Source: a virus. From it: a stretch of 64,000 nt of DNA. The translations under genes and the position numbers were made by a program. Every line of letters starts with the position of its first letter. Within the stretch, counting starts at the first letter, position 1. Positions 1 through 64,000 of this stretch are shown here, piece by piece. The stretch lies in IMG/VR virus record IMGVR_UViG_3300032053_012801; one strand, given 5' to 3'. Under the pieces are notes generated by a model. That model saw only the letters and a program-made list of their open reading frames with translations, ran no database searches and was not told where the DNA came from.

Positions 1-673
1 TTTCTTCTAACATCTTTGCAGTCGGATCTTTAAGTCGTTGAATCAACGATGCTGCTACTTCATCAATATAACCACTTCTCGGAGTACTTAACATGCCGTG
101 CGGAGCAGTACTATAATCACCAAGTTGATCAATACCAAACATTGTCAATAATTTTGCAATCTTGTTTCTTGGTAACGTATGGGCTACTACATAATCTACA
201 CTACTATGTGCACTAATTGTGTGTAATGCTAATTCAAATTCTTCTTCTGATGGTATTTCCTGTTGCCACCATGATTCATTTTCAACTCGTCTATTTTTAT
301 CTGTGGTCATTGCACCGCCAAAACAGAAAAACGTCTTACCTTCAATAGTATAGACGTGACCAGTCTTCAAATAAAATATGCTATCATTTACTACACCAAC
401 TGGTCCACCAAATTTTTCAACTACATCAAGTTTATCGAGTCGATTGTAATTTTCATGATTACCGCCTATGAACAATGTTGTAAACGATTTTTCTGTCGTT
501 AACCATCTTGTCCAGTAAATTTCGGTTTCATCTGGTTCATCTTCCCATAACAAACCGAAATCACCGCAAATTATGACAACATCATCTTTGGTGAGATTTT
601 TAGCAGGAAACGAATCTGAAGCTAGTTTATCAATATCGCGAGGGCAGTGGATGTCACCAGTTATGAATATCAT
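1..673 (-). CDS. Calcineurin-like metallophosphoesterase (partial; C-terminus runs off the window start)
   Basis: Minus-strand translation from ATG at 673-671 reads MIFITGDIHCP...GDFG...GGNHEN, the metallophosphatase motifs GDxH/GDxxD/GNHE. No stop before position 1. The start overlaps the upstream gene's stop as ATGA. Confidence 0.6.
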   Translation of the reverse strand, partial: MIFITGDIHCPRDIDKLASDSFPAKNLTKDDVVIICGDFGLLWEDEPDETEIYWTRWLTTEKSFTTLFIGGNHENYNRLDKLDVVEKFGGPVGVVNDSIFYLKTGHVYTIEGKTFFCFGGAMTTDKNRRVENESWWQQEIPSEEEFELALHTISAHSSVDYVVAHTLPRNKIAKLLTMFGIDQLGDYSTAPHGMLSTPRSGYIDEVAASLIQRLKDPTAKMLEE

Positions 674-1149
674 TTGTTGATGCTAGTGCAATAATACCAA
701 CATTCACTTTTATTTTGAAGTTGCATGGTAATTGTTATGGGCATTCGATTTACTGTCCAAAGTTTAGATATACTGTCAAAATTGTAAAACAGTATTTTGT
801 ATGTCTTAGTTGTACAGGTACTATTGCCCCATGAAATGTAATTAACAACAGCTAAAACTACATCTTCACTGCCGTTCCTATACTGTTTGCGATGAATAAT
901 CGTGTTGCACAAATATACTGCATCACCTTTTGTCAATGCTTTAGTTGTAGAATCTAAACAAAAGACAGGACTGATTTCTAATGGTATGAAAGTATATACA
1001 AGCCGTGACTGATTGAACTTGTTAAACTCTGCTTGCTGCATCTTGTAATCTTTATCAATCAAATCAAATAGAGGTTGATAAGATCCGTAACATGTAGCGC
1101 ACAGTGCTACATTTGTCAATAAGTAAATTAACATTATGAGCTTTTTCAT
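670..1149 (-). CDS. hypothetical secreted protein (N-terminal signal peptide)
   Basis: 159-aa ORF with a hydrophobic N-terminus MKKLIMLIYLLTNVALCA. Confidence 0.45.
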   Translation of the reverse strand: MKKLIMLIYLLTNVALCATCYGSYQPLFDLIDKDYKMQQAEFNKFNQSRLVYTFIPLEISPVFCLDSTTKALTKGDAVYLCNTIIHRKQYRNGSEDVVLAVVNYISWGNSTCTTKTYKILFYNFDSISKLWTVNRMPITITMQLQNKSECWYYCTSINK

Positions 1150-1385
1150 ATTGCTCTTCTGAAATATGATACTAGATTCTGAACAGTGTTTATTTTTTGA
1201 TGAGCATCTTCTGGTATAATCATGTTAAGCTCATCTTCAATAGCCACTATTACATCTACTAAATCTATTGTGTTAACTGATAAGTCTTCGAATTTCGTAT
1301 GTAGTTGTATTAATGACTCTTCAATGTCAAAATGGTCTGCTAAAATTCTAATAATCTTAGCTTCAAGCGCATTCATGTACTTCAT
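1146..1385 (-). CDS. acyl-carrier-protein-like small acidic protein
   Basis: 79 aa and acidic. The DLSVNTIDLVDVIVAIEDEL segment resembles the ACP phosphopantetheine-Ser helix. Confidence 0.35.
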   Translation of the reverse strand: MKYMNALEAKIIRILADHFDIEESLIQLHTKFEDLSVNTIDLVDVIVAIEDELNMIIPEDAHQKINTVQNLVSYFRRAI

Positions 1386-1560
1386 CCATTAGATTGTGTT
1401 GTAAAACTTTTGTCGTGCCATCAAGTGTATTAAACCAAAGTAGTAATCTGTCATTTTGCACAGTAAAACAGTCGTACAAAGACTTATGTTCTCCGCATGG
1501 TTTGACATCTTTAAATTTGTCTTTAGCAGTTTGAATCAATTTTTCTTTAATGTGTTCCAT
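1363..1560 (-). CDS. hypothetical protein
   Basis: 65-aa ORF sitting in an overlapping gene chain. Confidence 0.3.
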   Translation of the reverse strand: MEHIKEKLIQTAKDKFKDVKPCGEHKSLYDCFTVQNDRLLLWFNTLDGTTKVLQHNLMDEVHECA

Positions 1561-2173
1561 CGATTATCCTATTTGGCAACCATTTTGTTTTCCAGTGATC
1601 ATCAGTTTTGACATGGGCTTTTCGAACCCATTTTGCTATATTAATACTCATCTTATCAACTGGAAATTCATCTACGTTCCTCACAACATAGCCTTCAATT
1701 TCATCACCAAATGCAGACTTCGTTGGTACTTTGAACGTAGCATCAAACATTCCCTTGTGCAAAATCGGCACATATTTCAAGTCAAGATAATCACAAATTT
1801 CAAGCGTGTCATGAACAGATAGAAAAAACTCACCTTCTAAATCGATTGCTGCAAATACATAGAAAAATGTTGATAGCTTGTCATAGAAAATACTATGCTT
1901 AGCATAGACATTTTCTCCTACAATTTGAATGTATTCGGGTATTTTCCACGCTATTTGAGCATGAAGTGATTTGACCCATGACTGAGATGGATGATGCGCG
2001 GACTCTTCGCTTCTAGCATGACACCCGTGTTTTTTCATTGACGTACATTCGCCATCTAACTTCTCAGTATAAATTACGTTCTCACCTATCAAACACTGGT
2101 CATTCTCAAGTATCTCGTCGTCATCTGAGATACTTTCAGAGTTAGCGAGGTGCCTAGTTCTAGGATACTTCAT
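1547..2173 (-). CDS. ATP-dependent RNA ligase-like nucleotidyltransferase (Rnl family)
   Basis: Carries KLDGE (nucleotidyltransferase motif I KxDG) and EGYVVRN (motif IV-like), plus a basic C-terminus. The 208-aa size is typical of small Rnl/DRB0094-type ligases. Confidence 0.55.
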   Translation of the reverse strand: MKYPRTRHLANSESISDDDEILENDQCLIGENVIYTEKLDGECTSMKKHGCHARSEESAHHPSQSWVKSLHAQIAWKIPEYIQIVGENVYAKHSIFYDKLSTFFYVFAAIDLEGEFFLSVHDTLEICDYLDLKYVPILHKGMFDATFKVPTKSAFGDEIEGYVVRNVDEFPVDKMSINIAKWVRKAHVKTDDHWKTKWLPNRIIDGTH

Positions 2174-2177
2174 ATGC

Positions 2178-2414
2178 CTACCTCAATCTCAACATTCTAC
2201 AGATTCTAGACCACAAACTCAGTCTTGATTGCGTAGAGTTTTCGGCATTTCTACGCCATCTCCTTACAACATACCAGTAGTCTTTATATTGTCTATGACA
2301 ATTCTTATAGGGACCGAACTGTAATTTCTTACCATTCATTTCAACGATAAGCAAATAACCCTTCGCATGTATATAATCAGCAGTATCTAAGTTAATGTGC
2401 CGAATTCTACTCAA
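2178..2414 (-). CDS. hypothetical protein
   Basis: 78-aa ORF. Confidence 0.3.
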   Translation of the reverse strand: MSRIRHINLDTADYIHAKGYLLIVEMNGKKLQFGPYKNCHRQYKDYWYVVRRWRRNAENSTQSRLSLWSRICRMLRLR

Positions 2415-2742
2415 TTTCTTTTATCTCGACTTTCAAATGTTTCATCATCCATTCAGCTACTAAATGTCTATGGCAAAACTTTCCAGATTTTTCCCAACAC
2501 AAAATCACAGCATCTTCACCAAGCTCTTCAAAAACCTGCTTTGGATCTAACTCATCTAACACTTCTTTTTGATACTGCAATTTATAGAATTCTTCATCAC
2601 CATCTAGTTTGTACTTCTTGAAAAACCAATACTTAGGTGCCAGCTTTTTGTACTGACGACCAGTAAACCAATCGGGAGCTTTTCCAGCTATGGATACTGC
2701 TTGTGGATGCTTCGAAGACTTTGCATAGTATGATGTTTGCAT
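2407..2742 (-). CDS. DUF488-family protein
   Basis: The pattern ...KAPDWF...ILCWEKSGKFCHRHLVAEW resembles the DUF488 conserved C-terminus (CHRhLlA). Confidence 0.45.
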   Translation of the reverse strand: MQTSYYAKSSKHPQAVSIAGKAPDWFTGRQYKKLAPKYWFFKKYKLDGDEEFYKLQYQKEVLDELDPKQVFEELGEDAVILCWEKSGKFCHRHLVAEWMMKHLKVEIKEIE

Positions 2743-2744
2743 TG

Positions 2745-3314
2745 CTAGTAGCGGGCAAAAGCAACTAGTGAAGTAAACTTATCTATCTTTGTATCATAAA
2801 CACTACCATAAATCTCTGTTAACGGGAAAATACTCAAAACTTGTTTGAGCTCTTCATACTTATAATGCCATTTGTGAAAGCCTCTAAATTCTTCTTGAGA
2901 TTTTGGATGATACGGAAAGACATCACCATTAGGTGTGGTAATAACCAATTCTTTTCCTCTTGTACGAATACTATCTATCAAACTAATAGCTTCATCGTGT
3001 AAGAAATGTTCGATAGACTCGACCATCACCACAATATCACAATCCTTAATATATTCTTTGAGATAATCTCCATTTGTAAAACCTAAATTACTCTGACCGA
3101 ACGTTGACTTTGCCTCATCAATAGCTTCTTGACAAGGATCATAACCTCTAACGAATCTCTTAGTATGTTGGGCCAATAGATACGTTCCGTGACCTATGCC
3201 ACAACCAATTTCAAGGATAGACTTGTCTTTGCAAAACGGTAATATTGATTTGTATCTCCACTGCGAACTCTCAATTTCATGACCTATTGTCGGCCGCTCA
3301 CCTGTGAAATTCAT
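2745..3314 (-). CDS. class I SAM-dependent methyltransferase
   Basis: Motif I ILEIGCGIGHGT followed by acidic DIVVMVESIEH (motif II/III-like). Confidence 0.6.
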   Translation of the reverse strand: MNFTGERPTIGHEIESSQWRYKSILPFCKDKSILEIGCGIGHGTYLLAQHTKRFVRGYDPCQEAIDEAKSTFGQSNLGFTNGDYLKEYIKDCDIVVMVESIEHFLHDEAISLIDSIRTRGKELVITTPNGDVFPYHPKSQEEFRGFHKWHYKYEELKQVLSIFPLTEIYGSVYDTKIDKFTSLVAFARY

Positions 3315-3345
3315 TTCTTGACTCTTTTACGTTTACTTTTGTAAA

Positions 3346-3419
3346 TATCCCGGGCGAGAATTGAACTCACAACCCCGAAATTAGAAATTTCGTGCTCTAT
3401 CCAATTGAGCTACCGGGAC
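3346..3419 (-). tRNA. tRNA-Arg (anticodon TCT)
   Basis: The reverse complement folds as a cloverleaf: acceptor GTCCCGG/CCGGGAT, D-arm GCTC..GAGC, anticodon stem CGAAA/TTTCG with loop TTTCTAA, T-arm GTGAG-TTCAATT-CTCGC. Confidence 0.8.
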
Positions 3420-3425
3420 GTTAAT

Positions 3426-3956
3426 CTACTTGGCTGCTACTATACACGTAAACTTAGATTCAAGTTTCTTATTTGACTTTACAATTTTAGCTTCTGCTTG
3501 CGCTTTTAACTCTGGAGAAATCTCTCTTAACTTTACAACTACACTTTTCATATTACTATAAAAAAGATATTCGGCCACTTGCCCAAACATATTAATACCA
3601 AAAAACCACCAACAACCAATCACACCATAACCAACATCAAGCAATAATGTCAAAATTCGTGAGACTTTATACGTAAGGCTGTCAATTGCCTTTTGCGACT
3701 CAACATATTTCTTATACTCATCTTGCTTCTTTTGACTTTGCATGTCAGCTATATTAATGTTTTTCAACACTAATGACATTACAACGGCGCCAATAAACAG
3801 TACAAGTATGCAAACTACGTTCCACACAAAGTAAATCTTTATCAAATTGTCAATGTACCAAATCTTGAGACCCAAAAGCTTATGAGCATACACTATACCA
3901 ACCATACAATATGTTAATAGTAACCATATATATCGATTAATCCTAATCTTTATCAT
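3426..3956 (-). CDS. hypothetical integral membrane protein
   Basis: 176 aa with several hydrophobic segments. Confidence 0.45.
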   Translation of the reverse strand: MIKIRINRYIWLLLTYCMVGIVYAHKLLGLKIWYIDNLIKIYFVWNVVCILVLFIGAVVMSLVLKNINIADMQSQKKQDEYKKYVESQKAIDSLTYKVSRILTLLLDVGYGVIGCWWFFGINMFGQVAEYLFYSNMKSVVVKLREISPELKAQAEAKIVKSNKKLESKFTCIVAAK

Positions 3957-4342
3957 TCAGTGACCTTGAAGTTATTTACAACGCAATTAAGTCGTACAAA
4001 ACTACCAGGCTTTGCAGGCTTAAAAGTCTGAACTGCTCGACCTCTAGTAAACTCAATTTTTGAACCATTAGCCATCACATATTCTTCTTTGTCTTTGACA
4101 TCATCGTATTTAACAAATATACCCATCATCAAAAGTAATGTATAGAGATTCTTAGGAATTACTTGCGTGCTATCGTTAGGATCTGCCTCAAACTCAATTG
4201 CATCTTCAGTTATTGTCTCGTCATGTTCTATCATGAGTCGATGTATTATTGAAGCGACTGTATTTTTTGAATTAGTCTGACCAATATATTGCTTCAATGA
4301 TTCACTAATTGCAGACTCTATTTGCTGAGTAACTGTTTCCAT
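3953..4342 (-). CDS. hypothetical protein
   Basis: 129-aa ORF that overlaps its neighbours at both ends. Confidence 0.4.
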   Translation of the reverse strand: METVTQQIESAISESLKQYIGQTNSKNTVASIIHRLMIEHDETITEDAIEFEADPNDSTQVIPKNLYTLLLMMGIFVKYDDVKDKEEYVMANGSKIEFTRGRAVQTFKPAKPGSFVRLNCVVNNFKVTE

Positions 4343-4587
4343 TTGTCAACTGTCTCTCTTCTTGTTAATTGAATTGCACCATTGTTAATAGCATCTTCTC
4401 TTCTTCTTGGTGTCAAATCAAAATGTAATAATCCCAATCTACTTTTTTGCAACCATTGTTCTTTAAGACCAATTGATTTTGCAAATTGTAATAGTTCTTG
4501 AATATCATCAGACCACATGTGACAACTTTTGGTCGTATGACCTCTTATCACAAATCCATGAGTACATAATGGATCAATATATGTCAT
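4318..4587 (-). CDS. DUF4031-family protein
   Basis: The pattern HMWSD..ELLQFAKSIGLKEQWLQ...HFDLT...AINNGA matches the DUF4031 pattern (HLvaD..eLh.FA..iGl.r.W.Q...HYDl). Confidence 0.45.
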   Translation of the reverse strand: MTYIDPLCTHGFVIRGHTTKSCHMWSDDIQELLQFAKSIGLKEQWLQKSRLGLLHFDLTPRRREDAINNGAIQLTRRETVDKWKQLLSK

Positions 4588-4590
4588 AAT

Positions 4591-4666
4591 TGGAGATTAC
4601 AGGATTCGAACCTGTCTGATATGCTGATTGCAGGTCAGCCGACCACTCCAAGCAGTCCCAATCCCC
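4591..4666 (-). tRNA. tRNA, probably Ala (anticodon TGC); cloverleaf partly irregular
   Basis: Acceptor GGGGATT/AATCTCC with G-T at 3-70. T-arm ACAGG-TTCGAAT-CCTGT. Anticodon stem GCTGA/TCAGC with loop CCTGCAA. The D-arm is weak and the variable loop has 7 nt. Confidence 0.45.
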
Positions 4667-4784
4667 AAATAAAACGGCCTTGACTATTATATCCTCAATA
4701 ACTCTATCGATTTACATAGACATGTGAAGCGATCAGCTTAATACTTACTTTATAAAGTTCATAATATCTTAAAGGAGGTCCAAT

Positions 4785-5717
4785 ATGATAGACCAACAAA
4801 TATTAGAACTTTACAACAGTGGCAATGTCACGGTGACAGCTCTAAATCAACAATTTGGTAAATTAGTCGTTAATCATGCATTGAAAAATAAACGACGATC
4901 ACCGCAAGCTGCTCAAAAAATAGCTAGAAAACTCTTACCAGAAAGTTACAAACTAACAGATGAAACAAAACAGAAAATATCTCAAATCAGAAAAAAATAT
5001 ATAGCTGACCATCCTGAAAAGATTCCATATTTTAATAAACCCCCAAGAGACAGTTGGCCTGAAAAAATATTTGAAAATGCTTTACAGCGACATAATATAA
5101 CTGATTGGGTTAAGCATTATAGAATCTTTAAATATGAATACGATTTTGCTTTTCCTTTACTAAAAATTGATGTCGAAATAGACGGCAGCATGCACAAAGA
5201 AGATAAAGACAAAATACGAGACGACTGGTCAAAGTCGCAACAATGGACAGTCATCAGATTTAAGGCAAAACACGTTTTGCGTGATGTCGAATCATGCATA
5301 AGTTTGCTAAAAAAATATCTTGAAAGCAATTCGCTTGATATACAGAGTCAAATAAACACATCATTCTTAGCAACAAAAGGTCAAAATCAACGGAACAGCT
5401 TTTCTCAAAACAATCAACTTGAAGCTTCGTCTTATATACAAAATCAAATAAACGAATCATTTTTAATGACAAGAACTCAAGGAGAACGAAATAAAATACT
5501 AAATCAGCAAAAACAGCAAGAAAAGAAACAAGCACATCAAAAATTACAGCAAGATAAAATCGATAAAATACTACAATCAGGTATTGACTTTTCAAGTTTT
5601 GGTTGGGTAAAACAAGTAGCTCATATGACTAACACTCTGCCACAAAAAGTTAACAAATGGATGAAGAAAAACATGCCTGACTTTTATGAAAACAACTGTT
5701 TTAAGCGTGCGCGCTAA
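4785..5717 (+). CDS. DUF559/Vsr-like endonuclease-domain protein (freestanding homing-endonuclease-like) with Gln-rich C-terminus
   Basis: Carries ...KIDVEIDGSMHKEDKDKIRDDWSKSQQWTVIRFKA, the DUF559 'ExDGxxH...R' core. It is the only plus-strand gene in a minus-strand block. Confidence 0.5.
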   Translation: MIDQQILELYNSGNVTVTALNQQFGKLVVNHALKNKRRSPQAAQKIARKLLPESYKLTDETKQKISQIRKKYIADHPEKIPYFNKPPRDSWPEKIFENALQRHNITDWVKHYRIFKYEYDFAFPLLKIDVEIDGSMHKEDKDKIRDDWSKSQQWTVIRFKAKHVLRDVESCISLLKKYLESNSLDIQSQINTSFLATKGQNQRNSFSQNNQLEASSYIQNQINESFLMTRTQGERNKILNQQKQQEKKQAHQKLQQDKIDKILQSGIDFSSFGWVKQVAHMTNTLPQKVNKWMKKNMPDFYENNCFKRAR

Positions 5718-6424
5718 TCTTCTCTAACATTGACATGTTTTTCAACATAATCCCTATTCTTTGAGAATATCGGTATTTGCAAATCAACTACATTGTCAAC
5801 AATACAAAAACCTCGTTTTCTTACTACAGGATACTTGTCAAAATTGATGCCCTTCTGAAACAACATTTCTTGAATATCATTACATGACTTCTGAAACAAA
5901 TCTTTGTGCGAATAATTCTCACGACCGGCCATCTGAATTGCATTGCGTGTTGCGTCGATTTGCCTCCAGATGAAATAATTAGTCACTTCATCTTGAGGTA
6001 CAGAAAATACTCTACTATCAAAGCATACATTCTTACCATAGAGCCTTGAGAACACACTGCTAGCTAATGAAGCTGAAATCGATATCATCTTACAGACATC
6101 ATAGTCAAACCACGAATCAGTTGTTATCGTCTTATAATCAGTCAATAGAAAACTAATCTCATCCGACTGACAATAACAAAATTTGCAACCTTGTATATCT
6201 TTAGCTACTACTTTCGCTGTTTCAATCATTTGGTCAACAAATTCCATTGACCATCCCTTACCAAACCTCTTGCGAGTAATAGTGTGAAATGCTCGGCCAT
6301 CTATTCTCAAAATCACTGGTATCCTGTGAGGCAACGTCCAGTGAAAACATGACTCGTAGCGTTTCATACGATCGCCAATAGATAATCCGTCAGACTTGCT
6401 CATGGTCTTATTCCTACTGTACAA
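5714..6424 (-). CDS. Thg1-like protein (tRNA-His guanylyltransferase family / tRNA 5'-end repair)
   Basis: ILRIDGRAFHTITRK... and ...CQSDEISFLL match the Thg1 signatures (RxDGxxFHxF and SDExSF). Confidence 0.65.
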   Translation of the reverse strand: MYSRNKTMSKSDGLSIGDRMKRYESCFHWTLPHRIPVILRIDGRAFHTITRKRFGKGWSMEFVDQMIETAKVVAKDIQGCKFCYCQSDEISFLLTDYKTITTDSWFDYDVCKMISISASLASSVFSRLYGKNVCFDSRVFSVPQDEVTNYFIWRQIDATRNAIQMAGRENYSHKDLFQKSCNDIQEMLFQKGINFDKYPVVRKRGFCIVDNVVDLQIPIFSKNRDYVEKHVNVRED

Positions 6425-6588
6425 ATTTTCGTTCTTGAGTCTGATACTTTATCTCAAAAGATTTTCCTGGCCAATTATATGGTTGTGCGATTTTACGACC
6501 ACATACAGGTCGATATTCATATGCAATCACATATAGTTGCTGGTCTTTCAAGTATTTGAATATCGTCACAATTGAACCTTTCAGATAA

Positions 6589-6664
6589 TGGTGGGCGCGG
6601 CAAGAGTTGAACTTGCGACTTCGTCCTTATCAGAGACGCACTCTGACCACTGAGTTACGCGCCC
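6589..6664 (-). tRNA. tRNA-Ile (anticodon GAT), CCA encoded
   Basis: Reverse complement reads GGGCGCG-TA-ACTC..GAGT-G-CGTCT-CTGATAA-GGACG-AAGTC-GCAAG-TTCAACT-CTTGC-CGCGCCC-A-CCA. Confidence 0.85.
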
Positions 6665-7044
6665 TAATTTACTATGAACAAGAATTTTGCATTTTTGTCT
6701 TGCTTTGTTTTTTCTTCATCATACTTCATTTTCGTCGCTACACCAGATAGTTCAGAACCAATCATTGACACGGGATTGAAGATTGCATGATGAAAGCTGG
6801 CTGGCACTGAAACAATTGATGAATCTGTCCACAATGGTCGATGTTCAAACTCAATTCTTGGCATTGAAAATTCATCGTATCGTCTTGCCATTAATGGCGC
6901 ATTAATGCGATCTGACCAGTCATGAAGCGCTCGTAAAATATCGCTTTGCACATTTTGCGTTAATTCAGCTTGAAACTGTCCAGTATGAACTTGCCCAGGA
7001 AAAAATGCATCATTGTTTCTATTGACTATCATTTCTTCAGGCAT
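6664..7044 (-). CDS. hypothetical protein
   Basis: 126-aa ORF. Confidence 0.4.
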   Translation of the reverse strand: MPEEMIVNRNNDAFFPGQVHTGQFQAELTQNVQSDILRALHDWSDRINAPLMARRYDEFSMPRIEFEHRPLWTDSSIVSVPASFHHAIFNPVSMIGSELSGVATKMKYDEEKTKQDKNAKFLFIVN

Positions 7045-7924
7045 TTTTCAATCTTTCTAATATAGACTTTGCAGTTTCAAAGTCGCAATCTTTCTGTCTT
7101 TTAGCTTTACGTTCAGATTCAAACCTAATACTATTAATATCAATATACTGCATTACAATTGCATAAAATACATGACAACCACAAACTAGTACTAATTTGT
7201 TTGGATAGTCATGTAAAAAAACCTCATGTCTATTTTTGTCATTTGTTGTTAAAAAGTTCTTGATTTCAATATAAATATCATTTACATAAAAATCCGGTGT
7301 ATAATGTCGACCGTCACTAAGTTTGAACGTTTTTGGTTCGTATTGCCAATTTAATTTCTCATAATTCAATATACGCGCAAAATCAGCTTCCCATGATGAC
7401 TTAAATTTAATTGTTTGATGAACATCTTTTCTAACGCCGACTATACCATGCATTGCCTTATGTGAAGTCGGCTTACTGCAAATACTTAACCATTTTTCTC
7501 TATTTTGAGGCAAACAGTTTCTATAAGACATCGCACATGATCTATTACAACATTTTTGATTTTTTCTTTTAGACTTAAATAATGTTTTACAATTAGCGCA
7601 TTCATGATCAAACAATACTTTTTCTTTTTTTCTACCTTTACTTTTATTCTGTTCTTCAGTGAAAACATGTACGTTTGCACAGCCTCTACTACAAAAACGG
7701 TTATGCTTATCTCTATAAGAACCATTCCTCTTAATATATCTTTTTACTTCGAATGGTTTATTGCATCGTTCGCATAATCTAGTTATTTTAGTTACTTCAA
7801 CTATATCATTTGGCCGACTCTCATTTAATAATTTTTGATCACGTTTATGCACAAACGCAATATGTGCGCCAAGCTTTTGACCAGTATCAAAGTCTTTACC
7901 GCAAGTGACACATTGATGATTCAT
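7037..7924 (-). CDS. zinc-finger protein with C-terminal endonuclease-like domain (possible homing endonuclease)
   Basis: Multiple CxxC/C2H2-like pairs (CVTCGKDFDTGQKLGAHIAFVH). The C-terminal HYTPDFYVNDIYIEIKN resembles a small nuclease fold. Confidence 0.3.
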   Translation of the reverse strand: MNHQCVTCGKDFDTGQKLGAHIAFVHKRDQKLLNESRPNDIVEVTKITRLCERCNKPFEVKRYIKRNGSYRDKHNRFCSRGCANVHVFTEEQNKSKGRKKEKVLFDHECANCKTLFKSKRKNQKCCNRSCAMSYRNCLPQNREKWLSICSKPTSHKAMHGIVGVRKDVHQTIKFKSSWEADFARILNYEKLNWQYEPKTFKLSDGRHYTPDFYVNDIYIEIKNFLTTNDKNRHEVFLHDYPNKLVLVCGCHVFYAIVMQYIDINSIRFESERKAKRQKDCDFETAKSILERLKNA

Positions 7925-7993
7925 ATCTACCTCCTAAATTCTTATCGAACTATAAAGCTAATAGATATGATTGAACATCAACGACATTAAATA

Positions 7994-8066
7994 AGCCGGT
8001 GCAGAGACTCGAACTCTGAACAACAAAATTACAAATTTTGCCCTCTACCAATTGAGGTACGCCGGC
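7994..8066 (-). tRNA. tRNA-Thr (anticodon TGT)
   Basis: Reverse complement reads GCCGGCG-TA-CCTC..GAGG-G-CAAAA-TTTGTAA-TTTTG-TTGTT-CAGAG-TTCGAGT-CTCTG-CACCGGC-T. Confidence 0.85.
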
Positions 8067-8067
8067 A

Positions 8068-8679
8068 TTATTCTTGTAATACCACATTCCAGTAGATGTA
8101 ATCCACCCACGTTTCGTGTGGTATTTCACCTGCCAACCTGCTAACCAAATGTGCAGGAGCTGCTTTGTCAAGTTTTGGCGCAAAAGGCTGTCGAATCAAA
8201 GCTCTCTTGTAGTCAGAGATTGATTTGTGACCTTTTTGACCATTACAACGAATACAGCTAACTACGATATTTTCCCAGCAGCTTTTACCACCACGACTTC
8301 TCGGTATTACGTGGTCAAAAGTAAAACCTGAAAGTGATACTTTCTTACCACAATACATGCAACATCCGGCATCACGAATGTATACATTCTGTCGACTGAA
8401 TGGCAATACCTTAACATACTTCTTGGGTATGTATTCAGAATGTATACATCGAATAACTGACGGAATAGGCATTGAAATCCAGTTACTAGTAGATTTCGCA
8501 ACCAATTTGTCAGTGATAACAGTATTCGATGACCGAACTAAAGTATTTTCGTAGTTGGCCATAGCAACTGCCTTTTCAGAAGCTACTAATACAATAGCTC
8601 GCCTCGAACTAACCAGTGATACTGGAGTTGACCAGCTGTTTAATACTAATGTTTGTAAAGACGTCATCTTGTACCTCAA
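8068..8679 (-). CDS. HNH endonuclease
   Basis: CCMYCGKKVSLSGFTFDHVIPRSRGGKSCWENIVVSCIRCNGQKGHK is the HNH motif. The gene sits between tRNA-Thr and tRNA-Met. Confidence 0.7.
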   Translation of the reverse strand: MRYKMTSLQTLVLNSWSTPVSLVSSRRAIVLVASEKAVAMANYENTLVRSSNTVITDKLVAKSTSNWISMPIPSVIRCIHSEYIPKKYVKVLPFSRQNVYIRDAGCCMYCGKKVSLSGFTFDHVIPRSRGGKSCWENIVVSCIRCNGQKGHKSISDYKRALIRQPFAPKLDKAAPAHLVSRLAGEIPHETWVDYIYWNVVLQE

Positions 8680-8686
8680 TAGAAAG

Positions 8687-8760
8687 TGCTGCAGGGCAGA
8701 GTCGGACTGCCGATCTTTGCCTTATGAGGGCAACGTCTTAGCCAACTGGACTACTGCAGC
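8687..8760 (-). tRNA. tRNA with anticodon CAT (Met elongator or Ile2 type)
   Basis: Reverse complement reads GCTGCAG-TA-GTCC..AGAC-G-TTGCC-CTCATAA-GGCAA-AGATC-GGCAG-TCCGACT-CTGCC-CTGCAGC-A. There is no GGG/CCC in the anticodon stem, so it is not initiator-like. Confidence 0.75.
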
Positions 8761-8771
8761 GATTGTTCAAT

Positions 8772-8806
8772 AAAAAAGCCTCGTCGAAGTTAATCGGCGA
8801 GGCTTT
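8772..8806. terminator. bidirectional rho-independent terminator hairpin
   Basis: aaaaaa-GCCTCG-tcgaagttaat-CGAGGC-ttt: a GC stem flanked by an A-run and a T-run. Confidence 0.5.
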
Positions 8807-9045
8807 AACAAATTGAATTTGAAAAAGCCTCGCTATGGTGTTTGTCCCATTCTAATTGTCGCATCATGGGCGACTGCACATACATTACCTGTATTACTAC
8901 GGGTAATAGAAAATGACCATTTTGGTAGATACTTTGACATTGGATATTTGCCTTTTGTGTCCTTAAACAATAATCACGTTAAATATCGTAGTGTTTCCAC
9001 ACTTATACATTTAATCTGTAATTGTTGTTCTTATCAACAAATGAT

Positions 9046-9579
9046 TCAAAAGGGCAAATAGTAACCAAAAGCATCATCGCATGTTTGTTCCAGAGTGTCA
9101 TGTATCGGAACTTCTGGACAATCTTTCAAGAATCTATATACTATGTATCTACGACCTGAAAAGTCTTTGTGAATACCAAGAGCTATGTCTGTTTTGTTTT
9201 GCTCGTACTTATACTTCCATTCACTAAGTTCAAATCTAGTAGTTTGAGCAAATGCGCGCTTACAATCGTGCTCATCTTCATTTGCTAACCAAAACAAAAT
9301 TACGCCATTAGCAGCTGCTCGGTTCAACCAGAAGCATTCCCAATCTACTTGTTCATTATACTTCTTAGTCCTAAATTCAGTATCAATAGTTAATCTTCGC
9401 GGTGAAGCAATGTGAAAATTACTTTCACTTATTGAATAGTTAAAACTATTCAATAACCGTTTTGACAAGTAATCGATAGCTTGTGATTGCCAATCAAATG
9501 TGCCTTGAATTGGTCCTGCAAGAAATACTACAAAGTCATCTTTTGATATCCTTGGACGTTCAGGTGGTCGAATAATCAT
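9046..9579 (-). CDS. nucleoside 2-deoxyribosyltransferase-like protein
   Basis: N-terminal FVVFLAGPIQG resembles the NDT-family motif (Y/F-LAGP). Confidence 0.35.
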   Translation of the reverse strand: MIIRPPERPRISKDDFVVFLAGPIQGTFDWQSQAIDYLSKRLLNSFNYSISESNFHIASPRRLTIDTEFRTKKYNEQVDWECFWLNRAAANGVILFWLANEDEHDCKRAFAQTTRFELSEWKYKYEQNKTDIALGIHKDFSGRRYIVYRFLKDCPEVPIHDTLEQTCDDAFGYYLPF

Positions 9580-9878
9580 GACTTACTCCTCAATAGTATT
9601 GATTCAACTATATCTCGAGCTTCAACGAAACCATCTGCTCGACCATTATGATACTTTTCAGCAAAATCATTTCGATTAGCCATACTTTCTGCACTCAATT
9701 GCGCATTAACCAATTCGTCTGTTATTTTCAACGACACGTTTACTGGATCATACGATTGCAATATTGATCGAGCACTTTCCCATTCATTAGCATCTACAAC
9801 AACATGACCTTGCAACTGCGCCGCACATGTTTCTTCAATTTTCGGATGTCGATGCAAAAAAGATGTGTCCATAATCAT
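9576..9878 (-). CDS. hypothetical protein
   Basis: 100-aa ORF in an overlapping chain. Confidence 0.35.
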   Translation of the reverse strand: MIMDTSFLHRHPKIEETCAAQLQGHVVVDANEWESARSILQSYDPVNVSLKITDELVNAQLSAESMANRNDFAEKYHNGRADGFVEARDIVESILLRSKS

Positions 9879-10165
9879 TTTCCTTGCAGTTTAAGTCTTC
9901 GTTCTTGTTCATCGACAATGTGTCGCGTCAAAGACAAAAGCTCATAGTCAGATGACGCATTGACATCTGATAGTTTTACAGTATGTAATGGTTTCACAAC
10001 AGACTCATTTGTCAATACTTTATCTAACGCTTTATCATAGTCGATATGTACAACTTCACCTTCTTCAACTCGATCGTAATTCGCATTTAGTGTTGATAAG
10101 ATACTAGTTATAGCTTGCAAACAATGTTCAGGTCCATAATCATGACAAATTGTAATGCGAGGCAT
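9875..10165 (-). CDS. hypothetical protein
   Basis: 96-aa ORF in an overlapping chain. Confidence 0.35.
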   Translation of the reverse strand: MPRITICHDYGPEHCLQAITSILSTLNANYDRVEEGEVVHIDYDKALDKVLTNESVVKPLHTVKLSDVNASSDYELLSLTRHIVDEQERRLKLQGK

Positions 10166-10166
10166 T

Positions 10167-10400
10167 TCATCCTCTTCCTATAAGCGCTGAATCAATGACG
10201 TCTTTAATCATAAGTAAATCATCAGTAGTAAACAGTCCCAAACAAATCGTATGTCGAAGTGGATGTGCAGCTGTTGGATTTTTTGGAAATGAATGCTCAA
10301 ACACTGATAATTTCTCATGCTCTAGCAATGCGTTTTCAGATTCAAAAGTTAATGAACATGTATTACTAGTATGACTTGTAATCCAGCACTTCTTAATCAC
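10167..10400 (-). CDS. hypothetical protein
   Basis: 77-aa ORF. Confidence 0.3.
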   Translation of the reverse strand: MIKKCWITSHTSNTCSLTFESENALLEHEKLSVFEHSFPKNPTAAHPLRHTICLGLFTTDDLLMIKDVIDSALIGRG

Positions 10401-10686
10401 TTATTCCTCCACGAAAGCAAATTTTGACAACGCTTCAGCAACGTGCGCCGTGTTCAACAAACTTTTTCGCCACACTTTCGGCATATTATAATTCCAGGAT
10501 ATGCCTGCCTACACTCTATGGGATGGAAGCATGGCGTCACTTGCGGAGTTGCCTGTAGTTCGGCAGGCGACCCTATAGTTGCGGCGCGGTCCTGCTTCCA
10601 CAACAGCAAACACTCGGCCATGTTCATTATAGGTCCACGAATTGAATTCTTGCTTAGACACTAACTCGTTTTTAATCATTTCATCC

Positions 10687-11499
10687 TCAGTCTAAGAATG
10701 CTACAGACTTTCGAGCTTTTGCTTGTGCCTCAGTATTCAATACTACTTTATGCCATACATTTCCAAGATCAACTGTCGAATGCTCAATGTGCGTTATCTT
10801 GCCCTTTACACGCACAGCAGGATCTCGTTGCATTCTGCGCCACAAAACTTTCTTGGCATGACTATTGTCTTTTATGAACTGTTTGTATTCAGATTCCACT
10901 AAACCATTCGGTGCATAAGTAGAATTGACATATACACTTTGACCACCAAACCGGCTCAAAAATTGAGCATAGTGCATATTACGACCACCACCAGTCATTG
11001 GCTCATTCTTCAAAATAATGGACGACTTGTAGTCTGGATCAGGAATAAACATGAATTCACCTTGACGATGAATCTTTCGACCACTAGCTAACTTACGATG
11101 ACGTTTGTGCGCGTCCTTTGTTTTCAAACCTTCTCGTGCTTCTAACTCACGAAGTTCAACAGGCTTCAAAGCCTGTTTTGCTTGAATTACCGTTGACACT
11201 GACTCTTTTTCAGGAATAGCACATGTGAACCAATGACGTTCATCATGACCACATAAGAATTTTGCTTTGGGATTGTTAGGATCACGAGCTAACAGCAAAA
11301 GATGACGATCTTTTTTCTGAACATCTAGTGTCAATAAGTCAATTTCTTTTTTGACTTGAATATCAAAAAATTCGCCTTCTTCATCACGCCGTACATCAAT
11401 AGTAATCGGCGGCGGCACACGAAACCTGCTACTATTAGGCTGCGAAATCTTGACTCTAGCACCAATAGCGTTAAACTGCTTTTCAAGTACTGCGTTCAT
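10687..11499 (-). CDS. hypothetical protein
   Basis: 270-aa ORF with no motif I recognise. Confidence 0.4.
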   Translation of the reverse strand: MNAVLEKQFNAIGARVKISQPNSSRFRVPPPITIDVRRDEEGEFFDIQVKKEIDLLTLDVQKKDRHLLLLARDPNNPKAKFLCGHDERHWFTCAIPEKESVSTVIQAKQALKPVELRELEAREGLKTKDAHKRHRKLASGRKIHRQGEFMFIPDPDYKSSIILKNEPMTGGGRNMHYAQFLSRFGGQSVYVNSTYAPNGLVESEYKQFIKDNSHAKKVLWRRMQRDPAVRVKGKITHIEHSTVDLGNVWHKVVLNTEAQAKARKSVAFLD

Positions 11500-11729
11500 A
11501 AATCCTCAATCTTTAGAAGTTTCTTGGAATCATACATACTTATACTCCTTTTAACTGTTTCCCAAATTTCAAATACTAACTCTAACCGTTTGTCACGATC
11601 ATACTCAGTCATTCCTCTAAACCTATCACGATTCTTCTCCCACCATTCTTCAGGTGTCTTCGCAATAGGCTTACTAATATTAACAAGTGCCGCCATTTTA
11701 ATGAGAGTCATCTGATCTTTTGTCATCAT
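11496..11729 (-). CDS. hypothetical protein
   Basis: 77-aa ORF. Confidence 0.35.
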   Translation of the reverse strand: MMTKDQMTLIKMAALVNISKPIAKTPEEWWEKNRDRFRGMTEYDRDKRLELVFEIWETVKRSISMYDSKKLLKIEDL

Positions 11730-12070
11730 TACTCCTGTATCATGTCATTAATCTCGCAATTGACTTCAGCTTCATACAGCATGTCTTGAAATTTCTTGCT
11801 CTCTATTTTTCTAAAATGATCAAGAGAATACTTACATCGAGCCCAAACATACAAAACTAATGACAATATTGCAAACCCGCCAATAATCATTAATGAACTA
11901 CTTCGAATCGGCTGTTTTTGTACCATTGTAGAAAGTAAAGTAACCACACTACAAACTGGACAAATCAAAAACAAACTAGCTAAAGAATTACTCCACCTAT
12001 AATTAGCTACTGCTGAAAACTCAACAAGCACTTTAACAGCACCTTCTCTAATCAATATTTGTCTGTTCAT
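11729..12070 (-). CDS. hypothetical membrane protein
   Basis: 113 aa with two hydrophobic helices. Confidence 0.4.
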   Translation of the reverse strand: MNRQILIREGAVKVLVEFSAVANYRWSNSLASLFLICPVCSVVTLLSTMVQKQPIRSSSLMIIGGFAILSLVLYVWARCKYSLDHFRKIESKKFQDMLYEAEVNCEINDMIQE

Positions 12071-12654
12071 ATCTTACCTACCATTAAATCAAACTTTGTC
12101 AATCTGACTCTATTATTTCGCTTATACTTCAAATAACGATATCTCAAATATCTAATCATCCAAATCATTCGAATCCACTCAAAGAATGTCTGTTTACTAA
12201 GATCAACTTGAACACCCAGCGGTCTCTGATTCTGTATATGCTTATTTATCTTGTCAATGTTGATCAAATAATGAAAAATCTTGATCTTTATTGAACCAAT
12301 GTCTTCTATTATCTTATATCGTTTCACACCATGACTTTTCAACAAATCAATATAATTTTGCTTTGCTACTAACCATGATGACGAGTAATCTAATTGACCA
12401 TATTCAGTTCGAAACAAATCATACAATCTACTATTTCGTCGTTGTGGTGATGAAGTCAAAGATATAGGAGCGGTCGCACCCCATGACCAAATAGAACCAT
12501 CAGTTGCAATCGCAAGCTGTTGATACGGCGTAACAGTATTTGATGTATCTGCACTACTTGTATGATTCAAGTGACGACACGAACCATTTGTCTCTCCGCA
12601 AATACTACATTGTAGTGGTATGCCATTACGTATTTCTGAATATGTCGGCGGCAC
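12067..12654 (-). CDS. hypothetical Cys-rich protein
   Basis: 195-aa ORF carrying a CSICGETNGSCRHLNH metal-binding-like motif. Confidence 0.35.
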   Translation of the reverse strand: MPPTYSEIRNGIPLQCSICGETNGSCRHLNHTSSADTSNTVTPYQQLAIATDGSIWSWGATAPISLTSSPQRRNSRLYDLFRTEYGQLDYSSSWLVAKQNYIDLLKSHGVKRYKIIEDIGSIKIKIFHYLINIDKINKHIQNQRPLGVQVDLSKQTFFEWIRMIWMIRYLRYRYLKYKRNNRVRLTKFDLMVGKI

Positions 12655-13121
12655 TTACTTCAACCTCTTGGAAGACTCTCCCCATCCCTGAAAAAACTTA
12701 CTTGTACATACTAGCACCAAAATACCAATCATAGCTAATATGTTCAACGTAATAATCCATTTTTTGTTATCTTAAACCCAAATCGCTTACCGGCTCTTTG
12801 AGCTCTATATGCACCTCGTTCAATCACATCTTCATACTTTTTCTTCATCTATTTGCATCCATCCATAGCTTTTTCGTTGGTATCTAGTACCACACTTCTT
12901 ACAAGTGCGAATCTCATCTTGACAAGCATCTATCACTTCATCTCTAACTGCCGGATCAGGATCAGCTACCCAACCACACTTACAAGCGCACGTGTTTTTT
13001 CCTAACCACATGCTTCTTTCTCGATTCTAGTATCTCTTTTTCACCATACTGCAGTAATCAAGAGTAGCTTCAAAACCCTTAACTACCATTTCTTTCACTT
13101 TGTCATTATCCATACATTGTC

Positions 13122-13391
13122 CTACGTTATTTTTGACCAACATACTCGAGGAAGTCCACAAATACCAAAATCTTCACTAAAGAAAACAGATCTAACAGGG
13201 CTATTTACTCTTGAATCCCACATGATTTCGATAAGACCTACCGTACCCGCTTCAAATTGGTAAAACTGCTCTTCTAACATAATAATGTCACCATCTACAA
13301 TATCATCACTATACAACTTTCCCCACGCCTCACGTCTTTCTAGAGTGCTAAACTTCTGAGCTCTTTTTCTAGCTGCTTCACTTGAACTCAT
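13122..13391 (-). CDS. hypothetical protein
   Basis: 89-aa ORF. Confidence 0.35.
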   Translation of the reverse strand: MSSSEAARKRAQKFSTLERREAWGKLYSDDIVDGDIIMLEEQFYQFEAGTVGLIEIMWDSRVNSPVRSVFFSEDFGICGLPRVCWSKIT

Positions 13392-13406
13392 ATATTATCC
13401 TTACTT

Positions 13407-13490
13407 ATGCTGGAGAAGAGACTTGAACTCTTACGAGATTGCTCTCACTGGATTTTGAGTCCAGCGTGTATACCATTCCACCACTCCAGC
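13407..13490 (-). tRNA. tRNA-Leu (anticodon CAA), type II
   Basis: Acceptor GCTGGAG/CTCCAGC. Anticodon stem CTGGA/TCCAG with loop CTCAAAA. Long variable arm. T-loop TTCAAGT. Confidence 0.8.
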
Positions 13491-13976
13491 TCAATTTCTA
13501 TAATCTTCTTGATTTTTTGCAACAACGTTATTCTCAACATCCCAAAACACTTCTTTTTTAATCTCAACTTCATCGGGTTTCTTTGGCCACCATGTAACAC
13601 TATAATAAATCATAGTCTTTGACACGGGATCTGACATCATCTCGCAAACATTTTGCGAACTTGACGTCCCATCCAACGAAAACAAACCAGGCATAACCCT
13701 TCTTACTGGTAATCTAAGCGCATTCAACATTGTCGGACTTCCATCACTCATTCGTACATTTTGTGCATCGATAATCTGTTCTCTAGTATAATCACTAGTC
13801 TCAACCCATTTCTTCTTAAACTTCACAGGCACATTCTTTAACGCAGCTTCAATAACTTTCAAACACTCAGAACAATGATGAGGATCATTATACTCCGGCA
13901 TAAACCCATACGTACTTGGATGATACGTATACACGCAATTACAATGATCACACCTTTTAATTCTTGACGTTGTCAT
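13491..13976 (-). CDS. hypothetical zinc-ribbon protein
   Basis: 161-aa ORF with CDHCNC...HHCSEC at the N-terminus. Confidence 0.4.
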   Translation of the reverse strand: MTTSRIKRCDHCNCVYTYHPSTYGFMPEYNDPHHCSECLKVIEAALKNVPVKFKKKWVETSDYTREQIIDAQNVRMSDGSPTMLNALRLPVRRVMPGLFSLDGTSSSQNVCEMMSDPVSKTMIYYSVTWWPKKPDEVEIKKEVFWDVENNVVAKNQEDYRN

Positions 13977-14488
13977 AATAGTTTCAAATGCCCAGTAACT
14001 TCATCAATCTTCTCTGAATCATCAGGCCCAATAGCCAAACAAGTAATAGTCTTCACGCCCTTAAACTCAGTCAATCCACAATCCTCAATCAGCGCTACAG
14101 GCAAGCTCATGGATTCTGCCTTAGCCTTTATCTCTAACAGCTCAGCTTCTGAACTCACTTGCAAACAAATTTTAGTGAATATACCCTCCATCCACTCTCT
14201 CATTTGCCCAGTAACACTCATCATCGGCCTATCATCCAAATACTCAACCCTATCAAAAAACACTTTCATTGAAGCATGAGCGCCCTGAGCAATCATCTTG
14301 CCCTTCCTCATGTTCAAGTCAGTTCTCATGATAATTACTTGCTTGATCATAATATAGTCCTCTTCAATGCGTTCGTAAGTAGTAAATCTATGACCAAGTT
14401 CACATACACGACGTCGACGTAAACGATCACCTGATTCTCTAGAATCAATAACCTTGGTCTGTCTATGACACTGTGGACATGGTAGCAT
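13973..14488 (-). CDS. peptidyl-tRNA hydrolase PTH2-family domain preceded by an NrdR-like zinc ribbon
   Basis: The C-terminal ~125 aa read IIMRTDLNMRKGKMIAQGAHAS...LAIGP, which is PTH2-like. The N-terminal ~45 aa read CPQCHRQTKVIDSRE...RRRRVCELGHRFTTYE, which looks like a 4-Cys ribbon with an NrdR-like pattern. Confidence 0.5.
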   Translation of the reverse strand: MLPCPQCHRQTKVIDSRESGDRLRRRRVCELGHRFTTYERIEEDYIMIKQVIIMRTDLNMRKGKMIAQGAHASMKVFFDRVEYLDDRPMMSVTGQMREWMEGIFTKICLQVSSEAELLEIKAKAESMSLPVALIEDCGLTEFKGVKTITCLAIGPDDSEKIDEVTGHLKLL

Positions 14489-14669
14489 TAGATTTTATCA
14501 TCATAAGGTTCAAAATACGAATATCTTCGTTCTTAGTAATCCACTTAACAATATCATCTTCAGTACAACCAATCCCAGGATGAGAATTATCTATCAACCA
14601 ATTCAAATCTTCTTCAGTAAGCGCTCCAAACTGCTTCTCAACACCATTAACTATTGGATTACTTCTCAT
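14463..14669 (-). CDS. hypothetical protein (start trimmed to the internal Met)
   Basis: The track ORF 14463..14726 reads through tRNA exon 2. The internal ATG at 14669 has an AGGAG RBS 5 nt upstream. Confidence 0.35.
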   Translation of the reverse strand: MRSNPIVNGVEKQFGALTEEDLNWLIDNSHPGIGCTEDDIVKWITKNEDIRILNLMMIKSNATMSTVS

Positions 14670-14685
14670 AAGTCTCCTATAAAAA

Positions 14686-14989
14686 TGCCCGGGGCCGGAC
14701 TCGAACCGGCACGATCTTGCGACCAAGGGATTTTACTTGCTACTTCGTCTTTCGACGCCAGCTTTCGCTGTTTGTAGTCTGGACTTTGTCTTCACCATAG
14801 TGAGTTCACTTTAGGTGGATGCCGTTAAGTCTCTACACCTTCCAGTACTTTTCAGTACTAGCTTGGCTCGGCGTTGGGTCGAGTTTAACTCAGGCCGTTC
14901 ACCGAATTTGACATCTTACATCTATACCGTTTCCAGTATAGCGACCCATTTCTTCGAGTCCCTAGTGTCTACCGTTCCACCACCCGGGC
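14686..14989 (-). tRNA. tRNA-Leu (anticodon TAA) interrupted by a ~221-nt group I-like intron in the anticodon loop
   Basis: Exon 1 (14957-14989) reads GCCCGGG-TG-GTGG-AACGGTAGA-CACT-AGGGA-CT. Exon 2 (14686-14735) reads TAAAA-TCCCT-TGGTCGCAAGATCGT-GCCGG-TTCGAGT-CCGGC-CCCGGGC-A. Joined, they give anticodon loop CUUAAAA, as in cyanobacterial and plastid trnL-UAA. The intron (14736-14956) starts after a U that can pair with intron G (a short P1 with U.G), and it ends ...GUAGCAAG (terminal G). It contains AAGUCCAGACUACAAACAG, similar to the R/P7 element of the Anabaena trnL intron, plus two GAAA-tetraloop hairpins. Confidence 0.6.
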
Positions 14990-15004
14990 AATCATCTCAG
15001 CAGT

Positions 15005-15171
15005 TGAAGCAAGACTCGAACTTGCAATGTCAGATGCGTCTGTCTGCTCTGACCGTCAGTTATTGCCGTGAGACAGAGATAATGGTCTGGAATAATTCTC
15101 ATATCTTGCTCCATTATCTATCCTTCAATTGGCTTGACCTCGACGACGTCTACCAGTTTCGTCATTCAACT
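15005..15171 (-). other. split tRNA-like element, unresolved: Leu-like 5' half and canonical T-arm/acceptor 3' half separated by ~85 nt
   Basis: The 5' half reads AGTTGAA-TG-ACGA-AACTGGTAGA-CGTC (Leu-type D-loop). The 3' half reads GCAAG-TTCGAGT-CTTGC-TTCAACT-G, with a perfect 7-bp acceptor pairing between the two halves. No canonical anticodon arm can be placed. Confidence 0.3.
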
Positions 15172-15178
15172 GCATATT

Positions 15179-15255
15179 TGGTGGGCTCAGCTGGGATCGA
15201 ACCAGCGACTCCCTCGTTATGAGCGAGGCACTCTAACCAATTGAGTTATGAGCCC
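15179..15255 (-). tRNA. tRNA with anticodon CAT (second copy; Met/Ile2 type), CCA encoded
   Basis: Reverse complement reads GGGCTCA-TA-ACTC..GAGT-G-CCTCG-CTCATAA-CGAGG-GAGTC-GCTGG-TTCGATC-CCAGC-TGAGCCC-A-CCA. Confidence 0.8.
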
Positions 15256-15261
15256 GAAATT

Positions 15262-15483
15262 TCATTCAACATTAATAACTTGCATACTAGACGGAAACAA
15301 ACTAAGCGTGCCGTCACAGTTTCTCATTGCATTTTCATCTTTACTTCCGACAGATTGTCGTAACTTCGTAAAAACGTATTGACTTTTGCGAAAACCTCCG
15401 TGACCAGAATCATCACCATCTGTAGGAAATGAAATAAATGTAGCTCCTTCGTGCAGCTCCCCAAATGTCAAAGGAATACTCAT
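15262..15483 (-). CDS. hypothetical protein
   Basis: 73-aa ORF. Confidence 0.35.
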   Translation of the reverse strand: MSIPLTFGELHEGATFISFPTDGDDSGHGGFRKSQYVFTKLRQSVGSKDENAMRNCDGTLSLFPSSMQVINVE

Positions 15484-15809
15484 ATTTTTTTCAATGCCTC
15501 AGTAGCAATTTCTCTAAGATGATTTGGATCATTAGCAAGCGCAACAGCCATTCGACCATCAATTTGATAACCATCTTCTAATTCACGCTTTATCTTGTCA
15601 ATCGGTTGAATTACATCTTTCAATGCTTGAATTGTAATAGCTAACTTTTCTTTTTCTGTATTTTTAGATTTTTGAGCAACTTTGCCTAACCTCTCCCATG
15701 ACTGAACCATCTTGTCCATATACTTAACTTTGTCAGCAGTTTTAGCAAAACTTACCCACCAATATGATATCTGTTCCATAAACTGTTCAGCATTTCTACT
15801 CATTATCAT
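15480..15809 (-). CDS. hypothetical protein
   Basis: 109-aa ORF. Its RBS and start lie inside the ~67-bp direct repeat. Confidence 0.4.
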   Translation of the reverse strand: MIMSRNAEQFMEQISYWWVSFAKTADKVKYMDKMVQSWERLGKVAQKSKNTEKEKLAITIQALKDVIQPIDKIKRELEDGYQIDGRMAVALANDPNHLREIATEALKKI

Positions 15810-15811
15810 CC

Positions 15812-15878
15812 TCCAACTGAATCATATTGTCCCACTCTTTTATCAACCGATAAATCTTACACTCTTGTAGTGCTTTAC
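15812..15878. repeat. ~67-bp direct repeat, copy 1 (gene-junction module)
   Basis: ctccaactgaatcatattgtcccactcttttatcaaccgataaatcttacactcttgtagtgcttt is ~90% identical to 16222-16288. Confidence 0.6.
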
Positions 15879-16003
15879 CTCACGGATGCGACTGAATTGC
15901 ATGCTTTGCTTGATTTATCAAAACATGAAGAGCTTCTCTATCAATTTCTACCAACTGTTCTTTACTCTTAGCTAAAGCTTCTTCAGCTTTCTTAACAGCT
16001 TCA

Positions 16004-16216
16004 TCAGCCCACATCATTCACCTCCCTATAAAACTCACAAAGATTTTCATCTAATTTAGCTGGCTCCCAGCCTTGACCACATTCTAAATATTTGGGAAAT
16101 AAATTCTCTTTTGCAAATGTGATCACTGCTACATTTTCTGTAGCTTTTGCTGTCAAAAGAAGTTTTCTGAACTGCTCTTCATCATGTTCGTTGTGCAACG
16201 CAGCTATTATTGACAC
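16004..16216 (-). CDS. hypothetical protein
   Basis: 70-aa ORF. A GTG start lies just downstream of repeat copy 2. Confidence 0.35.
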   Translation of the reverse strand: MSIIAALHNEHDEEQFRKLLLTAKATENVAVITFAKENLFPKYLECGQGWEPAKLDENLCEFYREVNDVG

Positions 16217-16218
16217 AA

Positions 16219-16476
16219 TTACTCCAACTGGATCATATCATCCCACTCTTTTGTCAACCGATAAATCTTACACTCTTGTAGTGCTTTCGCGCATCGTCTC
16301 AATGACTCAACATGAGGTCCCTTCATGTCATTGATAAACGCTTTCTCAACCATCATCCTATATAAAGTAGGTGCTACAACTGTCAATAGATTTTCATATC
16401 CAAAAGCCTTAATTAGTTGCTTCTCTTTCTCACTATAATCTTTAGTTCGATCAACGTCACATTGATACTGCTTCAT
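16219..16476 (-). CDS. hypothetical protein (C-terminus encoded by repeat copy 2)
   Basis: 85-aa ORF. The C-terminal ...ALQECKIYRLTKEWDDMIQLE is encoded by the repeat. The same peptide is found out of frame at copy 1, which looks like a remnant. Confidence 0.4.
   Translation of the reverse strand: MKQYQCDVDRTKDYSEKEKQLIKAFGYENLLTVVAPTLYRMMVEKAFINDMKGPHVESLRRCAKALQECKIYRLTKEWDDMIQLE
16222..16288. repeat. ~67-bp direct repeat, copy 2
   Basis: ctccaactggatcatatcatcccactcttttgtcaaccgataaatcttacactcttgtagtgcttt. Confidence 0.6.
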
Positions 16477-16489
16477 TATTATTCCTTAA

Positions 16490-16570
16490 TGCAACGGAGA
16501 GGATTTGAACCTCCACGAATTTCTTCACTGGATTCTGAGTCCAGCGCGTCTCCCATTCCGCCACCGTCGC
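16490..16570 (-). tRNA. tRNA-Leu (anticodon CAG), type II
   Basis: Acceptor GCGACGG/CCGTTGC. Anticodon stem CTGGA/TCCAG with loop CTCAGAA. Long variable arm. T-loop TTCAAAT. Confidence 0.8.
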
Positions 16571-16759
16571 TCATTTTCTTCGTAGTAACGTATACACTTG
16601 AAAGCATAAATTTGCAGCGTTCACTGCGCAAACAATGCAGGGAATAAAAATCATCAAAGCAATTGAAAATGACGGAGGCTGTTCGCAAACTCTCAATATT
16701 CGCGTAGTAAAAAGCAACTGTGCTGCAGACAAAAGAACGAAGTAAAAATTGTTTTTCAT
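16571..16759 (-). CDS. hypothetical small membrane protein
   Basis: 62 aa, hydrophobic. It abuts the tRNA 5' end. Confidence 0.3.
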   Translation of the reverse strand: MKNNFYFVLLSAAQLLFTTRILRVCEQPPSFSIALMIFIPCIVCAVNAANLCFQVYTLLRRK

Positions 16760-16792
16760 AAGTCTATAGTCAATCTAAGTCTCAATGACTAA

Positions 16793-17401
16793 TCATGAAT
16801 CTCTCTCGACTGACATACTTCCGTCGTCACACAAATCCATCAAATTTTGAGCTCCTCCGTCACCAGTCCTTAACTGCGACTTTGCCTCAAATACTGCTTG
16901 ATCACCGATCAAACTATTGAGATCCCAAACTGAATTAAATCCAACTTTGAATACATGCTCCCAACACTTGTTCTCTTTTACTGTCGCAACTACACTCAAA
17001 CTATCTAAATCAACAGACTTAACAATCAATACAAGATCACCCGTGTGACCAATAATTTTTCCCGGCACTACATATTTACGCAACATACTTTTAACTTTAG
17101 CTCTATCTTGAGCCTGTCGAGCTCTAGCTACTTTCTTCTGCTCCATCATCTCAATAACTGACTCAACTTTGAAATTCGGATTCCATATAACTTTATCTTC
17201 ATTAGTTGAAATTACTGCACCACAATTCTTGAGACTCGATAATGTCATTCGTAATAGTTTCTGTATCTCATTATCTGATTCTTCATTTAGCAAATACTGA
17301 TATTGCTTGAATGAATTCTCAGGGAAGAATCCAAATATCCGACCAATCTTGTATAAAGCTGCTTCTATCGAATTCTCAGTCTTCAAAAACTCATTCAACA
17401 T
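16793..17401 (-). CDS. hypothetical protein
   Basis: 202-aa ORF. Confidence 0.45.
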   Translation of the reverse strand: MLNEFLKTENSIEAALYKIGRIFGFFPENSFKQYQYLLNEESDNEIQKLLRMTLSSLKNCGAVISTNEDKVIWNPNFKVESVIEMMEQKKVARARQAQDRAKVKSMLRKYVVPGKIIGHTGDLVLIVKSVDLDSLSVVATVKENKCWEHVFKVGFNSVWDLNSLIGDQAVFEAKSQLRTGDGGAQNLMDLCDDGSMSVERDS

Positions 17402-17690
17402 TTTTCACCTCCGGTAATCCAAAATCATGCCTTAAATGACTACAAAGCTCTCCCTCTTTAGTCTCTAAATTCAACCACTGTCCACATACAGTGCAACCTA
17501 TAGCATTCGGCTTCAAGTCGTGTTTCTCTATTTGCGAGAAAGCTTCTAATAGCTGTTTTTCAGGCGGTATTCGAAGCTGTTTATTAATGAGACATACTGA
17601 TGAATCACGTTCTACATTACATCCCTCAGGTTGTTCAAACCACGTACAATCCGGACACTTACCGTGACCAGCAGCTTGTTCGTGAGACAT
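17391..17690 (-). CDS. hypothetical Cys-rich (zinc-binding) protein
   Basis: 99 aa with CPDC...C..C pairs. A GAGGA RBS lies before the ATG. Confidence 0.4.
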   Translation of the reverse strand: MSHEQAAGHGKCPDCTWFEQPEGCNVERDSSVCLINKQLRIPPEKQLLEAFSQIEKHDLKPNAIGCTVCGQWLNLETKEGELCSHLRHDFGLPEVKNVE

Positions 17691-17875
17691 TTATTATCCT
17701 CTTCTTGTACAATTTGAGCCCGAGCATCATAATAATGTAATTCAAGACCACTACTTCTTGCTCGACATTCTTTACATTCAACAGTACGTGAAATATCAAC
17801 AGGTTCATTGGTACCAACAATACTGCTATCGCACAGCAATTCTTTTGTAACAGGATTTGCAAGATGAACTGTCAT
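17612..17875 (-). CDS. hypothetical protein (overlaps the downstream gene by ~79 nt)
   Basis: 87-aa ORF. The overlap makes the exact boundaries uncertain. Confidence 0.25.
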   Translation of the reverse strand: MTVHLANPVTKELLCDSSIVGTNEPVDISRTVECKECRARSSGLELHYYDARAQIVQEEDNKCLTNKLLVTVSVRIVRGLNNLRDVM

Positions 17876-18223
17876 TTTGGCATTTCGATTATAGCTTCAC
17901 CAAAAGTCATAATATCAATCATTGCTTGACTAATGGCCTTATCAAAATAATCTTTATGCTTGTTGAATGTATTTCGTATCACACGTTTTTGTCTTTTCGA
18001 CAGATTTTTTGGATACTTAAACCTGAAGTTCATTTGTATCTCCATCACACTTGGGTAACCGAACTAATTTCGGATAAAATGTCCTATGACTAAGAACATC
18101 ATTATACTTCACGCAAGTGTGTATGTTCTTATTGTTTGGAAATCTCTCTTGACCATTTTCTGGCGGGGAAATAAAGTCGCAATCTTCTTTACAAAAATGC
18201 ATGTCTTTGCCCCTGAACTAAAG

Positions 18224-18310
18224 TGGCGGAGAGTGTAGGATTCGAACCCACGGAGCTATTAACTCATCAAGGTTCAAGCTTGACGCCATAAACCACTCGG
18301 CCAACTCTCC
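18224..18310 (-). tRNA. tRNA-Ser (anticodon TGA), type II, CCA encoded
   Basis: Reverse complement reads GGAGAGT-TG-GCCG-AGTGGTTTA-TGGC-G-TCAAG-CTTGAAC-CTTGA-(long variable arm)-GTGGG-TTCGAAT-CCTAC-ACTCTCC-G-CCA. Confidence 0.85.
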
Positions 18311-18567
18311 AACGTTCTCGCTATTGCTTGAAGACATGATATACGCCCCACAAAACAGTCATCATAAATGCATAACCCATCATGTCTTTATCATTCTTAC
18401 TAATCGCAATTAGCGCACAAACAATCCAACTCAATATCACTATTGTCAATCCCGGATGCGCAAAAATGATATTCATATTAGTTAGTTTCAAAAAGTAGTA
18501 ATCGCCATATTTTTAGTAAGTCTCTGCTACGTCCCGTGACGACTATGACGGGAAACGATTACTACAG

Positions 18568-18951
18568 TTACTGTCGTTCAATCATGAAAAAATCTCTAAT
18601 ATCTAACAATCCTAATCCAGATGGATGCGGGTCATGTACTAATTTGCCTTCATAAAAAACTACTGAATGTCCTCGCTTAAATCCTCGAGGGCTCTTACCA
18701 TTTACTATATAGTAGCCATCTACTCCTTTACGATAACTGCCAACTTCCTCTTTTCTACCAGTACCAAAACACGTAAAACCTCGACTTATCAAAAAATCCC
18801 ACAATACCGGAAACCAATTTGATCCCATATCTTGCAATTTAGGTATCTCATCTAATCGCAACTCTAAAATCGACGCAATACAAGCCGGAAAACAATTACC
18901 ATGAATACCCTTTTCTTCATCACTAATAATTGTCTGGTATACCCTTATCAT
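18568..18951 (-). CDS. hypothetical protein
   Basis: 127-aa ORF. Confidence 0.4.
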   Translation of the reverse strand: MIRVYQTIISDEEKGIHGNCFPACIASILELRLDEIPKLQDMGSNWFPVLWDFLISRGFTCFGTGRKEEVGSYRKGVDGYYIVNGKSPRGFKRGHSVVFYEGKLVHDPHPSGLGLLDIRDFFMIERQ

Positions 18952-18967
18952 AGTTCCTCGAATAATA

Positions 18968-19229
18968 CTCTCGCTCGGACTTGAACCGAGATAGCGTTAG
19001 CAAAGTTCCTATTAGGAAACGCGATTCCTGCCGCACATAAACCCTCTGGGACTGTTACCAGATTCCCAGCAGCGTGTCAGTTCTGCCGCAACCTTGGAAC
19101 TTCCTTAACTTCGAGCCTAATCTTACGACTAGTAAAGTCTCATAAAGACTTACTCTAATTAAGTCTAACACTCCTTTTACAGTACCGGTTCGTTTTTACC
19201 GGTGCTTTACCGTTAAGCTACGAGAGTAA
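18968..19229 (-). other. split tRNA-like locus, unresolved: tRNA-like 5' module and canonical T-arm/acceptor 3' module ~185 nt apart
   Basis: The 5' module reads ACTCTCG-TA-GCTT-AACGGTA-AAGC-A-ACCGGT-(8-nt loop AAAAACGA)-ACCGGT. The 3' module reads CTCGG-TTCAAGT-CCGAG-CGAGAGT-A. The acceptor pairing between the modules is 7/7. The intervening ~185 nt contain a strong hairpin and an AAAGGAG motif. No tmRNA-type tag ORF is present. Confidence 0.3.
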
Positions 19230-19238
19230 AACTGATAA

Positions 19239-19311
19239 TAGCGGCACTACGAGTCGAACGTAGGTTGAAAGTTTATGAGACTTTCCAGACCACCGGGCCT
19301 AGCCTACCGCA
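19239..19311 (-). tRNA. tRNA with anticodon CAT (third copy), 1-72 mismatch
   Basis: D-stem CTAG/CTGG. Anticodon stem AAAGT/ACTTT with loop CTCATAA. T-arm CTACG-TTCGACT-CGTAG. Acceptor (T)GCGGTA/TGCCGC(T) with T.T at 1-72. Confidence 0.6.
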
Positions 19312-19323
19312 ATATTTACTATA

Positions 19324-19396
19324 TAGCCGGTGAGAGACTTGAACTCCCAATATCCTGTATGTAACACAGGCGCCTTACCAATTTGGCCAACCAGCT
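19324..19396 (-). tRNA. tRNA-Val (anticodon TAC)
   Basis: Acceptor AGCTGGT/ACCGGCT. Anticodon stem CCTGT/ACAGG with loop GTTACAT. T-arm GGGAG-TTCAAGT-CTCTC. Confidence 0.7.
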
Positions 19397-19559
19397 AAAT
19401 TTTCACTCCAATCGGTTCTTTATTATCGAACAACTTTTGTAACTTAACTACGCTCTCTACAGGAAGCTCAAAATCATCGACCAACTCTTTAGCAGCTTGT
19501 CTAGCAGCTAAATCATCAATCTGTTCCATCGGAATCTTGATAATGAGTTGGTACTTCAT
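19395..19559 (-). CDS. hypothetical small protein (start trimmed to the internal Met)
   Basis: The track ORF 19395..19697 reads through tRNA-Gly. The ATG at 19559 has an AGGAG RBS. It encodes MKYQLIIKIPMEQIDDLAARQAAKELVDDF... (54 aa). Confidence 0.35.
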   Translation of the reverse strand: MKYQLIIKIPMEQIDDLAARQAAKELVDDFELPVESVVKLQKLFDNKEPIGVKI

Positions 19560-19575
19560 CTTAATCTCCTGTAAA

Positions 19576-19652
19576 TGGTGCGGTAGCCGTGAGTTCAACA
19601 CGGGACCTCTGCCTTGGCAAGGCAACGTTCTAAGCAACTGAACTACTACCGC
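19576..19652 (-). tRNA. tRNA-Gly (anticodon GCC), CCA encoded
   Basis: Reverse complement reads GCGGTAG-TA-GTTC..GAAC-G-TTGCC-TTGCCAA-GGCAG-AGGTC-CCGTG-TTGAACT-CACGG-CTACCGC-A-CCA. Confidence 0.85.
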
Positions 19653-19701
19653 GTCTGATAAACAGAAAATCAAGCTTAGTGCATTACCATTAATCAACCT
19701 A

Positions 19702-19785
19702 TGGCGGTGAGTGAGAGATTTGAACTCCCATGCCCTAAAGCGCTCGAGTTCGGATCGAGTGGATTACCAATTATCCTAACTCACC
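19702..19785 (-). tRNA. tRNA-Ser (anticodon CGA), type II, CCA encoded; position 33 is C
   Basis: Reverse complement reads GGTGAGT-TA-GGAT..ATCC-A-CTCGA-TCCGAAC-TCGAG-(13-nt variable arm)-GGGAG-TTCAAAT-CTCTC-ACTCACC-G-CCA. Confidence 0.6.
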
Positions 19786-19803
19786 GTATATTGTCAAAAT
19801 AAA

Positions 19804-19886
19804 TGGACCGGGAAGGATTTGAACCTTCGTAGGCCGAAGCCGCTTGATTTACAGTCAAGTGCGATTGACCACTCTGCCACCGATCC
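19804..19886 (-). tRNA. tRNA-Tyr (anticodon GTA), type II
   Basis: Acceptor GGATCGG/CCGGTCC. Anticodon stem CTTGA/TCAAG with loop CTGTAAA. Variable arm GCGGCTTCGGCC. T-arm GAAGG-TTCAAAT-CCTTC. Confidence 0.8.
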
Positions 19887-19892
19887 AGTCTG

Positions 19893-20159
19893 CTACTTTC
19901 TTCTTGCTTTCCATTCGGGTATGGGTTCATGCACTTTGAGTTCTCCACTCCAGCATGATACCCAGGGCCAAGGATTCCACCGATTCTTGCAGTCGCAAAT
20001 GTTCCACGAGTCAAAGTATTTGCGATAGATCTTACCGTTTGGTATGTCTTTAGCTCTTCTGATCACGCGATTAGCTTCTCTCTTAGCAAATTTTTTGTAG
20101 CTCGAGCCATAGCCACAAACGAAGACTGGTTCGCGATAACTTCGAGACATGTTGTTCAC
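19893..20159 (-). CDS. hypothetical basic protein
   Basis: 88 aa, Lys/Arg-rich. It starts right after tRNA-Tyr. Confidence 0.4.
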   Translation of the reverse strand: MNNMSRSYREPVFVCGYGSSYKKFAKREANRVIRRAKDIPNGKIYRKYFDSWNICDCKNRWNPWPWVSCWSGELKVHEPIPEWKARRK

Positions 20160-20214
20160 TCCTTGTTAAGTGTTTTTACAACATGATAACCTCCTTTAGT
20201 TAAAGTTGAAAAAA

Positions 20215-20286
20215 TAGCCCGTACCAGAATTGAACTGGTGCTGCATGGTTGAAAACCATGTGTCCTAACCACTAGACGAACGGGCC
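20215..20286 (-). tRNA. tRNA-Glu (anticodon TTC)
   Basis: Reverse complement reads GGCCCGT-TC-GTCT-AGTGGTTAG-GACA-CATGG-TTTTCAA-CCATG-CAGC-ACCAG-TTCAATT-CTGGT-ACGGGCT-A. Confidence 0.75.
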
Positions 20287-20292
20287 GTTACT

Positions 20293-20370
20293 TGGTGCGG
20301 TAGGCGAGATTTCAACTCGCGATATTCTGCTTGGAAGGCAGACGCCTTAGAGCAACTGGGCTACTACCGC
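20293..20370 (-). tRNA. tRNA-Gly (anticodon TCC), CCA encoded
   Basis: Acceptor GCGGTAG/CTACCGC. Anticodon stem TCTGC/GCAGA with loop CTTCCAA. T-arm GCGAG-TTGAAAT-CTCGC. Confidence 0.8.
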
Positions 20371-20383
20371 AAAACTTAAAAAT

Positions 20384-20456
20384 CAGGCGTGGAGAGATTT
20401 GAACTCCCAAAGTGTCGGTTTTGGAGACCGGTGCTGTACCATTGAGCCACACGCCT
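20384..20456 (-). tRNA. tRNA-Trp (anticodon CCA)
   Basis: GCACCGGTCTCCAAAACCG matches the E. coli tRNA-Trp anticodon arm. Acceptor AGGCGTG/CACGCCT, discriminator G. Confidence 0.85.
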
Positions 20457-20543
20457 AGTTATCATACTTTTGCAAAAATCGTCTAACTTGTGTATGAGAT
20501 AGATGATCAATCTAATGCCATGCTGTTGTACTGCAGATATTAA

Positions 20544-20617
20544 CGGGAGCGACGGGGTATGATCCCGCAACTTTCGGATAGACGGTCCGATATTCTACCA
20601 TTTTGAATTACGCTCCC
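20544..20617 (-). tRNA. tRNA-Asp (anticodon GTC), atypical loops
   Basis: Reverse complement reads GGGAGCG-TA-ATTC..GAAT-A-TCGGA-CCGTCTA-TCCGA-AAGTT-GCGGG-ATCATAC-CCCGT-CGCTCCC-G. Discriminator G as in Asp. The T-loop and positions 33/37 are non-canonical. Confidence 0.6.
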
Positions 20618-20637
20618 AAATACAGTCAACTCCGAAA

Positions 20638-20720
20638 TGCGGATGACAGGACTTGAACCTGCACGAGATTGCTCCCGCTACCACCTCAAAGTAGTGTGTT
20701 TACCATTTCACCACATCCGC
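20638..20720 (-). tRNA. tRNA-Leu (anticodon GAG), type II
   Basis: Acceptor GCGGATG/CATCCGC. Anticodon stem CTACT/GGTAG with loop TTGAGGT. Variable arm CGGGAGCAATCTCGT. T-arm GCAGG-TTCAAGT-CCTGT. Confidence 0.75.
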
Positions 20721-20827
20721 AAGAAATTCTGACAGTTGATCATTCCTACGACCAGTCCTGCCGGCACACTGTCGAGTGCCTTGGGAACTGGTACCGTTTC
20801 CGGTTCTAAGTTTGATCTTGTATAATA

Positions 20828-20911
20828 TGCGAAGAGCGAGAGTTGAACTCGCAAGGAATTACTTCCGCTGGGTCCTAAGCCCAGTGCGTCTGCCAATTCC
20901 GCCATCCTCGC
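20828..20911 (-). tRNA. tRNA-Leu (anticodon TAG), type II
   Basis: Reverse complement reads GCGAGGA-TG-GCGG-AATTGGCAGA-CGC-A-CTGGG-CTTAGGA-CCCAG-(long variable arm)-GCGAG-TTCAACT-CTCGC-TCTTCGC-A. Confidence 0.8.
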
Positions 20912-20962
20912 GTAATTACGTTCTCAAATGTGCTTCATCATCAATATGTCAAAGAGCTTTAA

Positions 20963-21039
20963 CTGGTGAGCGCGGTCAGGTTCAAACTGACGATCTCTTG
21001 ATTAAGAATCAAGTGCATTAATCAACTTTGCTACGCGCC
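20963..21039 (-). tRNA. tRNA-Lys (anticodon CTT), CCA encoded
   Basis: Acceptor GGGCGCG/CGCGCTC. Anticodon stem CTTGA/TCAAG with loop TTCTTAA. T-arm GTCAG-TTTGAAC-CTGAC. Confidence 0.7.
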
Positions 21040-21053
21040 CTAATTCAATGTAA

Positions 21054-21127
21054 GTACCCGCAGTTGGATTTGAACCAACGGCTTAGTCATTAAAAGTGAC
21101 TTACTCTAGCCAACTGAGTTATGCGGG
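21054..21127 (-). tRNA. tRNA-Lys (anticodon TTT)
   Basis: Reverse complement reads GCCCGCA-TA-ACTC..GAGT-A-AGTCA-CTTTTAA-TGACT-AAGCC-GTTGG-TTCAAAT-CCAAC-TGCGGGT-A. Confidence 0.8.
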
Positions 21128-21182
21128 CATTTACTTATTTCAAAGATCACTAGTAATTGTCAATTGAATCATGCAACTAGCT

Positions 21183-21260
21183 TGGGGTGAATGATGGGCC
21201 TCGAACCCACAACCTTCGGAATCACGATCCGATGCTCTAGCCAATTGAGCTACATCCACC
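21183..21260 (-). tRNA. tRNA-His (anticodon GTG) with encoded G-1 and CCA
   Basis: Reverse complement reads G-GTGGATG-TA-GCTC..GAGC-A-TCGGA-TCGTGAT-TCCGA-AGGTT-GTGGG-TTCGAGG-CCCAT-CATTCAC-C-CCA. The extra 5' G pairs with C73. Confidence 0.85.
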
Positions 21261-21270
21261 ATAAATTCAG

Positions 21271-21360
21271 TGGCCCCGGCAGGATTTGAACCTGCGATGT
21301 GAGCCGTAAGCTCAGACAGATTAAAAATCTGTTACCCTCGATCCGCTAGGTGACGGAGCC
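21271..21360 (-). tRNA. type II tRNA (Ser-like D-loop, 5-bp variable-arm hairpin) carrying anticodon TTT; identity uncertain
   Basis: Reverse complement reads GGCTCCG-TC-ACCT-AGCGGATCGA-GGGT-A-ACAGA-TTTTTAA-TCTGT-C-TGAGC-TTACG-GCTCA-CATC-GCAGG-TTCAAAT-CCTGC-CGGGGCC-A. A long variable arm combined with a Lys anticodon is a non-canonical pairing. Confidence 0.5.
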
Positions 21361-21379
21361 CAAACGTTTGTCAGATTTG

Positions 21380-21544
21380 TCACTGTCCATTTGGACTCGC
21401 TCCTTTCAAGTTATCATTTTGCCAGACCAATTTTGTGATTGGTTTTGGTTTCCGGCCCCATTTTTGTTCTTGTTTTGCCATTTCAACAAAATCGTCAAAT
21501 GTGTCTTTAGGGAGGAAGCATTTTGAGACTTCAAATTTGTCCAT
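21380..21544 (-). CDS. hypothetical small protein (54 aa, below the ORF-track cutoff)
   Basis: An AGGGAGG RBS lies 6 nt before the ATG at 21544. It encodes MDKFEVSKCFLPKDTFDDFVEMAKQEQKWGRKPKPITKLVWQNDNLKGASPNGQ. Confidence 0.35.
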   Translation of the reverse strand: MDKFEVSKCFLPKDTFDDFVEMAKQEQKWGRKPKPITKLVWQNDNLKGASPNGQ

Positions 21545-21564
21545 GGCGAGCCTCCCTAAAATAG

Positions 21565-21606
21565 AAAAACCCCGTCGATCGATTTGACCGGCGGGGTTTT
21601 GTGTTT
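21565..21606. terminator. bidirectional rho-independent terminator
   Basis: aaaaa-CCCCGTCG-atcgatttgac-CGGCGGGG-ttttgtgttt. Confidence 0.55.
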
Positions 21607-21628
21607 AGCCTAAGTGTTTAGGATTAAC

Positions 21629-21829
21629 TCAAGCCCCGCCTGTCCACGATTTATCATAGCCTTCGTATCCAACTGATAGCCATGATAAATAGGACAACCC
21701 CAACACTGCGTGTCGCTTGACACGTTTTATAGGTGCAGTATGAAGTTGTAGGGTTTGCATTACACTCTCGTGTTTTTCAAAGTATTCAGGTTTTCTTGAA
21801 TATTCCTGAGAATATAAAACAATAATCAC
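21629..21829 (-). CDS. hypothetical protein
   Basis: 66-aa ORF. Confidence 0.3.
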   Translation of the reverse strand: MIIVLYSQEYSRKPEYFEKHESVMQTLQLHTAPIKRVKRHAVLGLSYLSWLSVGYEGYDKSWTGGA

Positions 21830-22363
21830 TTTAACAAGCGTAGATAAACCAAACTTACTAGTTTCATTAGCTCTTGAGGGACGTCTGTATTTCTTATCTT
21901 GACTGACTCACGAAACCATAGATGATATTTATTGATATAATGAAGAATTATTTTAGTATCAGTCGTGTCTAAAAGCCTACACGACTTCTACAAAAACGGG
22001 TCACTACCCAAATATCTACCTATAATAGAAAAATTCTCTAATGAGAACTTTTCAGAACGATACAAGCAAACATGCGAACAACAAGCGAAAGCTAACATTG
22101 ACTCGTTACTTTCTAACATAAGTGATAGAATCACTCCAGTGATTATTAACTCTTCACTAAATAATGTATTATAGTATTTCTGGTAAACTTTAGAGAGTTC
22201 TCGTATAGACTCTAGTTTGCTAGCGTTAGTATGTTTAGAAGTGAATTTATAAGTTAGTTGCATGAAATATATTATGCAAATTTCATCAATGACTTTATAG
22301 CTGGATGTTAAATGTAGCAGTTTGAAAGTAGCGCCTCATTACTGAAGCGCTACTTAATTGTGT

Positions 22364-22576
22364 TTACTTCTTTTTAGCTACTTCTTTGACTTTAGTAGTT
22401 TTGACAGTGTCAACCATTATCGTTGTTACAGTGTCTACTTTAGCAATTGCTGTTGTAGTTGCGGGCTTTGCCTCTGACTTTTTAGCACTGTTTGACAGCA
22501 TCAAACCGCCAGTAATAATTGCAGCTGCAATAATAGCAACTACCACAATACTAGACTTTTTACCGAGCTTCATCAT
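22364..22576 (-). CDS. small secreted Thr-rich protein (signal peptide)
   Basis: MMKLGKKSSIVVVAIIAAAIITGG followed by a Thr/Lys-rich tail. Paralogous to 22595..22819. Confidence 0.45.
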   Translation of the reverse strand: MMKLGKKSSIVVVAIIAAAIITGGLMLSNSAKKSEAKPATTTAIAKVDTVTTIMVDTVKTTKVKEVAKKK

Positions 22577-22594
22577 TATCTCCTTTTTGGGTGT

Positions 22595-22819
22595 TTACTT
22601 GGCCTTTTTGAGCGTGTCAACTTTTGTCGCTGTAGTGGTCGTCGTCGTGAGTATCTTGATAATTAGAGTCGTATCGCAAGTTACGACCTTTGTGGTTTCA
22701 GCGACAGCAACGACTTTCGCTGTTTCAACAGACTTGGACTCTTTTTTTGCAGTGACTTGTTGTGCTGCAACAGTTGCAAAAACAAAACAGACAGTAAACA
22801 GAATCAGCTTCTTCATCAA
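22595..22819 (-). CDS. small secreted Thr-rich protein (signal peptide), paralogue
   Basis: MMKKLILFTVCFVFATVAAQQ followed by a poly-Thr stretch. Confidence 0.45.
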   Translation of the reverse strand: MMKKLILFTVCFVFATVAAQQVTAKKESKSVETAKVVAVAETTKVVTCDTTLIIKILTTTTTTATKVDTLKKAK

Positions 22820-22830
22820 TCCCCCTATTG

Positions 22831-23895
22831 TTAGAGACTTATATAATCTGCGAATGCAGCCGACATGAACTGTTCTTTAACACCTTTATTCGTAAAGAAG
22901 TCTTTTAGGCCGGGTGTAGTTACTAAGTAGTTTTCTGCTACATCATATACTGCTGAATCATCATATTTGTCATCTGATTTGAGTTCACGAGCAATTTGTC
23001 TACCTAAGCGTCTTACTCGATCTTCAGTTAGAGGTCTATCTTTTCTGGGTGGTCGATTTATTTTTTCTTGTTTTCTTTGTTCCCAGGTTTTGTTTTCTTC
23101 ATCTGTAGCACCGATGAATAGTTCAATGCCGGAAGTTGTGTAGGGCATCGGGCGATTTGATGGTTTTACATATGTCGTGCCTTGACGTTCAAAATCATGA
23201 ACTACAACAGTTGAGCCGTCAATATTGCCCATGGCTATTCGCATATGTATGTATTCACCGCCAGATTTGCCAGTAATTACTTGTTCTTTGTCACCTTGAG
23301 ATATGTCAGCTATAACAGATTGTGGTTCATCACCAGATGATTCATCAAATACTGTTGTAAGTTTGAGTTTGCTTACTAAGTTGTCATAAAATTTAGATTC
23401 ATTTTTGACGTATTCGCCACCTTCACCTACAAATACGTATTTGACTGGTTCTTTTAGTTTTTGTAATTGTTGACGAGCGCTTCTACCGTAGTTCTTGAAA
23501 ATGGCATCATGTATTTCTTCATTGGGTCTAGATAGAGGTGGTAGTAGTTCTGCAAATTTTGTCTTTTTAGCACGATCGCGAACTTTCTTGAATGAATTGT
23601 AAGCTTCCATAGTTTCTGGAGTAGTATCAGTAAACGAATGAAAATCTCTAATATGAGCTAACGTCTTGTCTCTGTCAACAAATTTAGTGTGGCATAAGGG
23701 ACACATTTGTTGACCCTTGTCAGCTACTGGAGGAGTAGCAGTTATCCTCTTAGTAGTTTTTGGATGAGTTTGGATGTAATGTCGTTGTTCAAAGTAGCTA
23801 AGGTCGTCCCAATACGTTTTTGCAATTTTTTCAACAAATTCTTTGCTGATAGTGGCTAAATGTTTCATATTACCACTCATTTCCATGTGGGTCAT
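22831..23895 (-). CDS. MKHLA-module paralogue A with C2H2-like zinc finger (true start probably the 3rd Met, at 23868)
   Basis: After MTHMEMSGN the protein reads MKHLATISKEFVEKIAKTYWDDLSYFEQRHYIQTHPKTTKR. It also carries CPLCHTKFVDRDKTLAHIRDFH. Confidence 0.5.
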   Translation of the reverse strand: MTHMEMSGNMKHLATISKEFVEKIAKTYWDDLSYFEQRHYIQTHPKTTKRITATPPVADKGQQMCPLCHTKFVDRDKTLAHIRDFHSFTDTTPETMEAYNSFKKVRDRAKKTKFAELLPPLSRPNEEIHDAIFKNYGRSARQQLQKLKEPVKYVFVGEGGEYVKNESKFYDNLVSKLKLTTVFDESSGDEPQSVIADISQGDKEQVITGKSGGEYIHMRIAMGNIDGSTVVVHDFERQGTTYVKPSNRPMPYTTSGIELFIGATDEENKTWEQRKQEKINRPPRKDRPLTEDRVRRLGRQIARELKSDDKYDDSAVYDVAENYLVTTPGLKDFFTNKGVKEQFMSAAFADYISL

Positions 23896-24355
23896 TTTCT
23901 TTCATCCACGATTTATTGATAGACCTTACGATTTCTTTTAAGTCTTTGTAAGTTTTACCAACGTCACCGAGAGGAATATCACTTGAATAACCTTCTACAA
24001 TCGCAGTAAAGTTACCTTTATTTGTCAATCTGAACACTGTCTCAAAACCTTTTTTGTTTGTAACAGTAAAAACGTTATCCTCAAAATCTTCACGTACTTC
24101 GAACTTATCTTTTTCAAATTGACTCGATAAATTAGTAAGCTTTTTAAGGTCCTTTTTTCGTGCAGGATGTTCAGAATCAAATTTGCTAGCTAATTCTTCT
24201 TTAACTCGTTGTTGACCGGGCGTTGTGAATTTATGTATGCGTCTTTTAGACTTAGGATGTCGTTTCAAATAAGTCTTTTGATCTTCTAATGACCAATCTT
24301 CCCATTTGCGCGCTGACTTCAAAAACTCTGTCTGAATAATTGCTAGATGTTTCAT
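23870..24355 (-). CDS. MKHLA-module paralogue B
   Basis: MKHLAIIQTEFLKSARKWEDWSLEDQKTYLKRHPKSKRR..., with a GGAG RBS. Confidence 0.5.
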   Translation of the reverse strand: MKHLAIIQTEFLKSARKWEDWSLEDQKTYLKRHPKSKRRIHKFTTPGQQRVKEELASKFDSEHPARKKDLKKLTNLSSQFEKDKFEVREDFEDNVFTVTNKKGFETVFRLTNKGNFTAIVEGYSSDIPLGDVGKTYKDLKEIVRSINKSWMKENDPHGNEW

Positions 24356-24612
24356 TTACTTACTCCTAGTAATGTATCCATCGTTCGATTTGTTTTCATT
24401 TGCCGCATTTTCTCATTCTTACGAACCTTCTTATACTTTGGCTTTAGTCTATATTTTTTTCGTTTTGATGGTTTTGCATTTACGACTTTCTTTGATCCTG
24501 GATGATCCTCAAGATATTGTCGCTGTTGTTGCATATTCATCTTAAGCCATCGACGGCTATATTGCTTCGCCTGAATCAAAAACTCACACTGTATAGTAGC
24601 TAAATGTTTCAT
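24352..24612 (-). CDS. MKHLA-module paralogue C (short, basic)
   Basis: MKHLATIQCEFLIQAKQYSRRWLKMNMQQQRQYLEDHPGSKK... Confidence 0.45.
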   Translation of the reverse strand: MKHLATIQCEFLIQAKQYSRRWLKMNMQQQRQYLEDHPGSKKVVNAKPSKRKKYRLKPKYKKVRKNEKMRQMKTNRTMDTLLGVSK

Positions 24613-24614
24613 GA

Positions 24615-25031
24615 CTAACGACTCATAGACTTTGCTTGTTCTAAAGCTGCCCAGTACCCTTTATTACTTGATTGTAGTTTGCACAGTCTCTCAATGGCAC
24701 TGATAATCATGGCCTTATTGTCATTATTCAACATGCCTCTTCCGATCATAGCATAGCCGAAACCTTTCATCAAATCTTCACCTGTAGGCCCACTTTCATG
24801 TATTTCTAGAAGTTCCACATCAGTTGGGTCGCGATACTTAGTACCCTGAAAGAAACTTGGGTTCTTGTTAGTAGCTACCAAATCAAGATTTTCTTGTTTT
24901 CCTGCAACAGCAGTGTTATCCTTAAGTTCAAATGGTACGCCTTGCAACTTGACTAATGATCCTTTGTTTAGCATCAAGTCGTCTAAAGCGACTTTCAAAA
25001 ACTCCTTCTGAATTTTTGCAATATGTTTCAT
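24615..25031 (-). CDS. MKHLA-module paralogue D
   Basis: MKHIAKIQKEFLKVALDD..., with an AAGGA RBS. Confidence 0.45.
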   Translation of the reverse strand: MKHIAKIQKEFLKVALDDLMLNKGSLVKLQGVPFELKDNTAVAGKQENLDLVATNKNPSFFQGTKYRDPTDVELLEIHESGPTGEDLMKGFGYAMIGRGMLNNDNKAMIISAIERLCKLQSSNKGYWAALEQAKSMSR

Positions 25032-25034
25032 TAT

Positions 25035-25367
25035 TTATCCTTGCGGCATCTCTGTCTTGTTAATTAGTACAATATCTTTACTTACAAGATTTTCTTGTTC
25101 AAGTGTTACGCTTTGAAACCACGGAGCATCTAGTTTATACACTCGAGTTTTGCTATTATAAAAGACAGCCATACAATAGACAGTTTTTTCAGCACCGTAC
25201 TTTTCTTGATATTTGACTTTTAGAACTTTGTCAGACGTAGCTGAAGATTCAAGTTCCCAATCATTTTTTTCTACAGCAGTGTTTTGAGATATGATCTCTG
25301 GCACATTGTCAACGGGTTTGTTTTTTCTAGCACATATTTTAGCAATGAGTCGTTTGATAAAAAGCAT
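25035..25367 (-). CDS. hypothetical protein
   Basis: 110-aa ORF. Confidence 0.4.
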   Translation of the reverse strand: MLFIKRLIAKICARKNKPVDNVPEIISQNTAVEKNDWELESSATSDKVLKVKYQEKYGAEKTVYCMAVFYNSKTRVYKLDAPWFQSVTLEQENLVSKDIVLINKTEMPQG

Positions 25368-25421
25368 ATAGCCTCCAGTCTACTAATTGTGCTATTATAA
25401 AACAATTATTTTTCTTATGTT

Positions 25422-25802
25422 TTGATGGTGACTATAACTATGAAAGTTGACCCTTCTATTCCAGTGTTTAAGTTACCGTCACATGTCGTAGAAGGAATAG
25501 TGTTTTCAGAAAACGTCAAAAGCGATGTTATTATCAAGAAACAGTTTGCACAAAGACTGTCACGTAAGAAAAAGCAATTTGACTATCGTGAAATTGTCAG
25601 AAAGCGAGTGCAGATAATAAATGAAGATTTAGCAAACAAAGACATGAGGTATGAATTTGAAGTGAAAGATGATGACAATGATTTAGTGATAAGTTTGTTG
25701 GTCGACAAATTGACAATCTATAGCAGGAAAATTGATAGTAGCAATTTCGGAGAGATATTAGACAAGCTGTCAAATGGTTCGGGCTTTATATTTGATGACT
25801 AA
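25422..25802 (+). CDS. hypothetical protein (isolated plus-strand gene)
   Basis: 126-aa ORF convergent with its neighbours. Confidence 0.4.
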   Translation: MMVTITMKVDPSIPVFKLPSHVVEGIVFSENVKSDVIIKKQFAQRLSRKKKQFDYREIVRKRVQIINEDLANKDMRYEFEVKDDDNDLVISLLVDKLTIYSRKIDSSNFGEILDKLSNGSGFIFDD

Positions 25803-26012
25803 CTATTTACTTGACACGTCACCGAAATCCTCTGTAGCTGTTATCAACTCTGCAACGTATGCCGGCGTAACTGACACAGTACTTTCCACTTGACTTTTGT
25901 AGATGACTTTTTTATTCTTCCATATCTTTAATTCACCACCTTGCTCACTTTGCTGATAAGTCCATGCGTAAGGCAGTCCGTTTACAATTATATCACGGTG
26001 TTTTTTCTTCAT
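25803..26012 (-). CDS. hypothetical protein
   Basis: 69-aa ORF. Confidence 0.35.
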   Translation of the reverse strand: MKKKHRDIIVNGLPYAWTYQQSEQGGELKIWKNKKVIYKSQVESTVSVTPAYVAELITATEDFGDVSSK

Positions 26013-26017
26013 TTCTT

Positions 26018-26184
26018 CTCCTACTAATAATTTGGCGGAACTAATTTCAATTTCTGAAACTTCTTTTTGTTTTCTCTAATAAAAACACTACATACAACTT
26101 TAACTGGGTTAGAAAACACCTCTTTATTGCCGCACTTGACACGCCAATTGTAAATAGCACTTCTGCCTCTACCACCTCTTATAT
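26018..26184 (-). CDS. hypothetical small basic peptide (56 aa) directly downstream of the radical SAM gene
   Basis: A GGAGAG RBS lies ~7 nt before the ATG at 26184. It encodes MPSDIRGGRGRSAIYNWRVKCGNKEVFSNPVKVVCSVFIRENKKKFQKLKLVPPNY. Confidence 0.3.
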
Positions 26185-26194
26185 CTGATGGCAT

Positions 26195-27088
26195 TTATTT
26201 CTCTCCAACTGCTAGATTGAAATCACACTTGAAATCCATACAATACTTACTACAAATAGGATCATTTTTCGGTTCGTGTTTCTTATACCACTTCAATCGA
26301 TCTGTTTTAATGTCTCCTGACATTTCACCAATAGCATTACCCTTTTCTCTAGCATAAACTAAACAAGGATAATGTTTTGTACCTACTATAGAGATATCAC
26401 TCTTTGCAATCTCGCACTTGAAAGGTCTATCAATCCCTCGCATGTTTTTACCTTGTCTGAATCTTGTCACGCGATAATTCAAAATAGGATACTTTGAATA
26501 ATCGCAATCACTAAATACAGGCATGACTTCATCATGTGTTGAAATTGACAACTTTATGTCATGTACGCCAAGCCCAAGGACATACTGAATGATCTGTTCA
26601 ATTCTATCTCGATTGAGTGAGTCAATTACAATACCAACGTTGACATACGTCAATTTAGATAGCGCTTTGATGTTATCGATTACACGCTGAGGATTTTCAT
26701 AACCTCGATTAATCAGTATTTGAGTATCATAATCATCAAGTGATATCGAAAACATATCTACATGAAGACCTTTGTACAAATCTAATGATGCAGAACCATT
26801 TGTTGAAAGCCCTAACCTGATTTTGTGAGCCTTTATAAAACTGCATAAGTAGTACAAATAAATACTGGTTGTAGGTTCTCCGCCCGTCAATTGAATGTGG
26901 CGTAAAGAATTTCGTTCAGCGTAAATGAATTTGCGAACAGTTTCATAATCGATTTCTGATCTTAGTCTATTGCAATACTTACAATGAAAGTTGCATACTC
27001 CTGTTAAAGCAAGTTCACAGTACCAGAAACCATTTCCTGTATACTTTACTCGCTCTTCAGTGATCTCGCTAAATCCAGTATTCAACAT
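26195..27088 (-). CDS. radical SAM protein with C-terminal Cys cluster
   Basis: CNFHCKYC (CxxxCxxC), LTGGEPT and LSTNGS. The C-terminus adds Cys residues (CEIAK...C..YC..FKC), suggesting an auxiliary cluster. Confidence 0.65.
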   Translation of the reverse strand: MLNTGFSEITEERVKYTGNGFWYCELALTGVCNFHCKYCNRLRSEIDYETVRKFIYAERNSLRHIQLTGGEPTTSIYLYYLCSFIKAHKIRLGLSTNGSASLDLYKGLHVDMFSISLDDYDTQILINRGYENPQRVIDNIKALSKLTYVNVGIVIDSLNRDRIEQIIQYVLGLGVHDIKLSISTHDEVMPVFSDCDYSKYPILNYRVTRFRQGKNMRGIDRPFKCEIAKSDISIVGTKHYPCLVYAREKGNAIGEMSGDIKTDRLKWYKKHEPKNDPICSKYCMDFKCDFNLAVGEK

Positions 27089-27121
27089 ACTTGTGTTTTG
27101 ATGCGCAAAGTTTAGTTGATT

Positions 27122-27319
27122 TCATGTCATCTTCTGAAACTTTGAAATTGTGCCAGCCAGATCTTTCTTGACTTCTTCTATCTTTCCAAGAGCTGTAGCA
27201 GTACTTTGAAGAATTACAAAGTGTTTGCCGGCCATGTCTTTGTTGCCAGCATCAACTGCCGTTGTGAAATACTTGATGACTCTGGTCAAAGCACTTTTAC
27301 GCCGAGACTCCTTGCTCAT
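27122..27319 (-). CDS. hypothetical protein
   Basis: 65-aa ORF between RtcB and the radical SAM gene. Confidence 0.35.
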   Translation of the reverse strand: MSKESRRKSALTRVIKYFTTAVDAGNKDMAGKHFVILQSTATALGKIEEVKKDLAGTISKFQKMT

Positions 27320-27331
27320 TTTTTCCTCCAG

Positions 27332-28495
27332 TTATGCTTTTATGACAGCTAATGGTGAAAGTTCTACTACAATATCCACCAAATCTTTTTGATTGTCCAT
27401 AACAACACTTATGTCTTTGTAAGCACCGGCAGCTTCATCTAAGTCAGCTTTATTTCGAATGGCATGAATGATGCCTTGATCATCAAGTAGTTTCTTTTCG
27501 GCATCTAAATTCAATTCTCTTTGTGCTTGTTTCCGTCCCATTTTTCTACCAGCACCGTGCGAGCATGACATGAATGAATCTTCATTACCTTTGCCACGTA
27601 CTACATAGCTTTTTGTACCTTGAGAACCGGGTATCAATCCGATTTGATCTTTTCTGGCTGATGTCGCACCTTTTCTGTGAACAATGACATCTTCACCAAA
27701 ATGATGTTCCCAAGCTGCATAATTGTGATGAATGTTGATTGTTTCATCAAACGTAATTCCTGAAATATCAAAAGATTGTTTTATTGTGTCAATCATTCGA
27801 AATCTGTTCTCTTTTGCAAACTCAAGTGCAAACTTCATGACATCAAAGTATTCATGTGCTTCTTTTGTTTCCATTGGAAGAAACGAAAGGTCTTTGTCGG
27901 GTATACTCGAATACCATTTCTCGCATAGCCATTGTGCTTTCTTATGATATTCATTGGCTATTTTCAAGCCAAAATTCCGAGAACCAGAATGTAGCATGAC
28001 CCAAACAAAACCATCTGATCCCTTTTGAATCTCAATGAAGTGATTGCCACCTCCTAGCGTACCAAGCTGAGTCTGTGCTGTACTCAATTGCTGTTGAATA
28101 ATTGCTACATTAGGTGCTCGATCAAACCCTTCCCACGATATTTTCTCTTTGTGATGTTCGAATCCTACAGGGACTGCTTCACGAATCCTTCCCATTGTCT
28201 TTTTCAATTCATCTTTGTCAATTGATTGCAATGACGTCTTAACTGCACACATGCCGCAACCAATGTCAACACCAACAGCATTTGGAACTATGACGCCTTT
28301 GGTTGCCATAACGCCGCCAATTGGCATCCCGTAGCCAACGTGCCCGTCAGGAGACAAAGAAATATGACTAAATACAAAAGGTAATATTGCCAAATTCTCT
28401 ACTTGTTTAACCATTGCATCATCAGCATAATAGCTACTTTCGTTCATCCAGACTTTTACTGGCACACGAAATTGATCTTTTTTATATGAAAACAT
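27332..28495 (-). CDS. rtcB: RtcB-family RNA-splicing ligase (3'-phosphate/5'-OH RNA ligase)
   Basis: PDGHVGYG, DIGCGMC, GGGNHF, HNYAAWEHH, HRKGATSA and SHGAGR: the full set of RtcB metal- and GTP-binding motifs. Confidence 0.9.
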   Translation of the reverse strand: MFSYKKDQFRVPVKVWMNESSYYADDAMVKQVENLAILPFVFSHISLSPDGHVGYGMPIGGVMATKGVIVPNAVGVDIGCGMCAVKTSLQSIDKDELKKTMGRIREAVPVGFEHHKEKISWEGFDRAPNVAIIQQQLSTAQTQLGTLGGGNHFIEIQKGSDGFVWVMLHSGSRNFGLKIANEYHKKAQWLCEKWYSSIPDKDLSFLPMETKEAHEYFDVMKFALEFAKENRFRMIDTIKQSFDISGITFDETINIHHNYAAWEHHFGEDVIVHRKGATSARKDQIGLIPGSQGTKSYVVRGKGNEDSFMSCSHGAGRKMGRKQAQRELNLDAEKKLLDDQGIIHAIRNKADLDEAAGAYKDISVVMDNQKDLVDIVVELSPLAVIKA

Positions 28496-29368
28496 TCATT
28501 TCTCACTTTCTAAAAACATTATCATTTTGTCTGTCACACTTTTAATGTCATTTTTAATTTCATCTTCCCAAAAATACAGAAACTTATAACCCTTACTTTC
28601 TAAATAACGCGCTCTTTCTAAATCTTTTAGTCGTTTTACTTCATCATTTGATGAATTATGATATTTTGGATTCTTGTGCCAATAATCACCATAGCACTCT
28701 ATTATTAGCCTCTTATACACTAAAAAGTCAACATTGTATTTACCAATTTGAGTGTTCCTCTTATAGTCATCAACTTCTTTTAATCCAAGAAATAGCAAAA
28801 CTGAATTAATAGTTTCTTCTATTGAAGTTTTTGAATGTTTAGCTGTGCCCGCGCAAATCCAATTTATTAAAATCTGCCATCTTTTCTCATTACTGTAATT
28901 TTTCCAATTTTCAACATGTGACTGACTCATAAGTTGTAATGAGTCAGTTGAATGCGTCTTATTAAAGAAACTGTTATTTTCTCCCGAGCAATCATAATGA
29001 TTCTTCTTCATTTGCTCGCGAGCTTTTAACGAATGCTTTTTATTATAAAAATTGTTACGTTCTCCTAATTGAACGCATGACTTACACAATCCTGACGCTT
29101 TTGGGCCCGGCCTCCTCTTCAACTGCTTGCCACAATCTAGACAAAAGCTTTTTACTAATTTTCGTCCTATCCATCGTCCATTCTTTTCGTCTTTACAAGC
29201 ATAAGAATTTAGAACGTCATCATCAGCAATCTTAGTTACACCATGCTTTTTCTTGTACTCTCTAACACTCAATCCACAACATGACTGTAAATGTCTATAA
29301 ACTATTGCCCTAACCACTTTATTACATTCAAGACAAATCACGACTTGTTCCAACAAGAATAGAGTCAA
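28496..29368 (-). CDS. DUF559/Vsr-like endonuclease-domain protein with N-terminal zinc fingers (homing-endonuclease-like)
   Basis: Several Cx2C pairs, then ...IIECYGDYWHKNPKY...RYLESKGYKFLYFWEDEI (ExDGxxWH core). Confidence 0.5.
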   Translation of the reverse strand: MTLFLLEQVVICLECNKVVRAIVYRHLQSCCGLSVREYKKKHGVTKIADDDVLNSYACKDEKNGRWIGRKLVKSFCLDCGKQLKRRPGPKASGLCKSCVQLGERNNFYNKKHSLKAREQMKKNHYDCSGENNSFFNKTHSTDSLQLMSQSHVENWKNYSNEKRWQILINWICAGTAKHSKTSIEETINSVLLFLGLKEVDDYKRNTQIGKYNVDFLVYKRLIIECYGDYWHKNPKYHNSSNDEVKRLKDLERARYLESKGYKFLYFWEDEIKNDIKSVTDKMIMFLESEK

Positions 29369-29525
29369 GAATTGGTATTTGAATTCCTATAGTAACCTTA
29401 TCATATTCTACTGTAGCGATCTTACCTTTTCGAGTAATTTTTACCACTTTGTATCCGGGCAACGTTACTTTAGTAAGCAACGCTACAGCACCCTGATCAG
29501 GGTCTATATTGTAAACTGCTTTCAC
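29328..29525 (-). CDS. hypothetical protein
   Basis: 65-aa ORF overlapping the upstream gene's end. Confidence 0.25.
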   Translation of the reverse strand: MKAVYNIDPDQGAVALLTKVTLPGYKVVKITRKGKIATVEYDKVTIGIQIPILDSILVGTSRDLS

Positions 29526-29537
29526 GCCTTCATCTCC

Positions 29538-29972
29538 TTATACATTTTTGAGTCCAACTAGAGCAGGATCAGGAATTGGTATGTTAATTCCTATTGGCCG
29601 CCACAAATGTAAACAATGAGGATGTTGGTTTACATATAGACTTTTGGGAGGATGAAATTGAAAAACTGCATCTTCTTGATCCCAAAATAGATCTTTGACT
29701 TCACTCATTTCAATCCAATTTGGACATCGATTCTTCAATGACACTGAAACGTGCTCCCAACCATAACCGTCACTAGCTATAGCAAACACTGTCATGCAGT
29801 TTGTAGTTGGCACAAAAAATGCGCCATTGTTACCATCCGAGTCTTCGCTCGTATATGGATGATTTTGCTTTCGAAATCTATACAGATTTGGTACGTGAAA
29901 CATGCTTTGTCCAAGTATTGAAATTACAAGTCTTGTATAGAAAAAGAATAATATCGACGACTTCTTTGTCAT
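29538..29972 (-). CDS. hypothetical protein
   Basis: 144-aa ORF. Confidence 0.35.
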   Translation of the reverse strand: MTKKSSILFFFYTRLVISILGQSMFHVPNLYRFRKQNHPYTSEDSDGNNGAFFVPTTNCMTVFAIASDGYGWEHVSVSLKNRCPNWIEMSEVKDLFWDQEDAVFQFHPPKSLYVNQHPHCLHLWRPIGINIPIPDPALVGLKNV

Positions 29973-30549
29973 CTCCGTACTTTGTATACAGCATGCTTTT
30001 CAAATCCGGTTGTTCAATTTTATCAGATCCGTCTTTGATTTCTGTTTTTCTGTTGTTAAAAGCATCCACAAAATCACAAATAGATATGATTGTTGAAATT
30101 TCCAAAACTTTTTTGATAGTTGACGGTGACCAATTCTCAGGAAAAGCATTTCGATCTAAACCGTAACCTGCTTTGTAAAGATTATGATGCAAACCTGCAC
30201 AAAGAGCCGTGAACATGTGCAGCTTCTTGAGAGCCTTGTAGCCTGCTTGGGCATGAGTTTTTACATTATCGTATTCTACTGCATCTATGTTATGTCCGTC
30301 AAATAACTGAGCTGGCAGTAAAAGTTTGCCGGCATCATGTAGAAGACCTGCAAAAAAGGCAGCTTTTGCATCTTTTCGCAGTTTCTTTGCTGTTGCTTCT
30401 GCAAGCAGTGCTACTCTTTCCAAATGATCTTTTGTAGAAACATGATTCACATCACACATGGCCAGAATTAAACGAGCAGTGTGTGCAAGATCGCCTTTTG
30501 GATTGTACGCTCGAATTTTTGATTCGATTAGAGTAGATCGCTTCATCAA
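29878..30549 (-). CDS. HD-domain phosphohydrolase
   Basis: ...AGLLHDAGK... and HHN..YKAGYG: the HD motif. Confidence 0.55.
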   Translation of the reverse strand: MMKRSTLIESKIRAYNPKGDLAHTARLILAMCDVNHVSTKDHLERVALLAEATAKKLRKDAKAAFFAGLLHDAGKLLLPAQLFDGHNIDAVEYDNVKTHAQAGYKALKKLHMFTALCAGLHHNLYKAGYGLDRNAFPENWSPSTIKKVLEISTIISICDFVDAFNNRKTEIKDGSDKIEQPDLKSMLYTKYGDDKEVVDIILFLYKTCNFNTWTKHVSRTKSV

Positions 30550-31067
30550 AATTCCTTTGGATCAAAACTCAAACAATCTCTTTTAATACGATTTAGCTTT
30601 TTTGAGCAATAAGGAAATTCTATGTCATTAAATTCTTTGACCATAACAGCATTGTGACAATTTTGACATCGTTCTAATGACATCATTTGAAATCGTGTAT
30701 CACAATCTTCTGCTTCACGAAAAGCACGACAAGCATCAGGAAACAATTCAACTTTCAGTTCGCACTGAATATCAGTTCTGCCAATTTCTAAATCAATCAT
30801 TTCATAATGCTCACAGCTAGTACAACGGTCTATTGCAGCATTTCGACCGTCATGATCTACTGCATACATGAGATAGTCAGTCTTACCCTGGTCAGATTCT
30901 AGATATTGCTGCGCGTCTATACCAATGTCTTTTAGATGTTGGTACGACCTTTCAATAAACTTCCGTTCATTGTCAATAATCCAGTCAGGAGTCTCTGGCA
31001 TCTTAAGAAACTCATTCAGACGATGCACTCGACTAATTAGTTGTGCTTTTAGTTGTGCTGGCGTCAT
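30546..31067 (-). CDS. hypothetical Cys-rich protein
   Basis: 173-aa ORF. Confidence 0.4.
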   Translation of the reverse strand: MTPAQLKAQLISRVHRLNEFLKMPETPDWIIDNERKFIERSYQHLKDIGIDAQQYLESDQGKTDYLMYAVDHDGRNAAIDRCTSCEHYEMIDLEIGRTDIQCELKVELFPDACRAFREAEDCDTRFQMMSLERCQNCHNAVMVKEFNDIEFPYCSKKLNRIKRDCLSFDPKEF

Positions 31068-31239
31068 TATCTACACCTTTCAAAAATTCTGTATAACATC
31101 GCGCAGAACAGCATCTGTGATTTGCTGGTATGTCTCCGTATACACGCGTCGATTCTTTGACATTGAATGATTTACTGCAGACTCTACAGCTTATGTTTTT
31201 AGCCATAGTATAATAGTCAATTAGAATAGCTATGAAAAA

Positions 31240-31311
31240 TGCCTCGAGCCAGATTTGAACTGGCGATAACGGTTTTAGAGACCGTCACTTTGACCGCTAA
31301 GTTATCGAGGC
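31240..31311 (-). tRNA. suppressor tRNA (anticodon CTA, reads UAG amber)
   Basis: Reverse complement reads GCCTCGA-TA-ACTT-AGCGGTCA-AAGT-G-ACGGT-CTCTAAA-ACCGT-TATC-GCCAG-TTCAAAT-CTGGC-TCGAGGC-A. This is a clean class I cloverleaf with anticodon 5'-CUA-3' at positions 34-36. Confidence 0.75.
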
Positions 31312-31318
31312 ATTTCCA

Positions 31319-31702
31319 TCATGCAAGCGGTAGAGATTTGAAAATCTCACCAGTGTCATAACAAGCTACAGCTGTTGGTCTATTGTCTTGATCTGGTTCA
31401 ATAAATGTCGCAGACAATTTATTTTGCAAACACAAAAGACTTGACCAATGTTCGATTCCACTTGCAAAGCGGACACTCAAAAATATCAAATGCCCATTAT
31501 TCCACTGGCGAAATACCTCAGGATATCTCAATGCGAATTGCGCTAATGCATGAGTACCTTGCACACATCTGTATGTCTCGGCAAGATCACTACGCACAAG
31601 CACATACATCTTTGGCTTGTCCATGTTGGATCTCCCGGATAAATTGTTGAACAATGTCCATGTTCGGCTCATTACCTTCGCGAGGCTTTTCAATACGCTC
31701 AT
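31319..31702 (-). CDS. hypothetical protein
   Basis: 127-aa ORF. Confidence 0.4.
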   Translation of the reverse strand: MSVLKSLAKVMSRTWTLFNNLSGRSNMDKPKMYVLVRSDLAETYRCVQGTHALAQFALRYPEVFRQWNNGHLIFLSVRFASGIEHWSSLLCLQNKLSATFIEPDQDNRPTAVACYDTGEIFKSLPLA

Positions 31703-31883
31703 ACGGCGTTCCTCTCAGAATACAATACGCAATATGTTTGAGCCGAATATGACTTTTCATTATGTGCAATTGACATTGCTTTAATGCGCTTGCAGCATCA
31801 TGAGGTTTTGAAAGTTCGACTTTAGTCTGTCGAATCTCGAGGGCTTTAGTCTTGAGTTCATTCTTAAGAATTGTCAAATCCAT
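31590..31883 (-). CDS. hypothetical protein
   Basis: 97-aa ORF overlapping the downstream gene. Confidence 0.3.
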   Translation of the reverse strand: MDLTILKNELKTKALEIRQTKVELSKPHDAASALKQCQLHIMKSHIRLKHIAYCILRGTPYERIEKPREGNEPNMDIVQQFIREIQHGQAKDVCACA

Positions 31884-32023
31884 GATATACTCCTAGTTTA
31901 TTGTTGTTTGTTGACAGACAATTAACGTAGAAGTATATCAGGCGGTGCTCGTATGTGCACCTATGTGAAGCCGATAATCTACAACATAGCTACATCCTTA
32001 TTGAAAAACTTCATGATTCCATG

Positions 32024-32323
32024 CTAAGCAGGACAACCCTGTTGTTGTTCGATGACATCCGGTTCAGTCTTTGCTGCTTCTACGTGAGGTGCATCGATAA
32101 CTGTATTTACAGCAGCGACAAGTGCCTCTTCAACCGGTTTGAGCACTTCAACACAGTTTGATGCTGCCGGACTGCAACGCAGACACATTGAGTTCGCGCA
32201 CTTTTCTGTATGCTCGTGCTCAGCTGCATGATCGCATGCAATAATCATCTTGTCATTTTTGTTTTTACCGGCCGTAGCTGTCTTGAGAATTCCACATGTC
32301 TTCACGTTCTCACAGATAACCAT
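32024..32323 (-). CDS. hypothetical Cys-rich protein
   Basis: 99-aa ORF. Confidence 0.35.
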   Translation of the reverse strand: MVICENVKTCGILKTATAGKNKNDKMIIACDHAAEHEHTEKCANSMCLRCSPAASNCVEVLKPVEEALVAAVNTVIDAPHVEAAKTEPDVIEQQQGCPA

Positions 32324-32393
32324 TTCATTTTCTCCTTACATAGAATGATAGAAAATTCCAATATACGATTAATCATGCCAATTGTCAATGAAA

Positions 32394-32466
32394 AGCCGCC
32401 AAGAGGATTTGAACCTCCGACCTACTGCTTACGAAGCAGTTGCTCTACCAACTGAGCTATAGCGGC
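32394..32466 (-). tRNA. tRNA-Thr (anticodon CGT)
   Basis: Reverse complement reads GCCGCTA-TA-GCTC..GAGC-A-ACTGC-TTCGTAA-GCAGT-AGGTC-GGAGG-TTCAAAT-CCTCT-TGGCGGC-T. Confidence 0.8.
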
Positions 32467-32473
32467 ACTTATA

Positions 32474-32548
32474 TGGAGACGACAGGGAGATTTGAACTCC
32501 CGATAACAGTTTTGCAGACTGCTGCCTTACCAGCTTGGCTATGCCGTC
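32474..32548 (-). tRNA. tRNA-Cys (anticodon GCA), U73, CCA encoded
   Basis: Reverse complement reads GACGGCA-TA-GCCA..GGC-A-GCAGT-CTGCAAA-ACTGT-TATC-GGGAG-TTCAAAT-CTCCC-TGTCGTC-T-CCA. Confidence 0.85.
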
Positions 32549-32551
32549 ACA

Positions 32552-32941
32552 TTAATTGTGCAAAAACAATTTCACGAATTCCTTTGGTGGTACAATACCA
32601 TGTCGATGAGCACTTACATCAATTAACGTGACTGTATGTTGCTCGTCTACGTGGTGTCCTGCGAATGAGTTTGCACCGTAGAATTCAAAAAATGCCACGA
32701 CCTTCTCGTACCGCTGTGCCCTAAAAATCTTTGAGAGTTCGTCTCCATATTTATGTTTGACGAGTTCGTCTGCTTTACTGAGCCACGGCTGGTCAGTACC
32801 GAGCAGTCTTGTTCTACTACCGAATTTCCAGAAGCCTTTTTTTGGATGCCACTCCGCTCGAATATTCGAGCCATCAAGTTTGTCGAACGCATACGCTTGA
32901 ACCGATCGTATATCATGTGAAATTGACGGATACTGTTTCAT
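32552..32941 (-). CDS. RNA ligase-like nucleotidyltransferase N-terminal domain (second Rnl paralogue, short, possibly truncated)
   Basis: AFDKLDGSNIRAEWHPKKGFWKFGSR: KxDG motif I in the same context as ORF 1547..2173. At 129 aa it ends at the tRNA-Cys boundary. Confidence 0.4.
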   Translation of the reverse strand: MKQYPSISHDIRSVQAYAFDKLDGSNIRAEWHPKKGFWKFGSRTRLLGTDQPWLSKADELVKHKYGDELSKIFRAQRYEKVVAFFEFYGANSFAGHHVDEQHTVTLIDVSAHRHGIVPPKEFVKLFLHN

Positions 32942-33288
32942 CTGTGCATTCCGCCTTTCATTACTGTTTCTGCACAGCCTGCAACTATCATTGTAAAATA
33001 GTCAAATGATTCAAATGTTCTTTCTTTAAGATCATCAAGTTTACTCAAGATCTTTGTTACTTGATGTTTCTCTAATAGCAACGGTATCTTCTTGGACTTC
33101 ATTCCGCAATGCACATGCATCTGTAACATGTCATTCATTGACTGAAATGATATATTTACTGTTTCATTTTCTACAATGAAGTCCAATTTATCCTCATCTT
33201 CTATGTCAAACTTCCGACCGCAATTGCCACACTTATTACAATCAATTGTGTCATACACACAACCATCACTTTTATCGTCTATCCACAT
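32938..33288 (-). CDS. hypothetical Cys-rich protein (start trimmed; the track ORF N-terminus reads through tRNA-Ser)
   Basis: The internal Met at 33288 (MWIDDKSDGCVYDTIDCNKCGNCGRKF...) avoids overlap with the tRNA at 33309-33393. Confidence 0.35.
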   Translation of the reverse strand: MWIDDKSDGCVYDTIDCNKCGNCGRKFDIEDEDKLDFIVENETVNISFQSMNDMLQMHVHCGMKSKKIPLLLEKHQVTKILSKLDDLKERTFESFDYFTMIVAGCAETVMKGGMHR

Positions 33289-33308
33289 CAGATCCTCAAA
33301 GACTAGAA

Positions 33309-33393
33309 TGGCGGAGAGTGCCGGATTCGAACCGACAAGACCTTTCGGTCGGCAGTTTAGCAAACTGCTGAGATACCATTACTCCAACTCTCC
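33309..33393 (-). tRNA. tRNA-Ser (anticodon GCT), type II, CCA encoded
   Basis: Reverse complement reads GGAGAGT-TG-GAGT..TCTC-A-GCAGT-TTGCTAA-ACTGC-(variable arm GACC-GAAA-GGTC)-GTCGG-TTCGAAT-CCGGC-ACTCTCC-G-CCA. Confidence 0.85.
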
Positions 33394-33615
33394 GTAACGT
33401 TTTTCTTGCATTGTTTTCTCACCAAAATACTTTCTCGGATTGCCGCACCCGCTACATGAACAAGTCTTTGTAGTATTTCTTCGCATCTGTTCTGCTCTTG
33501 CAACCCATTCAGGATGCTCTAACTTCGTAAGATACGTGTAAAAGTTAGTTACGCGTTTCTTACTCTTCTTGACCCCAACAAGAAAGCGATCTCTCTTGCT
33601 AACCGGATGCGACAT
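33379..33615 (-). CDS. hypothetical basic protein with CSCSGCGNP motif
   Basis: 78-aa ORF. Its start region overlaps the tRNA-Ser 5' end by ~15 nt, so the true start may be internal. Confidence 0.3.
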   Translation of the reverse strand: MSHPVSKRDRFLVGVKKSKKRVTNFYTYLTKLEHPEWVARAEQMRRNTTKTCSCSGCGNPRKYFGEKTMQEKRYGELE

Positions 33616-33689
33616 GATGACTCCTTTGTTAGCGCCACTAAGTGCGCATTGGTTTGGACGTCATCATATCTCCTTTCAGTTAAAAAAAA

Positions 33690-33766
33690 TGGCTGGCCCG
33701 GTAAGGTTTGAACTTACGACCTAGCGGTTAACAGCCGCTCGCTGCTGCCAGCTGAGCTACGGGCCA
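33690..33766 (-). tRNA. tRNA-Asn (anticodon GTT), CCA encoded; D-arm irregular
   Basis: Acceptor TGGCCCG/CGGGCCA. Anticodon stem AGCGG/CCGCT with loop CTGTTAA. T-arm GTAAG-TTCAAAC-CTTAC, then G-CCA. The D-loop is unusually long. Confidence 0.6.
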
Positions 33767-33771
33767 ACAAA

Positions 33772-35013
33772 TCATGCAACTAATGGCTGACGAGAAGGCA
33801 CTCGAACCCCTAAGCGGTTGCCCGCACAGCATGTCATATATCTATTCACGAGCCGTCTAACTTGTGTATGTGAGACATTCCATTTATTACTAAGATTTTC
33901 GACTGTGCCACGCTTTGTAAAATCACTTTGTAAAATGTCTTTAGTTTGTTGTGCAGTTCTAGCTTGTTGCTCTAGCTTTTTTATTTGTTGCTTTTCAATT
34001 TTTAATTGATCACGATTTATTTCAAACTCTGTCAATAGTTGTAACCGTCTAGCTTGTGCTTTAGTGAAAGTATCTAGTCTTAATTCAAAGTTTTGTGAAT
34101 TATTCAAAATGTCTTTAATTTCATCATAAATTACTTCATGATTATGATGCACATCTTTCCATCTTATCCTTAAAACTTTAATGTCATGATTTTTCAAATA
34201 TTCATCTTTTCGTTTATCTCGTTCTCGTATTACATCATATTTTACATGTTGTTCACCATCAATCTCAATTACAAGTTTATGTTTTGGAAAATAAAAATCT
34301 GCTCTATAAATAGAAAATGGAAATTCTGTAAAAAAATCAACATTTTCTTTCAATCCTAACTTAACTAAAAATTCGTGAAATTTACTTTCAGCATATGATG
34401 GCTTCTTTCTTGTCCAACTATAAGCAATTCCATTTTGTCTAGCTTTTAATATTGATTGTCTAATCTTATCTTTTGTTGCTTTAGAAAGCTTAAATGTCTC
34501 TGGATGATTTTTATATCTAGCTTTAATAGAATCAGACAAAGATCGTCTTTTATGACTTAATGAAAAACTAATGACCCTTTTGTCATATCCTTTCGCTCTT
34601 ATATCCCTTGGTGATAAGCCTAGATTATATAACTTGATTATACTTTCACGAACTTCTTCACTTACACAAGTATGTTTATAAAGATTTACAACACTAATTG
34701 TTCTTTTACATTTTTCACACATCACTTTCTTAGCAAAATTACTATTGATATTATGATATTTTTTTCTATTAGGGTTTGTATGGGCAATTTTATTTGTCTC
34801 GCTATCACTTCGTAATATGTCTTTGACAACTGCATGAATTTCATTTCTTGTGAAACAATATTTTTTCTTGATATCTGAAATTAACAACTTATTTTTATAA
34901 TCTGATCTAATGAGTTCACATTCTTTTGGATGCTTAACATAAAGACAACTATTACGATGAATAGCATGCGCTCCTGCATTTTTGAATGATTTACCGCATT
35001 TACATATGTTCAT
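33772..35013 (-). CDS. DUF559/Vsr-like endonuclease-domain protein with zinc fingers and coiled-coil tail (homing-endonuclease-like)
   Basis: ...KLVIEIDGEQHVKYDVIRERDKRKDEYLKNHDIKVLRIRWKD... The C-terminal ~25 codons (..NRLGVRVPSRQPLVA) are GC-rich and look like translation of a tRNA-derived remnant. Confidence 0.5.
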   Translation of the reverse strand: MNICKCGKSFKNAGAHAIHRNSCLYVKHPKECELIRSDYKNKLLISDIKKKYCFTRNEIHAVVKDILRSDSETNKIAHTNPNRKKYHNINSNFAKKVMCEKCKRTISVVNLYKHTCVSEEVRESIIKLYNLGLSPRDIRAKGYDKRVISFSLSHKRRSLSDSIKARYKNHPETFKLSKATKDKIRQSILKARQNGIAYSWTRKKPSYAESKFHEFLVKLGLKENVDFFTEFPFSIYRADFYFPKHKLVIEIDGEQHVKYDVIRERDKRKDEYLKNHDIKVLRIRWKDVHHNHEVIYDEIKDILNNSQNFELRLDTFTKAQARRLQLLTEFEINRDQLKIEKQQIKKLEQQARTAQQTKDILQSDFTKRGTVENLSNKWNVSHTQVRRLVNRYMTCCAGNRLGVRVPSRQPLVA

Positions 35014-35084
35014 AATATACTCCTTGTTAGTACATTACGAACTATCAATACAAGATAAAGTCTAGAACTTGACCGCATGAAGAA

Positions 35085-35156
35085 TGGAGACTGACAGTAT
35101 CGAGCTGTCCTCTAGTGGGCTTCAACCACTCGCTAATCCATCTCAGCTAAGTCTCC
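35085..35156 (-). tRNA. tRNA-Phe (anticodon GAA), atypical T-loop
   Basis: Reverse complement reads GGAGACT-TA-GCT-GAGATGGATT-AGC-G-AGTGG-TTGAAGC-CCACT-AGAG-GACAG-CTCGATA-CTGTC-AGTCTCC-A. Confidence 0.55.
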
Positions 35157-35237
35157 GTTCATCCCAATAAAAAAAGTTTCAAACCTGCGCTGGACCGCTT
35201 CAGCTAAAGCAGCATACTTCATAAGTTTCGTCCCAAT

Positions 35238-35276
35238 AAAAAAGCTCCATTGACTTTCGCCAGTGGAGCTTTTTTA
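35238..35276. terminator. rho-independent terminator hairpin (bidirectional)
   Basis: aaaaaa-AGCTCCA-ttgactttcgcc-TGGAGCT-ttttt. It separates the minus-strand block from the plus-strand operon. Confidence 0.55.
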
Positions 35277-35385
35277 GTAGAAGATTTTGAGTTATCTATC
35301 TACACGAACTCCACCAGTTTGCTGTTGCTATTAAAGCAACAACTGTACGTGTTATTATTAAACGTACTGGTGGTAATTCGCATCT

Positions 35386-35420
35386 TCGTTCCTTTAGTGA
35401 AAATCGTTCTTGTGTATAAT
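35386..35420 (+). promoter_or_regulatory. candidate sigma70-like promoter (-10 TATAAT with upstream TGTG) for the plus-strand operon
   Basis: tttagtgaaaatcgttcttgTGTGTATAATat lies ~190 nt upstream of the ATG at 35614. An AAAGGA RBS precedes the ATG. Confidence 0.3.
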
Positions 35421-35613
35421 ATAATCAAATTATCAAAAGATGTACAATTATTTCCCAAGAACATTAATCACGCCTATAATCGTAGAAAAACCACATGTAA
35501 TTGATCATTGTTTTATTCTATCACTCTAAATATGAAGCCCTTCGCAATTTACTGTCAAATTTGAATCTGATCTAAACAATCATAGTAATCAACATTATTG
35601 AAAGGACAAATGT

Positions 35614-36294
35614 ATGGCAACTCCTGTTATTACTGGTCAAAGAGTTAGTCCGATTGTTTCAGGAAAAAACAAGACATTAGTAGTTCATTTGGTAGATCTA
35701 TTCACTGATGATCCTGATTTTCCTGATGGTAGTGGAAAAGATTGGGTGATTGAAGGTCAAGCTGGAGCTCATTATGCAGTGAATCAAGATTCAGGTATAG
35801 TAGAAGAATTTGACGTCATTCCTACAACTAGTTATGTTGGTTCATTATCCGTCGCTGTTAGAATTAGTAATGACGGTGGTTCAACATGGAGTGATTGGTT
35901 TGGTCTTAGTGTATCAGTTGTTGAGATGCCTGTTATTTCAAATCAGACTAGTTTTCCTAAGTTGTACATTGGTTCATATCTTACCATAGCTCTTAACAAT
36001 TTGATTGTTACTACTAGTAAGATATATCCTCAACAATTCACACTATTAGCTTCTACTGGTATAGGATACTCGATAATTTCATCAACCAGTACATCAGTGA
36101 AGATTTTAATTGAAGGTAGTTTGTCAACTACTTCACGATCAATACCTGTACGAGTGAATGATGGATCAATTTGGAGTGATGCTTACAATTATATCGTTAA
36201 TGTTGTTGCAAAACCTGCAACTGGCAGACCTGCAGCAATGGGAGTTAGTATAACTGCACCGTCACCGTTTGAGCAGCCTTTTAGAAGAGTGTAA
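35614..36294 (+). CDS. Ser/Thr-rich protein, first gene of the plus-strand operon (candidate glycosylation substrate or surface protein)
   Basis: 226 aa, about 30% Ser/Thr, with repeated S/T-x-S/T runs (ISSTSTSVKILIEGSLSTTSRS). No enzymatic motif. Confidence 0.45.
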   Translation: MATPVITGQRVSPIVSGKNKTLVVHLVDLFTDDPDFPDGSGKDWVIEGQAGAHYAVNQDSGIVEEFDVIPTTSYVGSLSVAVRISNDGGSTWSDWFGLSVSVVEMPVISNQTSFPKLYIGSYLTIALNNLIVTTSKIYPQQFTLLASTGIGYSIISSTSTSVKILIEGSLSTTSRSIPVRVNDGSIWSDAYNYIVNVVAKPATGRPAAMGVSITAPSPFEQPFRRV

Positions 36295-36361
36295 CTAATT
36301 CATAAATTTGAAAAAGCTGATGACATAGAATATGTTATCAGCTTTTTTTTTGATCTCTTAG

Positions 36362-37414
36362 ATGAAAATTATGATACCGAAAAAAGTACTAATTGGTAAT
36401 GATCCTTGGAGTACTGATTTACTAGATTTCATTAAATCTGGTCCTCATTATTTGACCGCGCAGCAATGGCAAGAAAATATTGACATACCTTTAGAATCTA
36501 CTTTCTATTACAAATGGTTAATGTCAATGTTTATAGCTGACAATGTTGTGTGGGGCGGAATATTGAAAAATGAAGATGACATTGTGAAGCAATGTGCTAG
36601 ATATAGAGCTATGTATTTGATAGCTCCTAAGTGGCAAGAGGAATATAGCATATTGCAAACTGATACGAATTCTGCGCACTATTATGGATATAGACCTGTG
36701 AAAGTTCGCTGTAATGGCGCCATTGACATTTGGGATGGCATGCATAGAATAAGCTTATTGACTTTCAAGCGGTTGCCTATAGAAGTTACAATATGTGAGC
36801 GATTACCGGGATGGGCTGAACTATACAAAGAAATTGAAGATTTGTATCCTAACAAAATGCTATATCAGCCGATACCGCATCCTGACTTTAGTGACTGGGC
36901 CACAGCAATTGACGGTAACAAAGAGCAAATTATCTGCGACTTCTTCAAACAAAACAAGATTGACAGCGTATTAGATTTGGGTACTTGTCACGGTTTCACT
37001 CTTTACAAACTAAAAGATCTGATTAAGCATGGTATAGGCATTGAATCTGACAAAATTAGATTTCAAATAGCAAGTATACTGCTAAACAAAATAGGGTTTT
37101 CTTGTCATAATACAAATGCAATAGACTACATTGAGACTAGTGAAAGTGCAGATTGCACATTGTGTCTAGCAATACTGCATCATATATCGAGATTATGTCC
37201 TATAGAAGTGTTTGAAAAATTCTTGCAAACAGTAGCACAAAAGACTAAGTTTATAATCTATACATTACCAAATCCGAATGAAGATCAGTTCTCATGGATG
37301 TATGAATCTAAAAGAGACAATTTTGACGAGTACATATTGCAATTGACAGGCTTCAAAACTAGAGAAGTAATAGTTAGTTCTAGAGAAATTAGAATATTAG
37401 AAAAGAACCTATAA
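36362..37414 (+). CDS. ParB/Srx-like N-terminal domain fused to class I SAM-dependent methyltransferase
   Basis: IWDGMHRISLL (ParB-like DGxHR) in the N-terminal half. VLDLGTCHGFTL (MTase motif I) in the C-terminal half. Confidence 0.45.
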   Translation: MKIMIPKKVLIGNDPWSTDLLDFIKSGPHYLTAQQWQENIDIPLESTFYYKWLMSMFIADNVVWGGILKNEDDIVKQCARYRAMYLIAPKWQEEYSILQTDTNSAHYYGYRPVKVRCNGAIDIWDGMHRISLLTFKRLPIEVTICERLPGWAELYKEIEDLYPNKMLYQPIPHPDFSDWATAIDGNKEQIICDFFKQNKIDSVLDLGTCHGFTLYKLKDLIKHGIGIESDKIRFQIASILLNKIGFSCHNTNAIDYIETSESADCTLCLAILHHISRLCPIEVFEKFLQTVAQKTKFIIYTLPNPNEDQFSWMYESKRDNFDEYILQLTGFKTREVIVSSREIRILEKNL

Positions 37415-38226
37415 TGTACGGCGTAACATACGATCAAGAAAATAGCACATTAAGTCTTGACAAACATGATTGTGGTTTGTTATCTAATGCTAGCGTGACA
37501 TTTAAGAGTCTACTATCGATACACAAAAATGCGTCAAGACTTGTGAAAATATTATGGCCATATACGTCAGCTTGGAACAAGCCTGACAGATTGAGTCGAA
37601 ATGTTTATGATCTATATTTTACGACAGTTAACAGTGATATTAAGACAGGACAAGACATTTATTTTAATGCAATGATTGGTGATTGTAATAAGTTTGATTT
37701 TAGTGTACTAAAACCAATTAGAGATACATATTTCAATTTGTCTAGTGAAGTAATAGTTAAACAAGAATCATTTATTCAAAAGTACAGTATAGATTTTGAT
37801 CACACTATTGCAATTCTTTATAGAGGTACTGATAAAATTCTTGAAGTGCCAAGAGTGCATCCAAAGTATTATTTGAAACCAATCAGTCCGATTAAGGACA
37901 TTTCAAATTATAGGGTACTTATACAGACAGATCAACAACAGGCATTAGACTATTTCAAACACGAGTTACCTAATTCGTTTCACATTGAAGAAATGCCGTT
38001 GACAAAAACAGATCAAGTGATGCATAATTTACAACGTGATACAAAAATGAGTAATTACGATTTGGGTGTCAATTATTTGGCTGCGATTGCTATTTTGAGT
38101 AAGTGTAAGTATGTAGTTTATGATACTAACAATGCAGGCTTATGGATATGTATTTTACGAGGTGACATTAATAACACGTGTCAAATACATGCAAGCGTTA
38201 ACACAATGAATAGATTTGAGTACTAA
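37414..38226 (+). CDS. hypothetical protein (operon member, translationally coupled)
   Basis: 270-aa ORF with ATGA start/stop overlap with the upstream gene. Confidence 0.4.
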   Translation: MYGVTYDQENSTLSLDKHDCGLLSNASVTFKSLLSIHKNASRLVKILWPYTSAWNKPDRLSRNVYDLYFTTVNSDIKTGQDIYFNAMIGDCNKFDFSVLKPIRDTYFNLSSEVIVKQESFIQKYSIDFDHTIAILYRGTDKILEVPRVHPKYYLKPISPIKDISNYRVLIQTDQQQALDYFKHELPNSFHIEEMPLTKTDQVMHNLQRDTKMSNYDLGVNYLAAIAILSKCKYVVYDTNNAGLWICILRGDINNTCQIHASVNTMNRFEY

Positions 38227-38928
38227 ATGTGTAAAGAGCTGTACTTAGATTTGCTGAAGCGATCGTTGCTTGACATAATATATGAAGAAGAGACGACTCA
38301 TACAACTAATGGTACGTATTGGCCTAAGCGAGCGTTCACTATGATAGGCCGTAAACGACTTGACAATATACAACATTGTGTCGAAAGTGTTATAGCAAAT
38401 GATGTGCAAGGTGATCTAATTGAAACCGGTGTGTGGCGTGGTGGTGCTGTAATTTTTATGCAAGGTATTTTGAAAGCATACAATATTACAGATCGAAAAG
38501 TGTTTGTAGCTGATTCTTTTCAAGGTTTGCCTGCGCCTAATACAGAAAAGTATCCAATTGACAAGAATAGTACTATGCATACCATTGACTATTTAAGAGT
38601 TGATGTTGATCAAGTAAAGCATAATTTTGAAAAGTATGCATTACTAGACACTAATGTAGTATTTCTAAAGGGTTGGTTCAAAGATACTCTTACAAATAGT
38701 ATGATAGATAAAATTGCTGTATTGAGATTAGATGGTGACTTATATGAGTCAACTTGGGATTCATTAACTGCGTTATATCATAAAGTCCAGAAAAATGGGT
38801 TCGTTATTATTGATGATTATAACTGGGTAAATTGCAGAACAGCTGTTGAAGATTTTAGAAAACTACATAATATTCACGATCCGATCGTCATTATTGACGC
38901 TTGGGGAGCATACTGGAAAAAATCATGA
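38227..38928 (+). CDS. TylF/MycF-family (macrocin-O-methyltransferase-like) sugar O-methyltransferase
   Basis: LIETGVWRGGAVIFM...LRLDGDLYEST is the diagnostic TylF/MycF pattern. Confidence 0.6.
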   Translation: MCKELYLDLLKRSLLDIIYEEETTHTTNGTYWPKRAFTMIGRKRLDNIQHCVESVIANDVQGDLIETGVWRGGAVIFMQGILKAYNITDRKVFVADSFQGLPAPNTEKYPIDKNSTMHTIDYLRVDVDQVKHNFEKYALLDTNVVFLKGWFKDTLTNSMIDKIAVLRLDGDLYESTWDSLTALYHKVQKNGFVIIDDYNWVNCRTAVEDFRKLHNIHDPIVIIDAWGAYWKKS

Positions 38929-39503
38929 ATAGAACAGACATCATCAATTTCTACACAAGCAAAAAACAAAATTGTCGTTATCTTGAAATAGGCATTGGAA
39001 ATGCATCTGCCAATTTCAACAAAATTAGTGCTGCAGTAAAAGATGCAGTTGATCCTGTAAATCCCTGTAATCATCTTATGAGTTCTGATGCATTTTTCTC
39101 AAGTAATACTAGTCAATACGATATCATTTTTATAGACGGCGATCACAAAGCAGCTCAAGTGATCAAAGACATTTCAAATTCACTAAAATGTTTGAGTACT
39201 GACGGAATTATACTTTTACATGATTGTAATCCTGAATTAGAAGTTCATCAAACAGAGAACATTACTGTGTCTCATTGGAACGGATCAGTTTGGAAAGCAA
39301 TATTGTTTTATAGAATGTTTGATCCTAATTTGTCAATCTGTACTATTGATGTAGATGAAGGCATTGGAATTATAAAGCCAGGACAGCAAGAATTATTTGA
39401 ATGTGCTGAAACAATGTTTGATTTTGCTTTTCTTTGTAAGTATAGAAAGCAAATACTCAATTTACTAACTGTGCAAGAGTGGCAATTGATGGAGCAACGA
39501 TGA
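38901..39503 (+). CDS. class I SAM-dependent methyltransferase (CmcI/O-MTase-like)
   Basis: YLEIGIGNASANF (motif I) and IIFIDGDHK (motif II-like). Confidence 0.5.
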   Translation: MGSILEKIMNRTDIINFYTSKKQNCRYLEIGIGNASANFNKISAAVKDAVDPVNPCNHLMSSDAFFSSNTSQYDIIFIDGDHKAAQVIKDISNSLKCLSTDGIILLHDCNPELEVHQTENITVSHWNGSVWKAILFYRMFDPNLSICTIDVDEGIGIIKPGQQELFECAETMFDFAFLCKYRKQILNLLTVQEWQLMEQR

Positions 39504-40438
39504 TCTATACTATGTCTTATTGGCATTGGTATAAGTACTGTAGTATTGAAGTCAAAAATATTACAGCAGATGTTGAACCAAGTAAAGATGATTGGTTTGT
39601 AGTATTTCAACCTTATGATGCTGCTCGCAGAGAACTAGTATCAGCAGTCATTGACAGATTTGACTATTCAAAACGAGTATTGATTCATTACGAGGGTCGT
39701 TATCGTCAGCCTCATGGATTTAGACTAAGATATCAGCAAAAGTTTGGAAGAATCTATACTTATAATTCGACTGATGTTGATGGTGACACTGTTAAATATA
39801 TGCCGATACCGATGTGGATTACTGAAGATGAATGTTGTCCAGTCAATAACCGATCAAAATTCATTGGTACTGTTATAACCAACTATTTTCGTGATGGTGA
39901 GCCAAGAAACACTATAATTCGCAAGTTCAAAGATTTGGGTATGGATGTTTATGGAAGTTCAGATAAACCAGTACCATTAGAAATTAAGAAAGATTCTAGT
40001 GATGCTTGCGACAAAAACTTACCGCGATATTCTGCTAAAGTGAAACTGCTATCAGACTATACGTTTGCTTTTGCTATAGAAAGTCAATTAGATTTGGGTC
40101 ACTTGACTGAAAAACCGTTCGATTTGATAGCAGCTGGTTGTATACCTGTTTATTTAGGGCCAAAAGATGCGTCAACATTTATTCCTAAAGAGTGCTACGT
40201 TGATTACAGAGATTTCTGGTCTGAAGCTGATCTAATGAAATATCTTAAAAGCATGTCGCGACAAAAAATTCAAGAGTATCAGCAATCAATTGCAAAACAT
40301 CAAAAAGTCTTAGTTGGTATGAGAACTTTTGAGTCATGCATGAGATTTCTATGTAAAGACTTAGGATTTGACTGTCAGTCACATTATCACGATCAATTAT
40401 TAGAACTGTCAAATATACTTGCAACAAGGACAAAATAA
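39479..40438 (+). CDS. GT10-like glycosyltransferase (alpha-1,3-fucosyltransferase-like)
   Basis: FAFAIESQLDLGHLTEKPFDLIAAGCIPVYLGP resembles the GT10 AFENS...TEK...G.VPVV motif block. Confidence 0.45.
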   Translation: MAIDGATMIYTMSYWHWYKYCSIEVKNITADVEPSKDDWFVVFQPYDAARRELVSAVIDRFDYSKRVLIHYEGRYRQPHGFRLRYQQKFGRIYTYNSTDVDGDTVKYMPIPMWITEDECCPVNNRSKFIGTVITNYFRDGEPRNTIIRKFKDLGMDVYGSSDKPVPLEIKKDSSDACDKNLPRYSAKVKLLSDYTFAFAIESQLDLGHLTEKPFDLIAAGCIPVYLGPKDASTFIPKECYVDYRDFWSEADLMKYLKSMSRQKIQEYQQSIAKHQKVLVGMRTFESCMRFLCKDLGFDCQSHYHDQLLELSNILATRTK

Positions 40439-40968
40439 TGAAGTTACATTTAGGTTGCGGCAAACGATATATCCCTGGCTATACGCACATTGATGTTATA
40501 GAATACCCTCATATTGATATAGTGAATAGTGTTGATCGTCTACCAATGATTGAAGATGAATCATGTGATGTAGTTTATAGTTGTCATGTATTAGAGCACT
40601 TTCACAAAAAAGTCATTATAGATGTTCTTCATGAATGGTTAAGAGTGCTAAAAGTAAATGGTACATTGAGAATATCTGTGCCAGATATGCAAAGTCTACT
40701 TAAAGTATATGAGAAAACAGATGATATTTCATTAATACTAGGCCCTATATTTGGTAGGTGCAATTACTTGTACAATTTTCACTATACAGGATTTGACTTT
40801 AAGTCTTTGAAACATGTACTTGAATTAGCAGGTGCAAAAGATATTAGACGTTATGATTGGAGACTAACAGAGCATGCAGATGTTGATGACTACAGTCAAG
40901 CATATATTCCACAAGATAAAATAAATGGAACTCTTATTAGCTTAAATGTAGAAGCGACAAAAGTATGA
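40438..40968 (+). CDS. class I SAM-dependent methyltransferase (Methyltransf_11-like)
   Basis: HLGCGKRYIPGYTHID...SCHVLEHF. Confidence 0.5.
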   Translation: MKLHLGCGKRYIPGYTHIDVIEYPHIDIVNSVDRLPMIEDESCDVVYSCHVLEHFHKKVIIDVLHEWLRVLKVNGTLRISVPDMQSLLKVYEKTDDISLILGPIFGRCNYLYNFHYTGFDFKSLKHVLELAGAKDIRRYDWRLTEHADVDDYSQAYIPQDKINGTLISLNVEATKV

Positions 40969-43900
40969 GCGTGTTTTTATCTGACTTAACAGTTTTTGTC
41001 ATAAGTAGCGGTCATAATCCTTGCTATGACGCATGCTTGCAGTCATTAAACTCTCAAACAGTTTCATTCAAAGTCGAGATTATCAAAAACGTTCATCCAA
41101 TGTCAAGAGCTTTTCAGTGCATGATAGATTCTTGCAAGACTCGATACTATATTGAAATTGATGAAGATATGGTCATGAATGCAAACGGTATTGAAACCTT
41201 ACACAAGTATGCTGTTGAATCTGCACCAATGACAGCTATGATTGCTTGTAAGTTGATTGATGTACATTTGAATTTTGAAATTTATGGTGTCAAGATTTAC
41301 AAGCACGACATACTTAAGAGATATCCATACGACTTGTCCTCAATGTCGTGCGAAGTTGAACAAATGGATAGAATGAAAAATGACAAATATGAAATTACAT
41401 TAATGACTAATGTAGTTGGCCAGCATGCACCATATTGGTCTAATGAAGGAATATTTGATAGATATCGTAATTTACTTGACAAATTCAAACAGTTCAAATA
41501 TATCTGGATGAGTGACCTACCTGTAAAGTTATGGTCAATGTTGAAAGCTGAACCAACTGAACAGAATTTATATGCTTTACTTGGTGCATATACAAGTCTG
41601 ATTACAGACGCTGTTCAAGTTGGTGAGAAAGACTTTAGAAACAGAAATACATCGTTTGAAACAATGAGAAGTTTTATGAATCCACCTGTTAGTGCAAACC
41701 TGTATCTAACATCAAAATGTAATTTCAACTGCAGATTTTGCTATCGTAATTCGCAATCAATTGAACAGTCGATTGACATGACACTAAAAAATGTCAGTGA
41801 TCTGTTAATCAAACATCCATCAATTAGAGGCGTTTGTTGTGCTGGCTACGGAGAACCTTTTTTATGTGATAGTCTTTTTGACATCATATCATTTCTAAAA
41901 TCAAGAAACAAAGTTGTTGGACTAATAACAAACGGATCACTAATAGTTGAAAAAATCAATAGCCTATTAGCAAACAGACCAGACTATATATCTATAAGCT
42001 TAAACGCGTCAAATGCAAAGATGCATAATGAAATAAACAAATCATTGATATTTAATACTGTCTTACAAGGAATAGGACTCTGCGTAAGTAATGGTTTACC
42101 CACGTATTGTTCCTACGTATGCACAAAAAGTAATCTACGATATATTCCTGAATTTTTGACGTTAGTGAACTCTTTAGGTGTAAAGACTGTGCACTTATTA
42201 AATCTGTTACCGCACTTAGCAAGCGATTATAATGACGAGTCGTTTTGGCAAGAAGTGTTAACATATGATGACAAGCATAAAATTGATGCATTACAAGATC
42301 TGCCCGAAGCTAATTTGATTAAGGTATTTCCGACATTAATAAACCGTAATGAAGTTCGTTGCAATTGTCAAATACCTTGGACTACAATAGGAATAAACGG
42401 CAATGGTAGTGTAACATTTTGCGGATCAGTTTATGCACCAAATAGAGCTAATGGATCACTTAAGAATTTTGAAAATGTTTGGTTAAATGATAGTGCTAGA
42501 AAACTAAGAGACAGTTTATGTGACGTTAATAAGATGACAGACACATGCAAAATGTGTTTCAGAAATTGGGATGAATATAAGCCACTAACAAAACAAATAG
42601 TAACACAGTCTAAACCAGTTCCTAAAAAGCTTAGAATTTGCAAAATAATTGACCAATTTGGTTGGGCATACTATTTTGTAGCAAAAGAACAACAACTGTA
42701 TTCTTCGCATGATATCACATACAAACGATTAATCGATGTCACTGACATAGATGCAGACATAGTGTACATTCATGCACCAAATATTGATCATGCTAAAATC
42801 AACAGTCTAGTTTCAGTATTAAAACAAAAAGGCATCAAAGTTATTGGTGGTTATGGTGGAGAATCAAAACTAAAATATGACACTGACCCAGATCTTATAG
42901 TGTCAATATCTATGAGACATCTGGACTGTTTGAACAACATGTATCCTAATAAGTCTGTAGCGTTTCTACCAGAATCAATTGATACCAACTTCTTTACTGC
43001 AGCCGTGAAAGATGACAATAACTTTATAGTTGGTTGGGCCGGTTGTTTGCGTGATGTAAAGCGACCACATTTACTAAATAAACTAAAATTCAATGTTATT
43101 AAGAAAAGTGACTGGGGCAAGCAGTTTTTCTCTGATGGTAGATCATTAAATGACATGAAGTTATTTTATCACTCAATTGATGTACTAGTATTGACAAGTA
43201 TTAGCGAGTGTATGCCAAGAGTAGTATTAGAGGCCATGTCTTGTGGATTGCCTGTAGTTTCAACAAGGGTTGGTTGTATAGGAATGTTGTTAGATAAAGA
43301 ATGGATCGTAAGTACATTGCCTGAAGAAAATGTTATTTCAGAAATGAACAATCGATTGTCATTACTTAGTAATAGTAAGTCACTGCGACAAGAAGTAGGT
43401 AAGAGAAATAGACAGTATATTTTGAAGTTTTTTAGTTGGGCCGCTAATCAAAGTTTATGGGATAAAGCGTTTGAATTAATTATGCAAAACAAATTCAAAG
43501 ACATAAAAAATCTTGGCGATGAATTCATACAGTCATTACCAAATTCAAATGAATTAACATTCGACAACTTAGAAGTACAAACTGAGCAAACTACTTTTTC
43601 AGAATTAATTCAATGTGAACTAGCAAAACCAGTAACTAAACCGCAAATACAAATTGAACATGAACCGTTGAAATTGCAACCCATATCTAACATAGCAAAA
43701 ATCGAATGTGTTCCTGACATAGCAAAAGTTGAATGTGCTGATGACATAGCAAAAGTCGAATGCGCTCCTGTGATATCTAGATTAGTAAAACCATTATTCA
43801 TATCTTACTACACAAAAAATACAGGCTATGAAAACGAATATAAGAAGTTGGAAGCTTCATTAAGGCGATTCAATTTAGATTATGAAATTGTCGGTATTAA

Positions 43901-44351
43901 TTCACAAGGAAGTTGGTTCAATAACTGTTTCTATCGTACAACATTTGTCAAAGACATGCTAAATAAGCATAACCGACCTGTAGTATGGGTAGATTGTGAT
44001 GCCATAATACAGCAAGATCCGCAACTTCTATCTACATTAAATGAGTTTGATTTCGCATTTCATCCAAGAATTAAATCAAATGGTAGTACTGAACTTCTTG
44101 GTGGCACTATGTATTTCAACTGTACTATCGGTGCACTAAAATTGTTAGCTAAATGGACTGAATTAGTAAATGCAGATAGAACGAAATACAGACTCGATCA
44201 ATCTTATTTGCATGAGGCAGTCAGCACATTACATTCATTGAAAGTATTTCATTTGCCATCCACTTATTGCCAAATATTTGACTTAATGAAAGATGCTGGC
44301 AAACCTGTTATAGAGCATTTTCAAGCATCAAGAAAATACAAAAATGAATAG
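40965..44351 (+). CDS. 1128-aa multidomain enzyme: GT2-like N-terminal domain + radical SAM/SPASM core + GT4-like domain + 9-aa tandem-repeat linker + C-terminal nucleotide-sugar-transferase-like domain
   Basis: The N-terminus reads FVISSGHNPCYDACLQSLNSQT (GT-A/GT2-like). Around 250-330 it reads YLTSKCNFNCRFCYRN (CxxxCxxC), GYGEPF and ITNGS. Around 465-540 it reads C.C...C(x5)C...C..C (SPASM-like twin-cluster Cys). Around 740-790 it reads VLEAMSCGLPVVSTRVGC (GT4 E-x7-E region). Around 905-930 it reads IAKIECVPDIAKVECADDIAKVECAP. The C-terminus reads VWVDCDAII (DxD-like). Confidence 0.6.
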   Translation: MSVFLSDLTVFVISSGHNPCYDACLQSLNSQTVSFKVEIIKNVHPMSRAFQCMIDSCKTRYYIEIDEDMVMNANGIETLHKYAVESAPMTAMIACKLIDVHLNFEIYGVKIYKHDILKRYPYDLSSMSCEVEQMDRMKNDKYEITLMTNVVGQHAPYWSNEGIFDRYRNLLDKFKQFKYIWMSDLPVKLWSMLKAEPTEQNLYALLGAYTSLITDAVQVGEKDFRNRNTSFETMRSFMNPPVSANLYLTSKCNFNCRFCYRNSQSIEQSIDMTLKNVSDLLIKHPSIRGVCCAGYGEPFLCDSLFDIISFLKSRNKVVGLITNGSLIVEKINSLLANRPDYISISLNASNAKMHNEINKSLIFNTVLQGIGLCVSNGLPTYCSYVCTKSNLRYIPEFLTLVNSLGVKTVHLLNLLPHLASDYNDESFWQEVLTYDDKHKIDALQDLPEANLIKVFPTLINRNEVRCNCQIPWTTIGINGNGSVTFCGSVYAPNRANGSLKNFENVWLNDSARKLRDSLCDVNKMTDTCKMCFRNWDEYKPLTKQIVTQSKPVPKKLRICKIIDQFGWAYYFVAKEQQLYSSHDITYKRLIDVTDIDADIVYIHAPNIDHAKINSLVSVLKQKGIKVIGGYGGESKLKYDTDPDLIVSISMRHLDCLNNMYPNKSVAFLPESIDTNFFTAAVKDDNNFIVGWAGCLRDVKRPHLLNKLKFNVIKKSDWGKQFFSDGRSLNDMKLFYHSIDVLVLTSISECMPRVVLEAMSCGLPVVSTRVGCIGMLLDKEWIVSTLPEENVISEMNNRLSLLSNSKSLRQEVGKRNRQYILKFFSWAANQSLWDKAFELIMQNKFKDIKNLGDEFIQSLPNSNELTFDNLEVQTEQTTFSELIQCELAKPVTKPQIQIEHEPLKLQPISNIAKIECVPDIAKVECADDIAKVECAPVISRLVKPLFISYYTKNTGYENEYKKLEASLRRFNLDYEIVGINSQGSWFNNCFYRTTFVKDMLNKHNRPVVWVDCDAIIQQDPQLLSTLNEFDFAFHPRIKSNGSTELLGGTMYFNCTIGALKLLAKWTELVNADRTKYRLDQSYLHEAVSTLHSLKVFHLPSTYCQIFDLMKDAGKPVIEHFQASRKYKNE
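43691..43771 (+). repeat. 3 x 27-bp in-frame tandem repeat inside the 1128-aa ORF (encodes the DIAKVEC(A/V)P linker)
   Basis: catagcaaaaatcgaatgtgttcctga / catagcaaaagttgaatgtgctgatga / catagcaaaagtcgaatgcgctcctgt. Confidence 0.7.
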
Positions 44352-44976
44352 ATTAGTAATCATCGGCGGCGGATCAAGCATAAAAGGATTTGACTTAGCT
44401 AAGCTCAATCATGAGTTCACATTTGGTTTGAATTTCGTTTGCCACTATTACGATCCCACAGCACTAATCTGGATTGATCGAGATTTCTACTCTAAACATC
44501 AGCAAGTAATAAACAACCTCAAATGCGTTAAAATCACAAGAGACAGTCGTGATGTGCCAGCAGACGTATTCAAGCTATTATCAGCAAAAGAATATCATGG
44601 ACTAGACGGGTTGTCAAAAGGACTGTATCATCCGTATTTAGTTGGACTATTCTCATTATCGCTAGGTATAGCTTTGAAATTCAAAGAGATTTATCTGCTT
44701 GGATTTGATGGACGATTTGTTAATGATAAGAGTCACTTTCATGACATTGTACATCGCGGTACACAAGATGAAATGGTCTATATACGAGGCAATGCTAGAT
44801 TTGATGTCTATAAAGATTGTCCATCTAAAATCTACAATGTTTCACTAGATTCAGCGATTCATGCTTTCCCAAAGATTTCATACGAACAATTTTGTAAGAT
44901 AATTGATAACAATGAGATATACACTAGTCAAGAGGCAAAAAAATGGTTAGCGTCAAATCTTCGACAACAGACCTGA
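44344..44976 (+). CDS. DUF115/Maf-like protein (possible glycosyl- or nonulosonate-transferase accessory), last gene of the operon
   Basis: N-terminal MNRLVIIGGGSSIKGFDLAKL is a nucleotide-binding-like G-rich loop, as in the DUF115/MptE-like fold. The assignment is weak. Confidence 0.3.
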   Translation: MNRLVIIGGGSSIKGFDLAKLNHEFTFGLNFVCHYYDPTALIWIDRDFYSKHQQVINNLKCVKITRDSRDVPADVFKLLSAKEYHGLDGLSKGLYHPYLVGLFSLSLGIALKFKEIYLLGFDGRFVNDKSHFHDIVHRGTQDEMVYIRGNARFDVYKDCPSKIYNVSLDSAIHAFPKISYEQFCKIIDNNEIYTSQEAKKWLASNLRQQT

Positions 44977-45220
44977 CTATTATTTTTGCTATCGCTTACT
45001 AAAAACACTATTCACTCAACAAAGGACGTTTTTATGTAGCGCGCACATCTAATTGAATATAGTAGATTATAAAACTTTGAATTTAGGATTTATTAAAAAA
45101 ATGGCGCGCAAGGGTCGCTGTAATTAGCCCCTACACTTTTGCTTTCATTTTGAAAAATTGATCGCGCGCAATCGGTTCGGTAGCACCGACCAATTATTTA
45201 GAAATTAGACGTATTGAAAA

Positions 45221-45275
45221 GAACAGGGCCGGCGAGATTCCATCTCAAGTGGATTTTTGCCGGCCCTTTCTTTGT
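45221..45275. terminator. bidirectional rho-independent terminator between the convergent plus operon and the minus block
   Basis: aaagaac-AGGGCCGGC-gagattccatctcaagtggatttttgcc-GGCCCT-ttctttg. Confidence 0.5.
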
Positions 45276-45980
45276 CTAGTGAATTGCGTTCTTGTATACT
45301 GCTGGAAGATTGTCTTCGAGGCCACACTTATTACATGACATATTAAGTGTGTTTTGTAGCAGCTCATCGAATGAAGAATCAACAGTGCCGATCTTATAAC
45401 AAAATCTAGATTCACCAGTAACGACATTGCCATGAACATCAATTGATGGTGAACAAATTTTACCCTTTGTTCTCAAAAGCATTACTGCCTTTTGAAAGTC
45501 TCTCAGCGTTTTGCAAAAGCTTCTGAAGTTAAAACATAGTGGCGATGTGCGACCTGCAATCTCACTCAAATTTCTTGCTCGTCCAATGGGACTAAGAAGG
45601 TTGATTTTATCAGCAAATAGTACTCGAGGATGATCGATAGGTTCTACTTTCAGTGGATAATATTTTGGATCATTATAGACTTGAATAAGGACATTTGATG
45701 CTAGAATCATTTCTCGAGTCTTAAGATCAGACCAAAATAGTCCATTACTTAGAAGAACGGCATTCCAGTCTTTCAATTCATTCAAAAACTGTTGAATCTG
45801 CGGATGATCAGTCGGTTCACCGCCGCTTACCAGTATAATACGTTGACCAGAATATACACGCTCAATGAAATCAAGTGCTTTCTTGAAAGTTTCAAGAGAC
45901 ATGTGTTCGCCAACAGATTTTGCATCTTCCATGCAATGACTGCAGCCCATTTGGCATTGAGTTGTAATCTTCACTAGCAT
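45276..45980 (-). CDS. radical SAM protein (small, single-cluster; organic-radical-activase/QueE-like size)
   Basis: CQMGCSHC (CxxxCxxC) and ILVSGGEPT. 234 aa. Confidence 0.55.
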   Translation of the reverse strand: MLVKITTQCQMGCSHCMEDAKSVGEHMSLETFKKALDFIERVYSGQRIILVSGGEPTDHPQIQQFLNELKDWNAVLLSNGLFWSDLKTREMILASNVLIQVYNDPKYYPLKVEPIDHPRVLFADKINLLSPIGRARNLSEIAGRTSPLCFNFRSFCKTLRDFQKAVMLLRTKGKICSPSIDVHGNVVTGESRFCYKIGTVDSSFDELLQNTLNMSCNKCGLEDNLPAVYKNAIH

Positions 45981-46189
45981 TTTTTCACTCGATCACAGAA
46001 ATTCAAAAACTTTCTGAGAATATCTACACTTTGTTGACGCTTATTGTTTTCGTAATAAGATAGCAATGGTTCTGATTCATTGATAGCCTTTGCAACATCA
46101 GCCAATGTCAAACCCAATGATTGACGAATAGTCTTGATTTGCTGACCGATATTACCACGAATGTCAATCTGAACTGTCATACTTGCCAA
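45974..46189 (-). CDS. XRE-family helix-turn-helix protein
   Basis: IKTIRQSLGLTLADVAKAINESEPLLSYYEN: HTH_3-like. Confidence 0.5.
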   Translation of the reverse strand: MASMTVQIDIRGNIGQQIKTIRQSLGLTLADVAKAINESEPLLSYYENNKRQQSVDILRKFLNFCDRVKKC

Positions 46190-46779
46190 TCAAAACTAGA
46201 TGCGGGCGAATGATAAGTGATCTTTGGTCCTAACTTTATGACTTGACCAATATTCATTTTTGTCAAAATTAATGAATGAGTCGCAACTATGATTTGACAA
46301 TGTTTTGACTGTTCAATTAACACGTCACGAAGTTTCACTTGATTCCATGGCGAAATGCCGCTCTCCGGTTCATCAAGTAAAGACAAATGATTGTTGTCTT
46401 TTGGAATCTTCTTGATCATGTCTGTACAGATCATCAAACATTCACCGTGAGACATGAACAACATGTGAGCATCAAAAACTGTTTCTACTCTTGATCTTAC
46501 TCTTGGATTCATTTTTTCAGAATCAAAGTAGTAGCTTTGTAATTTCTCTTTTGCATTTGGATCTGAAAGATCTGTCTTAAATTGCAGGACATCATCACTT
46601 AATTTATTGCCTCCTAACGCCCGTAAAATAGTAGATTTGCCACTACCATTTTCACCAACTAAAAAGTTGATTCGACTGTCAAACTTGATGCATTTGCCAA
46701 TAAGTGATTCTACACGAGTACACGTTGTTATTGTAATACTATCTAGATGCATAATTGTTCTCCTGCCCGGCAATTCCAT
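46177..46779 (-). CDS. ABC-like ATPase (standalone Walker A/B nucleotide-binding protein)
   Basis: GENGSGKST (Walker A), LLDEPE (Walker B) and IVATHS (H-loop). Confidence 0.55.
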   Translation of the reverse strand: MELPGRRTIMHLDSITITTCTRVESLIGKCIKFDSRINFLVGENGSGKSTILRALGGNKLSDDVLQFKTDLSDPNAKEKLQSYYFDSEKMNPRVRSRVETVFDAHMLFMSHGECLMICTDMIKKIPKDNNHLSLLDEPESGISPWNQVKLRDVLIEQSKHCQIIVATHSLILTKMNIGQVIKLGPKITYHSPASSFDWQV

Positions 46780-47162
46780 ACCGCAACAGCCTCACGCACC
46801 GTTTTCCTTTGAATAACGAAATGACATACGACGCAACCAACGCCCGGTTTTGAATCATATGATGGACCAAGATCAAGGTGCGACCCCGAATAAATCTCTG
46901 CCGGATTCCCGCAAAACGGACAGCACAAAATATCGCTGGACAATTGTTTCTTTGAAATCGCGTCGCTATTAACATTCAAAACTTCATCAATAGTAACCGT
47001 AAATCCAATAGTACGTTCAATCTGTCGCAATCTCTTGATCAACTTCCTGCGAGGACATTCATCAACGCATTCACCGACACATGAGATCACTGGCGTGTCT
47101 TTGAGTTCTTTCGCTAACGCAATGATCTCGTTCTTTTCGTTTTGTGACAACTTATTCAGCAT
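46743..47162 (-). CDS. protein with C-terminal Lar-family restriction-alleviation-like zinc ribbon
   Basis: CCPFCGNPAEIY...GCVVCHFV...REAVAVWNCRAG parallels the Lar pattern (CPFCG...C..C...eAi.aWNrR). Confidence 0.45.
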   Translation of the reverse strand: MLNKLSQNEKNEIIALAKELKDTPVISCVGECVDECPRRKLIKRLRQIERTIGFTVTIDEVLNVNSDAISKKQLSSDILCCPFCGNPAEIYSGSHLDLGPSYDSKPGVGCVVCHFVIQRKTVREAVAVWNCRAGEQLCI

Positions 47163-47421
47163 CTACAGTATCCTGTGCTGTCTTTTTCTTTTGTGTCTTT
47201 TTGAATGGTGACACGTTTTTTGATTTCTGAGGAAGTGTATGTGGAACCACATTGTTACGCTTTGCACATGCTACGCACAAATCGTAACGAGTAGGATACT
47301 TAAAAAACTTCACACCTTCCTCATCTTCACGAAAAGGACCGGCTTGACATGATCCACACCAAGTGTTCTGTTTGGTTTTACCGTTTTCTTTGTAGAAATA
47401 TTTTCGAACTGGCATTGCCAC
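47152..47421 (-). CDS. hypothetical Cys-rich basic protein
   Basis: 89-aa ORF. Confidence 0.35.
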   Translation of the reverse strand: MAMPVRKYFYKENGKTKQNTWCGSCQAGPFREDEEGVKFFKYPTRYDLCVACAKRNNVVPHTLPQKSKNVSPFKKTQKKKTAQDTVDAE

Positions 47422-48006
47422 CTACTTTCTTAAGTTTCCTATTGTGTCAGCTGCCTTGTTGTTAGTTCGAGGCAACCATTTCACACGTACATTTTGACAA
47501 GTATTTACCATTGATTGGTTGTCATTGTAAACTGTCAGCAATGGATGCATTGATAAGCCAAGAACGACAGCTTCATATTCAGCAGCTGTATTGTTAGCAG
47601 CTTGAATTATTCGTGACTTAGCATCAATGTTATTGCCATCAACCAATATAGCTGCAATTTTTGCTTGACCATTTTTGAAACCAGCATCTGTGAATATAGC
47701 TGATCCAATTGTAGTAGCCCTTTTTTCACACTGGTTCATAAACTTGGCTACATCAAGCATCTCTTGCATTTTTTCAATACTAGTTTTGACTTGTGATCTA
47801 ACATTGTTCACAATGAAATTAAGATCGACATCTTCATGCGTTTTACGATCGCCTGCTGCCTTAAACTTGACATATCCTATCTTGCTAACCCAAATGTCGT
47901 GATAGCCTTTTGTTGCGTCTACTATTTGAATATGATATTGTGATCTAACAATAACGCGGTCACCAAAGACTTCTGCCAATTTGCAAACTAGTTTTGCTGC
48001 GTCCAT
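47422..48006 (-). CDS. RNase H-like domain protein
   Basis: The C-terminal half reads AIFTDAGF...NNTAAEYEAVVLGL...YNDNQSMV...NNKAADTIGN, the RNase HI carboxylate and helix pattern (D..E..D..D). Confidence 0.5.
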   Translation of the reverse strand: MDAAKLVCKLAEVFGDRVIVRSQYHIQIVDATKGYHDIWVSKIGYVKFKAAGDRKTHEDVDLNFIVNNVRSQVKTSIEKMQEMLDVAKFMNQCEKRATTIGSAIFTDAGFKNGQAKIAAILVDGNNIDAKSRIIQAANNTAAEYEAVVLGLSMHPLLTVYNDNQSMVNTCQNVRVKWLPRTNNKAADTIGNLRK

Positions 48007-48248
48007 TATTTGTTAATCTCTGTGAATATTTCACCGATAATTGCTGACAATCCGCAGTCTCTATCAACTACTATTGATCCTTTTTTATGTAACGGTTGAC
48101 GTTCATCAATGATGCCCACTGACGGCTCGTAATACTCATAATCATATTTTCGAAAGTTACCATTTGTACCACATGACAAATGACCTTTGTTTTGTGCGTG
48201 TAATATGCCGACAATACATCCATTGATGCGAATTTCTGCAGTAAACAT
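48006..48248 (-). CDS. hypothetical protein
   Basis: 80-aa ORF. Confidence 0.3.
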   Translation of the reverse strand: MFTAEIRINGCIVGILHAQNKGHLSCGTNGNFRKYDYEYYEPSVGIIDERQPLHKKGSIVVDRDCGLSAIIGEIFTEINK

Positions 48249-48258
48249 CTTGTGTGCC

Positions 48259-48645
48259 CTACAGTATTATTTCAGCATATCGAATCAACGCGTTAAAAAT
48301 CTCACTGTGACCTCCAGAATGACCATCTTCGACTGCCTGTGCCATAGCCTTGTCAGCTTTAGGATGACCCTTGAGACCTACAAATTCAATTGCGTCATCA
48401 CGAAATTTGTCAGGATTATCGTCATAAAATCCGGCAGATATGCGCTCCCAAATGTCAGATGAATTGTACTTTCGTTGTCTTTCTTTTTCGACACATACCG
48501 GACAAAAATCTTTTGATGACTCATTCCACCGACCAAGCATTGAATGCATTTGCCAACCTTGATCTTTTGCCTTGTCAATTTTGTCCACGACAATGCTAGC
48601 ACCGCACTTGCAACTGATCGTGTACACTTTGCTTTCTCGAATCAT
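48259..48645 (-). CDS. hypothetical zinc-ribbon protein
   Basis: 128-aa ORF with CKCG...CPVC. Confidence 0.35.
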   Translation of the reverse strand: MIRESKVYTISCKCGASIVVDKIDKAKDQGWQMHSMLGRWNESSKDFCPVCVEKERQRKYNSSDIWERISAGFYDDNPDKFRDDAIEFVGLKGHPKADKAMAQAVEDGHSGGHSEIFNALIRYAEIIL

Positions 48646-48962
48646 GTCATCCTCCTTATATCATCTCGCCATGGACAAGCTGAACTCCAAGTACAAACTG
48701 AATCAATCAGATATCTACAAGAATCTTTACACGTGCAGCACGGAGCTCGTTTTGTTATACCTTTGATTATAGTTAATCCTGTCTTTTGCCATAGATCTCG
48801 AGGGTCGATTGCTTTTTGTTTGCGAACTTGAAATGTAGACTGAGCATGTTCAATAGCTTTTTTAACTTGTTGTGAAGTCATACAGAAATACGTCGCACAG
48901 TACACCATCAAATCTTGACGACTAGTCCAATAGTATACTGTTTTTCGATTATCATTTATCAT
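48642..48962 (-). CDS. hypothetical Cys-rich protein
   Basis: 106-aa ORF. Confidence 0.35.
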   Translation of the reverse strand: MINDNRKTVYYWTSRQDLMVYCATYFCMTSQQVKKAIEHAQSTFQVRKQKAIDPRDLWQKTGLTIIKGITKRAPCCTCKDSCRYLIDSVCTWSSACPWRDDIRRMT

Positions 48963-50635
48963 TATGCCTCCAGTAAATCATTCTTTGTCAACCACGCTCT
49001 ACGACCAATCCACAATCCAAATGTCTTAGAATACTGAATCTGACTTTTTTCATGAGCATCTGACCCAATAGCAATTTTGATGCCCATATCCTTACATCTT
49101 CGTATGACATCTTCATCAGCATCTAGTCTATCTGGTTGACAATTAAACTCTATGGCGACGTTATGATTCCTGCACTCTTGCAGAATTGCTTCAACATTCA
49201 TGACATGACCAGGTCGTTGATTTATGAGTCGACCTGTTAGATGACCTATGATGTGGACTTTACCAGTGCGAATTGCTTTGCAATACATTTCTGTGACATC
49301 TTGCTTTGTATGAACGTGAATTGATGCAATTACAATGTCAAGTTGGTCGAGAATTTCATCTGAGTAATCGAGTGAACCATCAGATTTAATGTTAACTTCA
49401 CTCCCCATTAATATCTTAATGGTTGGATATTTCATCCTCAAGACTTCTATCTCGCCAATCTTCCGTTTAATATCGACTGCCAGTACTTTCGTAGAAATTA
49501 CTTGTGAATGATCTGTTATTGCTATGCCCTTTAGCCCTTGCCTTATCGCAGCTTGCACCATTTCTTCAATCGTTGATTTGCCGTCAGACCATGTTGAATG
49601 AGTATGAAAATCACACTCAATATCATCGGCCTTCAATAAATTCACTGCTGGTTGATCAATGCGATACTTTCCAAACTGAGAGACATCATCACGATGTTCT
49701 GGTGGTATGAAATTGAATCCAAGGGAATTGTAGATGCTAGTCTCAGTACCATCATCAAGACGGTCACCAGTTCGTTCGTCACCGAATCGTCTGTAAAGAC
49801 CGTACTGTGATAGAATTAATCCCTTTGATTTTGCAATTCTACGAAGCTCTTCATTATGATCTGCAGAACCTGTAAGATGCATAACACCAGACTCAAAAGT
49901 GTCTGCTTCAAAGATGTAGCAATCGATGCGAATACCCTTGACCCAAACTGATGCTTTTTTCTTACCAATATCTATAACTTTATCAACTATTGGTAAGGTT
50001 GCAAATCGCTGTAAAAAATCGCTATCGCTCGATACAACTGCAAAATCAATATCACCAATGGTTGACTTTGACCGTCTGAAAGAACCACAAAATTCAATCC
50101 TGTCACAAAACTCTCTCAGTTCACTATGAATTTGTACTATTAATTCCAAAGCTTCATCAAGACGAATTCTACCACGAGTTGTCTCAAGATATTCTATGCC
50201 TTGTTTGATGTTTTCGATCGTTTTGTCTTTGAAAACCTGTGCAAGTTTGCCATTCTCAATAGCAACTTTCAACTCAGCAATCATAGATATCCCGAGTGTC
50301 TCGTAGATTTTCAATGCCTTTTTCTCGCCAATTCCTTCAATTCTAAGCAACTCTTCGACTTTCTGAGAAGCGTTCAAGCACGCCTGATTATCTACGATAA
50401 ATTGAACTTTGCCAGTAGAGAGGAATTCTAGTATACTGTTCGCAATCTTAGGACCAATACCTTTGGTGGTCAAAAGATCCAATTCTGAGACCGGCGTAGG
50501 TAGGTTAGAAATGAATTTAGCAGCTTTTCTATAGGCACCGATTGAAAACTTGTTATCATTCTGGTGCTGCTTTATTTCAGCAATGTCGTAGAGAATCTTT
50601 GCAACGTCTTGGTTTATCATATTAGTAGTAATCAT
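48962..50635 (-). CDS. polX: family X DNA polymerase (Pol beta-like) with C-terminal PHP phosphoesterase domain
   Basis: N-terminal HhH motif (KGIGPKIANSILE) and nucleotidyltransferase GSFRR...DIDF. The C-terminal PHP domain reads DFHTHSTWSDG...HVH...IIGH. Confidence 0.8.
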   Translation of the reverse strand: MITTNMINQDVAKILYDIAEIKQHQNDNKFSIGAYRKAAKFISNLPTPVSELDLLTTKGIGPKIANSILEFLSTGKVQFIVDNQACLNASQKVEELLRIEGIGEKKALKIYETLGISMIAELKVAIENGKLAQVFKDKTIENIKQGIEYLETTRGRIRLDEALELIVQIHSELREFCDRIEFCGSFRRSKSTIGDIDFAVVSSDSDFLQRFATLPIVDKVIDIGKKKASVWVKGIRIDCYIFEADTFESGVMHLTGSADHNEELRRIAKSKGLILSQYGLYRRFGDERTGDRLDDGTETSIYNSLGFNFIPPEHRDDVSQFGKYRIDQPAVNLLKADDIECDFHTHSTWSDGKSTIEEMVQAAIRQGLKGIAITDHSQVISTKVLAVDIKRKIGEIEVLRMKYPTIKILMGSEVNIKSDGSLDYSDEILDQLDIVIASIHVHTKQDVTEMYCKAIRTGKVHIIGHLTGRLINQRPGHVMNVEAILQECRNHNVAIEFNCQPDRLDADEDVIRRCKDMGIKIAIGSDAHEKSQIQYSKTFGLWIGRRAWLTKNDLLEA

Positions 50636-50673
50636 GTCAAATTGCGTAGAAATAACAGAGAGTTAACTAATTT

Positions 50674-50844
50674 CTAAAAAAACAGCGAACGTTCAAAGCT
50701 TGGCTTTTGTTGTTGCTCATTAGCAGTAAGCCTAGAATATTTTCGAATATCAAGTATGAGCAGTAATTTCACTCGCTTTATCAACCGTTTAACAGTGCTT
50801 CTGGACATGCTAAATTCTCTACAGATTTCACGAACAGTTATCAT
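50674..50844 (-). CDS. small helix-turn-helix protein (56 aa, below the track cutoff)
   Basis: MITVREICREFSMSRSTVKRLIKRVKLL... is HTH-like. It sits immediately upstream of polX. Confidence 0.3.
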   Translation of the reverse strand: MITVREICREFSMSRSTVKRLIKRVKLLLILDIRKYSRLTANEQQQKPSFERSLFF

Positions 50845-51262
50845 GCTTCGCAAAAATAGTCTATGCGTTTATCGTTGACAATTGTCGATGCAGCATGTGA
50901 CATACTATTGTGAGCTGAACATCAGTCTCATTGTCGCCAAACGATGTTTTGCCATTTTACTGCTTCTATTTAGCGACGTCGAGTCATAGAAATTTACAAA
51001 TAGTAATTTTATTTTCATTTGTAAACTTTGACATGTTTTCATCGCTGAGTCTGCGTTCAAGTACAATTGTAGAATTTGTTGTAAATTTAATGTCAAATTG
51101 ACGCGTATAATACGTTGTCTTTCGCTGCCAGAGTCAATAAGGAGATTAGTTAAAGACAGAGTCATAGAGATTTATAGCGTGACAAAGCGCTATAATTCGT
51201 CCTCGATTTCGGCCAGGATCAGTAGCTTTGAAACCGATTCAGATTCAATAATCGCTTCTCGA

Positions 51263-51300
51263 ACAGGAAAAAGGGCCGGAGTGTTTCTACTACCAGCCCT
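51263..51300 (-). terminator. candidate rho-independent terminator for the flotillin/NfeD unit
   Basis: On the minus strand: AGGGC-(19-nt loop)-GCCCT followed by TTTTTCC. Confidence 0.35.
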
Positions 51301-51317
51301 TCCCTTCTCTCAACTAC

Positions 51318-51500
51318 TTATTCGCGATCGATAGACTTGATTATTTCTTCAAGATATTTGTCATTGCCTGTTCTTTGTGCTGATTCTACTTTGTACTTAA
51401 TATCTTGAATGAAACTTTCTAACCGTTCTATCGCGACTGTTGCACCAGTAGGCCAAGACATCCATGCACTTTTACCTACTTCATCTTGTACTGTCTTCAT
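51318..51500 (-). CDS. hypothetical small protein
   Basis: 60-aa ORF directly downstream of the flotillin gene. Confidence 0.3.
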   Translation of the reverse strand: MKTVQDEVGKSAWMSWPTGATVAIERLESFIQDIKYKVESAQRTGNDKYLEEIIKSIDRE

Positions 51501-51501
51501 A

Positions 51502-52911
51502 TTAGCCCTTAACTTCAGTTGTTTCAGTTGTAATTGCCGGTTTCTCAGGAGTCTTTCCCAAATACTCTGGCAACTTCATTCCTGCCATATTGAACAAGTC
51601 TTGCAATGGAGGAACTGATCCAAGCATACCTGACAAGAAATTGGCAGTCGTTGGTTTGCCATTGCCTGAACCATTACCCATACCGTCCCAAACAGTAACC
51701 TTATCGATCTTAATACCCTTAATAGCCTCAACCTGAGTCTTGACTATTTCAGGCAACTTATCGATAATCATCAACATTGCTGCTTGCTGAGTCTGCTGTG
51801 GATTGTTACCGGCAGCTGCAACAATCTCTTTCAATCCCTCAGCCTGCTTGATCAACATCTCCTTAAGTCCTCTTGCCTGAGCTTCAAGGTTAGCATATGT
51901 GGCATCTGCTTGACCTCTAGCTTCAAGTCGCAGTTTCTCAGCCTGAGCACTAGCCGCAATCTCAATCTTCTTTTTGTCAATCTCAGCTTTGACAACATCA
52001 TTGGCAGTCTGTGTAGCTCTTTCTCTGTCTGCACGAGTCGCTTCAGCAATTTGTTCAGCAGCATAGGCTTCTTGCAAAGCTTTTGCTGTTGCAACCTTTT
52101 CTGATGCTATAGCTGCTCGTTCAGCTTCAGCTTTCTTCTGTCGCATATCTGATGTTGAATTTGCAATTGTCACCTGAGCTGCATTTTCACCTTCAACAGC
52201 TGTAGCATTTGCACCTGCAACTTGCACTCTCTTATCTCTATCAGCATTTGCCTGACCAATTGCTCCATCACGATCTTTCTCAGCTACATCTTTCTTAGCC
52301 TTGTTAAGTGCTTCTGCAGCAGCTTTCTGCCCAAGAGACTTGATGTAACCAGATTCATCTTGAATGTCAGTAATATTGACATTGATCAATCGCAGACCGA
52401 TCTTCTCAAGTTCAACTTCAACATTCTTGTAAATGTTCTCAAGGAACTTGTCTCTATCAGCATTAATTTCTTCGATGTCCATTGTTGCTACTGACAAACG
52501 AAGTTGGCCAAAGATAATTTCCCTAGCTATACCCTGAATCTCTTTGGATTGTAAACCCAAAAGTCGTTCAGCAGCAGCCGTCATAATCTCAGGCTTTGTT
52601 GAAATACCAACTGTGAAATTTGAAGGCACATCGACTCGAATATTCTGTTTGCTCAATGCATTTTGCAATGGTACTTCAATTTGCATTGGAGTAAGACCCA
52701 AATATGCATAGTCTTGAATGATAGGCCATACAAAAGCCGCACCACCATGAATGCACTTTGAAGTACTACCCTTTGCCACTTTTCCATACACAATCAATAT
52801 CTTGTCTGACGGACACTTCTTATACCTCGTAAGAACCGAGATAAAAAGCACGAACAAGATAATGACGCCAGCTGCTGCAGCAATCAACAGATACATACTA
52901 GCCCCTTTCAA
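51502..52911 (-). CDS. flotillin-like SPFH/band-7 domain protein
   Basis: N-terminal TM helix, then an SPFH core, then a long Ala/Glu/Lys/Gln-rich coiled coil (AEAERAAIASEKVATAKALQEAYAAEQIAEATRADRERA...) typical of FloT/YqiK. Confidence 0.75.
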   Translation of the reverse strand: MKGASMYLLIAAAAGVIILFVLFISVLTRYKKCPSDKILIVYGKVAKGSTSKCIHGGAAFVWPIIQDYAYLGLTPMQIEVPLQNALSKQNIRVDVPSNFTVGISTKPEIMTAAAERLLGLQSKEIQGIAREIIFGQLRLSVATMDIEEINADRDKFLENIYKNVEVELEKIGLRLINVNITDIQDESGYIKSLGQKAAAEALNKAKKDVAEKDRDGAIGQANADRDKRVQVAGANATAVEGENAAQVTIANSTSDMRQKKAEAERAAIASEKVATAKALQEAYAAEQIAEATRADRERATQTANDVVKAEIDKKKIEIAASAQAEKLRLEARGQADATYANLEAQARGLKEMLIKQAEGLKEIVAAAGNNPQQTQQAAMLMIIDKLPEIVKTQVEAIKGIKIDKVTVWDGMGNGSGNGKPTTANFLSGMLGSVPPLQDLFNMAGMKLPEYLGKTPEKPAITTETTEVKG

Positions 52912-53479
52912 CGATTAAAGTATTGTTTTGGACATCTACTACTTTTACTGGTGACCCTGACGGAATTGCCGTAAGATCTTTACTCATGGCATCAAATTCT
53001 CTTACTTGACTTTGAATCATGACATTCACTTTTCCAGTACCTGACATATTAGCAGGAATTTTCAAATAAACACTAGCTGTTCGACCAATCGTATTTTTGA
53101 TATCTACATTACCACTACTAACTAACTTTGTCATTCCATAGAAAAAACCAGCAACTACCACAGCAAATACACTACCGACTATAATCGATACAACTACAAC
53201 CAAAACAGGATTGTTCAATGCACCTTTTGCATGAATTAGTGCTATGCCACTCCAACCAAGCATTGTGAAAAACGCAACTAGCGATCTAATACTTAGCAAT
53301 TGAAAATGAGCTTGCATGTCACCATGACCACTTGACACATCGTGATGAAAGTCAATAGAATCATGCGACATACCAGCAAATGTCAAGATTGCTTGAATAA
53401 GCAATGCTGTGCTTGCTATAACTGCAATGAACCAATAGACGTGTTCAATTGCTGACATACCTACCCACCACTCGTTCAT
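52898..53479 (-). CDS. NfeD-like membrane protein (flotillin partner)
   Basis: Three or four TM helices, then a C-terminal soluble beta domain (...GTGKVNVMIQSQVREFDAMS...PVKVVDVQNNTLIVERG). It overlaps the flotillin start. Confidence 0.65.
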   Translation of the reverse strand: MNEWWVGMSAIEHVYWFIAVIASTALLIQAILTFAGMSHDSIDFHHDVSSGHGDMQAHFQLLSIRSLVAFFTMLGWSGIALIHAKGALNNPVLVVVVSIIVGSVFAVVVAGFFYGMTKLVSSGNVDIKNTIGRTASVYLKIPANMSGTGKVNVMIQSQVREFDAMSKDLTAIPSGSPVKVVDVQNNTLIVERG

Positions 53480-53713
53480 GTAGCCCTCCTTATAAATTGT
53501 TTAGCTTGTCCTCAATATAATACACGTAATCAGTGAACTGTTTTGTTCGTTTCATATCTTTTACTCTATACAATGGTATGTCTATATGCACATGTTCGAC
53601 AATTTGACCAGGATTTGCACTCATGATCCAAATATCGTCACCCAATAGCTACTTCCATAAACTTCAAAATAATTTCTTCATCAGTTGCCATATTGACAAC
53701 TAATCACACTAAA

Positions 53714-53947
53714 TTACAATGAAATATCAAACTTTGTCTTATCGTTTTCTAAAGTAATTACTCTTGCCCTAAGCTCTTGTATTTCTGAAACTGTATCTTG
53801 AAGTAACTGAAGTAGAAAATGTTCATTAGCACTCAAATGATGTTCATCTGATTTCAACAAACGAATTTGATCGATACTATATAGCACTCTATGATCATTC
53901 TTAGGCACAATCACCTCCAGTAGCAATATGCACAGCGATGAATGCAC
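53714..53947 (-). CDS. hypothetical protein
   Basis: 77-aa ORF. Confidence 0.3.
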   Translation of the reverse strand: MHSSLCILLLEVIVPKNDHRVLYSIDQIRLLKSDEHHLSANEHFLLQLLQDTVSEIQELRARVITLENDKTKFDISL

Positions 53948-54648
53948 TGAGACTTACTGTTCAACAACTCTTTTTTATTACCAAGACATGCGCAACAAGG
54001 TCTTTGCTTTGAGAACTTGTCAATAGGTTGTATACCAAGCAGTTCGCAGTCTTTAGCTGAAATACATCCTGTACATTCAAAATCTGGTTCACCACATACT
54101 TCCGGTTGACCAAGTCTTTCCCATGCCTTTTTTCTTAACTTTAACGGTGCATGAAATGTCGTCCACGGCAATTCAACATCAATATCTTTGAACCTCTTTT
54201 TGACATGATCATACTGATCAATAAATGACACTCTCACTCGAGTCTTAAATCGCTTCTGAGCCCTACACAATATGTCATGCGCCGTGTCAATACCCGCATC
54301 TGTAGGCACCACTGGGTCAATGCGCAACACTATTCTTTGCGGACCTAACAATTTACAAAGTTCTTCAAATCCTAGTAACGCAACGTCAACGTCAGGCACA
54401 TTTGGCTCAATTACTGATCTGGCAAAACCAGTAATTGTCGTATGTACTATGATATTTGGAAATCTGGGATAGACTTCTTCGCGTTTGCCATCTTCAATGA
54501 TAACTTTGATATGATCGAATAGGCTAAGAGGATCTTTCGTAATCAAAATAGCAGGATTACCGTCAATAACCCATTGGCACCATTGACAGTTAATAGCAGG
54601 ATCACCACGTTCTGTAATACCTATTTGATCATTCACCAACAAACTCAA
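53911..54648 (-). CDS. hypothetical Cys-rich protein
   Basis: 245-aa ORF with CQWCQW and a C-terminal CIHRCAYCYW cluster. Confidence 0.4.
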   Translation of the reverse strand: MSLLVNDQIGITERGDPAINCQWCQWVIDGNPAILITKDPLSLFDHIKVIIEDGKREEVYPRFPNIIVHTTITGFARSVIEPNVPDVDVALLGFEELCKLLGPQRIVLRIDPVVPTDAGIDTAHDILCRAQKRFKTRVRVSFIDQYDHVKKRFKDIDVELPWTTFHAPLKLRKKAWERLGQPEVCGEPDFECTGCISAKDCELLGIQPIDKFSKQRPCCACLGNKKELLNSKSQCIHRCAYCYWR

Positions 54649-54786
54649 CTATGCTTTTTGTAAAATTTATCTCTCATTCTCATCATTTGCTTACGTATAA
54701 TAACGCCTTGCTGATATTCACTATTGTTGTCATACACATCACCATCCATGTGATCAATAGCTTCATCCCACACAACCATTCTATCA

Positions 54787-55032
54787 TCAATTTGTTCTTG
54801 TGTCAGCTTTTTCATCAATACTCCTGCCCGTATGAGTCAAAAACATTTTCAATTCTTTCTTCAATCTTTCATCTGACGTTTCAGTATGAACATTTTCTGT
54901 TTTCTGATCTTCACTATTTATTGATGCCATCCATATCTCGCAAAAAGTATCCCAATTCAATTCACTACCAAGTCTACCACTATTCTTTTGCCACCACATC
55001 TTTGCAGTAGAAGTATACGCTTGATTATTCAT
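54787..55032 (-). CDS. hypothetical protein
   Basis: 81-aa ORF. Confidence 0.3.
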   Translation of the reverse strand: MNNQAYTSTAKMWWQKNSGRLGSELNWDTFCEIWMASINSEDQKTENVHTETSDERLKKELKMFLTHTGRSIDEKADTRTN

Positions 55033-55436
55033 CTGTACCGTCCCTCTCTAATACTTTGCACAGTAATCACTGTCGCTAGTTGATCACATTCAGCTTTAGT
55101 AAAGGCACCTCTACTAGTTTTCAGTAAGTACGATGACACGTTTGTATAATCTTGTTCAAGACTTATTCCGTGACCACAAGCCATTTGCGCTTCTTTATCG
55201 CTGTTAGTAAATAGTAATATTTTGTAAGCAATAGTACCATCATGTATAATTGTAGGATCATCGCCACTGAACAATGAATAGAACTTGTTTCCTTCTTTCA
55301 ATCCTTGCAAAACTACTAATGAATACTTTTTTGCAAGTGCTTTCAAACCACCAGTAAGCACGAATCGTTTGGCTTCTGCCACTGACTTACAGATTCCGAT
55401 ATCACACAAGTTTTTTGTCAAGTAATTTTCTGTCAT
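55029..55436 (-). CDS. hypothetical protein
   Basis: 135-aa ORF. Confidence 0.4.
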   Translation of the reverse strand: MTENYLTKNLCDIGICKSVAEAKRFVLTGGLKALAKKYSLVVLQGLKEGNKFYSLFSGDDPTIIHDGTIAYKILLFTNSDKEAQMACGHGISLEQDYTNVSSYLLKTSRGAFTKAECDQLATVITVQSIREGRYR

Positions 55437-56332
55437 ACTCTTTTGAATTCGAAGTGACGTTTGAAATGACTCAAATCAGTAACAGTTCGTAGAAATTTCA
55501 AATAGTCTTTTGCTTCAGCTAAGTCAACCCTTGTTGAACCTTGATATGAAATATATCGAATCTCAACTGCACCTTTAGAGGCTGAAGCGCCGCATGCAAA
55601 CAAAGGCGCTCGATCTTCTTCATAAAGTTTCACTAACCGTTGCAACCTTTTCAATTCTGCAGTAATTGCGTCTGAAACTTCTAACGCAGTCATATCATCA
55701 ATTGGCTTCTCTATTCTTTGTTTCAATTCATACACTTCTTTAACAGGCTTTATATCAGATGCTGGTAACAGCTTATTTGATTGCTGCAGTAAAGGAGCGA
55801 CATCTACATTTTGAACACCGCGTTCAGTGAGAAACATTGCCAGTTGACTCTTTGCACATTCCTGCATTGTCTTTATTTCTTCGGATGCCTGTTGTACGAT
55901 GAAAGCTGAATTTGATTCAAAGTGCTCTTCAATGACTTTAGCATTGTGAAGTAACTGTTCAAGCGTTTTCTTTCCAGCTTTTCCATCATTGAGAGCTTCG
56001 TAAATATCTTTTCTTAAGTCCTTTATCCTATTACTAAGCGATTCATGAACTTCACCCATTCTGTCAACCATTCGATCTTGAACAGATTCAGGCTTTTTCA
56101 CGGCTTCAACTACCAAGTTACCTTCACGATCACGATATCGTTCTAATGTGACAGTTACAGAACTTGTATCAGTAAGTATTCGAACAAACTGATCATAAGA
56201 CATTGCCATTCGACACAATGTCTTTTTGTCAGGATCTTCAATCTCTAAACACAAATAGTGATGCTGCGCTTGCAAACAATCATTCAAATATGTGCCTGAT
56301 GAAGACACTGAAGAAAGTCTAGCGTGAGACAT
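55433..56332 (-). CDS. hypothetical protein
   Basis: 299-aa ORF. Confidence 0.45.
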   Translation of the reverse strand: MSHARLSSVSSSGTYLNDCLQAQHHYLCLEIEDPDKKTLCRMAMSYDQFVRILTDTSSVTVTLERYRDREGNLVVEAVKKPESVQDRMVDRMGEVHESLSNRIKDLRKDIYEALNDGKAGKKTLEQLLHNAKVIEEHFESNSAFIVQQASEEIKTMQECAKSQLAMFLTERGVQNVDVAPLLQQSNKLLPASDIKPVKEVYELKQRIEKPIDDMTALEVSDAITAELKRLQRLVKLYEEDRAPLFACGASASKGAVEIRYISYQGSTRVDLAEAKDYLKFLRTVTDLSHFKRHFEFKRV

Positions 56333-56561
56333 ATTTATCCTTTAGTGATCGAACAGTTACTGACTTAACATTAAACATCGGGTCTTCAGGTCTAAAACCA
56401 CCACACCATGACAACAGAGCAAGTCGAATATACTCTGCAATTTCTGCAATTGTTGCTTCAGGCGCATCTACACTGACTTGAAATTTGCGCTTAGTCTGCT
56501 TCAAAATATTCTGTTGCATGTATTTTCCTATTGGGACTTCCTCAATATTCCCAAACAACAT
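56319..56561 (-). CDS. hypothetical protein
   Basis: 80-aa ORF. Confidence 0.3.
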   Translation of the reverse strand: MLFGNIEEVPIGKYMQQNILKQTKRKFQVSVDAPEATIAEIAEYIRLALLSWCGGFRPEDPMFNVKSVTVRSLKDKYVSR

Positions 56562-56923
56562 AAAGATGCATTTCGCCTAATATCTCTCAATTCCCTAGTT
56601 CGATACTCGGTCCAGAATCTACTTTCAAGATTTCTGAATGAAATTCTATACTTTTTCACAATTGATAACAGACTTTGATATACATTCGTTTCCATCTCTG
56701 GATCTATGTGTTTTAGCTCAGATTCAAATGCCTCGACAGTTGAATAATTCCAAGCTTTATGATTAAATTCAATCCACGTTTTTCTCGTTTTTCTATTGTA
56801 GTAGTATCCGTCTCTGTTCAATACGGGAGATATCTCGCAAAGATCCGAAGACGCTTCATCAAGCTCATCAAGAGAATGATAAACCCATGTGGGAACAGAA
56901 AGAACTTTCAAATAGTTTTTCAC
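56528..56923 (-). CDS. hypothetical protein
   Basis: 131-aa ORF. Confidence 0.35.
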   Translation of the reverse strand: MKNYLKVLSVPTWVYHSLDELDEASSDLCEISPVLNRDGYYYNRKTRKTWIEFNHKAWNYSTVEAFESELKHIDPEMETNVYQSLLSIVKKYRISFRNLESRFWTEYRTRELRDIRRNASLCCLGILRKSQ

Positions 56924-56932
56924 GGTAAAGAT

Positions 56933-58093
56933 TTAATCTTCTCTTAATTTATTGAAATTGTCACTGCACGTTGCCATGTTTGCTTCGAAATATTCTGTTG
57001 GATATCTTTCATTGTGCTTTGTACACCAATCATAAACTGAGTTTTGTTGCGCCTGTGTTGCCTTTAATTTATCTCCAGTAAAATATGAATTCTGACCGAA
57101 TCCTCCAACCTTGATCCAACCAAGATCTTCAAGTATGCATTCTGATCTGTTGTTTATGTATCCTGTGTCATCTTCCCAGTCAACATTGCTCAATGTGATT
57201 CTTACAATTCTCTCAGCCATATAAATATGACCTGCATATTCGCATCCGTAAAACTGTCCTTCTGGACTAAACCAACCAAACTTTGACGTCAATTGAGAAT
57301 CTATTATTGGTCGCTCTAATTCTATTCGCTTTTCTTGTGTTTCTTTGTCTTCATTTCGCTCTGAGACTACAATGTCTTCTTCATCATACTTCTTTCGAAA
57401 AGCTATAGGCAAATCTTCAGTAGTATAACGGAACAAATGACCATCTTCTTGAAGATTCCGGCAAGCATTTACTGCTTGTTGCGGCGTCTTCTCGACGTCC
57501 ATCCAGACTGGCGGCGCAGCTATTTTCTCAAACAATACGCAATGCATCTCTCGATCAGGACATTTGAGACAAAATATCCTGTCTTTATCTTTATCTTTAC
57601 AATAGAATCTTGCCCTACTGTCGCTAACCTCTTGATCAGCATTTAGATTTCTTCTTTGATCAAAATTGACAGTTGAGAAATTGTCTTTGTAATATGAAAT
57701 GTCATGAAATCCATAAGACGTCACATAAGAATATGGCACAAACCATTTCTGACCAATTCTTACATAATGGCCATACATTTCGTCAAGTCTTTGCATGTAC
57801 TTGACATCTGCTTTTTTAGTCAGTCCTATACCTACATTTGAATCACCAGTAAACTCTGTTGTGCCTGAAAGCACTGCTACAATTGTATTGAAATCTATGC
57901 CAACAAGAGACTTGTTCAAAAATCTAACGGCATTTTCCCATTCATTCTCAACAACCAGACTTCTAGCATGATCAGTCATGAACTCACCAGTGATAGTGAA
58001 ACAAACGCTCTGTATTTTTGTTTTTGTACTCATAATGTGATCATTGAAAAAAAAAGACAATTGCACTTTGTGTGTACGCCTACGGGAATTCAA
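56933..58093 (-). CDS. hypothetical protein
   Basis: 386-aa ORF. Confidence 0.45.
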   Translation of the reverse strand: MNSRRRTHKVQLSFFFNDHIMSTKTKIQSVCFTITGEFMTDHARSLVVENEWENAVRFLNKSLVGIDFNTIVAVLSGTTEFTGDSNVGIGLTKKADVKYMQRLDEMYGHYVRIGQKWFVPYSYVTSYGFHDISYYKDNFSTVNFDQRRNLNADQEVSDSRARFYCKDKDKDRIFCLKCPDREMHCVLFEKIAAPPVWMDVEKTPQQAVNACRNLQEDGHLFRYTTEDLPIAFRKKYDEEDIVVSERNEDKETQEKRIELERPIIDSQLTSKFGWFSPEGQFYGCEYAGHIYMAERIVRITLSNVDWEDDTGYINNRSECILEDLGWIKVGGFGQNSYFTGDKLKATQAQQNSVYDWCTKHNERYPTEYFEANMATCSDNFNKLRED

Positions 58094-58211
58094 TCCCGGG
58101 TACTCCCTGCTAAGGGCTATACTGCTATTCGTACAACGAGGACAATCCGTACCCTCCTTCGAGTACCGGCTCTAAGCCTCGATTCCGAAAGTGCAATCGT
58201 CAAAGTTGTGG

Positions 58212-59027
58212 TCACTTTGTCCTCTTCAAAACAAGCTTGACATGTGTGCGATCTTGTAAGTCCACATTGAAATCTTTCATCACTTGTTGACGAATGAACG
58301 GTAGCGTATAGTGTTCAATGTAAGTGGGTTCCCAGTTTTCGGGAATAAGATTGAACAGATTTTCTAATGACAATGGTAAGTAATTCTCTCGAAATTCACG
58401 ATCCCAACTATCAACGTACCGATATGTCAATAGAAAATGTACCAGTGACCAATTTTCATTGAGATTTCCCCAGTGCGCTTCCCACTGTGCAAGCAAATCT
58501 TTATCATAACGCATTCTTATCTTTGCAACACTTAATGAATCACTTGGTCGACTTGTAGTCATTGACACGCACATATCGCGAATTGCTATGTAGTCATAGT
58601 CATTTGAAAAAACTGCAGCCCAAAATTCTTTGACTGTGTCTGGTCCATACTCATACACTTCATGAATAAGACTCATAAGACTCAAACAAATTTTCTTGTC
58701 AGCAGCTCGATATTCATGGACCACTTTTTGAAGCGCAACGACGTCAGAAACGAACCCGATCTGATCTATACCTCTACATGAAAGTCTTGCTGCAGCAATC
58801 ATCTCTTTAGAATTATCAAACCCAACATATTGATTGTCGGGCAATATGCCATGAGCTAGCTTGATCATCGCACCATCTGCACAACCATAATCAACAAACA
58901 CTGAAGCATCTTCAGTTTTGTCAAGAAAAAACAACTTGTCAATTAGCGCTTTTTGCATCTCAGAATTGTAATGCGCAAGATTGACGACTGCTGCAGATTT
59001 TACCGTACTTATATCTTTGTAGTTCAT
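58212..59027 (-). CDS. class I SAM-dependent methyltransferase
   Basis: VFVDYGCADGAM (motif I) and acidic YVGFDNSKEM (motif II). Confidence 0.55.
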   Translation of the reverse strand: MNYKDISTVKSAAVVNLAHYNSEMQKALIDKLFFLDKTEDASVFVDYGCADGAMIKLAHGILPDNQYVGFDNSKEMIAAARLSCRGIDQIGFVSDVVALQKVVHEYRAADKKICLSLMSLIHEVYEYGPDTVKEFWAAVFSNDYDYIAIRDMCVSMTTSRPSDSLSVAKIRMRYDKDLLAQWEAHWGNLNENWSLVHFLLTYRYVDSWDREFRENYLPLSLENLFNLIPENWEPTYIEHYTLPFIRQQVMKDFNVDLQDRTHVKLVLKRTK

Positions 59028-59389
59028 ATTCTCTGAAAACTGATATTTCTAGTCGTAAGCACTTCGTTTGCCAGCCTTTGCAACTCGACTAGTACTTCTG
59101 TATGTGAGCGACCAACGCAGTCACCGATCATTGCAACATGGTCAACAAACGACTCGTAAAGATCATCTTCTTTACCATGAGCAATCTCAAAGTCACCCGT
59201 GTTAGCATAGTGCGCTATTTCAGACACAGTTTTGCGAATGCCTTCAATCGACATTGAGTCAACTATGCTATTAGCTTTTCGTATGCGATCAATAGCATTC
59301 AAAATGCCCTTCATGTCATTGGCTCTTGCAAAGTTCTCAAGCGTCTGTAACTCACTCGTAAGTTGACTTGTCTTGATATCATTCATCAC
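59024..59389 (-). CDS. hypothetical protein
   Basis: 121-aa ORF. Confidence 0.35.
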   Translation of the reverse strand: MMNDIKTSQLTSELQTLENFARANDMKGILNAIDRIRKANSIVDSMSIEGIRKTVSEIAHYANTGDFEIAHGKEDDLYESFVDHVAMIGDCVGRSHTEVLVELQRLANEVLTTRNISFQRI

Positions 59390-59439
59390 TTGCTCCCAAT
59401 TTTAAGATATGACGTTCCAACTATGACACATCACCAAAC

Positions 59440-59631
59440 TTATCCTGTCACAACAATTCCATTAGGTTGAGGCTCAACCCCTGCAAGAATGCGATGTGCT
59501 TTCAATACATCTAACTGATTCTCTCCATCTAGAATTGTATGAATGGCCCATGACTCTCTTCCGGCAGGCGATCTCTTGAAAGTCTGTGAAAAAGTCGCTG
59601 CAGCGTCTAAGTACCGTTCCTTGTCTGCCAT
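59440..59631 (-). CDS. hypothetical protein
   Basis: 63-aa ORF. Confidence 0.3.
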   Translation of the reverse strand: MADKERYLDAAATFSQTFKRSPAGRESWAIHTILDGENQLDVLKAHRILAGVEPQPNGIVVTG

Positions 59632-59647
59632 AAACTCCTCCTTTGTA

Positions 59648-61600
59648 TCACTCCATCATTTTCCAAAAGTCAGCTTCAGGTATCACGCTAATACCCATCG
59701 CACTCGCTTTTGAAAGTTTGTTACTATTTGGTCGACATGCGAGTAAGTAATTCAACTCTTTACCCACTCGCTTAATCTCTCCACCATTCGCTTGAACCAG
59801 CTCATACCATTCTTCTCGCTTGTATGCTTTCTGCGTTGCCGGATTAATCTTTGTCAATGGTCCAGTCACTTGGAATGACTTACCTTGCAGTTTCGTAGAT
59901 TGTAATGTAATAGCTGTAGGTTTCTTAATGGTAATTCCACAACCCATCAACTTCTCAATCAATGGTCGTCGTTGTTCCAATCCTTCAACAACATCCTTTG
60001 CTCTTGAAGGACCAATACCAGAAATCTTAGCCAAATCAGTCTCTGTAACTTCTTCCATCAATGCGTACAAATCATACTCGTCAGTGATCAATTCAGCCAT
60101 TGTCTCACCGAGAGCAGGAATTGCAAGTGCACATAGAAGAGTAACGACATCCATTTCTTTGCATTTTTCAAACCCTTCAACGATTTTCTTCGCTGATTTG
60201 TCTCCTGACCTATCAAGACTTGCAACTTTTTGCATTGACAAAGTGTAGAAATCTGCAGGATCCTTCACCAAGTCTTTTTCATACAACTGTCGAATTGTAC
60301 TTTCTCCTATATCAGTCAAACTCATTCGCTTCTTCAAAACATCGACCCAGTGACGAAGCTTTCTGAACTCTTTACCAACGCAATTGTCACTTTCACATAC
60401 CAAATATGCACCATCAGGATCTTTCACCAACGGTCCTTTACATGAAGGACAAACTGTCGGAGCTGTGATTTTCTTTCCGGCAGACTTGATGACTTGCACG
60501 ACCTTTGGAATGATCTCTCCTGCTTTGATCACCAAAACAGTATCACCAATGCCAACACCAAGTCGATTGATTTCATCGATGTTACACAATAGAGCGGCTT
60601 TCACCATCGAACCATCAATATTCACAGGATCCAAAACTGCATTTGGTGAAACAACACCGGTTCTACCAACTTCCCAAATACAGTCAAGCAAAGTAGTAGC
60701 TACTCCTCGAGGATCAAACTTGAAAGCCACTTGACCTTTGGGATCACCATTGGAATGAATACCGAGCTCTTTTGACGTAGTGATGTTGTTGAGCTTAATC
60801 ACCAAACCATCAATGTTATACTTCAACTTTGCTCGATCTGAATCCATATACTGTTGACGAACATTGATGACTTCGGCCGGAGTAACCAACTTGTAATTGG
60901 TCGTTACCAATCCCAACGTGTTAGACAAGTAATCAAGCTTTTCAGTTTCAAACGAAAACGAAACATCAGGTGAAACTATGTCATAGAGAATCACGCAAAC
61001 GTATTCAATGTACTTGCCATCAAATCGTTTGAGAATTCCATTTGCAGCATTTCGAGGATTTGAGAATGACACTCCGGGCAGACTGTTGAGTTTTTCGAAG
61101 TCAGCATTGAGGATGATTGCTTCACCACGAAGACTTGCAGTAATCTTCTCCGGTATTGTCTGTTTGACAAACTTCATCAACTTTGCATTAACAGTAACAT
61201 CATCACCAACTTTACCATCTCCTCGCGTTATACCTTGCACAAGTTGGCCATTGACATAGTTCAATGCTAACGATGCACCGTCAAACTTGTCTTCAAGAAC
61301 CAATGTCTTTCCTTGAATTCCGCTTGACTGAATCCACTTGTTGAATTCAGGAATGGTCATTGCATTTGCAAGCGATGCCATTGAGATCGAATGTTCGGCT
61401 TTTTGCCAACCATTCTCAGAATCCGGCGGTGCGCCGGTCTTCTTCAACTCAGGATTTTCAGGATCAAGCTGCTTCAACAGTTCAAGAATTGCATCATAGA
61501 CTTGATCTGAAATTCGAGGTTCTTTGTTGTAGTACAGATACCGATGAAGCCTAATTTCTGAAGCAAGTCGTTCAACTTCAGCTTTGACATTTTTCTTCAT
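59648..61600 (-). CDS. ligA: NAD+-dependent DNA ligase
   Basis: Adenylation motif EDKFDGASLALNY (KxDG). OB-fold and zinc-finger Cys (CPSCKGPL...CESDNC). HhH repeats and a C-terminal BRCT-like domain. 650 aa. Confidence 0.85.
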   Translation of the reverse strand: MKKNVKAEVERLASEIRLHRYLYYNKEPRISDQVYDAILELLKQLDPENPELKKTGAPPDSENGWQKAEHSISMASLANAMTIPEFNKWIQSSGIQGKTLVLEDKFDGASLALNYVNGQLVQGITRGDGKVGDDVTVNAKLMKFVKQTIPEKITASLRGEAIILNADFEKLNSLPGVSFSNPRNAANGILKRFDGKYIEYVCVILYDIVSPDVSFSFETEKLDYLSNTLGLVTTNYKLVTPAEVINVRQQYMDSDRAKLKYNIDGLVIKLNNITTSKELGIHSNGDPKGQVAFKFDPRGVATTLLDCIWEVGRTGVVSPNAVLDPVNIDGSMVKAALLCNIDEINRLGVGIGDTVLVIKAGEIIPKVVQVIKSAGKKITAPTVCPSCKGPLVKDPDGAYLVCESDNCVGKEFRKLRHWVDVLKKRMSLTDIGESTIRQLYEKDLVKDPADFYTLSMQKVASLDRSGDKSAKKIVEGFEKCKEMDVVTLLCALAIPALGETMAELITDEYDLYALMEEVTETDLAKISGIGPSRAKDVVEGLEQRRPLIEKLMGCGITIKKPTAITLQSTKLQGKSFQVTGPLTKINPATQKAYKREEWYELVQANGGEIKRVGKELNYLLACRPNSNKLSKASAMGISVIPEADFWKMME

Positions 61601-61715
61601 GTTTCTCCTTGGTTAGTCCTTATAGTATAGTCATATTGTAAAGCGTAGATTTACTAGAAACAACAAGAGAAAAGCTGTAGAAATCAATAATCTACAGCTT
61701 TTTCTATAGGCCGAT

Positions 61716-62135
61716 CTACTTTTTCTTTGACTTTTTAATGCCATAGAAAGCTATGATTAGCGTAGAGACTGCACCAATTAGACCTACTAAAGCTTCGATA
61801 ATCTTGATGACAATGTCAAGATTGTTTCGATGAGAATCAGATTGAGCTTGCAAGTTCTCCATTATAGTAGTCATCTTACTTATTGAAGCTTGTACATTGG
61901 CCATATCTTTGTCATATTCATGAACCGTAATATACTGATTTACAGTCGGCAATGGCGGTAACGGTGGTAATACATTAAACAATTGCGCCGGCGGAGTCAA
62001 TTCAACATGTTTGAACCCAAACTGTTCTGACGCAAGTGTTTTTGATCTAGCACTTCTAGCCAGTAATGAATCTAATGGCGTCAATTGCGCGCTGACAATA
62101 GAGCTACATACTAGTATAGACAGTAACATCTTCAT
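61716..62135 (-). CDS. hypothetical exported/membrane-anchored protein
   Basis: Signal peptide MKMLLSILVCSSIVSA and a C-terminal TM helix. Confidence 0.4.
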   Translation of the reverse strand: MKMLLSILVCSSIVSAQLTPLDSLLARSARSKTLASEQFGFKHVELTPPAQLFNVLPPLPPLPTVNQYITVHEYDKDMANVQASISKMTTIMENLQAQSDSHRNNLDIVIKIIEALVGLIGAVSTLIIAFYGIKKSKKK

Positions 62136-62926
62136 GCATTGTCCTCCTCTAGTATTTTTTTAGCAAGAAGCTTACCGTTTTCATTAATGTTATGAGGGCA
62201 ATCAGTCCATGAACACCATTTACAATTATCACTTACTACTTTCTCAAAACAATCTGCTTCTATTGCATCGAACATCTTGTCAACTTTTTTCATCACAGCG
62301 TAATAATCTTCATCTGTAACTTTCACATCAACTATTCTATTCTCTTTCTTTGACGGATGCACAAACCTCACGCAATCTTCAATCATATCAAATTGCTTAG
62401 CAAGAGCCCAACTGTAAAGTATCGCCTGCAATCTATACTTCTCTGCACTGTGTTTGCCTGTTTTCCAATCCAAAATGTAGATCTTACCATTTACTTCAAT
62501 AAGTAAATCCATGTACCCGTGAACATTAATCAAAAACCTACTATTACTATACGGTTGCTTAAATTCAAGCTCTGACCCTATAGACTCATGCATCCAATCG
62601 TTCTCTTTTGCCATAGCGACCCAGTTTTTTATCAGCGTAAAACCTGAGCCTCTTGCATATTTCAATTCTATTTTTTCAGCCTTTTGCACTTTGACTTCAA
62701 TATCAAAAAATTTCTCCCAATTTTTGAACAGATCATATACTCTAAACGTTTTTTGTTCGTAAAATGACTCTAGTAATTTATGAAATGCTTGACCAAGCAC
62801 TAATGGAGCACTTGGCACTTTAAGAGTCGGGCGCTTAAGCACTTTATCTTGCTTAAACGCCCAAGGACACGTGCAAAAGTAATTTATTGTGGATGCTGAT
62901 AAATTGAAATCAAGCTTTTTCAACAT
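62132..62926 (-). CDS. PD-(D/E)XK nuclease, Cas4/RecB-like with Fe-S Cys cluster
   Basis: N-terminal C(TCPWAF) plus C-terminal CKWCSWTDCPH (3-4 Cys). Core D..ELE..K-like catalytic residues (GYMDLLIEVNGKIYILDWKTGK). Confidence 0.6.
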   Translation of the reverse strand: MLKKLDFNLSASTINYFCTCPWAFKQDKVLKRPTLKVPSAPLVLGQAFHKLLESFYEQKTFRVYDLFKNWEKFFDIEVKVQKAEKIELKYARGSGFTLIKNWVAMAKENDWMHESIGSELEFKQPYSNSRFLINVHGYMDLLIEVNGKIYILDWKTGKHSAEKYRLQAILYSWALAKQFDMIEDCVRFVHPSKKENRIVDVKVTDEDYYAVMKKVDKMFDAIEADCFEKVVSDNCKWCSWTDCPHNINENGKLLAKKILEEDNA

Positions 62927-64000
62927 TCTTCCTTACTGAATCAGACAACCACTTTGTAGCCTTTTCATGCTTAACAGCTGTTTCACTCGCACGATAATTT
63001 GTATCCTTCTTCAAATTCTCAAGAACAGCTTCAATCTCCTTATCACTCTTGTTCAGAGTCTTAGCTCTATTAACAACAAAAGCTTCAACTTCTTCTTTAG
63101 ATGCAGTAAAGTTATTGATCATACTAACATGATCTAAAAATATCTTTACTTCAAGAGTCTTTTCAACTCGAGGTCTCTTTTGAGCATAAAATACGTCTTT
63201 ACCATTCTTATTCTTCTTCAAAAACTCATCTTCAGTCGTTCCCATACGATACAACAGTTGATGCCATTCGTTAGCAAGTTCCCATTCAATCATAGCTGTA
63301 GGTATCGGCTCAATCTTGGCCTTCAATACACACTGTGTCAAAATGTCAGACTCATAATTCTCTTCATCAATTTTAGCATGATCTACAATAAGTTTGTCAC
63401 GAATAGCTTGTCGAAATCCATCCATGGTCTTATCATCATCACTTGCAAGCTGCTCAATTGTCTTAATCTGTTTTGAACCGATTTTTGTAATCTTCACAGT
63501 GAATTCAGCGTTCTTACCTTGTAACTCTTTTGCATGATAATCATCAGGAAACTTAGTTATGACCTTACCTTCTTCATTCAACTTGAACTTGACCATTTGC
63601 TCTTCAAAACCACTAATGAATTTTGTCTCACCAACAACAAATCTAAAATTCTTAGCAGTTCCACCAGAAAACGATTTACCATCTACTTGACCTGAAAAAT
63701 CTATGATCAAAGTGTCACCATTTTTGATCACATAATTTGAATCAGTAATATTCTCAAACAAAGCTTTTGAATTTTGTATTGTCTTAATCTGATCATCAAC
63801 CATTTGTTCTGATACTACTGTGACATTTTTCACTGCACTAACTTCATTAATGTCAAACCGTTCAACTGCCGGTTTCAAATACACTGTAGCCTGAATTGTC
63901 AATGGCACATTATCCTCAAATGGACCAACGACTTCAAAATCAGATGCTTCAACAACTTCAAGCTTCAATTGTTCAAGAGCTCTTTTGTACAGCACATCAA
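62910..64000 (-). CDS. tig: trigger-factor-like protein (ribosome-associated chaperone with PPIase-domain homologue), N-terminus outside the window
   Basis: IDFSGQVDGKSFSGGTAKNFRFVVGETKFISGFEEQMVKFK and FPDDYHAKELQGKNAEFTVKITKI align with E. coli Tig [41 protein letters not shown] and [24 protein letters not shown]. The track ORF begins at 63995, but the homology implies more N-terminal sequence upstream. Confidence 0.7.
   Translation of the reverse strand, partial: DVLYKRALEQLKLEVVEASDFEVVGPFEDNVPLTIQATVYLKPAVERFDINEVSAVKNVTVVSEQMVDDQIKTIQNSKALFENITDSNYVIKNGDTLIIDFSGQVDGKSFSGGTAKNFRFVVGETKFISGFEEQMVKFKLNEEGKVITKFPDDYHAKELQGKNAEFTVKITKIGSKQIKTIEQLASDDDKTMDGFRQAIRDKLIVDHAKIDEENYESDILTQCVLKAKIEPIPTAMIEWELANEWHQLLYRMGTTEDEFLKKNKNGKDVFYAQKRPRVEKTLEVKIFLDHVSMINNFTASKEEVEAFVVNRAKTLNKSDKEIEAVLENLKKDTNYRASETAVKHEKATKWLSDSVRKNVEKA

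Follow-up and report, generated by a model that had tools for sequence, protein, structure and literature searches.

Organisation of the plus-strand cassette

The window, i.e. the whole stretch of 64,000 nt that was analysed, contains nine ORFs on the plus strand between positions 35614 and 44976. They form its only multi-gene plus-strand block and are bordered by strong hairpins on both sides, as the first-pass annotation had proposed. The sign of the GC skew changes across the block and its GC content is 0.32-0.34, with higher values in the flanks. The features are as follows:

35237..35276, bidirectional: upstream hairpin with A-run, 16-bp stem and T-run (RNAfold -22.8 kcal/mol)
35614..36294, plus: g1, 226-aa all-beta protein (ORF, composition)
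36310..36348, plus: intrinsic terminator/attenuator directly 3' of g1 (18-bp stem, T9)
36362..37414, plus: g2, N-terminal DGxHR-motif domain and WbdD-type class I methyltransferase domain (profile match, motifs)
37414..38226, plus: g3, 270 aa, from an uncharacterised but widespread family whose members share invariant YRGTDK and QTDQ motifs
38227..38928, plus: g4, TylF/MycF-family sugar O-methyltransferase (PF05711, 2.7e-91, 305.9 bits)
38925..39503, plus: g5, class I methyltransferase (Methyltransf_24, PF13578, 1.3e-9)
39500..40438, plus: g6, GT10-like (fucosyltransferase family) glycosyltransferase (PF00852, GT10 C-terminal domain, 7.2e-13, 49 bits against a cut-off of 23.9)
40438..40968, plus: g7, class I methyltransferase (Methyltransf_11, PF08241, 4.3e-8; phrog_6636)
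40965..44351, plus: g8, 1128 aa, GT-A / radical SAM with Twitch-like auxiliary domain / GT4 / GT-A (domain searches, homologues)
44344..44976, plus: g9, GT42/Maf (DUF115, PF01973)-like protein (phrog_4603 at 1e-11)
45226..45267, bidirectional: downstream GC-rich hairpin with flanking A/T runs (RNAfold -36.5 kcal/mol)

The upstream hairpin insulates the operon from a minus-strand stretch with tRNA and HNH genes, and the downstream one is common to the operon and a convergent minus-strand radical SAM ORF (45276-45980). Translational coupling, earlier ascribed to all nine genes, applies to g2-g9 only, where neighbours abut or overlap by 0-8 nt, while g1 lies outside, separated from g2 by a 67-nt gap containing the hairpin and T9. 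These overlaps presuppose ATGA starts for g5 (ATG 38925, overlapping the g4 stop) and g6 (ATG 39500), which are the probable starts although the program-made ORFs open at TTG 38901 and GTG 39479; the g5 homologue in the closest relative, L001, is called at 192 aa.

Four SAM-dependent methyltransferases (one TylF, one WbdD-type and two generic class I enzymes) are encoded in the operon, together with five recognisable glycosyltransferase (GT) modules (GT2-like GT-A, GT4, DxD GT-A, GT10 and GT42/Maf-like) and a radical SAM domain in which one auxiliary-cluster site is conserved. Genes for nucleotide-sugar synthesis, flippase, polymerase and transporter are absent from it, and no transmembrane or strongly hydrophobic segment was found in any of its proteins. 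The operon is an insulated cassette for soluble proteins in a large, tRNA-rich phage. With its 30 tRNAs and its replication and repair genes, the phage resembles lytic jumbo phages more than temperate ones.

The fusion protein g8 and its family

Domain mapping of g8 gave the following plus-strand features:

40965..41669, plus: residues 1-235, GT2-like GT-A (invariant D66-x-D68; AF2 and Foldseek)
41670..42584, plus: residues 236-540, radical SAM core and auxiliary region (PF04055, PF13186, profile against PDB)
42627..43544, plus: residues 555-860, GT4 (GT-B) (PF00534 6.3e-12; PF13692 2.3e-11; E748-x7-E756)
43690..43770, plus: 3 x 27-bp tandem repeat, encoding DIAKVECAx three times (TRF score 120)
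43782..44348, plus: residues 940-1128, DxD GT-A-like domain (D1010-C-D1012; weakly PF03407-like)

The domain list agrees with the one first given, down to the repeats and the C-terminal DxD, except that the SPASM domain is truncated and scores below its cut-off. DxD motifs lie at residues 66-68 and 1010-1012. The N-terminal domain has no Pfam match of its own, the homologue P0010 being above the PF00535 cut-off (24.9 versus 23.3 bits), and its AF2 model (pLDDT 91.6) matched GT2 enzymes in the PDB when run through Foldseek (E 5e-9, prob 1.0), with SpsA, TarP, WrtF and 6p61 (GT2-type GT-A) among the matches. The radical SAM core contains C252-x3-C256-x2-C259 and G294-Y-G-E-P298 and matches PF04055 strongly (1.6e-17, 64.6 bits, cut-off 29.5), whereas the match to SPASM PF13186 (20.1 bits) stays under the cut-off of 21.5. 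The canonical SPASM motif is CX2CX5CX3C, and in the g8 family it has shrunk to CX2C. In the auxiliary region, C468-x12-G-x4-C486 ... C528-x2-C531, just four cysteines (C468, C486, C528 and C531) do not vary within the family, and with only these conserved the region fits a truncated, Twitch-like SPASM with one auxiliary cluster; the two clusters expected earlier are unlikely. The GT4 domain is well above its threshold (PF00534, 45.8 versus 26.4 bits) and the tandem repeat lies in the variable linker that follows, which is gapped and unconserved in homologues. For the C-terminal domain the PF03407 match is sub-threshold (5.8e-4, 20.3 bits, cut-off 22) and a PDB sequence search gave no match, while tblastn found the domain in uncultured phage LR756500 and in Cronobacter phage JK004.

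The same four-domain chain was found in six homologues at 57-86% identity on independent contigs (JGI, ENA, NCBI, Logan), and because of these g8 is accepted as a genuine fusion. The parts do occur as separate genes in relatives, the GT4 domain as an adjacent gene in L009 and the C-terminal domain as an adjacent 187-aa ORF in L008, as would be expected if the 1128-aa ORF were an assembly chimera. Such a chimera, or a fortuitous set of Cys motifs, is nevertheless effectively refuted, its probability being close to nil, by the six homologues, by a Pfam radical SAM score of twice the cut-off and by the invariance, in 21 didomain proteins at 29-44% identity, of CX3CX2C, GGEP and the four cysteines of the auxiliary region. 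Five g8 homologues moreover carry inteins inserted at the SAM-binding motif, and taken together the homologues, the invariant catalytic motifs and the inteins argue for a real fusion under selection.

The exact four-domain form is limited to one clade, and the conserved unit is the didomain of GT-A and radical SAM, present in ~80 of 167 related proteins classified. It was found in ~25 IMG/VR contigs of up to 388 kb, in only 4 MAG contigs among genome bins and in no cultured phage. It defines a hitherto undescribed enzyme family, widespread, almost confined to phages and large in uncultivated ones. The claim that the architecture had not been described agrees with our literature search, which gave no description of such a GT/radical SAM fusion, but g8 is no one-off. 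Architectures AB, ABx and ABBC lack the radical SAM domain, and because in such related proteins this GT-A is joined straight to GT4, the radical SAM domain looks like an optional tailoring insert. Bacterial homologues of the g8 GT-A domain are found in giant chromosomal GT4/GT2/methyltransferase/TPR synthases.

Accessory genes and comparison of loci

The first-pass annotation described g2 as a ParB-like-methyltransferase fusion. The methyltransferase part stands, as a 17-sequence profile matched the methyltransferase domain of WbdD (E 6e-23, runner-up methyltransferase 3e-11), with the motifs LYQPIxHPDF, LDxGxCxG and FHH, and up to 14 of the 17 family members matched Pfam methyltransferase families. 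Pfam ParBc was matched neither by g2 nor by its family, and the ParB-like label derives only from the conserved DGxHR (ParB/Srx-like) motif. WbdD is an O-antigen chain terminator which caps polyprenol-linked O9a polymannose (PMC3482155).

The remaining assignments were borne out. No Pfam domain covers the g3 family (386 homologues), and even a 16-sequence profile gave no PDB or Pfam match. At the family level g9 is DUF115/GT42-like: PF01973 was matched by seven of eight members of its family, whose 8-sequence profile aligned nearly full length with Cst-II (1.5e-6) and also matched both Cst-I and an LOS sialyltransferase, making g9 a putative nonulosonic-acid transferase.

When 30 loci were compared, the most constant neighbours of the GT-A/radical SAM gene were a GT4 and the g2 family (the latter beside it in 18 loci), both flanking the module in most cases. 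The conserved evolutionary core consists of the didomain, a GT4 and the WbdD-type methyltransferase, and the recurring neighbours, the separate adjacent genes in L008 and L009 and the permuted domain order in P0013 suggest that the parts are functionally linked. The P0013 locus also encodes a GT29, an epimerase, further GTs and an SLH-domain protein. In L093 and L094, two diverged contigs of jumbo phages, the methyltransferase/GT10/g3 block turns up again with its order changed, and L097 has most of it, with a short partial g3 match but no TylF; g4 is missing in L001.

The DGxHR domain could bind DNA, so that the GTs and methyltransferases would place a glycan on modified phage bases with help from the radical SAM domain. 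A PHROG 'DNA methyltransferase' label for g5 and the phage GT-A and GT-B enzymes that build glycans on 5hmC DNA (bioRxiv 10.1101/2023.12.21.572611) are consistent with this, yet the same work mentions neither radical SAM enzymes nor methylated sugars. The scanned ORFs of the window include no hydroxymethylase, TET/5mYOX or base-modifying gene, the retrieved loci offer only a thymidylate-synthase-family gene ~8 kb away in L008, and TylF, GT10, GT42/Maf and WbdD-type enzymes belong to families that act on glycans or glycoconjugates, making DNA hypermodification highly improbable.

Proposed function and acceptor

The domain identities support the earlier proposal of a glycan-building and tailoring operon around a giant GT/radical SAM fusion. 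Our preferred reading, held with slightly less than even confidence, is that the cassette uses nucleotide sugars of the host to make a glycan that is methylated and capped, that a sugar is tailored by radical chemistry once it has been transferred, and that a phage-encoded protein is the acceptor. During infection the cytoplasm would be the site where the enzymes build up this oligo- or polysaccharide. The GT-A domain of g8 would attach a common sugar, from which the fused radical SAM domain would take a hydrogen and so epimerise, oxidise or deoxygenate it in place, modelled on the radical chemistry of BtrN, NeoN, HygY and AprD4 on aminoglycoside sugars; NeoN, HygY and BtrN are cited in PMC10991966 as Twitch and related radical SAM sugar epimerases/dehydrogenases. 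The GT4, the C-terminal GT-A of g8, GT10 and g9 would extend the chain, the O-methyltransferases decorate it and g2 cap its non-reducing end. Such an in-place step would give the phage an unusual residue without a nucleotide-sugar pathway of its own. The order glycosylate, modify, glycosylate, proposed earlier, is plausible and gains some support from the GT-A-GT4 fusions lacking radical SAM, its chemistry being putative.

Glycan context throughout (the bacterial GT-A homologues, the P0013 locus) argues for this reading; against it count the radical SAM subgroup matches (MoaA, PqqE, SkfB, viperin, BtrN and others), too generic to point to a substrate, the sub-threshold C-terminal GT-A and ParB-like assignments and the fact that peptides are the more frequent substrates of SPASM/Twitch enzymes. 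Possible acceptors are g1, another phage protein or a host lipid-linked glycan, the most likely being phage-encoded, either a highly expressed g1 in this clade or a virion protein, and glycosylated particles would result.

The protein g1 is Ser/Thr-rich as first noted (21.7% versus 9-14% in the other operon genes) and contains an internal duplication (E 8e-4), both halves ending NDGxxWSD...VVxxP, but no Cys, signal peptide or transmembrane segment. Its AF2 model (pLDDT 36.9) is too low for structure, and Pfam, PHROG and NCBIfam searches detected no family. Only four close homologues appeared in the protein search. L001, L003, L007 and L004, the last with two copies, have a homologue adjoining the fusion; in L004 and L007 it keeps this place although the methyltransferase block sits elsewhere or is missing. 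L008 has one short homologue. A hairpin and T-run of differing sequence follows g1 at the equivalent position in L001, L007 and L004, and is absent in L003, which has an extra overlapping gene there. This conserved position and the constant place beside the fusion speak for g1 as a possible acceptor; it may also be a decoration protein. Its lack of a detectable family or usable model speaks against an acceptor role, as does the failure to detect it in most of the more distant module loci, and the earlier naming of g1 as likely acceptor is not established.

Radical action could instead be on protein, as in RiPP maturases and anSME, the SPASM/Twitch domain then targeting g1 or, where a phage has no g1, some other protein. 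It would epimerise a residue, introduce a cross-link or create an attachment site for the fused GTs to glycosylate. The radical SAM profile matches MoaA (2e-18), BlsE, PqqE, SkfB, CteB, SuiB, BtrN, anSME and DesII in the PDB and aligns through the auxiliary domain with the peptide-modifying PqqE, CteB, SuiB and SkfB, and the NCBIfam matches, all generic to the SPASM/Twitch group, include StsB and WgkB. A small gene next to the fusion throughout its clade, followed by a leaky terminator and enzymes, also resembles precursor-plus-maturase operons. Against this, no RRE/PqqD-like domain was detected with Pfam or NCBIfam, g1 is a folded beta protein rather than a short peptide, its lack of Cys excludes thioether chemistry, it is undetected in most didomain loci and the constant partners of the domain are GTs and a glycan-capping-type methyltransferase. 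Protein-directed chemistry is accordingly judged improbable.

The preferred reading of a phage-encoded acceptor must also be weighed against remodelling of the host envelope, which we consider rather unlikely. The cassette would then extend, radically tailor, methylate and cap a polyprenol-linked glycan (O-antigen, capsule or teichoic type) at the inner membrane face, as in an ABC-transporter-dependent pathway, altering the infected-cell surface, for example to block superinfection or to keep progeny from adsorbing to debris. It offers no account of g1 and its dedicated terminator, and it sits poorly with a lytic phage and with operon proteins free of membrane segments. With the exception of L007, neither the window nor the retrieved loci show a transporter, flippase, ligase or priming enzyme close to the cassette. 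WbdD and the GT4/GT2 multi-domain synthases, the closest bacterial analogues, act on polyprenol-linked glycans, and by analogy with these a lipid-linked acceptor would be favoured, as it would by the specifically WbdD-like g2 domain, by the SLH-domain protein and many GTs at the P0013 locus, and by the exception itself, a Bac_transf phosphoglycosyl transferase (priming enzyme) 4.6 kb from the fusion in L007.

Anatomy of the fusion protein and its relatives

When the 1128-aa protein encoded by g8 (40965-44351, plus strand) was mapped against Pfam, radical SAM and GT4 domains were found above their cut-offs, and we have little doubt that g8 is a genuine GT/radical SAM/GT/GT enzyme, the last GT domain being a putative one. 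The N-terminal region (residues 1-235) gave no Pfam match even at E 10, and since a sequence profile found no match in the PDB either, a fold search was needed for this part. An AF2 model built with 15 homologues (pLDDT 91.6) was placed by Foldseek among GT2-type GT-A enzymes (probability 1.0, E down to 5e-9, TM about 0.5), namely 6p61, SpsA, TarP, RmlT, WrtF and the hyaluronan and cellulose synthases, which together with the invariant D66-x-D68 bears out the GT-A-like domain first proposed here. The GT2 family PF00535 does not match the window domain while the homologue P0010 passes it (24.9 bits against 23.3), so that the domain is GT2-like by fold and forms a divergent family of its own.

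Residues 236-540 form the radical SAM (rSAM) domain (PF04055, 64.6 bits against a cut-off of 29.5). The core is complete, as the first-pass annotation had it, with both the cluster motif C252-x3-C256-x2-C259 and the SAM-binding motif G294-Y-G-E-P298 invariant in 21 family members. Against the PDB the rSAM profile matches MoaA (2e-18) and also BlsE, PqqE, SkfB, CteB and SuiB, followed by viperins, NifB, BtrN, anSME and DesII. NCBIfam gave no specific subfamily; the similarities are generic to the SPASM/Twitch group and the best of them (tungsten-cofactor maturase, MoaA, StsB, viperin) lie far below the cut-offs, for which reason no function was transferred to the domain.

The auxiliary region had been read as a SPASM domain with two clusters, a reading that did not hold. 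g8 has neither the canonical CX2CX5CX3C motif nor the last Cys, and of the seven-Cys pattern four conserved auxiliary Cys are left (C468-x12-G-x4-C486 and C528-x2-C531), which do not vary among 21 proteins of 29-44% identity. Two further residues, C466 and C519, are clade-specific and each is missing in three of nine close homologues. The SPASM profile PF13186 scores 20.1 bits in g8, below its cut-off of 21.5, and 21.9-24.9 in the homologues P0009-P0011. The conserved positions agree, at the sequence level, with the Twitch pattern of a Cys pair and a downstream CX2C, and the conservative reading is a single, putatively Twitch-like cluster. The spacing presumably resembles that of the Cys4 site of BtrN.

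The GT4 domain (residues 555-860; PF00534, 45.8 bits against 26.4) carries the EX7E motif as E748-x7-E756 and matches BshA, MshA and PglA-type enzymes in the PDB, in keeping with the original assignment. The three 9-aa tandem repeats noticed earlier lie in the variable linker that follows:

43690-43770, plus strand, 3 x 27-bp repeat in the linker after the GT4 domain of g8

In the C-terminal domain (residues 940-1128) the reported DxD is present as D1010-C-D1012, invariant in seven homologues, but the family match PF03407 stays below its cut-off (20.3 bits against 22), and the domain profile gave no match among PDB sequences.

The possibility that the open reading frame is an assembly chimera was ruled out by a metagenome search for the same architecture. 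Contigs from JGI, ENA, NCBI and Logan, independent of one another, yielded six proteins with the same four-domain chain (57-86% identity), and a seventh homologue (P0007) holds the first three domains. At the locus L008 the C-terminal domain is an adjoining ORF of its own (187 aa), at L009 the GT4 is a separate adjoining gene and in the homologue P0013 the GT4 is placed N-terminal of the GT-A+rSAM pair (the didomain). The split neighbouring genes and the permuted order show that the parts of the fusion are separable yet functionally linked modules.

When 1.84 billion cluster representatives were searched exhaustively with HMMER, 357 had E below 1e-30. The four window domains were used to classify 167 related proteins, consisting of the earlier matches and the best 150 representatives, and about 80 of these carry GT-A+rSAM.

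Architectures among the 167 classified proteins (A, GT-A; R, rSAM; B, GT4; C, C-terminal DxD domain; x, other domain or insert)
GT-A+rSAM alone, about 530-570 aa: 47
Additional N-terminal domains, then GT-A+rSAM: 23, plus 1 xBAR
GT-A+rSAM interrupted by inserts, mostly inteins between C-I/L-C and GFGEP: 7, plus 1 AxRx
Four-domain form, in one clade only: 6
GT-A joined straight to GT4, without rSAM (AB, ABx): 11
ABBC: 1

The exact window architecture is thus rare and the didomain common, and the forms lacking rSAM (AB, ABx, ABBC) show that, behind a GT-A of this family, the rSAM domain is an optional insert. Inteins of LAGLIDADG or HNH type interrupt the stand-alone GT-A+rSAM homologues P0008-P0012 (e.g. 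L009:10001-12649), three in the SAM-binding motif, between C-I/L-C and GFGEP, and two beside CX3CX2C, positions that suggest strong constraint on the active site of the rSAM domain.

The cassette, its genes and their distribution

The nine ORFs g1-g9 at 35614-44976 are the only multi-gene plus-strand block in a window where nearly all genes lie on the minus strand, in agreement with the first-pass annotation, and across them the GC skew changes sign and GC falls to 0.32-0.34. Terminators had been proposed on both flanks and strong hairpins were indeed found there, together with a third inside the block:

35237-35276, bidirectional, upstream hairpin with A/T runs, -22.8 kcal/mol
36310-36348, hairpin immediately 3' of g1, 18-bp stem followed by T9
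45226-45267, bidirectional, downstream hairpin with A/T runs, -36.5 kcal/mol

The translational coupling described for all nine genes applies to g2-g9, which abut or overlap within 0-8 nt when ATGA starts are presumed at 38925 and 39500, but not to g1, which is uncoupled from g2 by the hairpin and T9 directly behind it and a gap of 67 nt. None of the cassette proteins has a transmembrane segment, and a nucleotide-sugar pathway, a transporter and a membrane anchor are all missing from the cassette.

The first gene, g1, is Ser/Thr-rich as described (21.7% Ser+Thr over 226 aa), lacks Cys, is internally duplicated as a tandem repeat and has neither a signal peptide nor a transmembrane segment. Its AF2 model is all-beta, with a pLDDT (36.9) too low for the model to be used. 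The second gene had been called a ParB-like-methyltransferase fusion. Its methyltransferase domain is real, whereas the ParB-like part of the 350-aa protein comes down to a ParB/Srx-like DGxHR motif N-terminal of it, in which G126, H128 and R129 are (nearly) invariant across 17 sequences and for which Pfam ParBc (PF02195) has no match in any of the 17 family members. Singly, g2 gives only weak methyltransferase matches, while the profile of the 17 sequences matches the methyltransferase domain of WbdD (residues 16-202) with E 6e-23 against 3e-11 for the second-best methyltransferase, a lead of twelve orders of magnitude, and the alignment includes the WbdD-specific motifs YQxIxxHP and FHH. Lacking the eukaryotic-like kinase domain and the C-terminal coiled coil, g2 is not a WbdD orthologue.

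Pfam confirms much of the remainder as first assigned: g4 is a TylF/MycF-type sugar O-methyltransferase (PF05711, 305.9 bits against 23; 2.7e-91), g5 and g7 (MT24 and MT11) are class I methyltransferases and g6 holds the C-terminal catalytic domain of the GT10 fucosyltransferase family (PF00852, 49 bits against 23.9). The window protein of g9 has no Pfam match by itself, while PF01973 (DUF115/MptE-like, Maf family) matches seven of the eight members of its family (best 8.6e-5), and the profile of these eight sequences matches the GT42 enzyme Cst-II at 1.5e-6 over positions 1-176, almost its entire length, as well as Cst-I and an LOS sialyltransferase. With the match to PHROG phrog_4603, labelled 'alpha-2,3-sialyltransferase' (1e-11), this upholds the DUF115/Maf-like assignment. 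For g3 (37414-38226, plus strand) neither Pfam nor the PDB gave a match, also with a 16-sequence profile. Its family is widespread, numbers more than 386 proteins, members from a Pseudanabaena chromosome and marine metagenomes among them, and has YRGTDK and QTDQ as invariant motifs; it may be an unrecognised family of glycan-acting enzymes, and one idea is that YRGTDK is a candidate fucosyltransferase-type motif.

In species-representative genomes the full didomain was found in four of the best 80 loci, all of them MAG contigs. The other 76 carry the GT-A domain alone, many on long chromosomal contigs (Nitrospira, Planctomycetota, Acidobacteriota and others), and where examined this domain is part of multi-domain GT4/GT2/methyltransferase/TPR proteins that reach 2192 aa. 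IMG/VR holds about 25 viral contigs with the didomain, some of 203-388 kb. Among 50,697 phage records no cultured phage with the didomain was found, megablast with the cassette gave no match and tblastn with g8 gave only three weak single-domain matches. The didomain family looks large and almost phage-specific. An archaeal origin was considered for L004 (GCA_030650065.1, contig JAUSEY010000618.1), binned as 'Nitrosarchaeum sp.', and rejected, as the contig has the same phage gene set and its relatives encode sigma-70, NusG and trigger factor. The label, carried by the homologue P0006, is most likely a binning error and L004, with the same cassette, a mis-binned phage contig; it also holds genes for DnaB, a Cas4-like nuclease, trigger factor and TROVE/Ro60.

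Comparison of 30 loci showed GT4 and the g2 family to be the steadiest neighbours of the didomain, the latter present in 18 of the 30 and mostly adjoining the didomain gene. The block of g3, TylF, MT24, GT10, MT11 and g2 reappears beside it, reordered, in the diverged jumbo-phage contigs L093 and L094, and L097 keeps most of the methyltransferase/GT10 block without TylF. Several loci also have genes for NAD-dependent sugar epimerases/dehydratases and additional glycosyltransferases. The genes g1 and g9 and the C-terminal domain co-occur in a close clade formed by the window, L001, L003, L004, L007 and, partly, L008. In L007 and L004 the g1 homologues stand directly upstream of the fusion and are followed by a hairpin and T-run of unrelated sequence, the methyltransferase block being absent or on the opposite strand, and in L003 a 305-aa extra gene takes the place of the hairpin.

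Three side observations concern these neighbourhoods. A family of ~300 aa (L003:4477-5394; homologues in L092, L095, L101, L104 and L106) adjoins the GT-A+rSAM gene in six loci and lies between g1 and g2 in L003; it is not found in the window. TylF (38227-38928) is missing in L001, the closest relative (fusion 86% identical), and present in more distant ones, so methylation patterns probably differ between sister phages. In L007 a polyprenyl-phosphate sugar-1-phosphate transferase (Bac_transf, L007:17856-19232) is encoded 4.6 kb downstream of the fusion, which hints that some of these phages build lipid-linked glycans.

Related systems, proposed role and acceptor

The genes make this a phage glycan-assembly and tailoring cassette. 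With many transferases and methyltransferases but nothing for nucleotide-sugar synthesis, transport or membrane anchoring, it probably draws on host nucleotide sugars and works in the cytoplasm. The individual domains, in g8 as in the cassette, are all from known superfamilies. New are the covalent GT-A+rSAM unit, the fact that it is restricted to large uncultivated phages and the conserved partnership with GT4 and a WbdD-type methyltransferase; none of these appears in Pfam, NCBIfam or PHROG annotations, and a search of the accessible literature for GT-radical SAM fusions and jumbo-phage glycan cassettes found nothing relevant. One cyanophage paper mentioning radical SAM was set aside, as it concerns an unrelated 'antibiotic synthesis' annotation.

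The dehydratase AprD4 acts on sugar carbons of assembled glycosides and the decarboxylase BlsE is counted among the Twitch-type enzymes acting on glycosidically linked sugars. To our knowledge every cobalamin-free Twitch-type precedent from glycan chemistry works on a sugar that is already glycosidically bound, and we know of sugar-tailoring radical SAM enzymes only as free-standing enzymes of antibiotic pathways. For NeoN, HygY and BtrN, action on sugars already in glycosidic linkage is described (PMC10991966). The dehydrogenase BtrN, the epimerases NeoN and HygY, AprD4 and BlsE combine an rSAM core with a C-terminal region holding one Cys4 auxiliary site (C-x17-C...C-x2-C), an arrangement that g8 putatively shares, and the rSAM profile of g8 matches BtrN, BlsE and DesII, although its similarity to these enzymes is no nearer than to MoaA, PqqE and viperin. 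They are stand-alone proteins of about 250-450 aa from actinomycete or Bacillus antibiotic clusters, whereas the rSAM domain of g8 is phage-encoded, covalently placed behind a GT2-like domain and, in the window clade, also ahead of a GT4 and another, putative GT-A.

The action of the Twitch sugar enzymes on assembled glycosides is the role that we propose for the rSAM domain of g8. A common sugar would be transferred first and then edited, by epimerisation, oxidation or deoxygenation via hydrogen abstraction, and the radical step would be followed by chain extension, O-methylation and WbdD-like capping. The rSAM is an optional insert on this GT-A, the Twitch precedents act on glycosidically linked sugars, and transfer followed by editing is the most economical mechanism; the sugar-tailoring mechanism has an even chance of being correct. 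A bolder proposal, which we consider improbable, is that the didomain defines a new class of enzyme, found essentially only in large phages, in which sugar transfer is coupled to radical chemistry on one and the same growing chain. The outcome could be a sugar that has no nucleotide-activated donor, or else a glycan-glycan or glycan-protein bond of a non-canonical kind (C-C or ether). In both cases, if true, jumbo phages would have a methyl-capped glycan coat that is chemically unique and made entirely from ordinary host precursors.

SPASM peptide maturases (PqqE, CteB, SuiB, anSME) belong to the same rSAM subgroup as g8 and the alignment extends through the auxiliary domain. g8 differs from the maturases in lacking CX2CX5CX3C and the last Cys, in its four auxiliary Cys and in the absence of an RRE, and its partners are glycosyltransferases, those of the maturases peptides and proteases. 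A RiPP-like protein target of the rSAM is possible but poorly supported: no match to an RRE or PqqD was obtained, g1 with its 226 aa, modelled as all-beta, has no Cys to modify as such precursors would, and g1 was undetected in most didomain loci.

The acceptor is the weakest link of the interpretation. In O9a synthesis WbdD stops polymerisation by adding a phosphate and then a methyl group to the polymannose at its non-reducing end (PMC3482155). The O9a machinery of E. coli (the GT4 mannosyltransferases WbdA, WbdB and WbdC with WbdD) shares with the cassette soluble or peripheral multi-domain GT4-type synthases and a capping methyltransferase. In g2 the N-terminal DGxHR domain replaces the C-terminal kinase of WbdD and the coiled coil is absent, and the cassette, of phage origin, has no Wzm/Wzt transporter and adds a radical SAM domain, GT10, a GT42-like enzyme and three methyltransferases. 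The WbdD and O-antigen analogies, together with the priming enzyme of L007, favour a host polyprenol-linked glycan as acceptor. A phage protein, in the window clade g1 or a virion protein, is favoured in that the enzymes are soluble and the layout is that of an abundant product followed by an attenuator; g1 itself is a doubtful candidate. Glycosylation of DNA is unlikely because no base-hydroxymethylating genes were found in the ORF scan of the window.

Mycobacteriophages and giant viruses are known to encode glycosylation functions of their own. Virion O-glycosylation operons of mycobacteriophages were reportedly described by Freeman et al. in Cell Host Microbe in 2023, in which phage glycosyltransferases, sometimes with methyltransferases, are said to glycosylate phage proteins in the cytoplasm from host nucleotide sugars; we know of no radical SAM component in them. 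These operons involve other glycosyltransferase families and other hosts, and here the cassette sits among tRNA and early-type genes, not structural genes, and a target protein for the glycan is only a candidate. In comparison with the Maf flagellin glycosyltransferases and Cst-I/Cst-II, the g9 profile spans nearly the entire catalytic domain of Cst-II and matches 5mu5 weakly (E 0.2); g9 itself, with 210 aa, is a bare catalytic core without the substrate-binding domains of Maf, and genes for CMP-nonulosonate synthesis were not seen in the window.

A covalent GT/radical SAM unit implies a channelled 'transfer then radical edit' on a growing glycan, previously undescribed. If it works as proposed, it would be a new viral route to unusual glycans independent of nucleotide-sugar pathways of the phage's own, would bear on glycosylation of phage particles or host surfaces, receptor masking and immune recognition, and would offer a compact soluble enzyme set for glyco-engineering. 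The WbdD-type methyltransferase with DGxHR (g2) and the YRGTDK family (g3) are smaller uncharacterised targets.

Other genes of the window

The window, a portion of a large uncultivated phage, has 30 tRNA genes and encodes RtcB, an RNA ligase, a Thg1-like enzyme, an NAD-dependent DNA ligase, PolX, trigger factor, a Cas4-like nuclease and many homing endonucleases. Much of this forms a tRNA supply and repair island, in which the tRNA genes are interspersed with RtcB, the RNA ligase, the Thg1-like tRNA-His guanylyltransferase and several homing endonucleases of HNH, DUF559/NUMOD3 and endonuclease-I type. One amber-suppressor-like tRNA with a CUA anticodon, labelled 'Pyl' by ARAGORN, raised the question of stop-codon recoding, which was rejected: TAG terminates 14 of the 58 window ORFs of at least 120 aa, and TAG recoding is thus not indicated in the window. 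Individual loci are as follows:

1-35200, minus strand, tRNA supply and repair island (e.g. 27332-28495, 1547-2173 and 5714-6424)
31239-31312, minus strand, tRNA with CUA anticodon
26195-27088, minus strand, radical SAM ORF
45276-45980, minus strand, radical SAM ORF
48962-50635, minus strand, PolX-PHP polymerase
51502-52911, minus strand, Band7/flotillin protein
62910-63995, minus strand, homologue of trigger factor, truncated at the end of the window

The radical SAM ORF at 45276-45980 is convergent with the cassette and shares its downstream terminator. The Pfam/NCBIfam match of this 234-aa product is confined to the N-terminal portion of the rSAM core, and the ORF is missing in L003 and L004 and 87% conserved in L001/L002.

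What the first reader, a model, noticed from the sequence alone, without database searches (positions are those of the whole stretch)
51502..53479. Phage-borne flotillin(SPFH)-NfeD membrane pair
This is an overlapping two-gene unit, NfeD-like (4 TM helices plus a C-terminal beta domain) followed by flotillin-like (N-terminal TM, SPFH core, ~250-residue A/E/K/Q coiled coil). It has its own downstream terminator.

The bacterial yqiJ/yqiK and nfeD/floT operons organise membrane microdomains and regulate membrane proteases. Such a pair in a viral accessory region is uncommon. It could scaffold replication or assembly at the membrane, tune lysis timing, or mediate superinfection exclusion.
Basis: partly seen in the sequence, partly recalled or inferred. 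Interest (0 to 1): 0.6.

Follow-up and report, generated by a model that had tools for sequence, protein, structure and literature searches.

The report
Phage copy of bacterial NfeD–flotillin operon
A large, uncultured bacteriophage carries an intact, selectively maintained copy of the bacterial two-gene operon (NfeD plus flotillin) that builds protein cages on the cell membrane, and the same pair recurs in many other large phages, but what it does during infection is untested.

Summary
On the minus strand, 52898-53479 encodes a short-form NfeD protein: three transmembrane helices and a C-terminal OB-like beta domain. 51502-52896 encodes a flotillin: an N-terminal TM helix, an SPFH domain, a 210-residue A/E/K/Q-rich helical region and a conserved C-terminal strand.

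Four details need correcting:
- With the ATG start used by public gene callers, the genes do not overlap (TAG-t-ATG).
- NfeD has three TM helices, not four.
- A third coupled 60-aa ORF (51318-51500) precedes the terminator.
- The terminator lies at about 51266-51306.

The window looks like a large phage. It has 30 tRNAs, RtcB, RNA ligase, homing endonucleases and a group I intron, with a replication block upstream. Its closest relative is a 128-kb IMG/VR contig. No virion gene was seen.

The flotillin is 56-69% identical to chromosomal flotillins, mostly of Bacteroidota. Those genes carry the same NfeD gene upstream in 75 of 78 loci.

The pair recurs in about 60 IMG/VR contigs from several divergent clades, and it is the only shared module. 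dN/dS is 0.05 for flotillin and 0.15 for NfeD.

Verdict: a host-derived membrane-scaffold module, a new member of a known kind. Its role in infection is inferred, not shown. Interest is moderate.

The parts
52898..53479 (-). nfeD-like gene, 193 aa, short form. Three TM helices, a His/Asp-rich loop between TM1 and TM2, and a C-terminal OB-like beta domain. An AAGGAGG Shine-Dalgarno sequence lies at 53485-53491.
   Evidence: Pfam PF01957 30.1 bits, cut-off 29.1. AF2 model. Foldseek hits to YuaF, PH1510-C and YbbJ. 39% identical over its full length to the gene upstream of a Tenuifilaceae flotillin. Sequence read.
51502..52896 (-). Flotillin-family SPFH gene, 464 aa from ATG 52896 (alternative TTG at 52911 gives 469 aa). 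N-terminal TM helix, SPFH domain, about 210-residue A/E/K/Q-rich helices, and a conserved C-terminal KIDKVTVWD strand.
   Evidence: Pfam Band_7 E 9e-28. Human flotillin-1/2 PDB chains E 2e-24. 56-69% identity to bacterial flotillin family proteins. Invariant columns. Exact 464-aa product called in public assemblies.
51318..51500 (-). Small coupled ORF, 60 aa, soluble, no known family. It starts one base after the flotillin stop.
   Evidence: Sequence read. Called in public assemblies. Conserved in the closest relative L014 (E 1e-26) with dN/dS 0.21. Absent from bacterial operons and from other viral clades. No Pfam-type hit in NCBIfam, PADLOC or PHROGs.
51266..51306 (-). Intrinsic-terminator-like hairpin (GGGCUGG ... 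CCGGCCC) followed by UUUUU. It closes the three-gene unit.
   Evidence: RNA fold -24.1 kcal/mol, z -3.2. Not found by the pattern scan, whose loop limit is 8. The hairpin is deleted in L014.

Best explanation
This is a complete, functional copy of the bacterial nfeD-flotillin operon, captured from a bacterial host lineage (most likely Bacteroidota or a neighbouring group) by a large tailed phage. It lies in the phage's replication and nucleic-acid-metabolism gene block.

Proposed mechanism:
1. The three ORFs are translated as a coupled unit.
2. The flotillin inserts by its N-terminal helix and oligomerises through its long helices and C-terminal strand. This forms a domed SPFH cage on the cytoplasmic face of the host inner membrane.
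3. The NfeD protein sits in the membrane with three helices and binds the flotillin through its cytoplasmic OB-like domain. This promotes or stabilises assembly, as in QmcA-YbbJ and FloA-NfeD.
4. During infection the extra cages supplement or replace the host's own flotillin. They keep membrane organisation, fluidity and membrane-protein quality control working through the long cycle of a large phage.

Shown: homology, architecture, operon origin, recurrence in phages, and purifying selection.
Inferred: cage assembly, topology, expression timing, and the benefit to the phage.
For: **Family identity:**

**Bacterial origin of the whole operon**
- The flotillin is 56-69% identical to chromosomal flotillins. 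At least 598 species genomes gave matches, mostly Bacteroidota.
- 75 of 78 of the bacterial loci examined have an NfeD-profile hit directly upstream.
- The phage NfeD aligns end to end with those partners, e.g. 39% identity, E 3e-43.

**Function retained in phages**
- dN/dS between the window and L014 is 0.05 for flotillin and 0.15 for NfeD.
- All columns invariant across the alignment of 28 sequences, which includes this one and its relatives, are intact here. These include the RY..C motif after the TM helix and the C-terminal KIDK..VW strand.

**Self-contained module**
- Flotillin and NfeD are the only gene families shared by 26 representative viral loci with unrelated backbones.
- NfeD lies directly upstream in all 47 loci of the second scan that have upstream DNA.
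- Even the most remote clades link to NfeD by profile-profile comparison, at 95% and 90% probability.

**Translational coupling:** TAG-t-ATG and TAA-t-ATG junctions, each with a Shine-Dalgarno-like stretch.

**Position with replication genes:** DnaB, ligase and PolX lie on the same strand. In phage csAssE-Sib the pair likewise lies between DnaB and an exonuclease/helicase.

**Background on SPFH cages and NfeD partners:** PMC12624060 and PMC13086221.
Against: - There are no expression, localisation or phenotype data.
- The flotillin monomer model is poor (pLDDT 61), and no complex could be modelled.
- The host is unknown.
- No virion gene was seen in the window or in the roughly 20 kb inspected beyond it. 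Viral origin therefore rests on context and on IMG/VR relatives.
- In bacteria, flotillin deletions often give weak phenotypes (PMC13086221), so the benefit to a phage may be subtle or conditional.
- Vibrio phage KIT04 has a flotillin with only an 82-aa two-TM protein upstream. Full NfeD is therefore not strictly required.
Confidence: 0.55

Rival explanations
1. Protease control. Like HflK/C with FtsH, the phage cage encloses or gates a host membrane protease (FtsH or another). This would protect labile phage proteins or retune host proteolysis. It is a specialised version of the main explanation.
For: HflK/C-FtsH is the best-understood SPFH complex and controls lambda cII (PMC13086221 references). 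One source names the L014 NfeD 'membrane protein implicated in regulation of membrane protease activity'.
Against: - The protein is of the flotillin type, not the HflK/C type. PDB hits are flotillin-1/2 at 1e-24, QmcA scores only 1e-4, and HflK/C does not appear.
- There is one SPFH gene, not a paralogous pair.
- The positive-inside pattern suggests a cytoplasmic cage, unlike the periplasmic HflK/C cage.
- The NfeD here is the short form and has no protease domain.
Confidence: 0.15
2. Superinfection exclusion or counter-defence. The cages stiffen or repair the membrane. This would block DNA entry by competing phages, or blunt host abortive-infection effectors that depolarise the membrane.
For: Only circumstantial. 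It is a membrane-acting module carried by many unrelated large phages as a mobile two-gene cassette. The window is rich in other counter-defence-type genes, such as the RNA-repair enzymes RtcB and RNA ligase and the tRNA set.
Against: - Neither protein matches any PADLOC defence model.
- High identity to housekeeping bacterial flotillins and very low dN/dS are not the arms-race pattern usual for exclusion or anti-defence genes.
- The pair sits among replication genes rather than in a moron-like island with its own promoter.
Confidence: 0.12
3. Lysis-timing control. The scaffold sequesters or concentrates holin or other lysis proteins to delay or sharpen lysis.
For: Flotillins do concentrate membrane proteins (background knowledge).
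Against: - No holin, endolysin or spanin gene is adjacent in the window.
- None is conserved next to the pair in any of 26 viral loci.
- The neighbours are replication and repair genes.
Confidence: 0.08
4. Not viral. The window is part of a bacterial chromosome island, a megaplasmid or a mis-binned contig, and the pair is simply the resident cellular operon.
For: No capsid, terminase or tail gene was seen in the 64-kb window or in the flanks inspected. Three short IMG/VR contigs (L011-L013) nest inside the bacterial clade and may be cellular.
Against: - 30 co-oriented tRNA genes are interleaved with HNH endonucleases, a group I intron, RtcB, RNA ligase and a Thg1-like enzyme, all in PHROG families.
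- There are no ribosomal or core metabolic genes.
- The closest relative is on a 128-kb IMG/VR contig.
- Flotillin genes occur in bona fide phage genomes, including the isolate Vibrio phage KIT04 and phage csAssE-Sib.
- The flotillin is at most 69% identical to any protein listed from a named bacterial genome.
Confidence: 0.07

Closest known systems
Bacteroidota-type chromosomal nfeD-flotillin operon (e.g. Tenuifilaceae bacterium CYCD AP027304, Maribacter halichondriae CP107030)
   Same: Same gene order with NfeD directly upstream, same protein lengths and architectures. Flotillin is 63-66% identical and NfeD up to 39% identical over its full length.
   Different: Carried by a phage. It has an extra coupled 60-aa ORF downstream. 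The poly-Asp loop between TM1 and TM2 of NfeD is replaced by a His/Asp-rich loop.
Bacillus subtilis yuaF (nfeD2)-floT and E. coli yqiJ-yqiK operons
   Same: A short-form NfeD upstream of a roughly 500-aa flotillin with an N-terminal membrane anchor, an SPFH domain and a long Ala/Glu-rich coiled coil. The NfeD C-terminal domain of the model superposes best on YuaF 2K14.
   Different: Not an ortholog of FloT: the NCBIfam FloT equivalog model scores 169 bits against a cut-off of 700. Function in a virus-infected cell is unknown.
E. coli QmcA-YbbJ SPFH-NfeD cage (PDB 8Z5G) and human flotillin-1/2 44-mer (9BQ2, 9L3G)
   Same: These are the structural templates for how the pair would assemble. YbbJ is a Foldseek hit for the NfeD model. 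Flotillin-1/2 align to residues 44-413 of the phage flotillin.
   Different: QmcA is stomatin-like, with weak sequence similarity (E 1e-4). Human flotillins lack a TM helix and an NfeD partner. Stoichiometry of the phage complex is unknown.
SPFH-domain proteins annotated in jumbo and other phages (RaK2-like and Eneladusvirus Erwinia phages, RisingSun gp131, N4-like GIB1, Xanthomonas phage X1)
   Same: Phage-encoded SPFH proteins of unknown role. They are listed in genome papers as 'poorly understood' or 'host-metabolism-related' (PMC7760394, PMC6034870, PMC13239085, PMC13384950).
   Different: The passages retrieved from those reports describe single SPFH-domain proteins, some detected in virion preparations or annotated as lipoproteins, and name no NfeD partner. 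Here the full flotillin-NfeD operon is present and is traced to a bacterial source.

Membership tests
SPFH / Band 7 superfamily | SPFH (Band_7) alpha/beta domain after an N-terminal membrane anchor | tested here: met
   PF01145 E 9.1e-28, residues 34-213. One hydrophobic segment at 1-29.
Flotillin subfamily of SPFH proteins | Full-length similarity to flotillins, including the long coiled-coil/flotillin region | tested here: met
   phmmer to human flotillin-1/2 chains covers residues 44-413, E 1.8e-24, against QmcA at 1e-4. 56-69% identity to proteins that sources name 'flotillin family protein'.
Flotillin subfamily of SPFH proteins | Pfam Flot (PF15975) C-terminal domain above the gathering score | tested here: inconclusive
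   26.1 bits against a cut-off of 27. The database's precomputed Pfam annotation lists PF15975 for this exact protein (P0001).
FloT equivalog (NCBIfam NF058507) | Score above the equivalog cut-off (700 bits) | tested here: not met
   169.4 bits, partial match to positions 7-280 of 477. It is a flotillin but not a FloT ortholog.
NfeD family, short form | NfeD C-terminal OB-like partner-binding domain | tested here: met
   PF01957 30.1 bits, cut-off 29.1. Foldseek top six hits are NfeD C-domains, with TM-score normalised to the target of 0.35-0.81. Caveat: model pLDDT is 72 overall and about 84 in the domain.
NfeD family, short form | N-terminal multi-pass membrane region, no ClpP-type protease domain | tested here: met
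   Three hydrophobic helices. No protease domain in Pfam. Length is 193 aa.
NfeD family, short form | Gene directly adjacent to, and co-oriented with, an SPFH gene | tested here: met
   One-base spacer to the flotillin ATG. The same arrangement holds in 75 of 78 bacterial loci and in all 47 viral loci of the second scan that have upstream DNA.
SPFH-NfeD cage complex (QmcA-YbbJ type) | Physical hetero-oligomeric cage on the membrane | not testable with these tools
   No multimer prediction or experiment was available. Only the conserved C-terminal strand and helices were seen.
HflK/HflC-FtsH system | Two paralogous SPFH subunits and closest similarity to HflK/C | tested here: not met
   The unit has a single SPFH gene. 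HflK/C is absent from PDB sequence hits at E <= 1e-3.
Known anti-phage defence systems (PADLOC) | Match to a defence-system protein model | tested here: not met
   No PADLOC hit for NfeD, flotillin or the 60-aa ORF. Only the DUF1848 gene two genes upstream hits a DRT-associated model.
Phage protein families (PHROGs v4) | Match to an existing phage orthologous group | tested here: not met
   No PHROG hit at E <= 0.01 for NfeD and flotillin, and none at E <= 0.001 for the 60-aa ORF.

The most novel reading that the evidence does not exclude
Large phages of several unrelated lineages have repeatedly captured the nfeD-flotillin cassette because it actively protects the infected cell's membrane. 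It would act as a viral membrane-repair or anti-abortive-infection device, countering pore-forming or depolarising host defence effectors, or as a membrane platform that anchors phage replication or assembly. On this reading it is not a passive housekeeping supplement.
Probability: 0.12. Interest if true: 0.75.

Novelty: new member of a known kind. Interest (0 to 1): 0.38.

Why it matters
Bacterial flotillins and their NfeD partners are structurally well described, but their functions remain vague and their knockouts often give weak phenotypes.

Several findings here argue that the module gives a measurable benefit under the defined stress of infection:
- Unrelated large phages carry the complete operon.
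- They keep it under strong purifying selection.
- They move it as a self-contained two-gene cassette.

Phage systems could therefore give a cleaner assay for what SPFH-NfeD cages do. The finding also adds membrane-microdomain scaffolds to the list of host functions that big phages bring with them.

It does not reveal a new kind of system. SPFH genes in phages have been listed before, without study.

Tried and rejected
- **DNA search against deposited phages:** blastn of 50000-56000 gave no match. The phage is far from any isolate.
- **PHROGs:** nothing for NfeD or flotillin or for the 60-aa ORF.
- **PADLOC:** nothing for any of the three ORFs, so the defence-system reading was set aside.
- **Terminator pattern scan:** it found none. 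Direct folding showed the hairpin.
- **PDB sequence search with NfeD:** no hit. A fold search was needed.
- **Flotillin monomer model:** too low in confidence (pLDDT 61) to use for fold search.
- **Looking for virion genes:**
  - One look-up at the window's right end failed because that exact protein is not on record.
  - Walking left gave polyamine genes, and walking right gave replication genes.
  - No structural genes were reached.
- **Exact-match search in IMG/VR:** nothing found.
- **tblastn of a neighbouring unknown protein:** only weak hits to distant phages.
- **TAG recoding:** considered because of the CTA-anticodon tRNA. Rejected for this region, because TAG ends 17 of 72 long ORFs, including nfeD.
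- **NfeD-flotillin read-through fusion:** considered and rejected, because the two genes are in different frames.
- **Rfam on the 680-nt gap downstream:** no hit.
- **Literature searches:** no paper describes a phage flotillin-NfeD operon.
Full report
**1. What is in the sequence**

On the minus strand, the ORF listing gives a 193-aa ORF at 52898-53479 and a 469-aa ORF at 51502-52911 starting from TTG.

The DNA shows these features:
- An AAGGAGG Shine-Dalgarno sequence lies five bases before the NfeD ATG at 53479.
- The NfeD gene ends ...GAA AGG GGC TAG.
- One base later comes ATG at 52896, which gives a 464-aa flotillin.

Every public assembly that carries this exact protein calls the 464-aa ATG form. 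The most likely arrangement is therefore stop, one base, start, not a 14-nt overlap.

The flotillin ends ...AAG GGC TAA. One base later an ATG opens a 60-aa ORF at 51318-51500.

Directly after that ORF lies a GC-rich hairpin (GGGCUGG/CCGGCCC) with a U-run. It folds at -24.1 kcal/mol, z -3.2 against shuffles. The pattern scan missed it because the loop exceeds its limit.

The transcription unit therefore ends with three translationally coupled ORFs. Upstream it continues without a terminator into further small ORFs. The nearest is a 44/51-aa ORF whose stop codon overlaps the NfeD Shine-Dalgarno sequence.

**2. Family assignment: flotillin**

- The protein matches Pfam Band_7 at E 9e-28. It scores 26.1 bits on Flot, whose cut-off is 27.
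- It aligns over residues 44-413 with human flotillin-1 and flotillin-2 from the cryo-EM cage structures 9L3G and 9BQ2, E about 2e-24. The stomatin-like QmcA reaches only 1e-4.
- NCBIfam's FloT equivalog model matches only partly, at 169 bits against a cut-off of 700. The protein is a flotillin but not a FloT ortholog.
- Hydropathy gives a single N-terminal TM segment at 1-29. Residues 184-393 are helical in the model and 52% A/E/K/Q.
- The AlphaFold monomer model is of low confidence (pLDDT 61). That is unsurprising for a cage protomer, and I did not use it further.

**3. Family assignment: NfeD**

- The protein passes Pfam NfeD at 30.1 bits against 29.1.
- An AlphaFold model built from eight homologues (pLDDT 72, about 84 in the C-terminal domain) shows three long hydrophobic helices at 10-34, 64-83 and 91-122. 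It also shows a five-strand beta domain at 134-192.
- Foldseek against the PDB returns NfeD C-terminal domains as its top six hits. They include YuaF (the FloT operon partner, 2K14), PH1510-C (3WWV), 3CP0, YbbJ in the QmcA-YbbJ complex (8Z5G) and 2EXD.
- There is no protease domain, so this is the short form.
- A profile of the eight homologues finds 5,268 cluster representatives at E <= 1e-3. Most of the best-scoring ones listed are full-length proteins of 190-260 aa. This is a large cellular family.

**4. Where the window comes from**

The window carries 30 tRNA genes, all on the minus strand between 3346 and 35156. They are interleaved with:
- HNH and homing endonucleases;
- a group I intron;
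- RtcB, RNA ligase, a Thg1-like tRNA-His guanylyltransferase and radical-SAM enzymes.

Further along are an NAD-dependent ligase and a PolX-PHP polymerase. Most of these fall in PHROG families.

Identical or near-identical copies occur in several metagenome assemblies (JGI, ENA and Logan), on contigs up to about 113 kb.

Beyond the right edge, on the same strand, lie a trigger factor, a NucS-like nuclease, DnaB, a DnaC/IstB-like loader and a DEAD-box helicase. Beyond the left edge lie polyamine-synthesis-type genes.

The closest relative has a flotillin 91% identical and is syntenic. It sits on a 128-kb IMG/VR viral contig.

I did not reach a capsid, terminase or tail gene. I put viral origin at about 0.9 rather than certain. 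The exact genome is not in IMG/VR, and no deposited phage matches at the DNA level.

**5. Origin of the pair**

The 120 best-scoring homologues listed for the flotillin (out of 8,000 scored) fall into two groups:
- a few uncultured relatives at 76-91% identity;
- a broad set at 58-70%, in which the proteins that carry an organism name come from genomes or MAGs of Flavobacteriaceae, Bacteroidales, Tenuifilaceae, Chitinispirillaceae, Latescibacteria and some Bacillota.

A scan of one genome per species found at least 598 matches. The best 80 were mostly Bacteroidota, at 56-66% identity.

In 75 of 78 such bacterial loci, an NfeD-profile hit lies directly upstream of the flotillin. The phage NfeD aligns end to end with those partners:
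- 39% identity, E 3e-43, to the Tenuifilaceae protein;
- 31% identity to the Chitinispirillaceae protein;
- matches to both halves of a split gene in Maribacter.

The whole operon is therefore of bacterial origin, not only the flotillin. The 60-aa ORF has no bacterial counterpart. It is found only in the closest phage relative.

**6. Recurrence in viruses**

Among 50,697 deposited phage records, tblastn finds eight with any match. Only two carry a full-length flotillin: phage csAssE-Sib from human gut (151 kb) and the isolate Vibrio phage KIT04.
- In csAssE-Sib the gene lies between a DnaB-like helicase and an exonuclease/helicase, with a 164-aa "transmembrane protein" directly upstream.
- In KIT04 the upstream gene is only an 82-aa two-TM protein.

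In IMG/VR, two pattern-limited scans returned 20 and 50 loci, which partly overlap. Many are on contigs of 90-600 kb.

A small NfeD profile hits the ORF directly upstream of the flotillin in all 47 loci of the second scan that have upstream sequence.

For the most divergent clade (flotillins of 640-708 aa) and for csAssE-Sib, profile-profile comparison still links the upstream protein to NfeD, at 95% and 90% probability.

I clustered all ORFs from 26 representative viral loci. Only two real families are shared across clades: flotillin in 26 of 26 and NfeD in 25 of 26. The remaining clusters shared by four or more loci are antisense shadow ORFs inside the flotillin gene; the smaller real clusters are confined to three loci each. 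The pair behaves as a self-contained two-gene cassette in otherwise unrelated genomes.

A neighbour-joining tree places the window clade (window, L014, L037) next to the bacterial block, with the other viral clades outside it. The bacterial sample was chosen by similarity to this subfamily. The tree therefore cannot count acquisitions. It shows only that bacterial flotillins are closer to the window's than most other viral ones are.

**7. Selection**

Between the window and L014, synonymous sites are near saturation (dS about 1.1). dN/dS is 0.05 for flotillin, 0.15 for NfeD and 0.21 for the small ORF. For comparison, the neighbouring PolX gives 0.08.

All three ORFs are therefore maintained as coding genes while resident in phage genomes.

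All columns invariant across the alignment of 28 sequences, which includes this one and its relatives, are intact here. These include the R-Y-x-x-C motif after the TM helix and the C-terminal K-I-D-K-x-x-V-W strand. In solved SPFH cages the equivalent strand closes the dome (background from PMC12624060).

**8. How it most likely works**

From established knowledge of SPFH proteins:
- They form domed ring oligomers on membranes.
- Human flotillin forms a 44-mer.
- QmcA-YbbJ forms a cage of 26 heterodimers that protrudes into the cytoplasm.
- NfeD partners are proposed to promote oligomerisation.
- The S. aureus FloA-NfeD pair stabilises unfolded proteins under stress (PMC12624060, PMC13086221).

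I infer that the phage proteins assemble the same kind of cage on the cytoplasmic face of the host inner membrane. The positive residues after the flotillin TM helix (RYKK) and after NfeD TM3 (K, K, R) fit a cytoplasmic location for both soluble domains. This is inference from the sequence, not a test.

The pair sits on the same strand as DnaB, ligase and PolX, and in csAssE-Sib it also sits among replication genes. This suggests expression with replication genes rather than with late or lysis genes.

The most economical role is maintenance or reorganisation of the membrane and its protein complexes during a long infection.

The rival roles are protease gating, exclusion or counter-defence, and lysis timing. 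None has direct support here:
- No PADLOC model matches.
- No lysis gene is linked in any clade.
- The selection pattern is that of a conserved housekeeping-type module, not an arms-race gene.

**9. Comparison with the literature and novelty**

Genome papers list SPFH-domain proteins in RaK2-like and other jumbo phages, in an N4-like phage and in a Xanthomonas phage. They state that the role is unclear (PMC7760394, PMC6034870, PMC13239085, PMC13384950).

In the library searched I found no paper describing a phage flotillin-NfeD operon, its bacterial origin or its recurrence. That library does not include most subscription-journal papers.

The finding is therefore a new member of a known kind: a viral copy of a well-known bacterial operon. 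The modest added point is that the complete cassette is widespread and conserved in large phages.

Interest is moderate. It is not surprising for a big phage to carry host-like genes. Even so, it offers a tractable route to a long-vague question, namely what bacterial flotillin-NfeD cages are for.

Noticed in passing
window 31239-31312 (-): A tRNA with anticodon CTA, of the amber-suppressor type. ARAGORN labels it Pyl, and Rfam scores it 69 bits as a tRNA. TAG is still an ordinary stop for 17 of 72 long ORFs in this window, including nfeD, so there is no sign of recoding here. Late genes outside the window could differ.
   Followed up: partly
window 14756-14966 (-): Group I catalytic intron (RF00028, 53.6 bits, gathering score 50) inside the tRNA-rich region, close to tRNA-Met at 15179-15255. 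The interrupted gene was not identified.
   Followed up: no
window 50636-51317 (-): A roughly 680-nt stretch without a called gene, between the flotillin unit's terminator and PolX. It is 83% identical to the corresponding gap in L014, with indels that break the only longer ORF. It contains an uncalled small helix-turn-helix-like ORF (50674-50853, MITVREICREFSMSRSTVKRLIKR...). No Rfam match. It could be a regulatory region or a non-coding RNA.
   Followed up: partly
L014 11585-11640 compared with window 51266-51306: The GC-rich terminator hairpin of the window is deleted in the closest relative. That relative has only a weak AT-rich hairpin plus T-runs at this position, so the terminator is not conserved even at 91% flotillin identity.
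   Followed up: partly
window 62910-64000 (-), complete in L168 7931-9226: A full-length trigger-factor homologue (431 aa; Trigger_N, FKBP_C, Trigger_C) is encoded next to a Cas4-like PDDEXK nuclease and downstream of the DnaB/DnaC-like replication genes. This is a ribosome-associated chaperone in a phage-like genome.
   Followed up: no
window 53911-54636 (-): A DUF1848 protein (241 aa) lies two genes upstream of nfeD. It matches a PADLOC model of a defence-associated reverse-transcriptase system component (RTasDUF1848, E 3e-15). DUF1848 genes also lie upstream of the pair in L014 and L037.
   Followed up: no
window 52898-53479, NfeD residues 36-57: The loop between TM1 and TM2 is His/Asp-rich here (SHDSIDFHHDVSSGHGDMQAH). 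In bacterial and other viral homologues it is a poly-Asp DxDxD tract of variable length. This may be a cation- or metal-binding loop that differs in the window clade.
   Followed up: no
window 35614-44976 (+): The only plus-strand block in the window. It includes an 1128-aa radical-SAM plus glycosyltransferase fusion and a sialyltransferase-like protein (phrog_4603), which suggests a glycan-modification cluster.
   Followed up: no
L031 6020-8361 (left of the window): Ornithine/DAP/arginine-decarboxylase-fold and saccharopine-dehydrogenase-fold genes lie side by side. This is the pattern of carboxynorspermidine decarboxylase and dehydrogenase (polyamine synthesis), on a contig of a closely related strain that covers the window's left end and extends beyond it.
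   Followed up: no
L021, L022, L025, L027 (about 9730-9970): In the most divergent viral clade, a conserved 63-64-aa ORF is inserted between the NfeD-like gene and the flotillin. It shows no detectable similarity to the window's downstream 60-aa ORF.
   Followed up: partly
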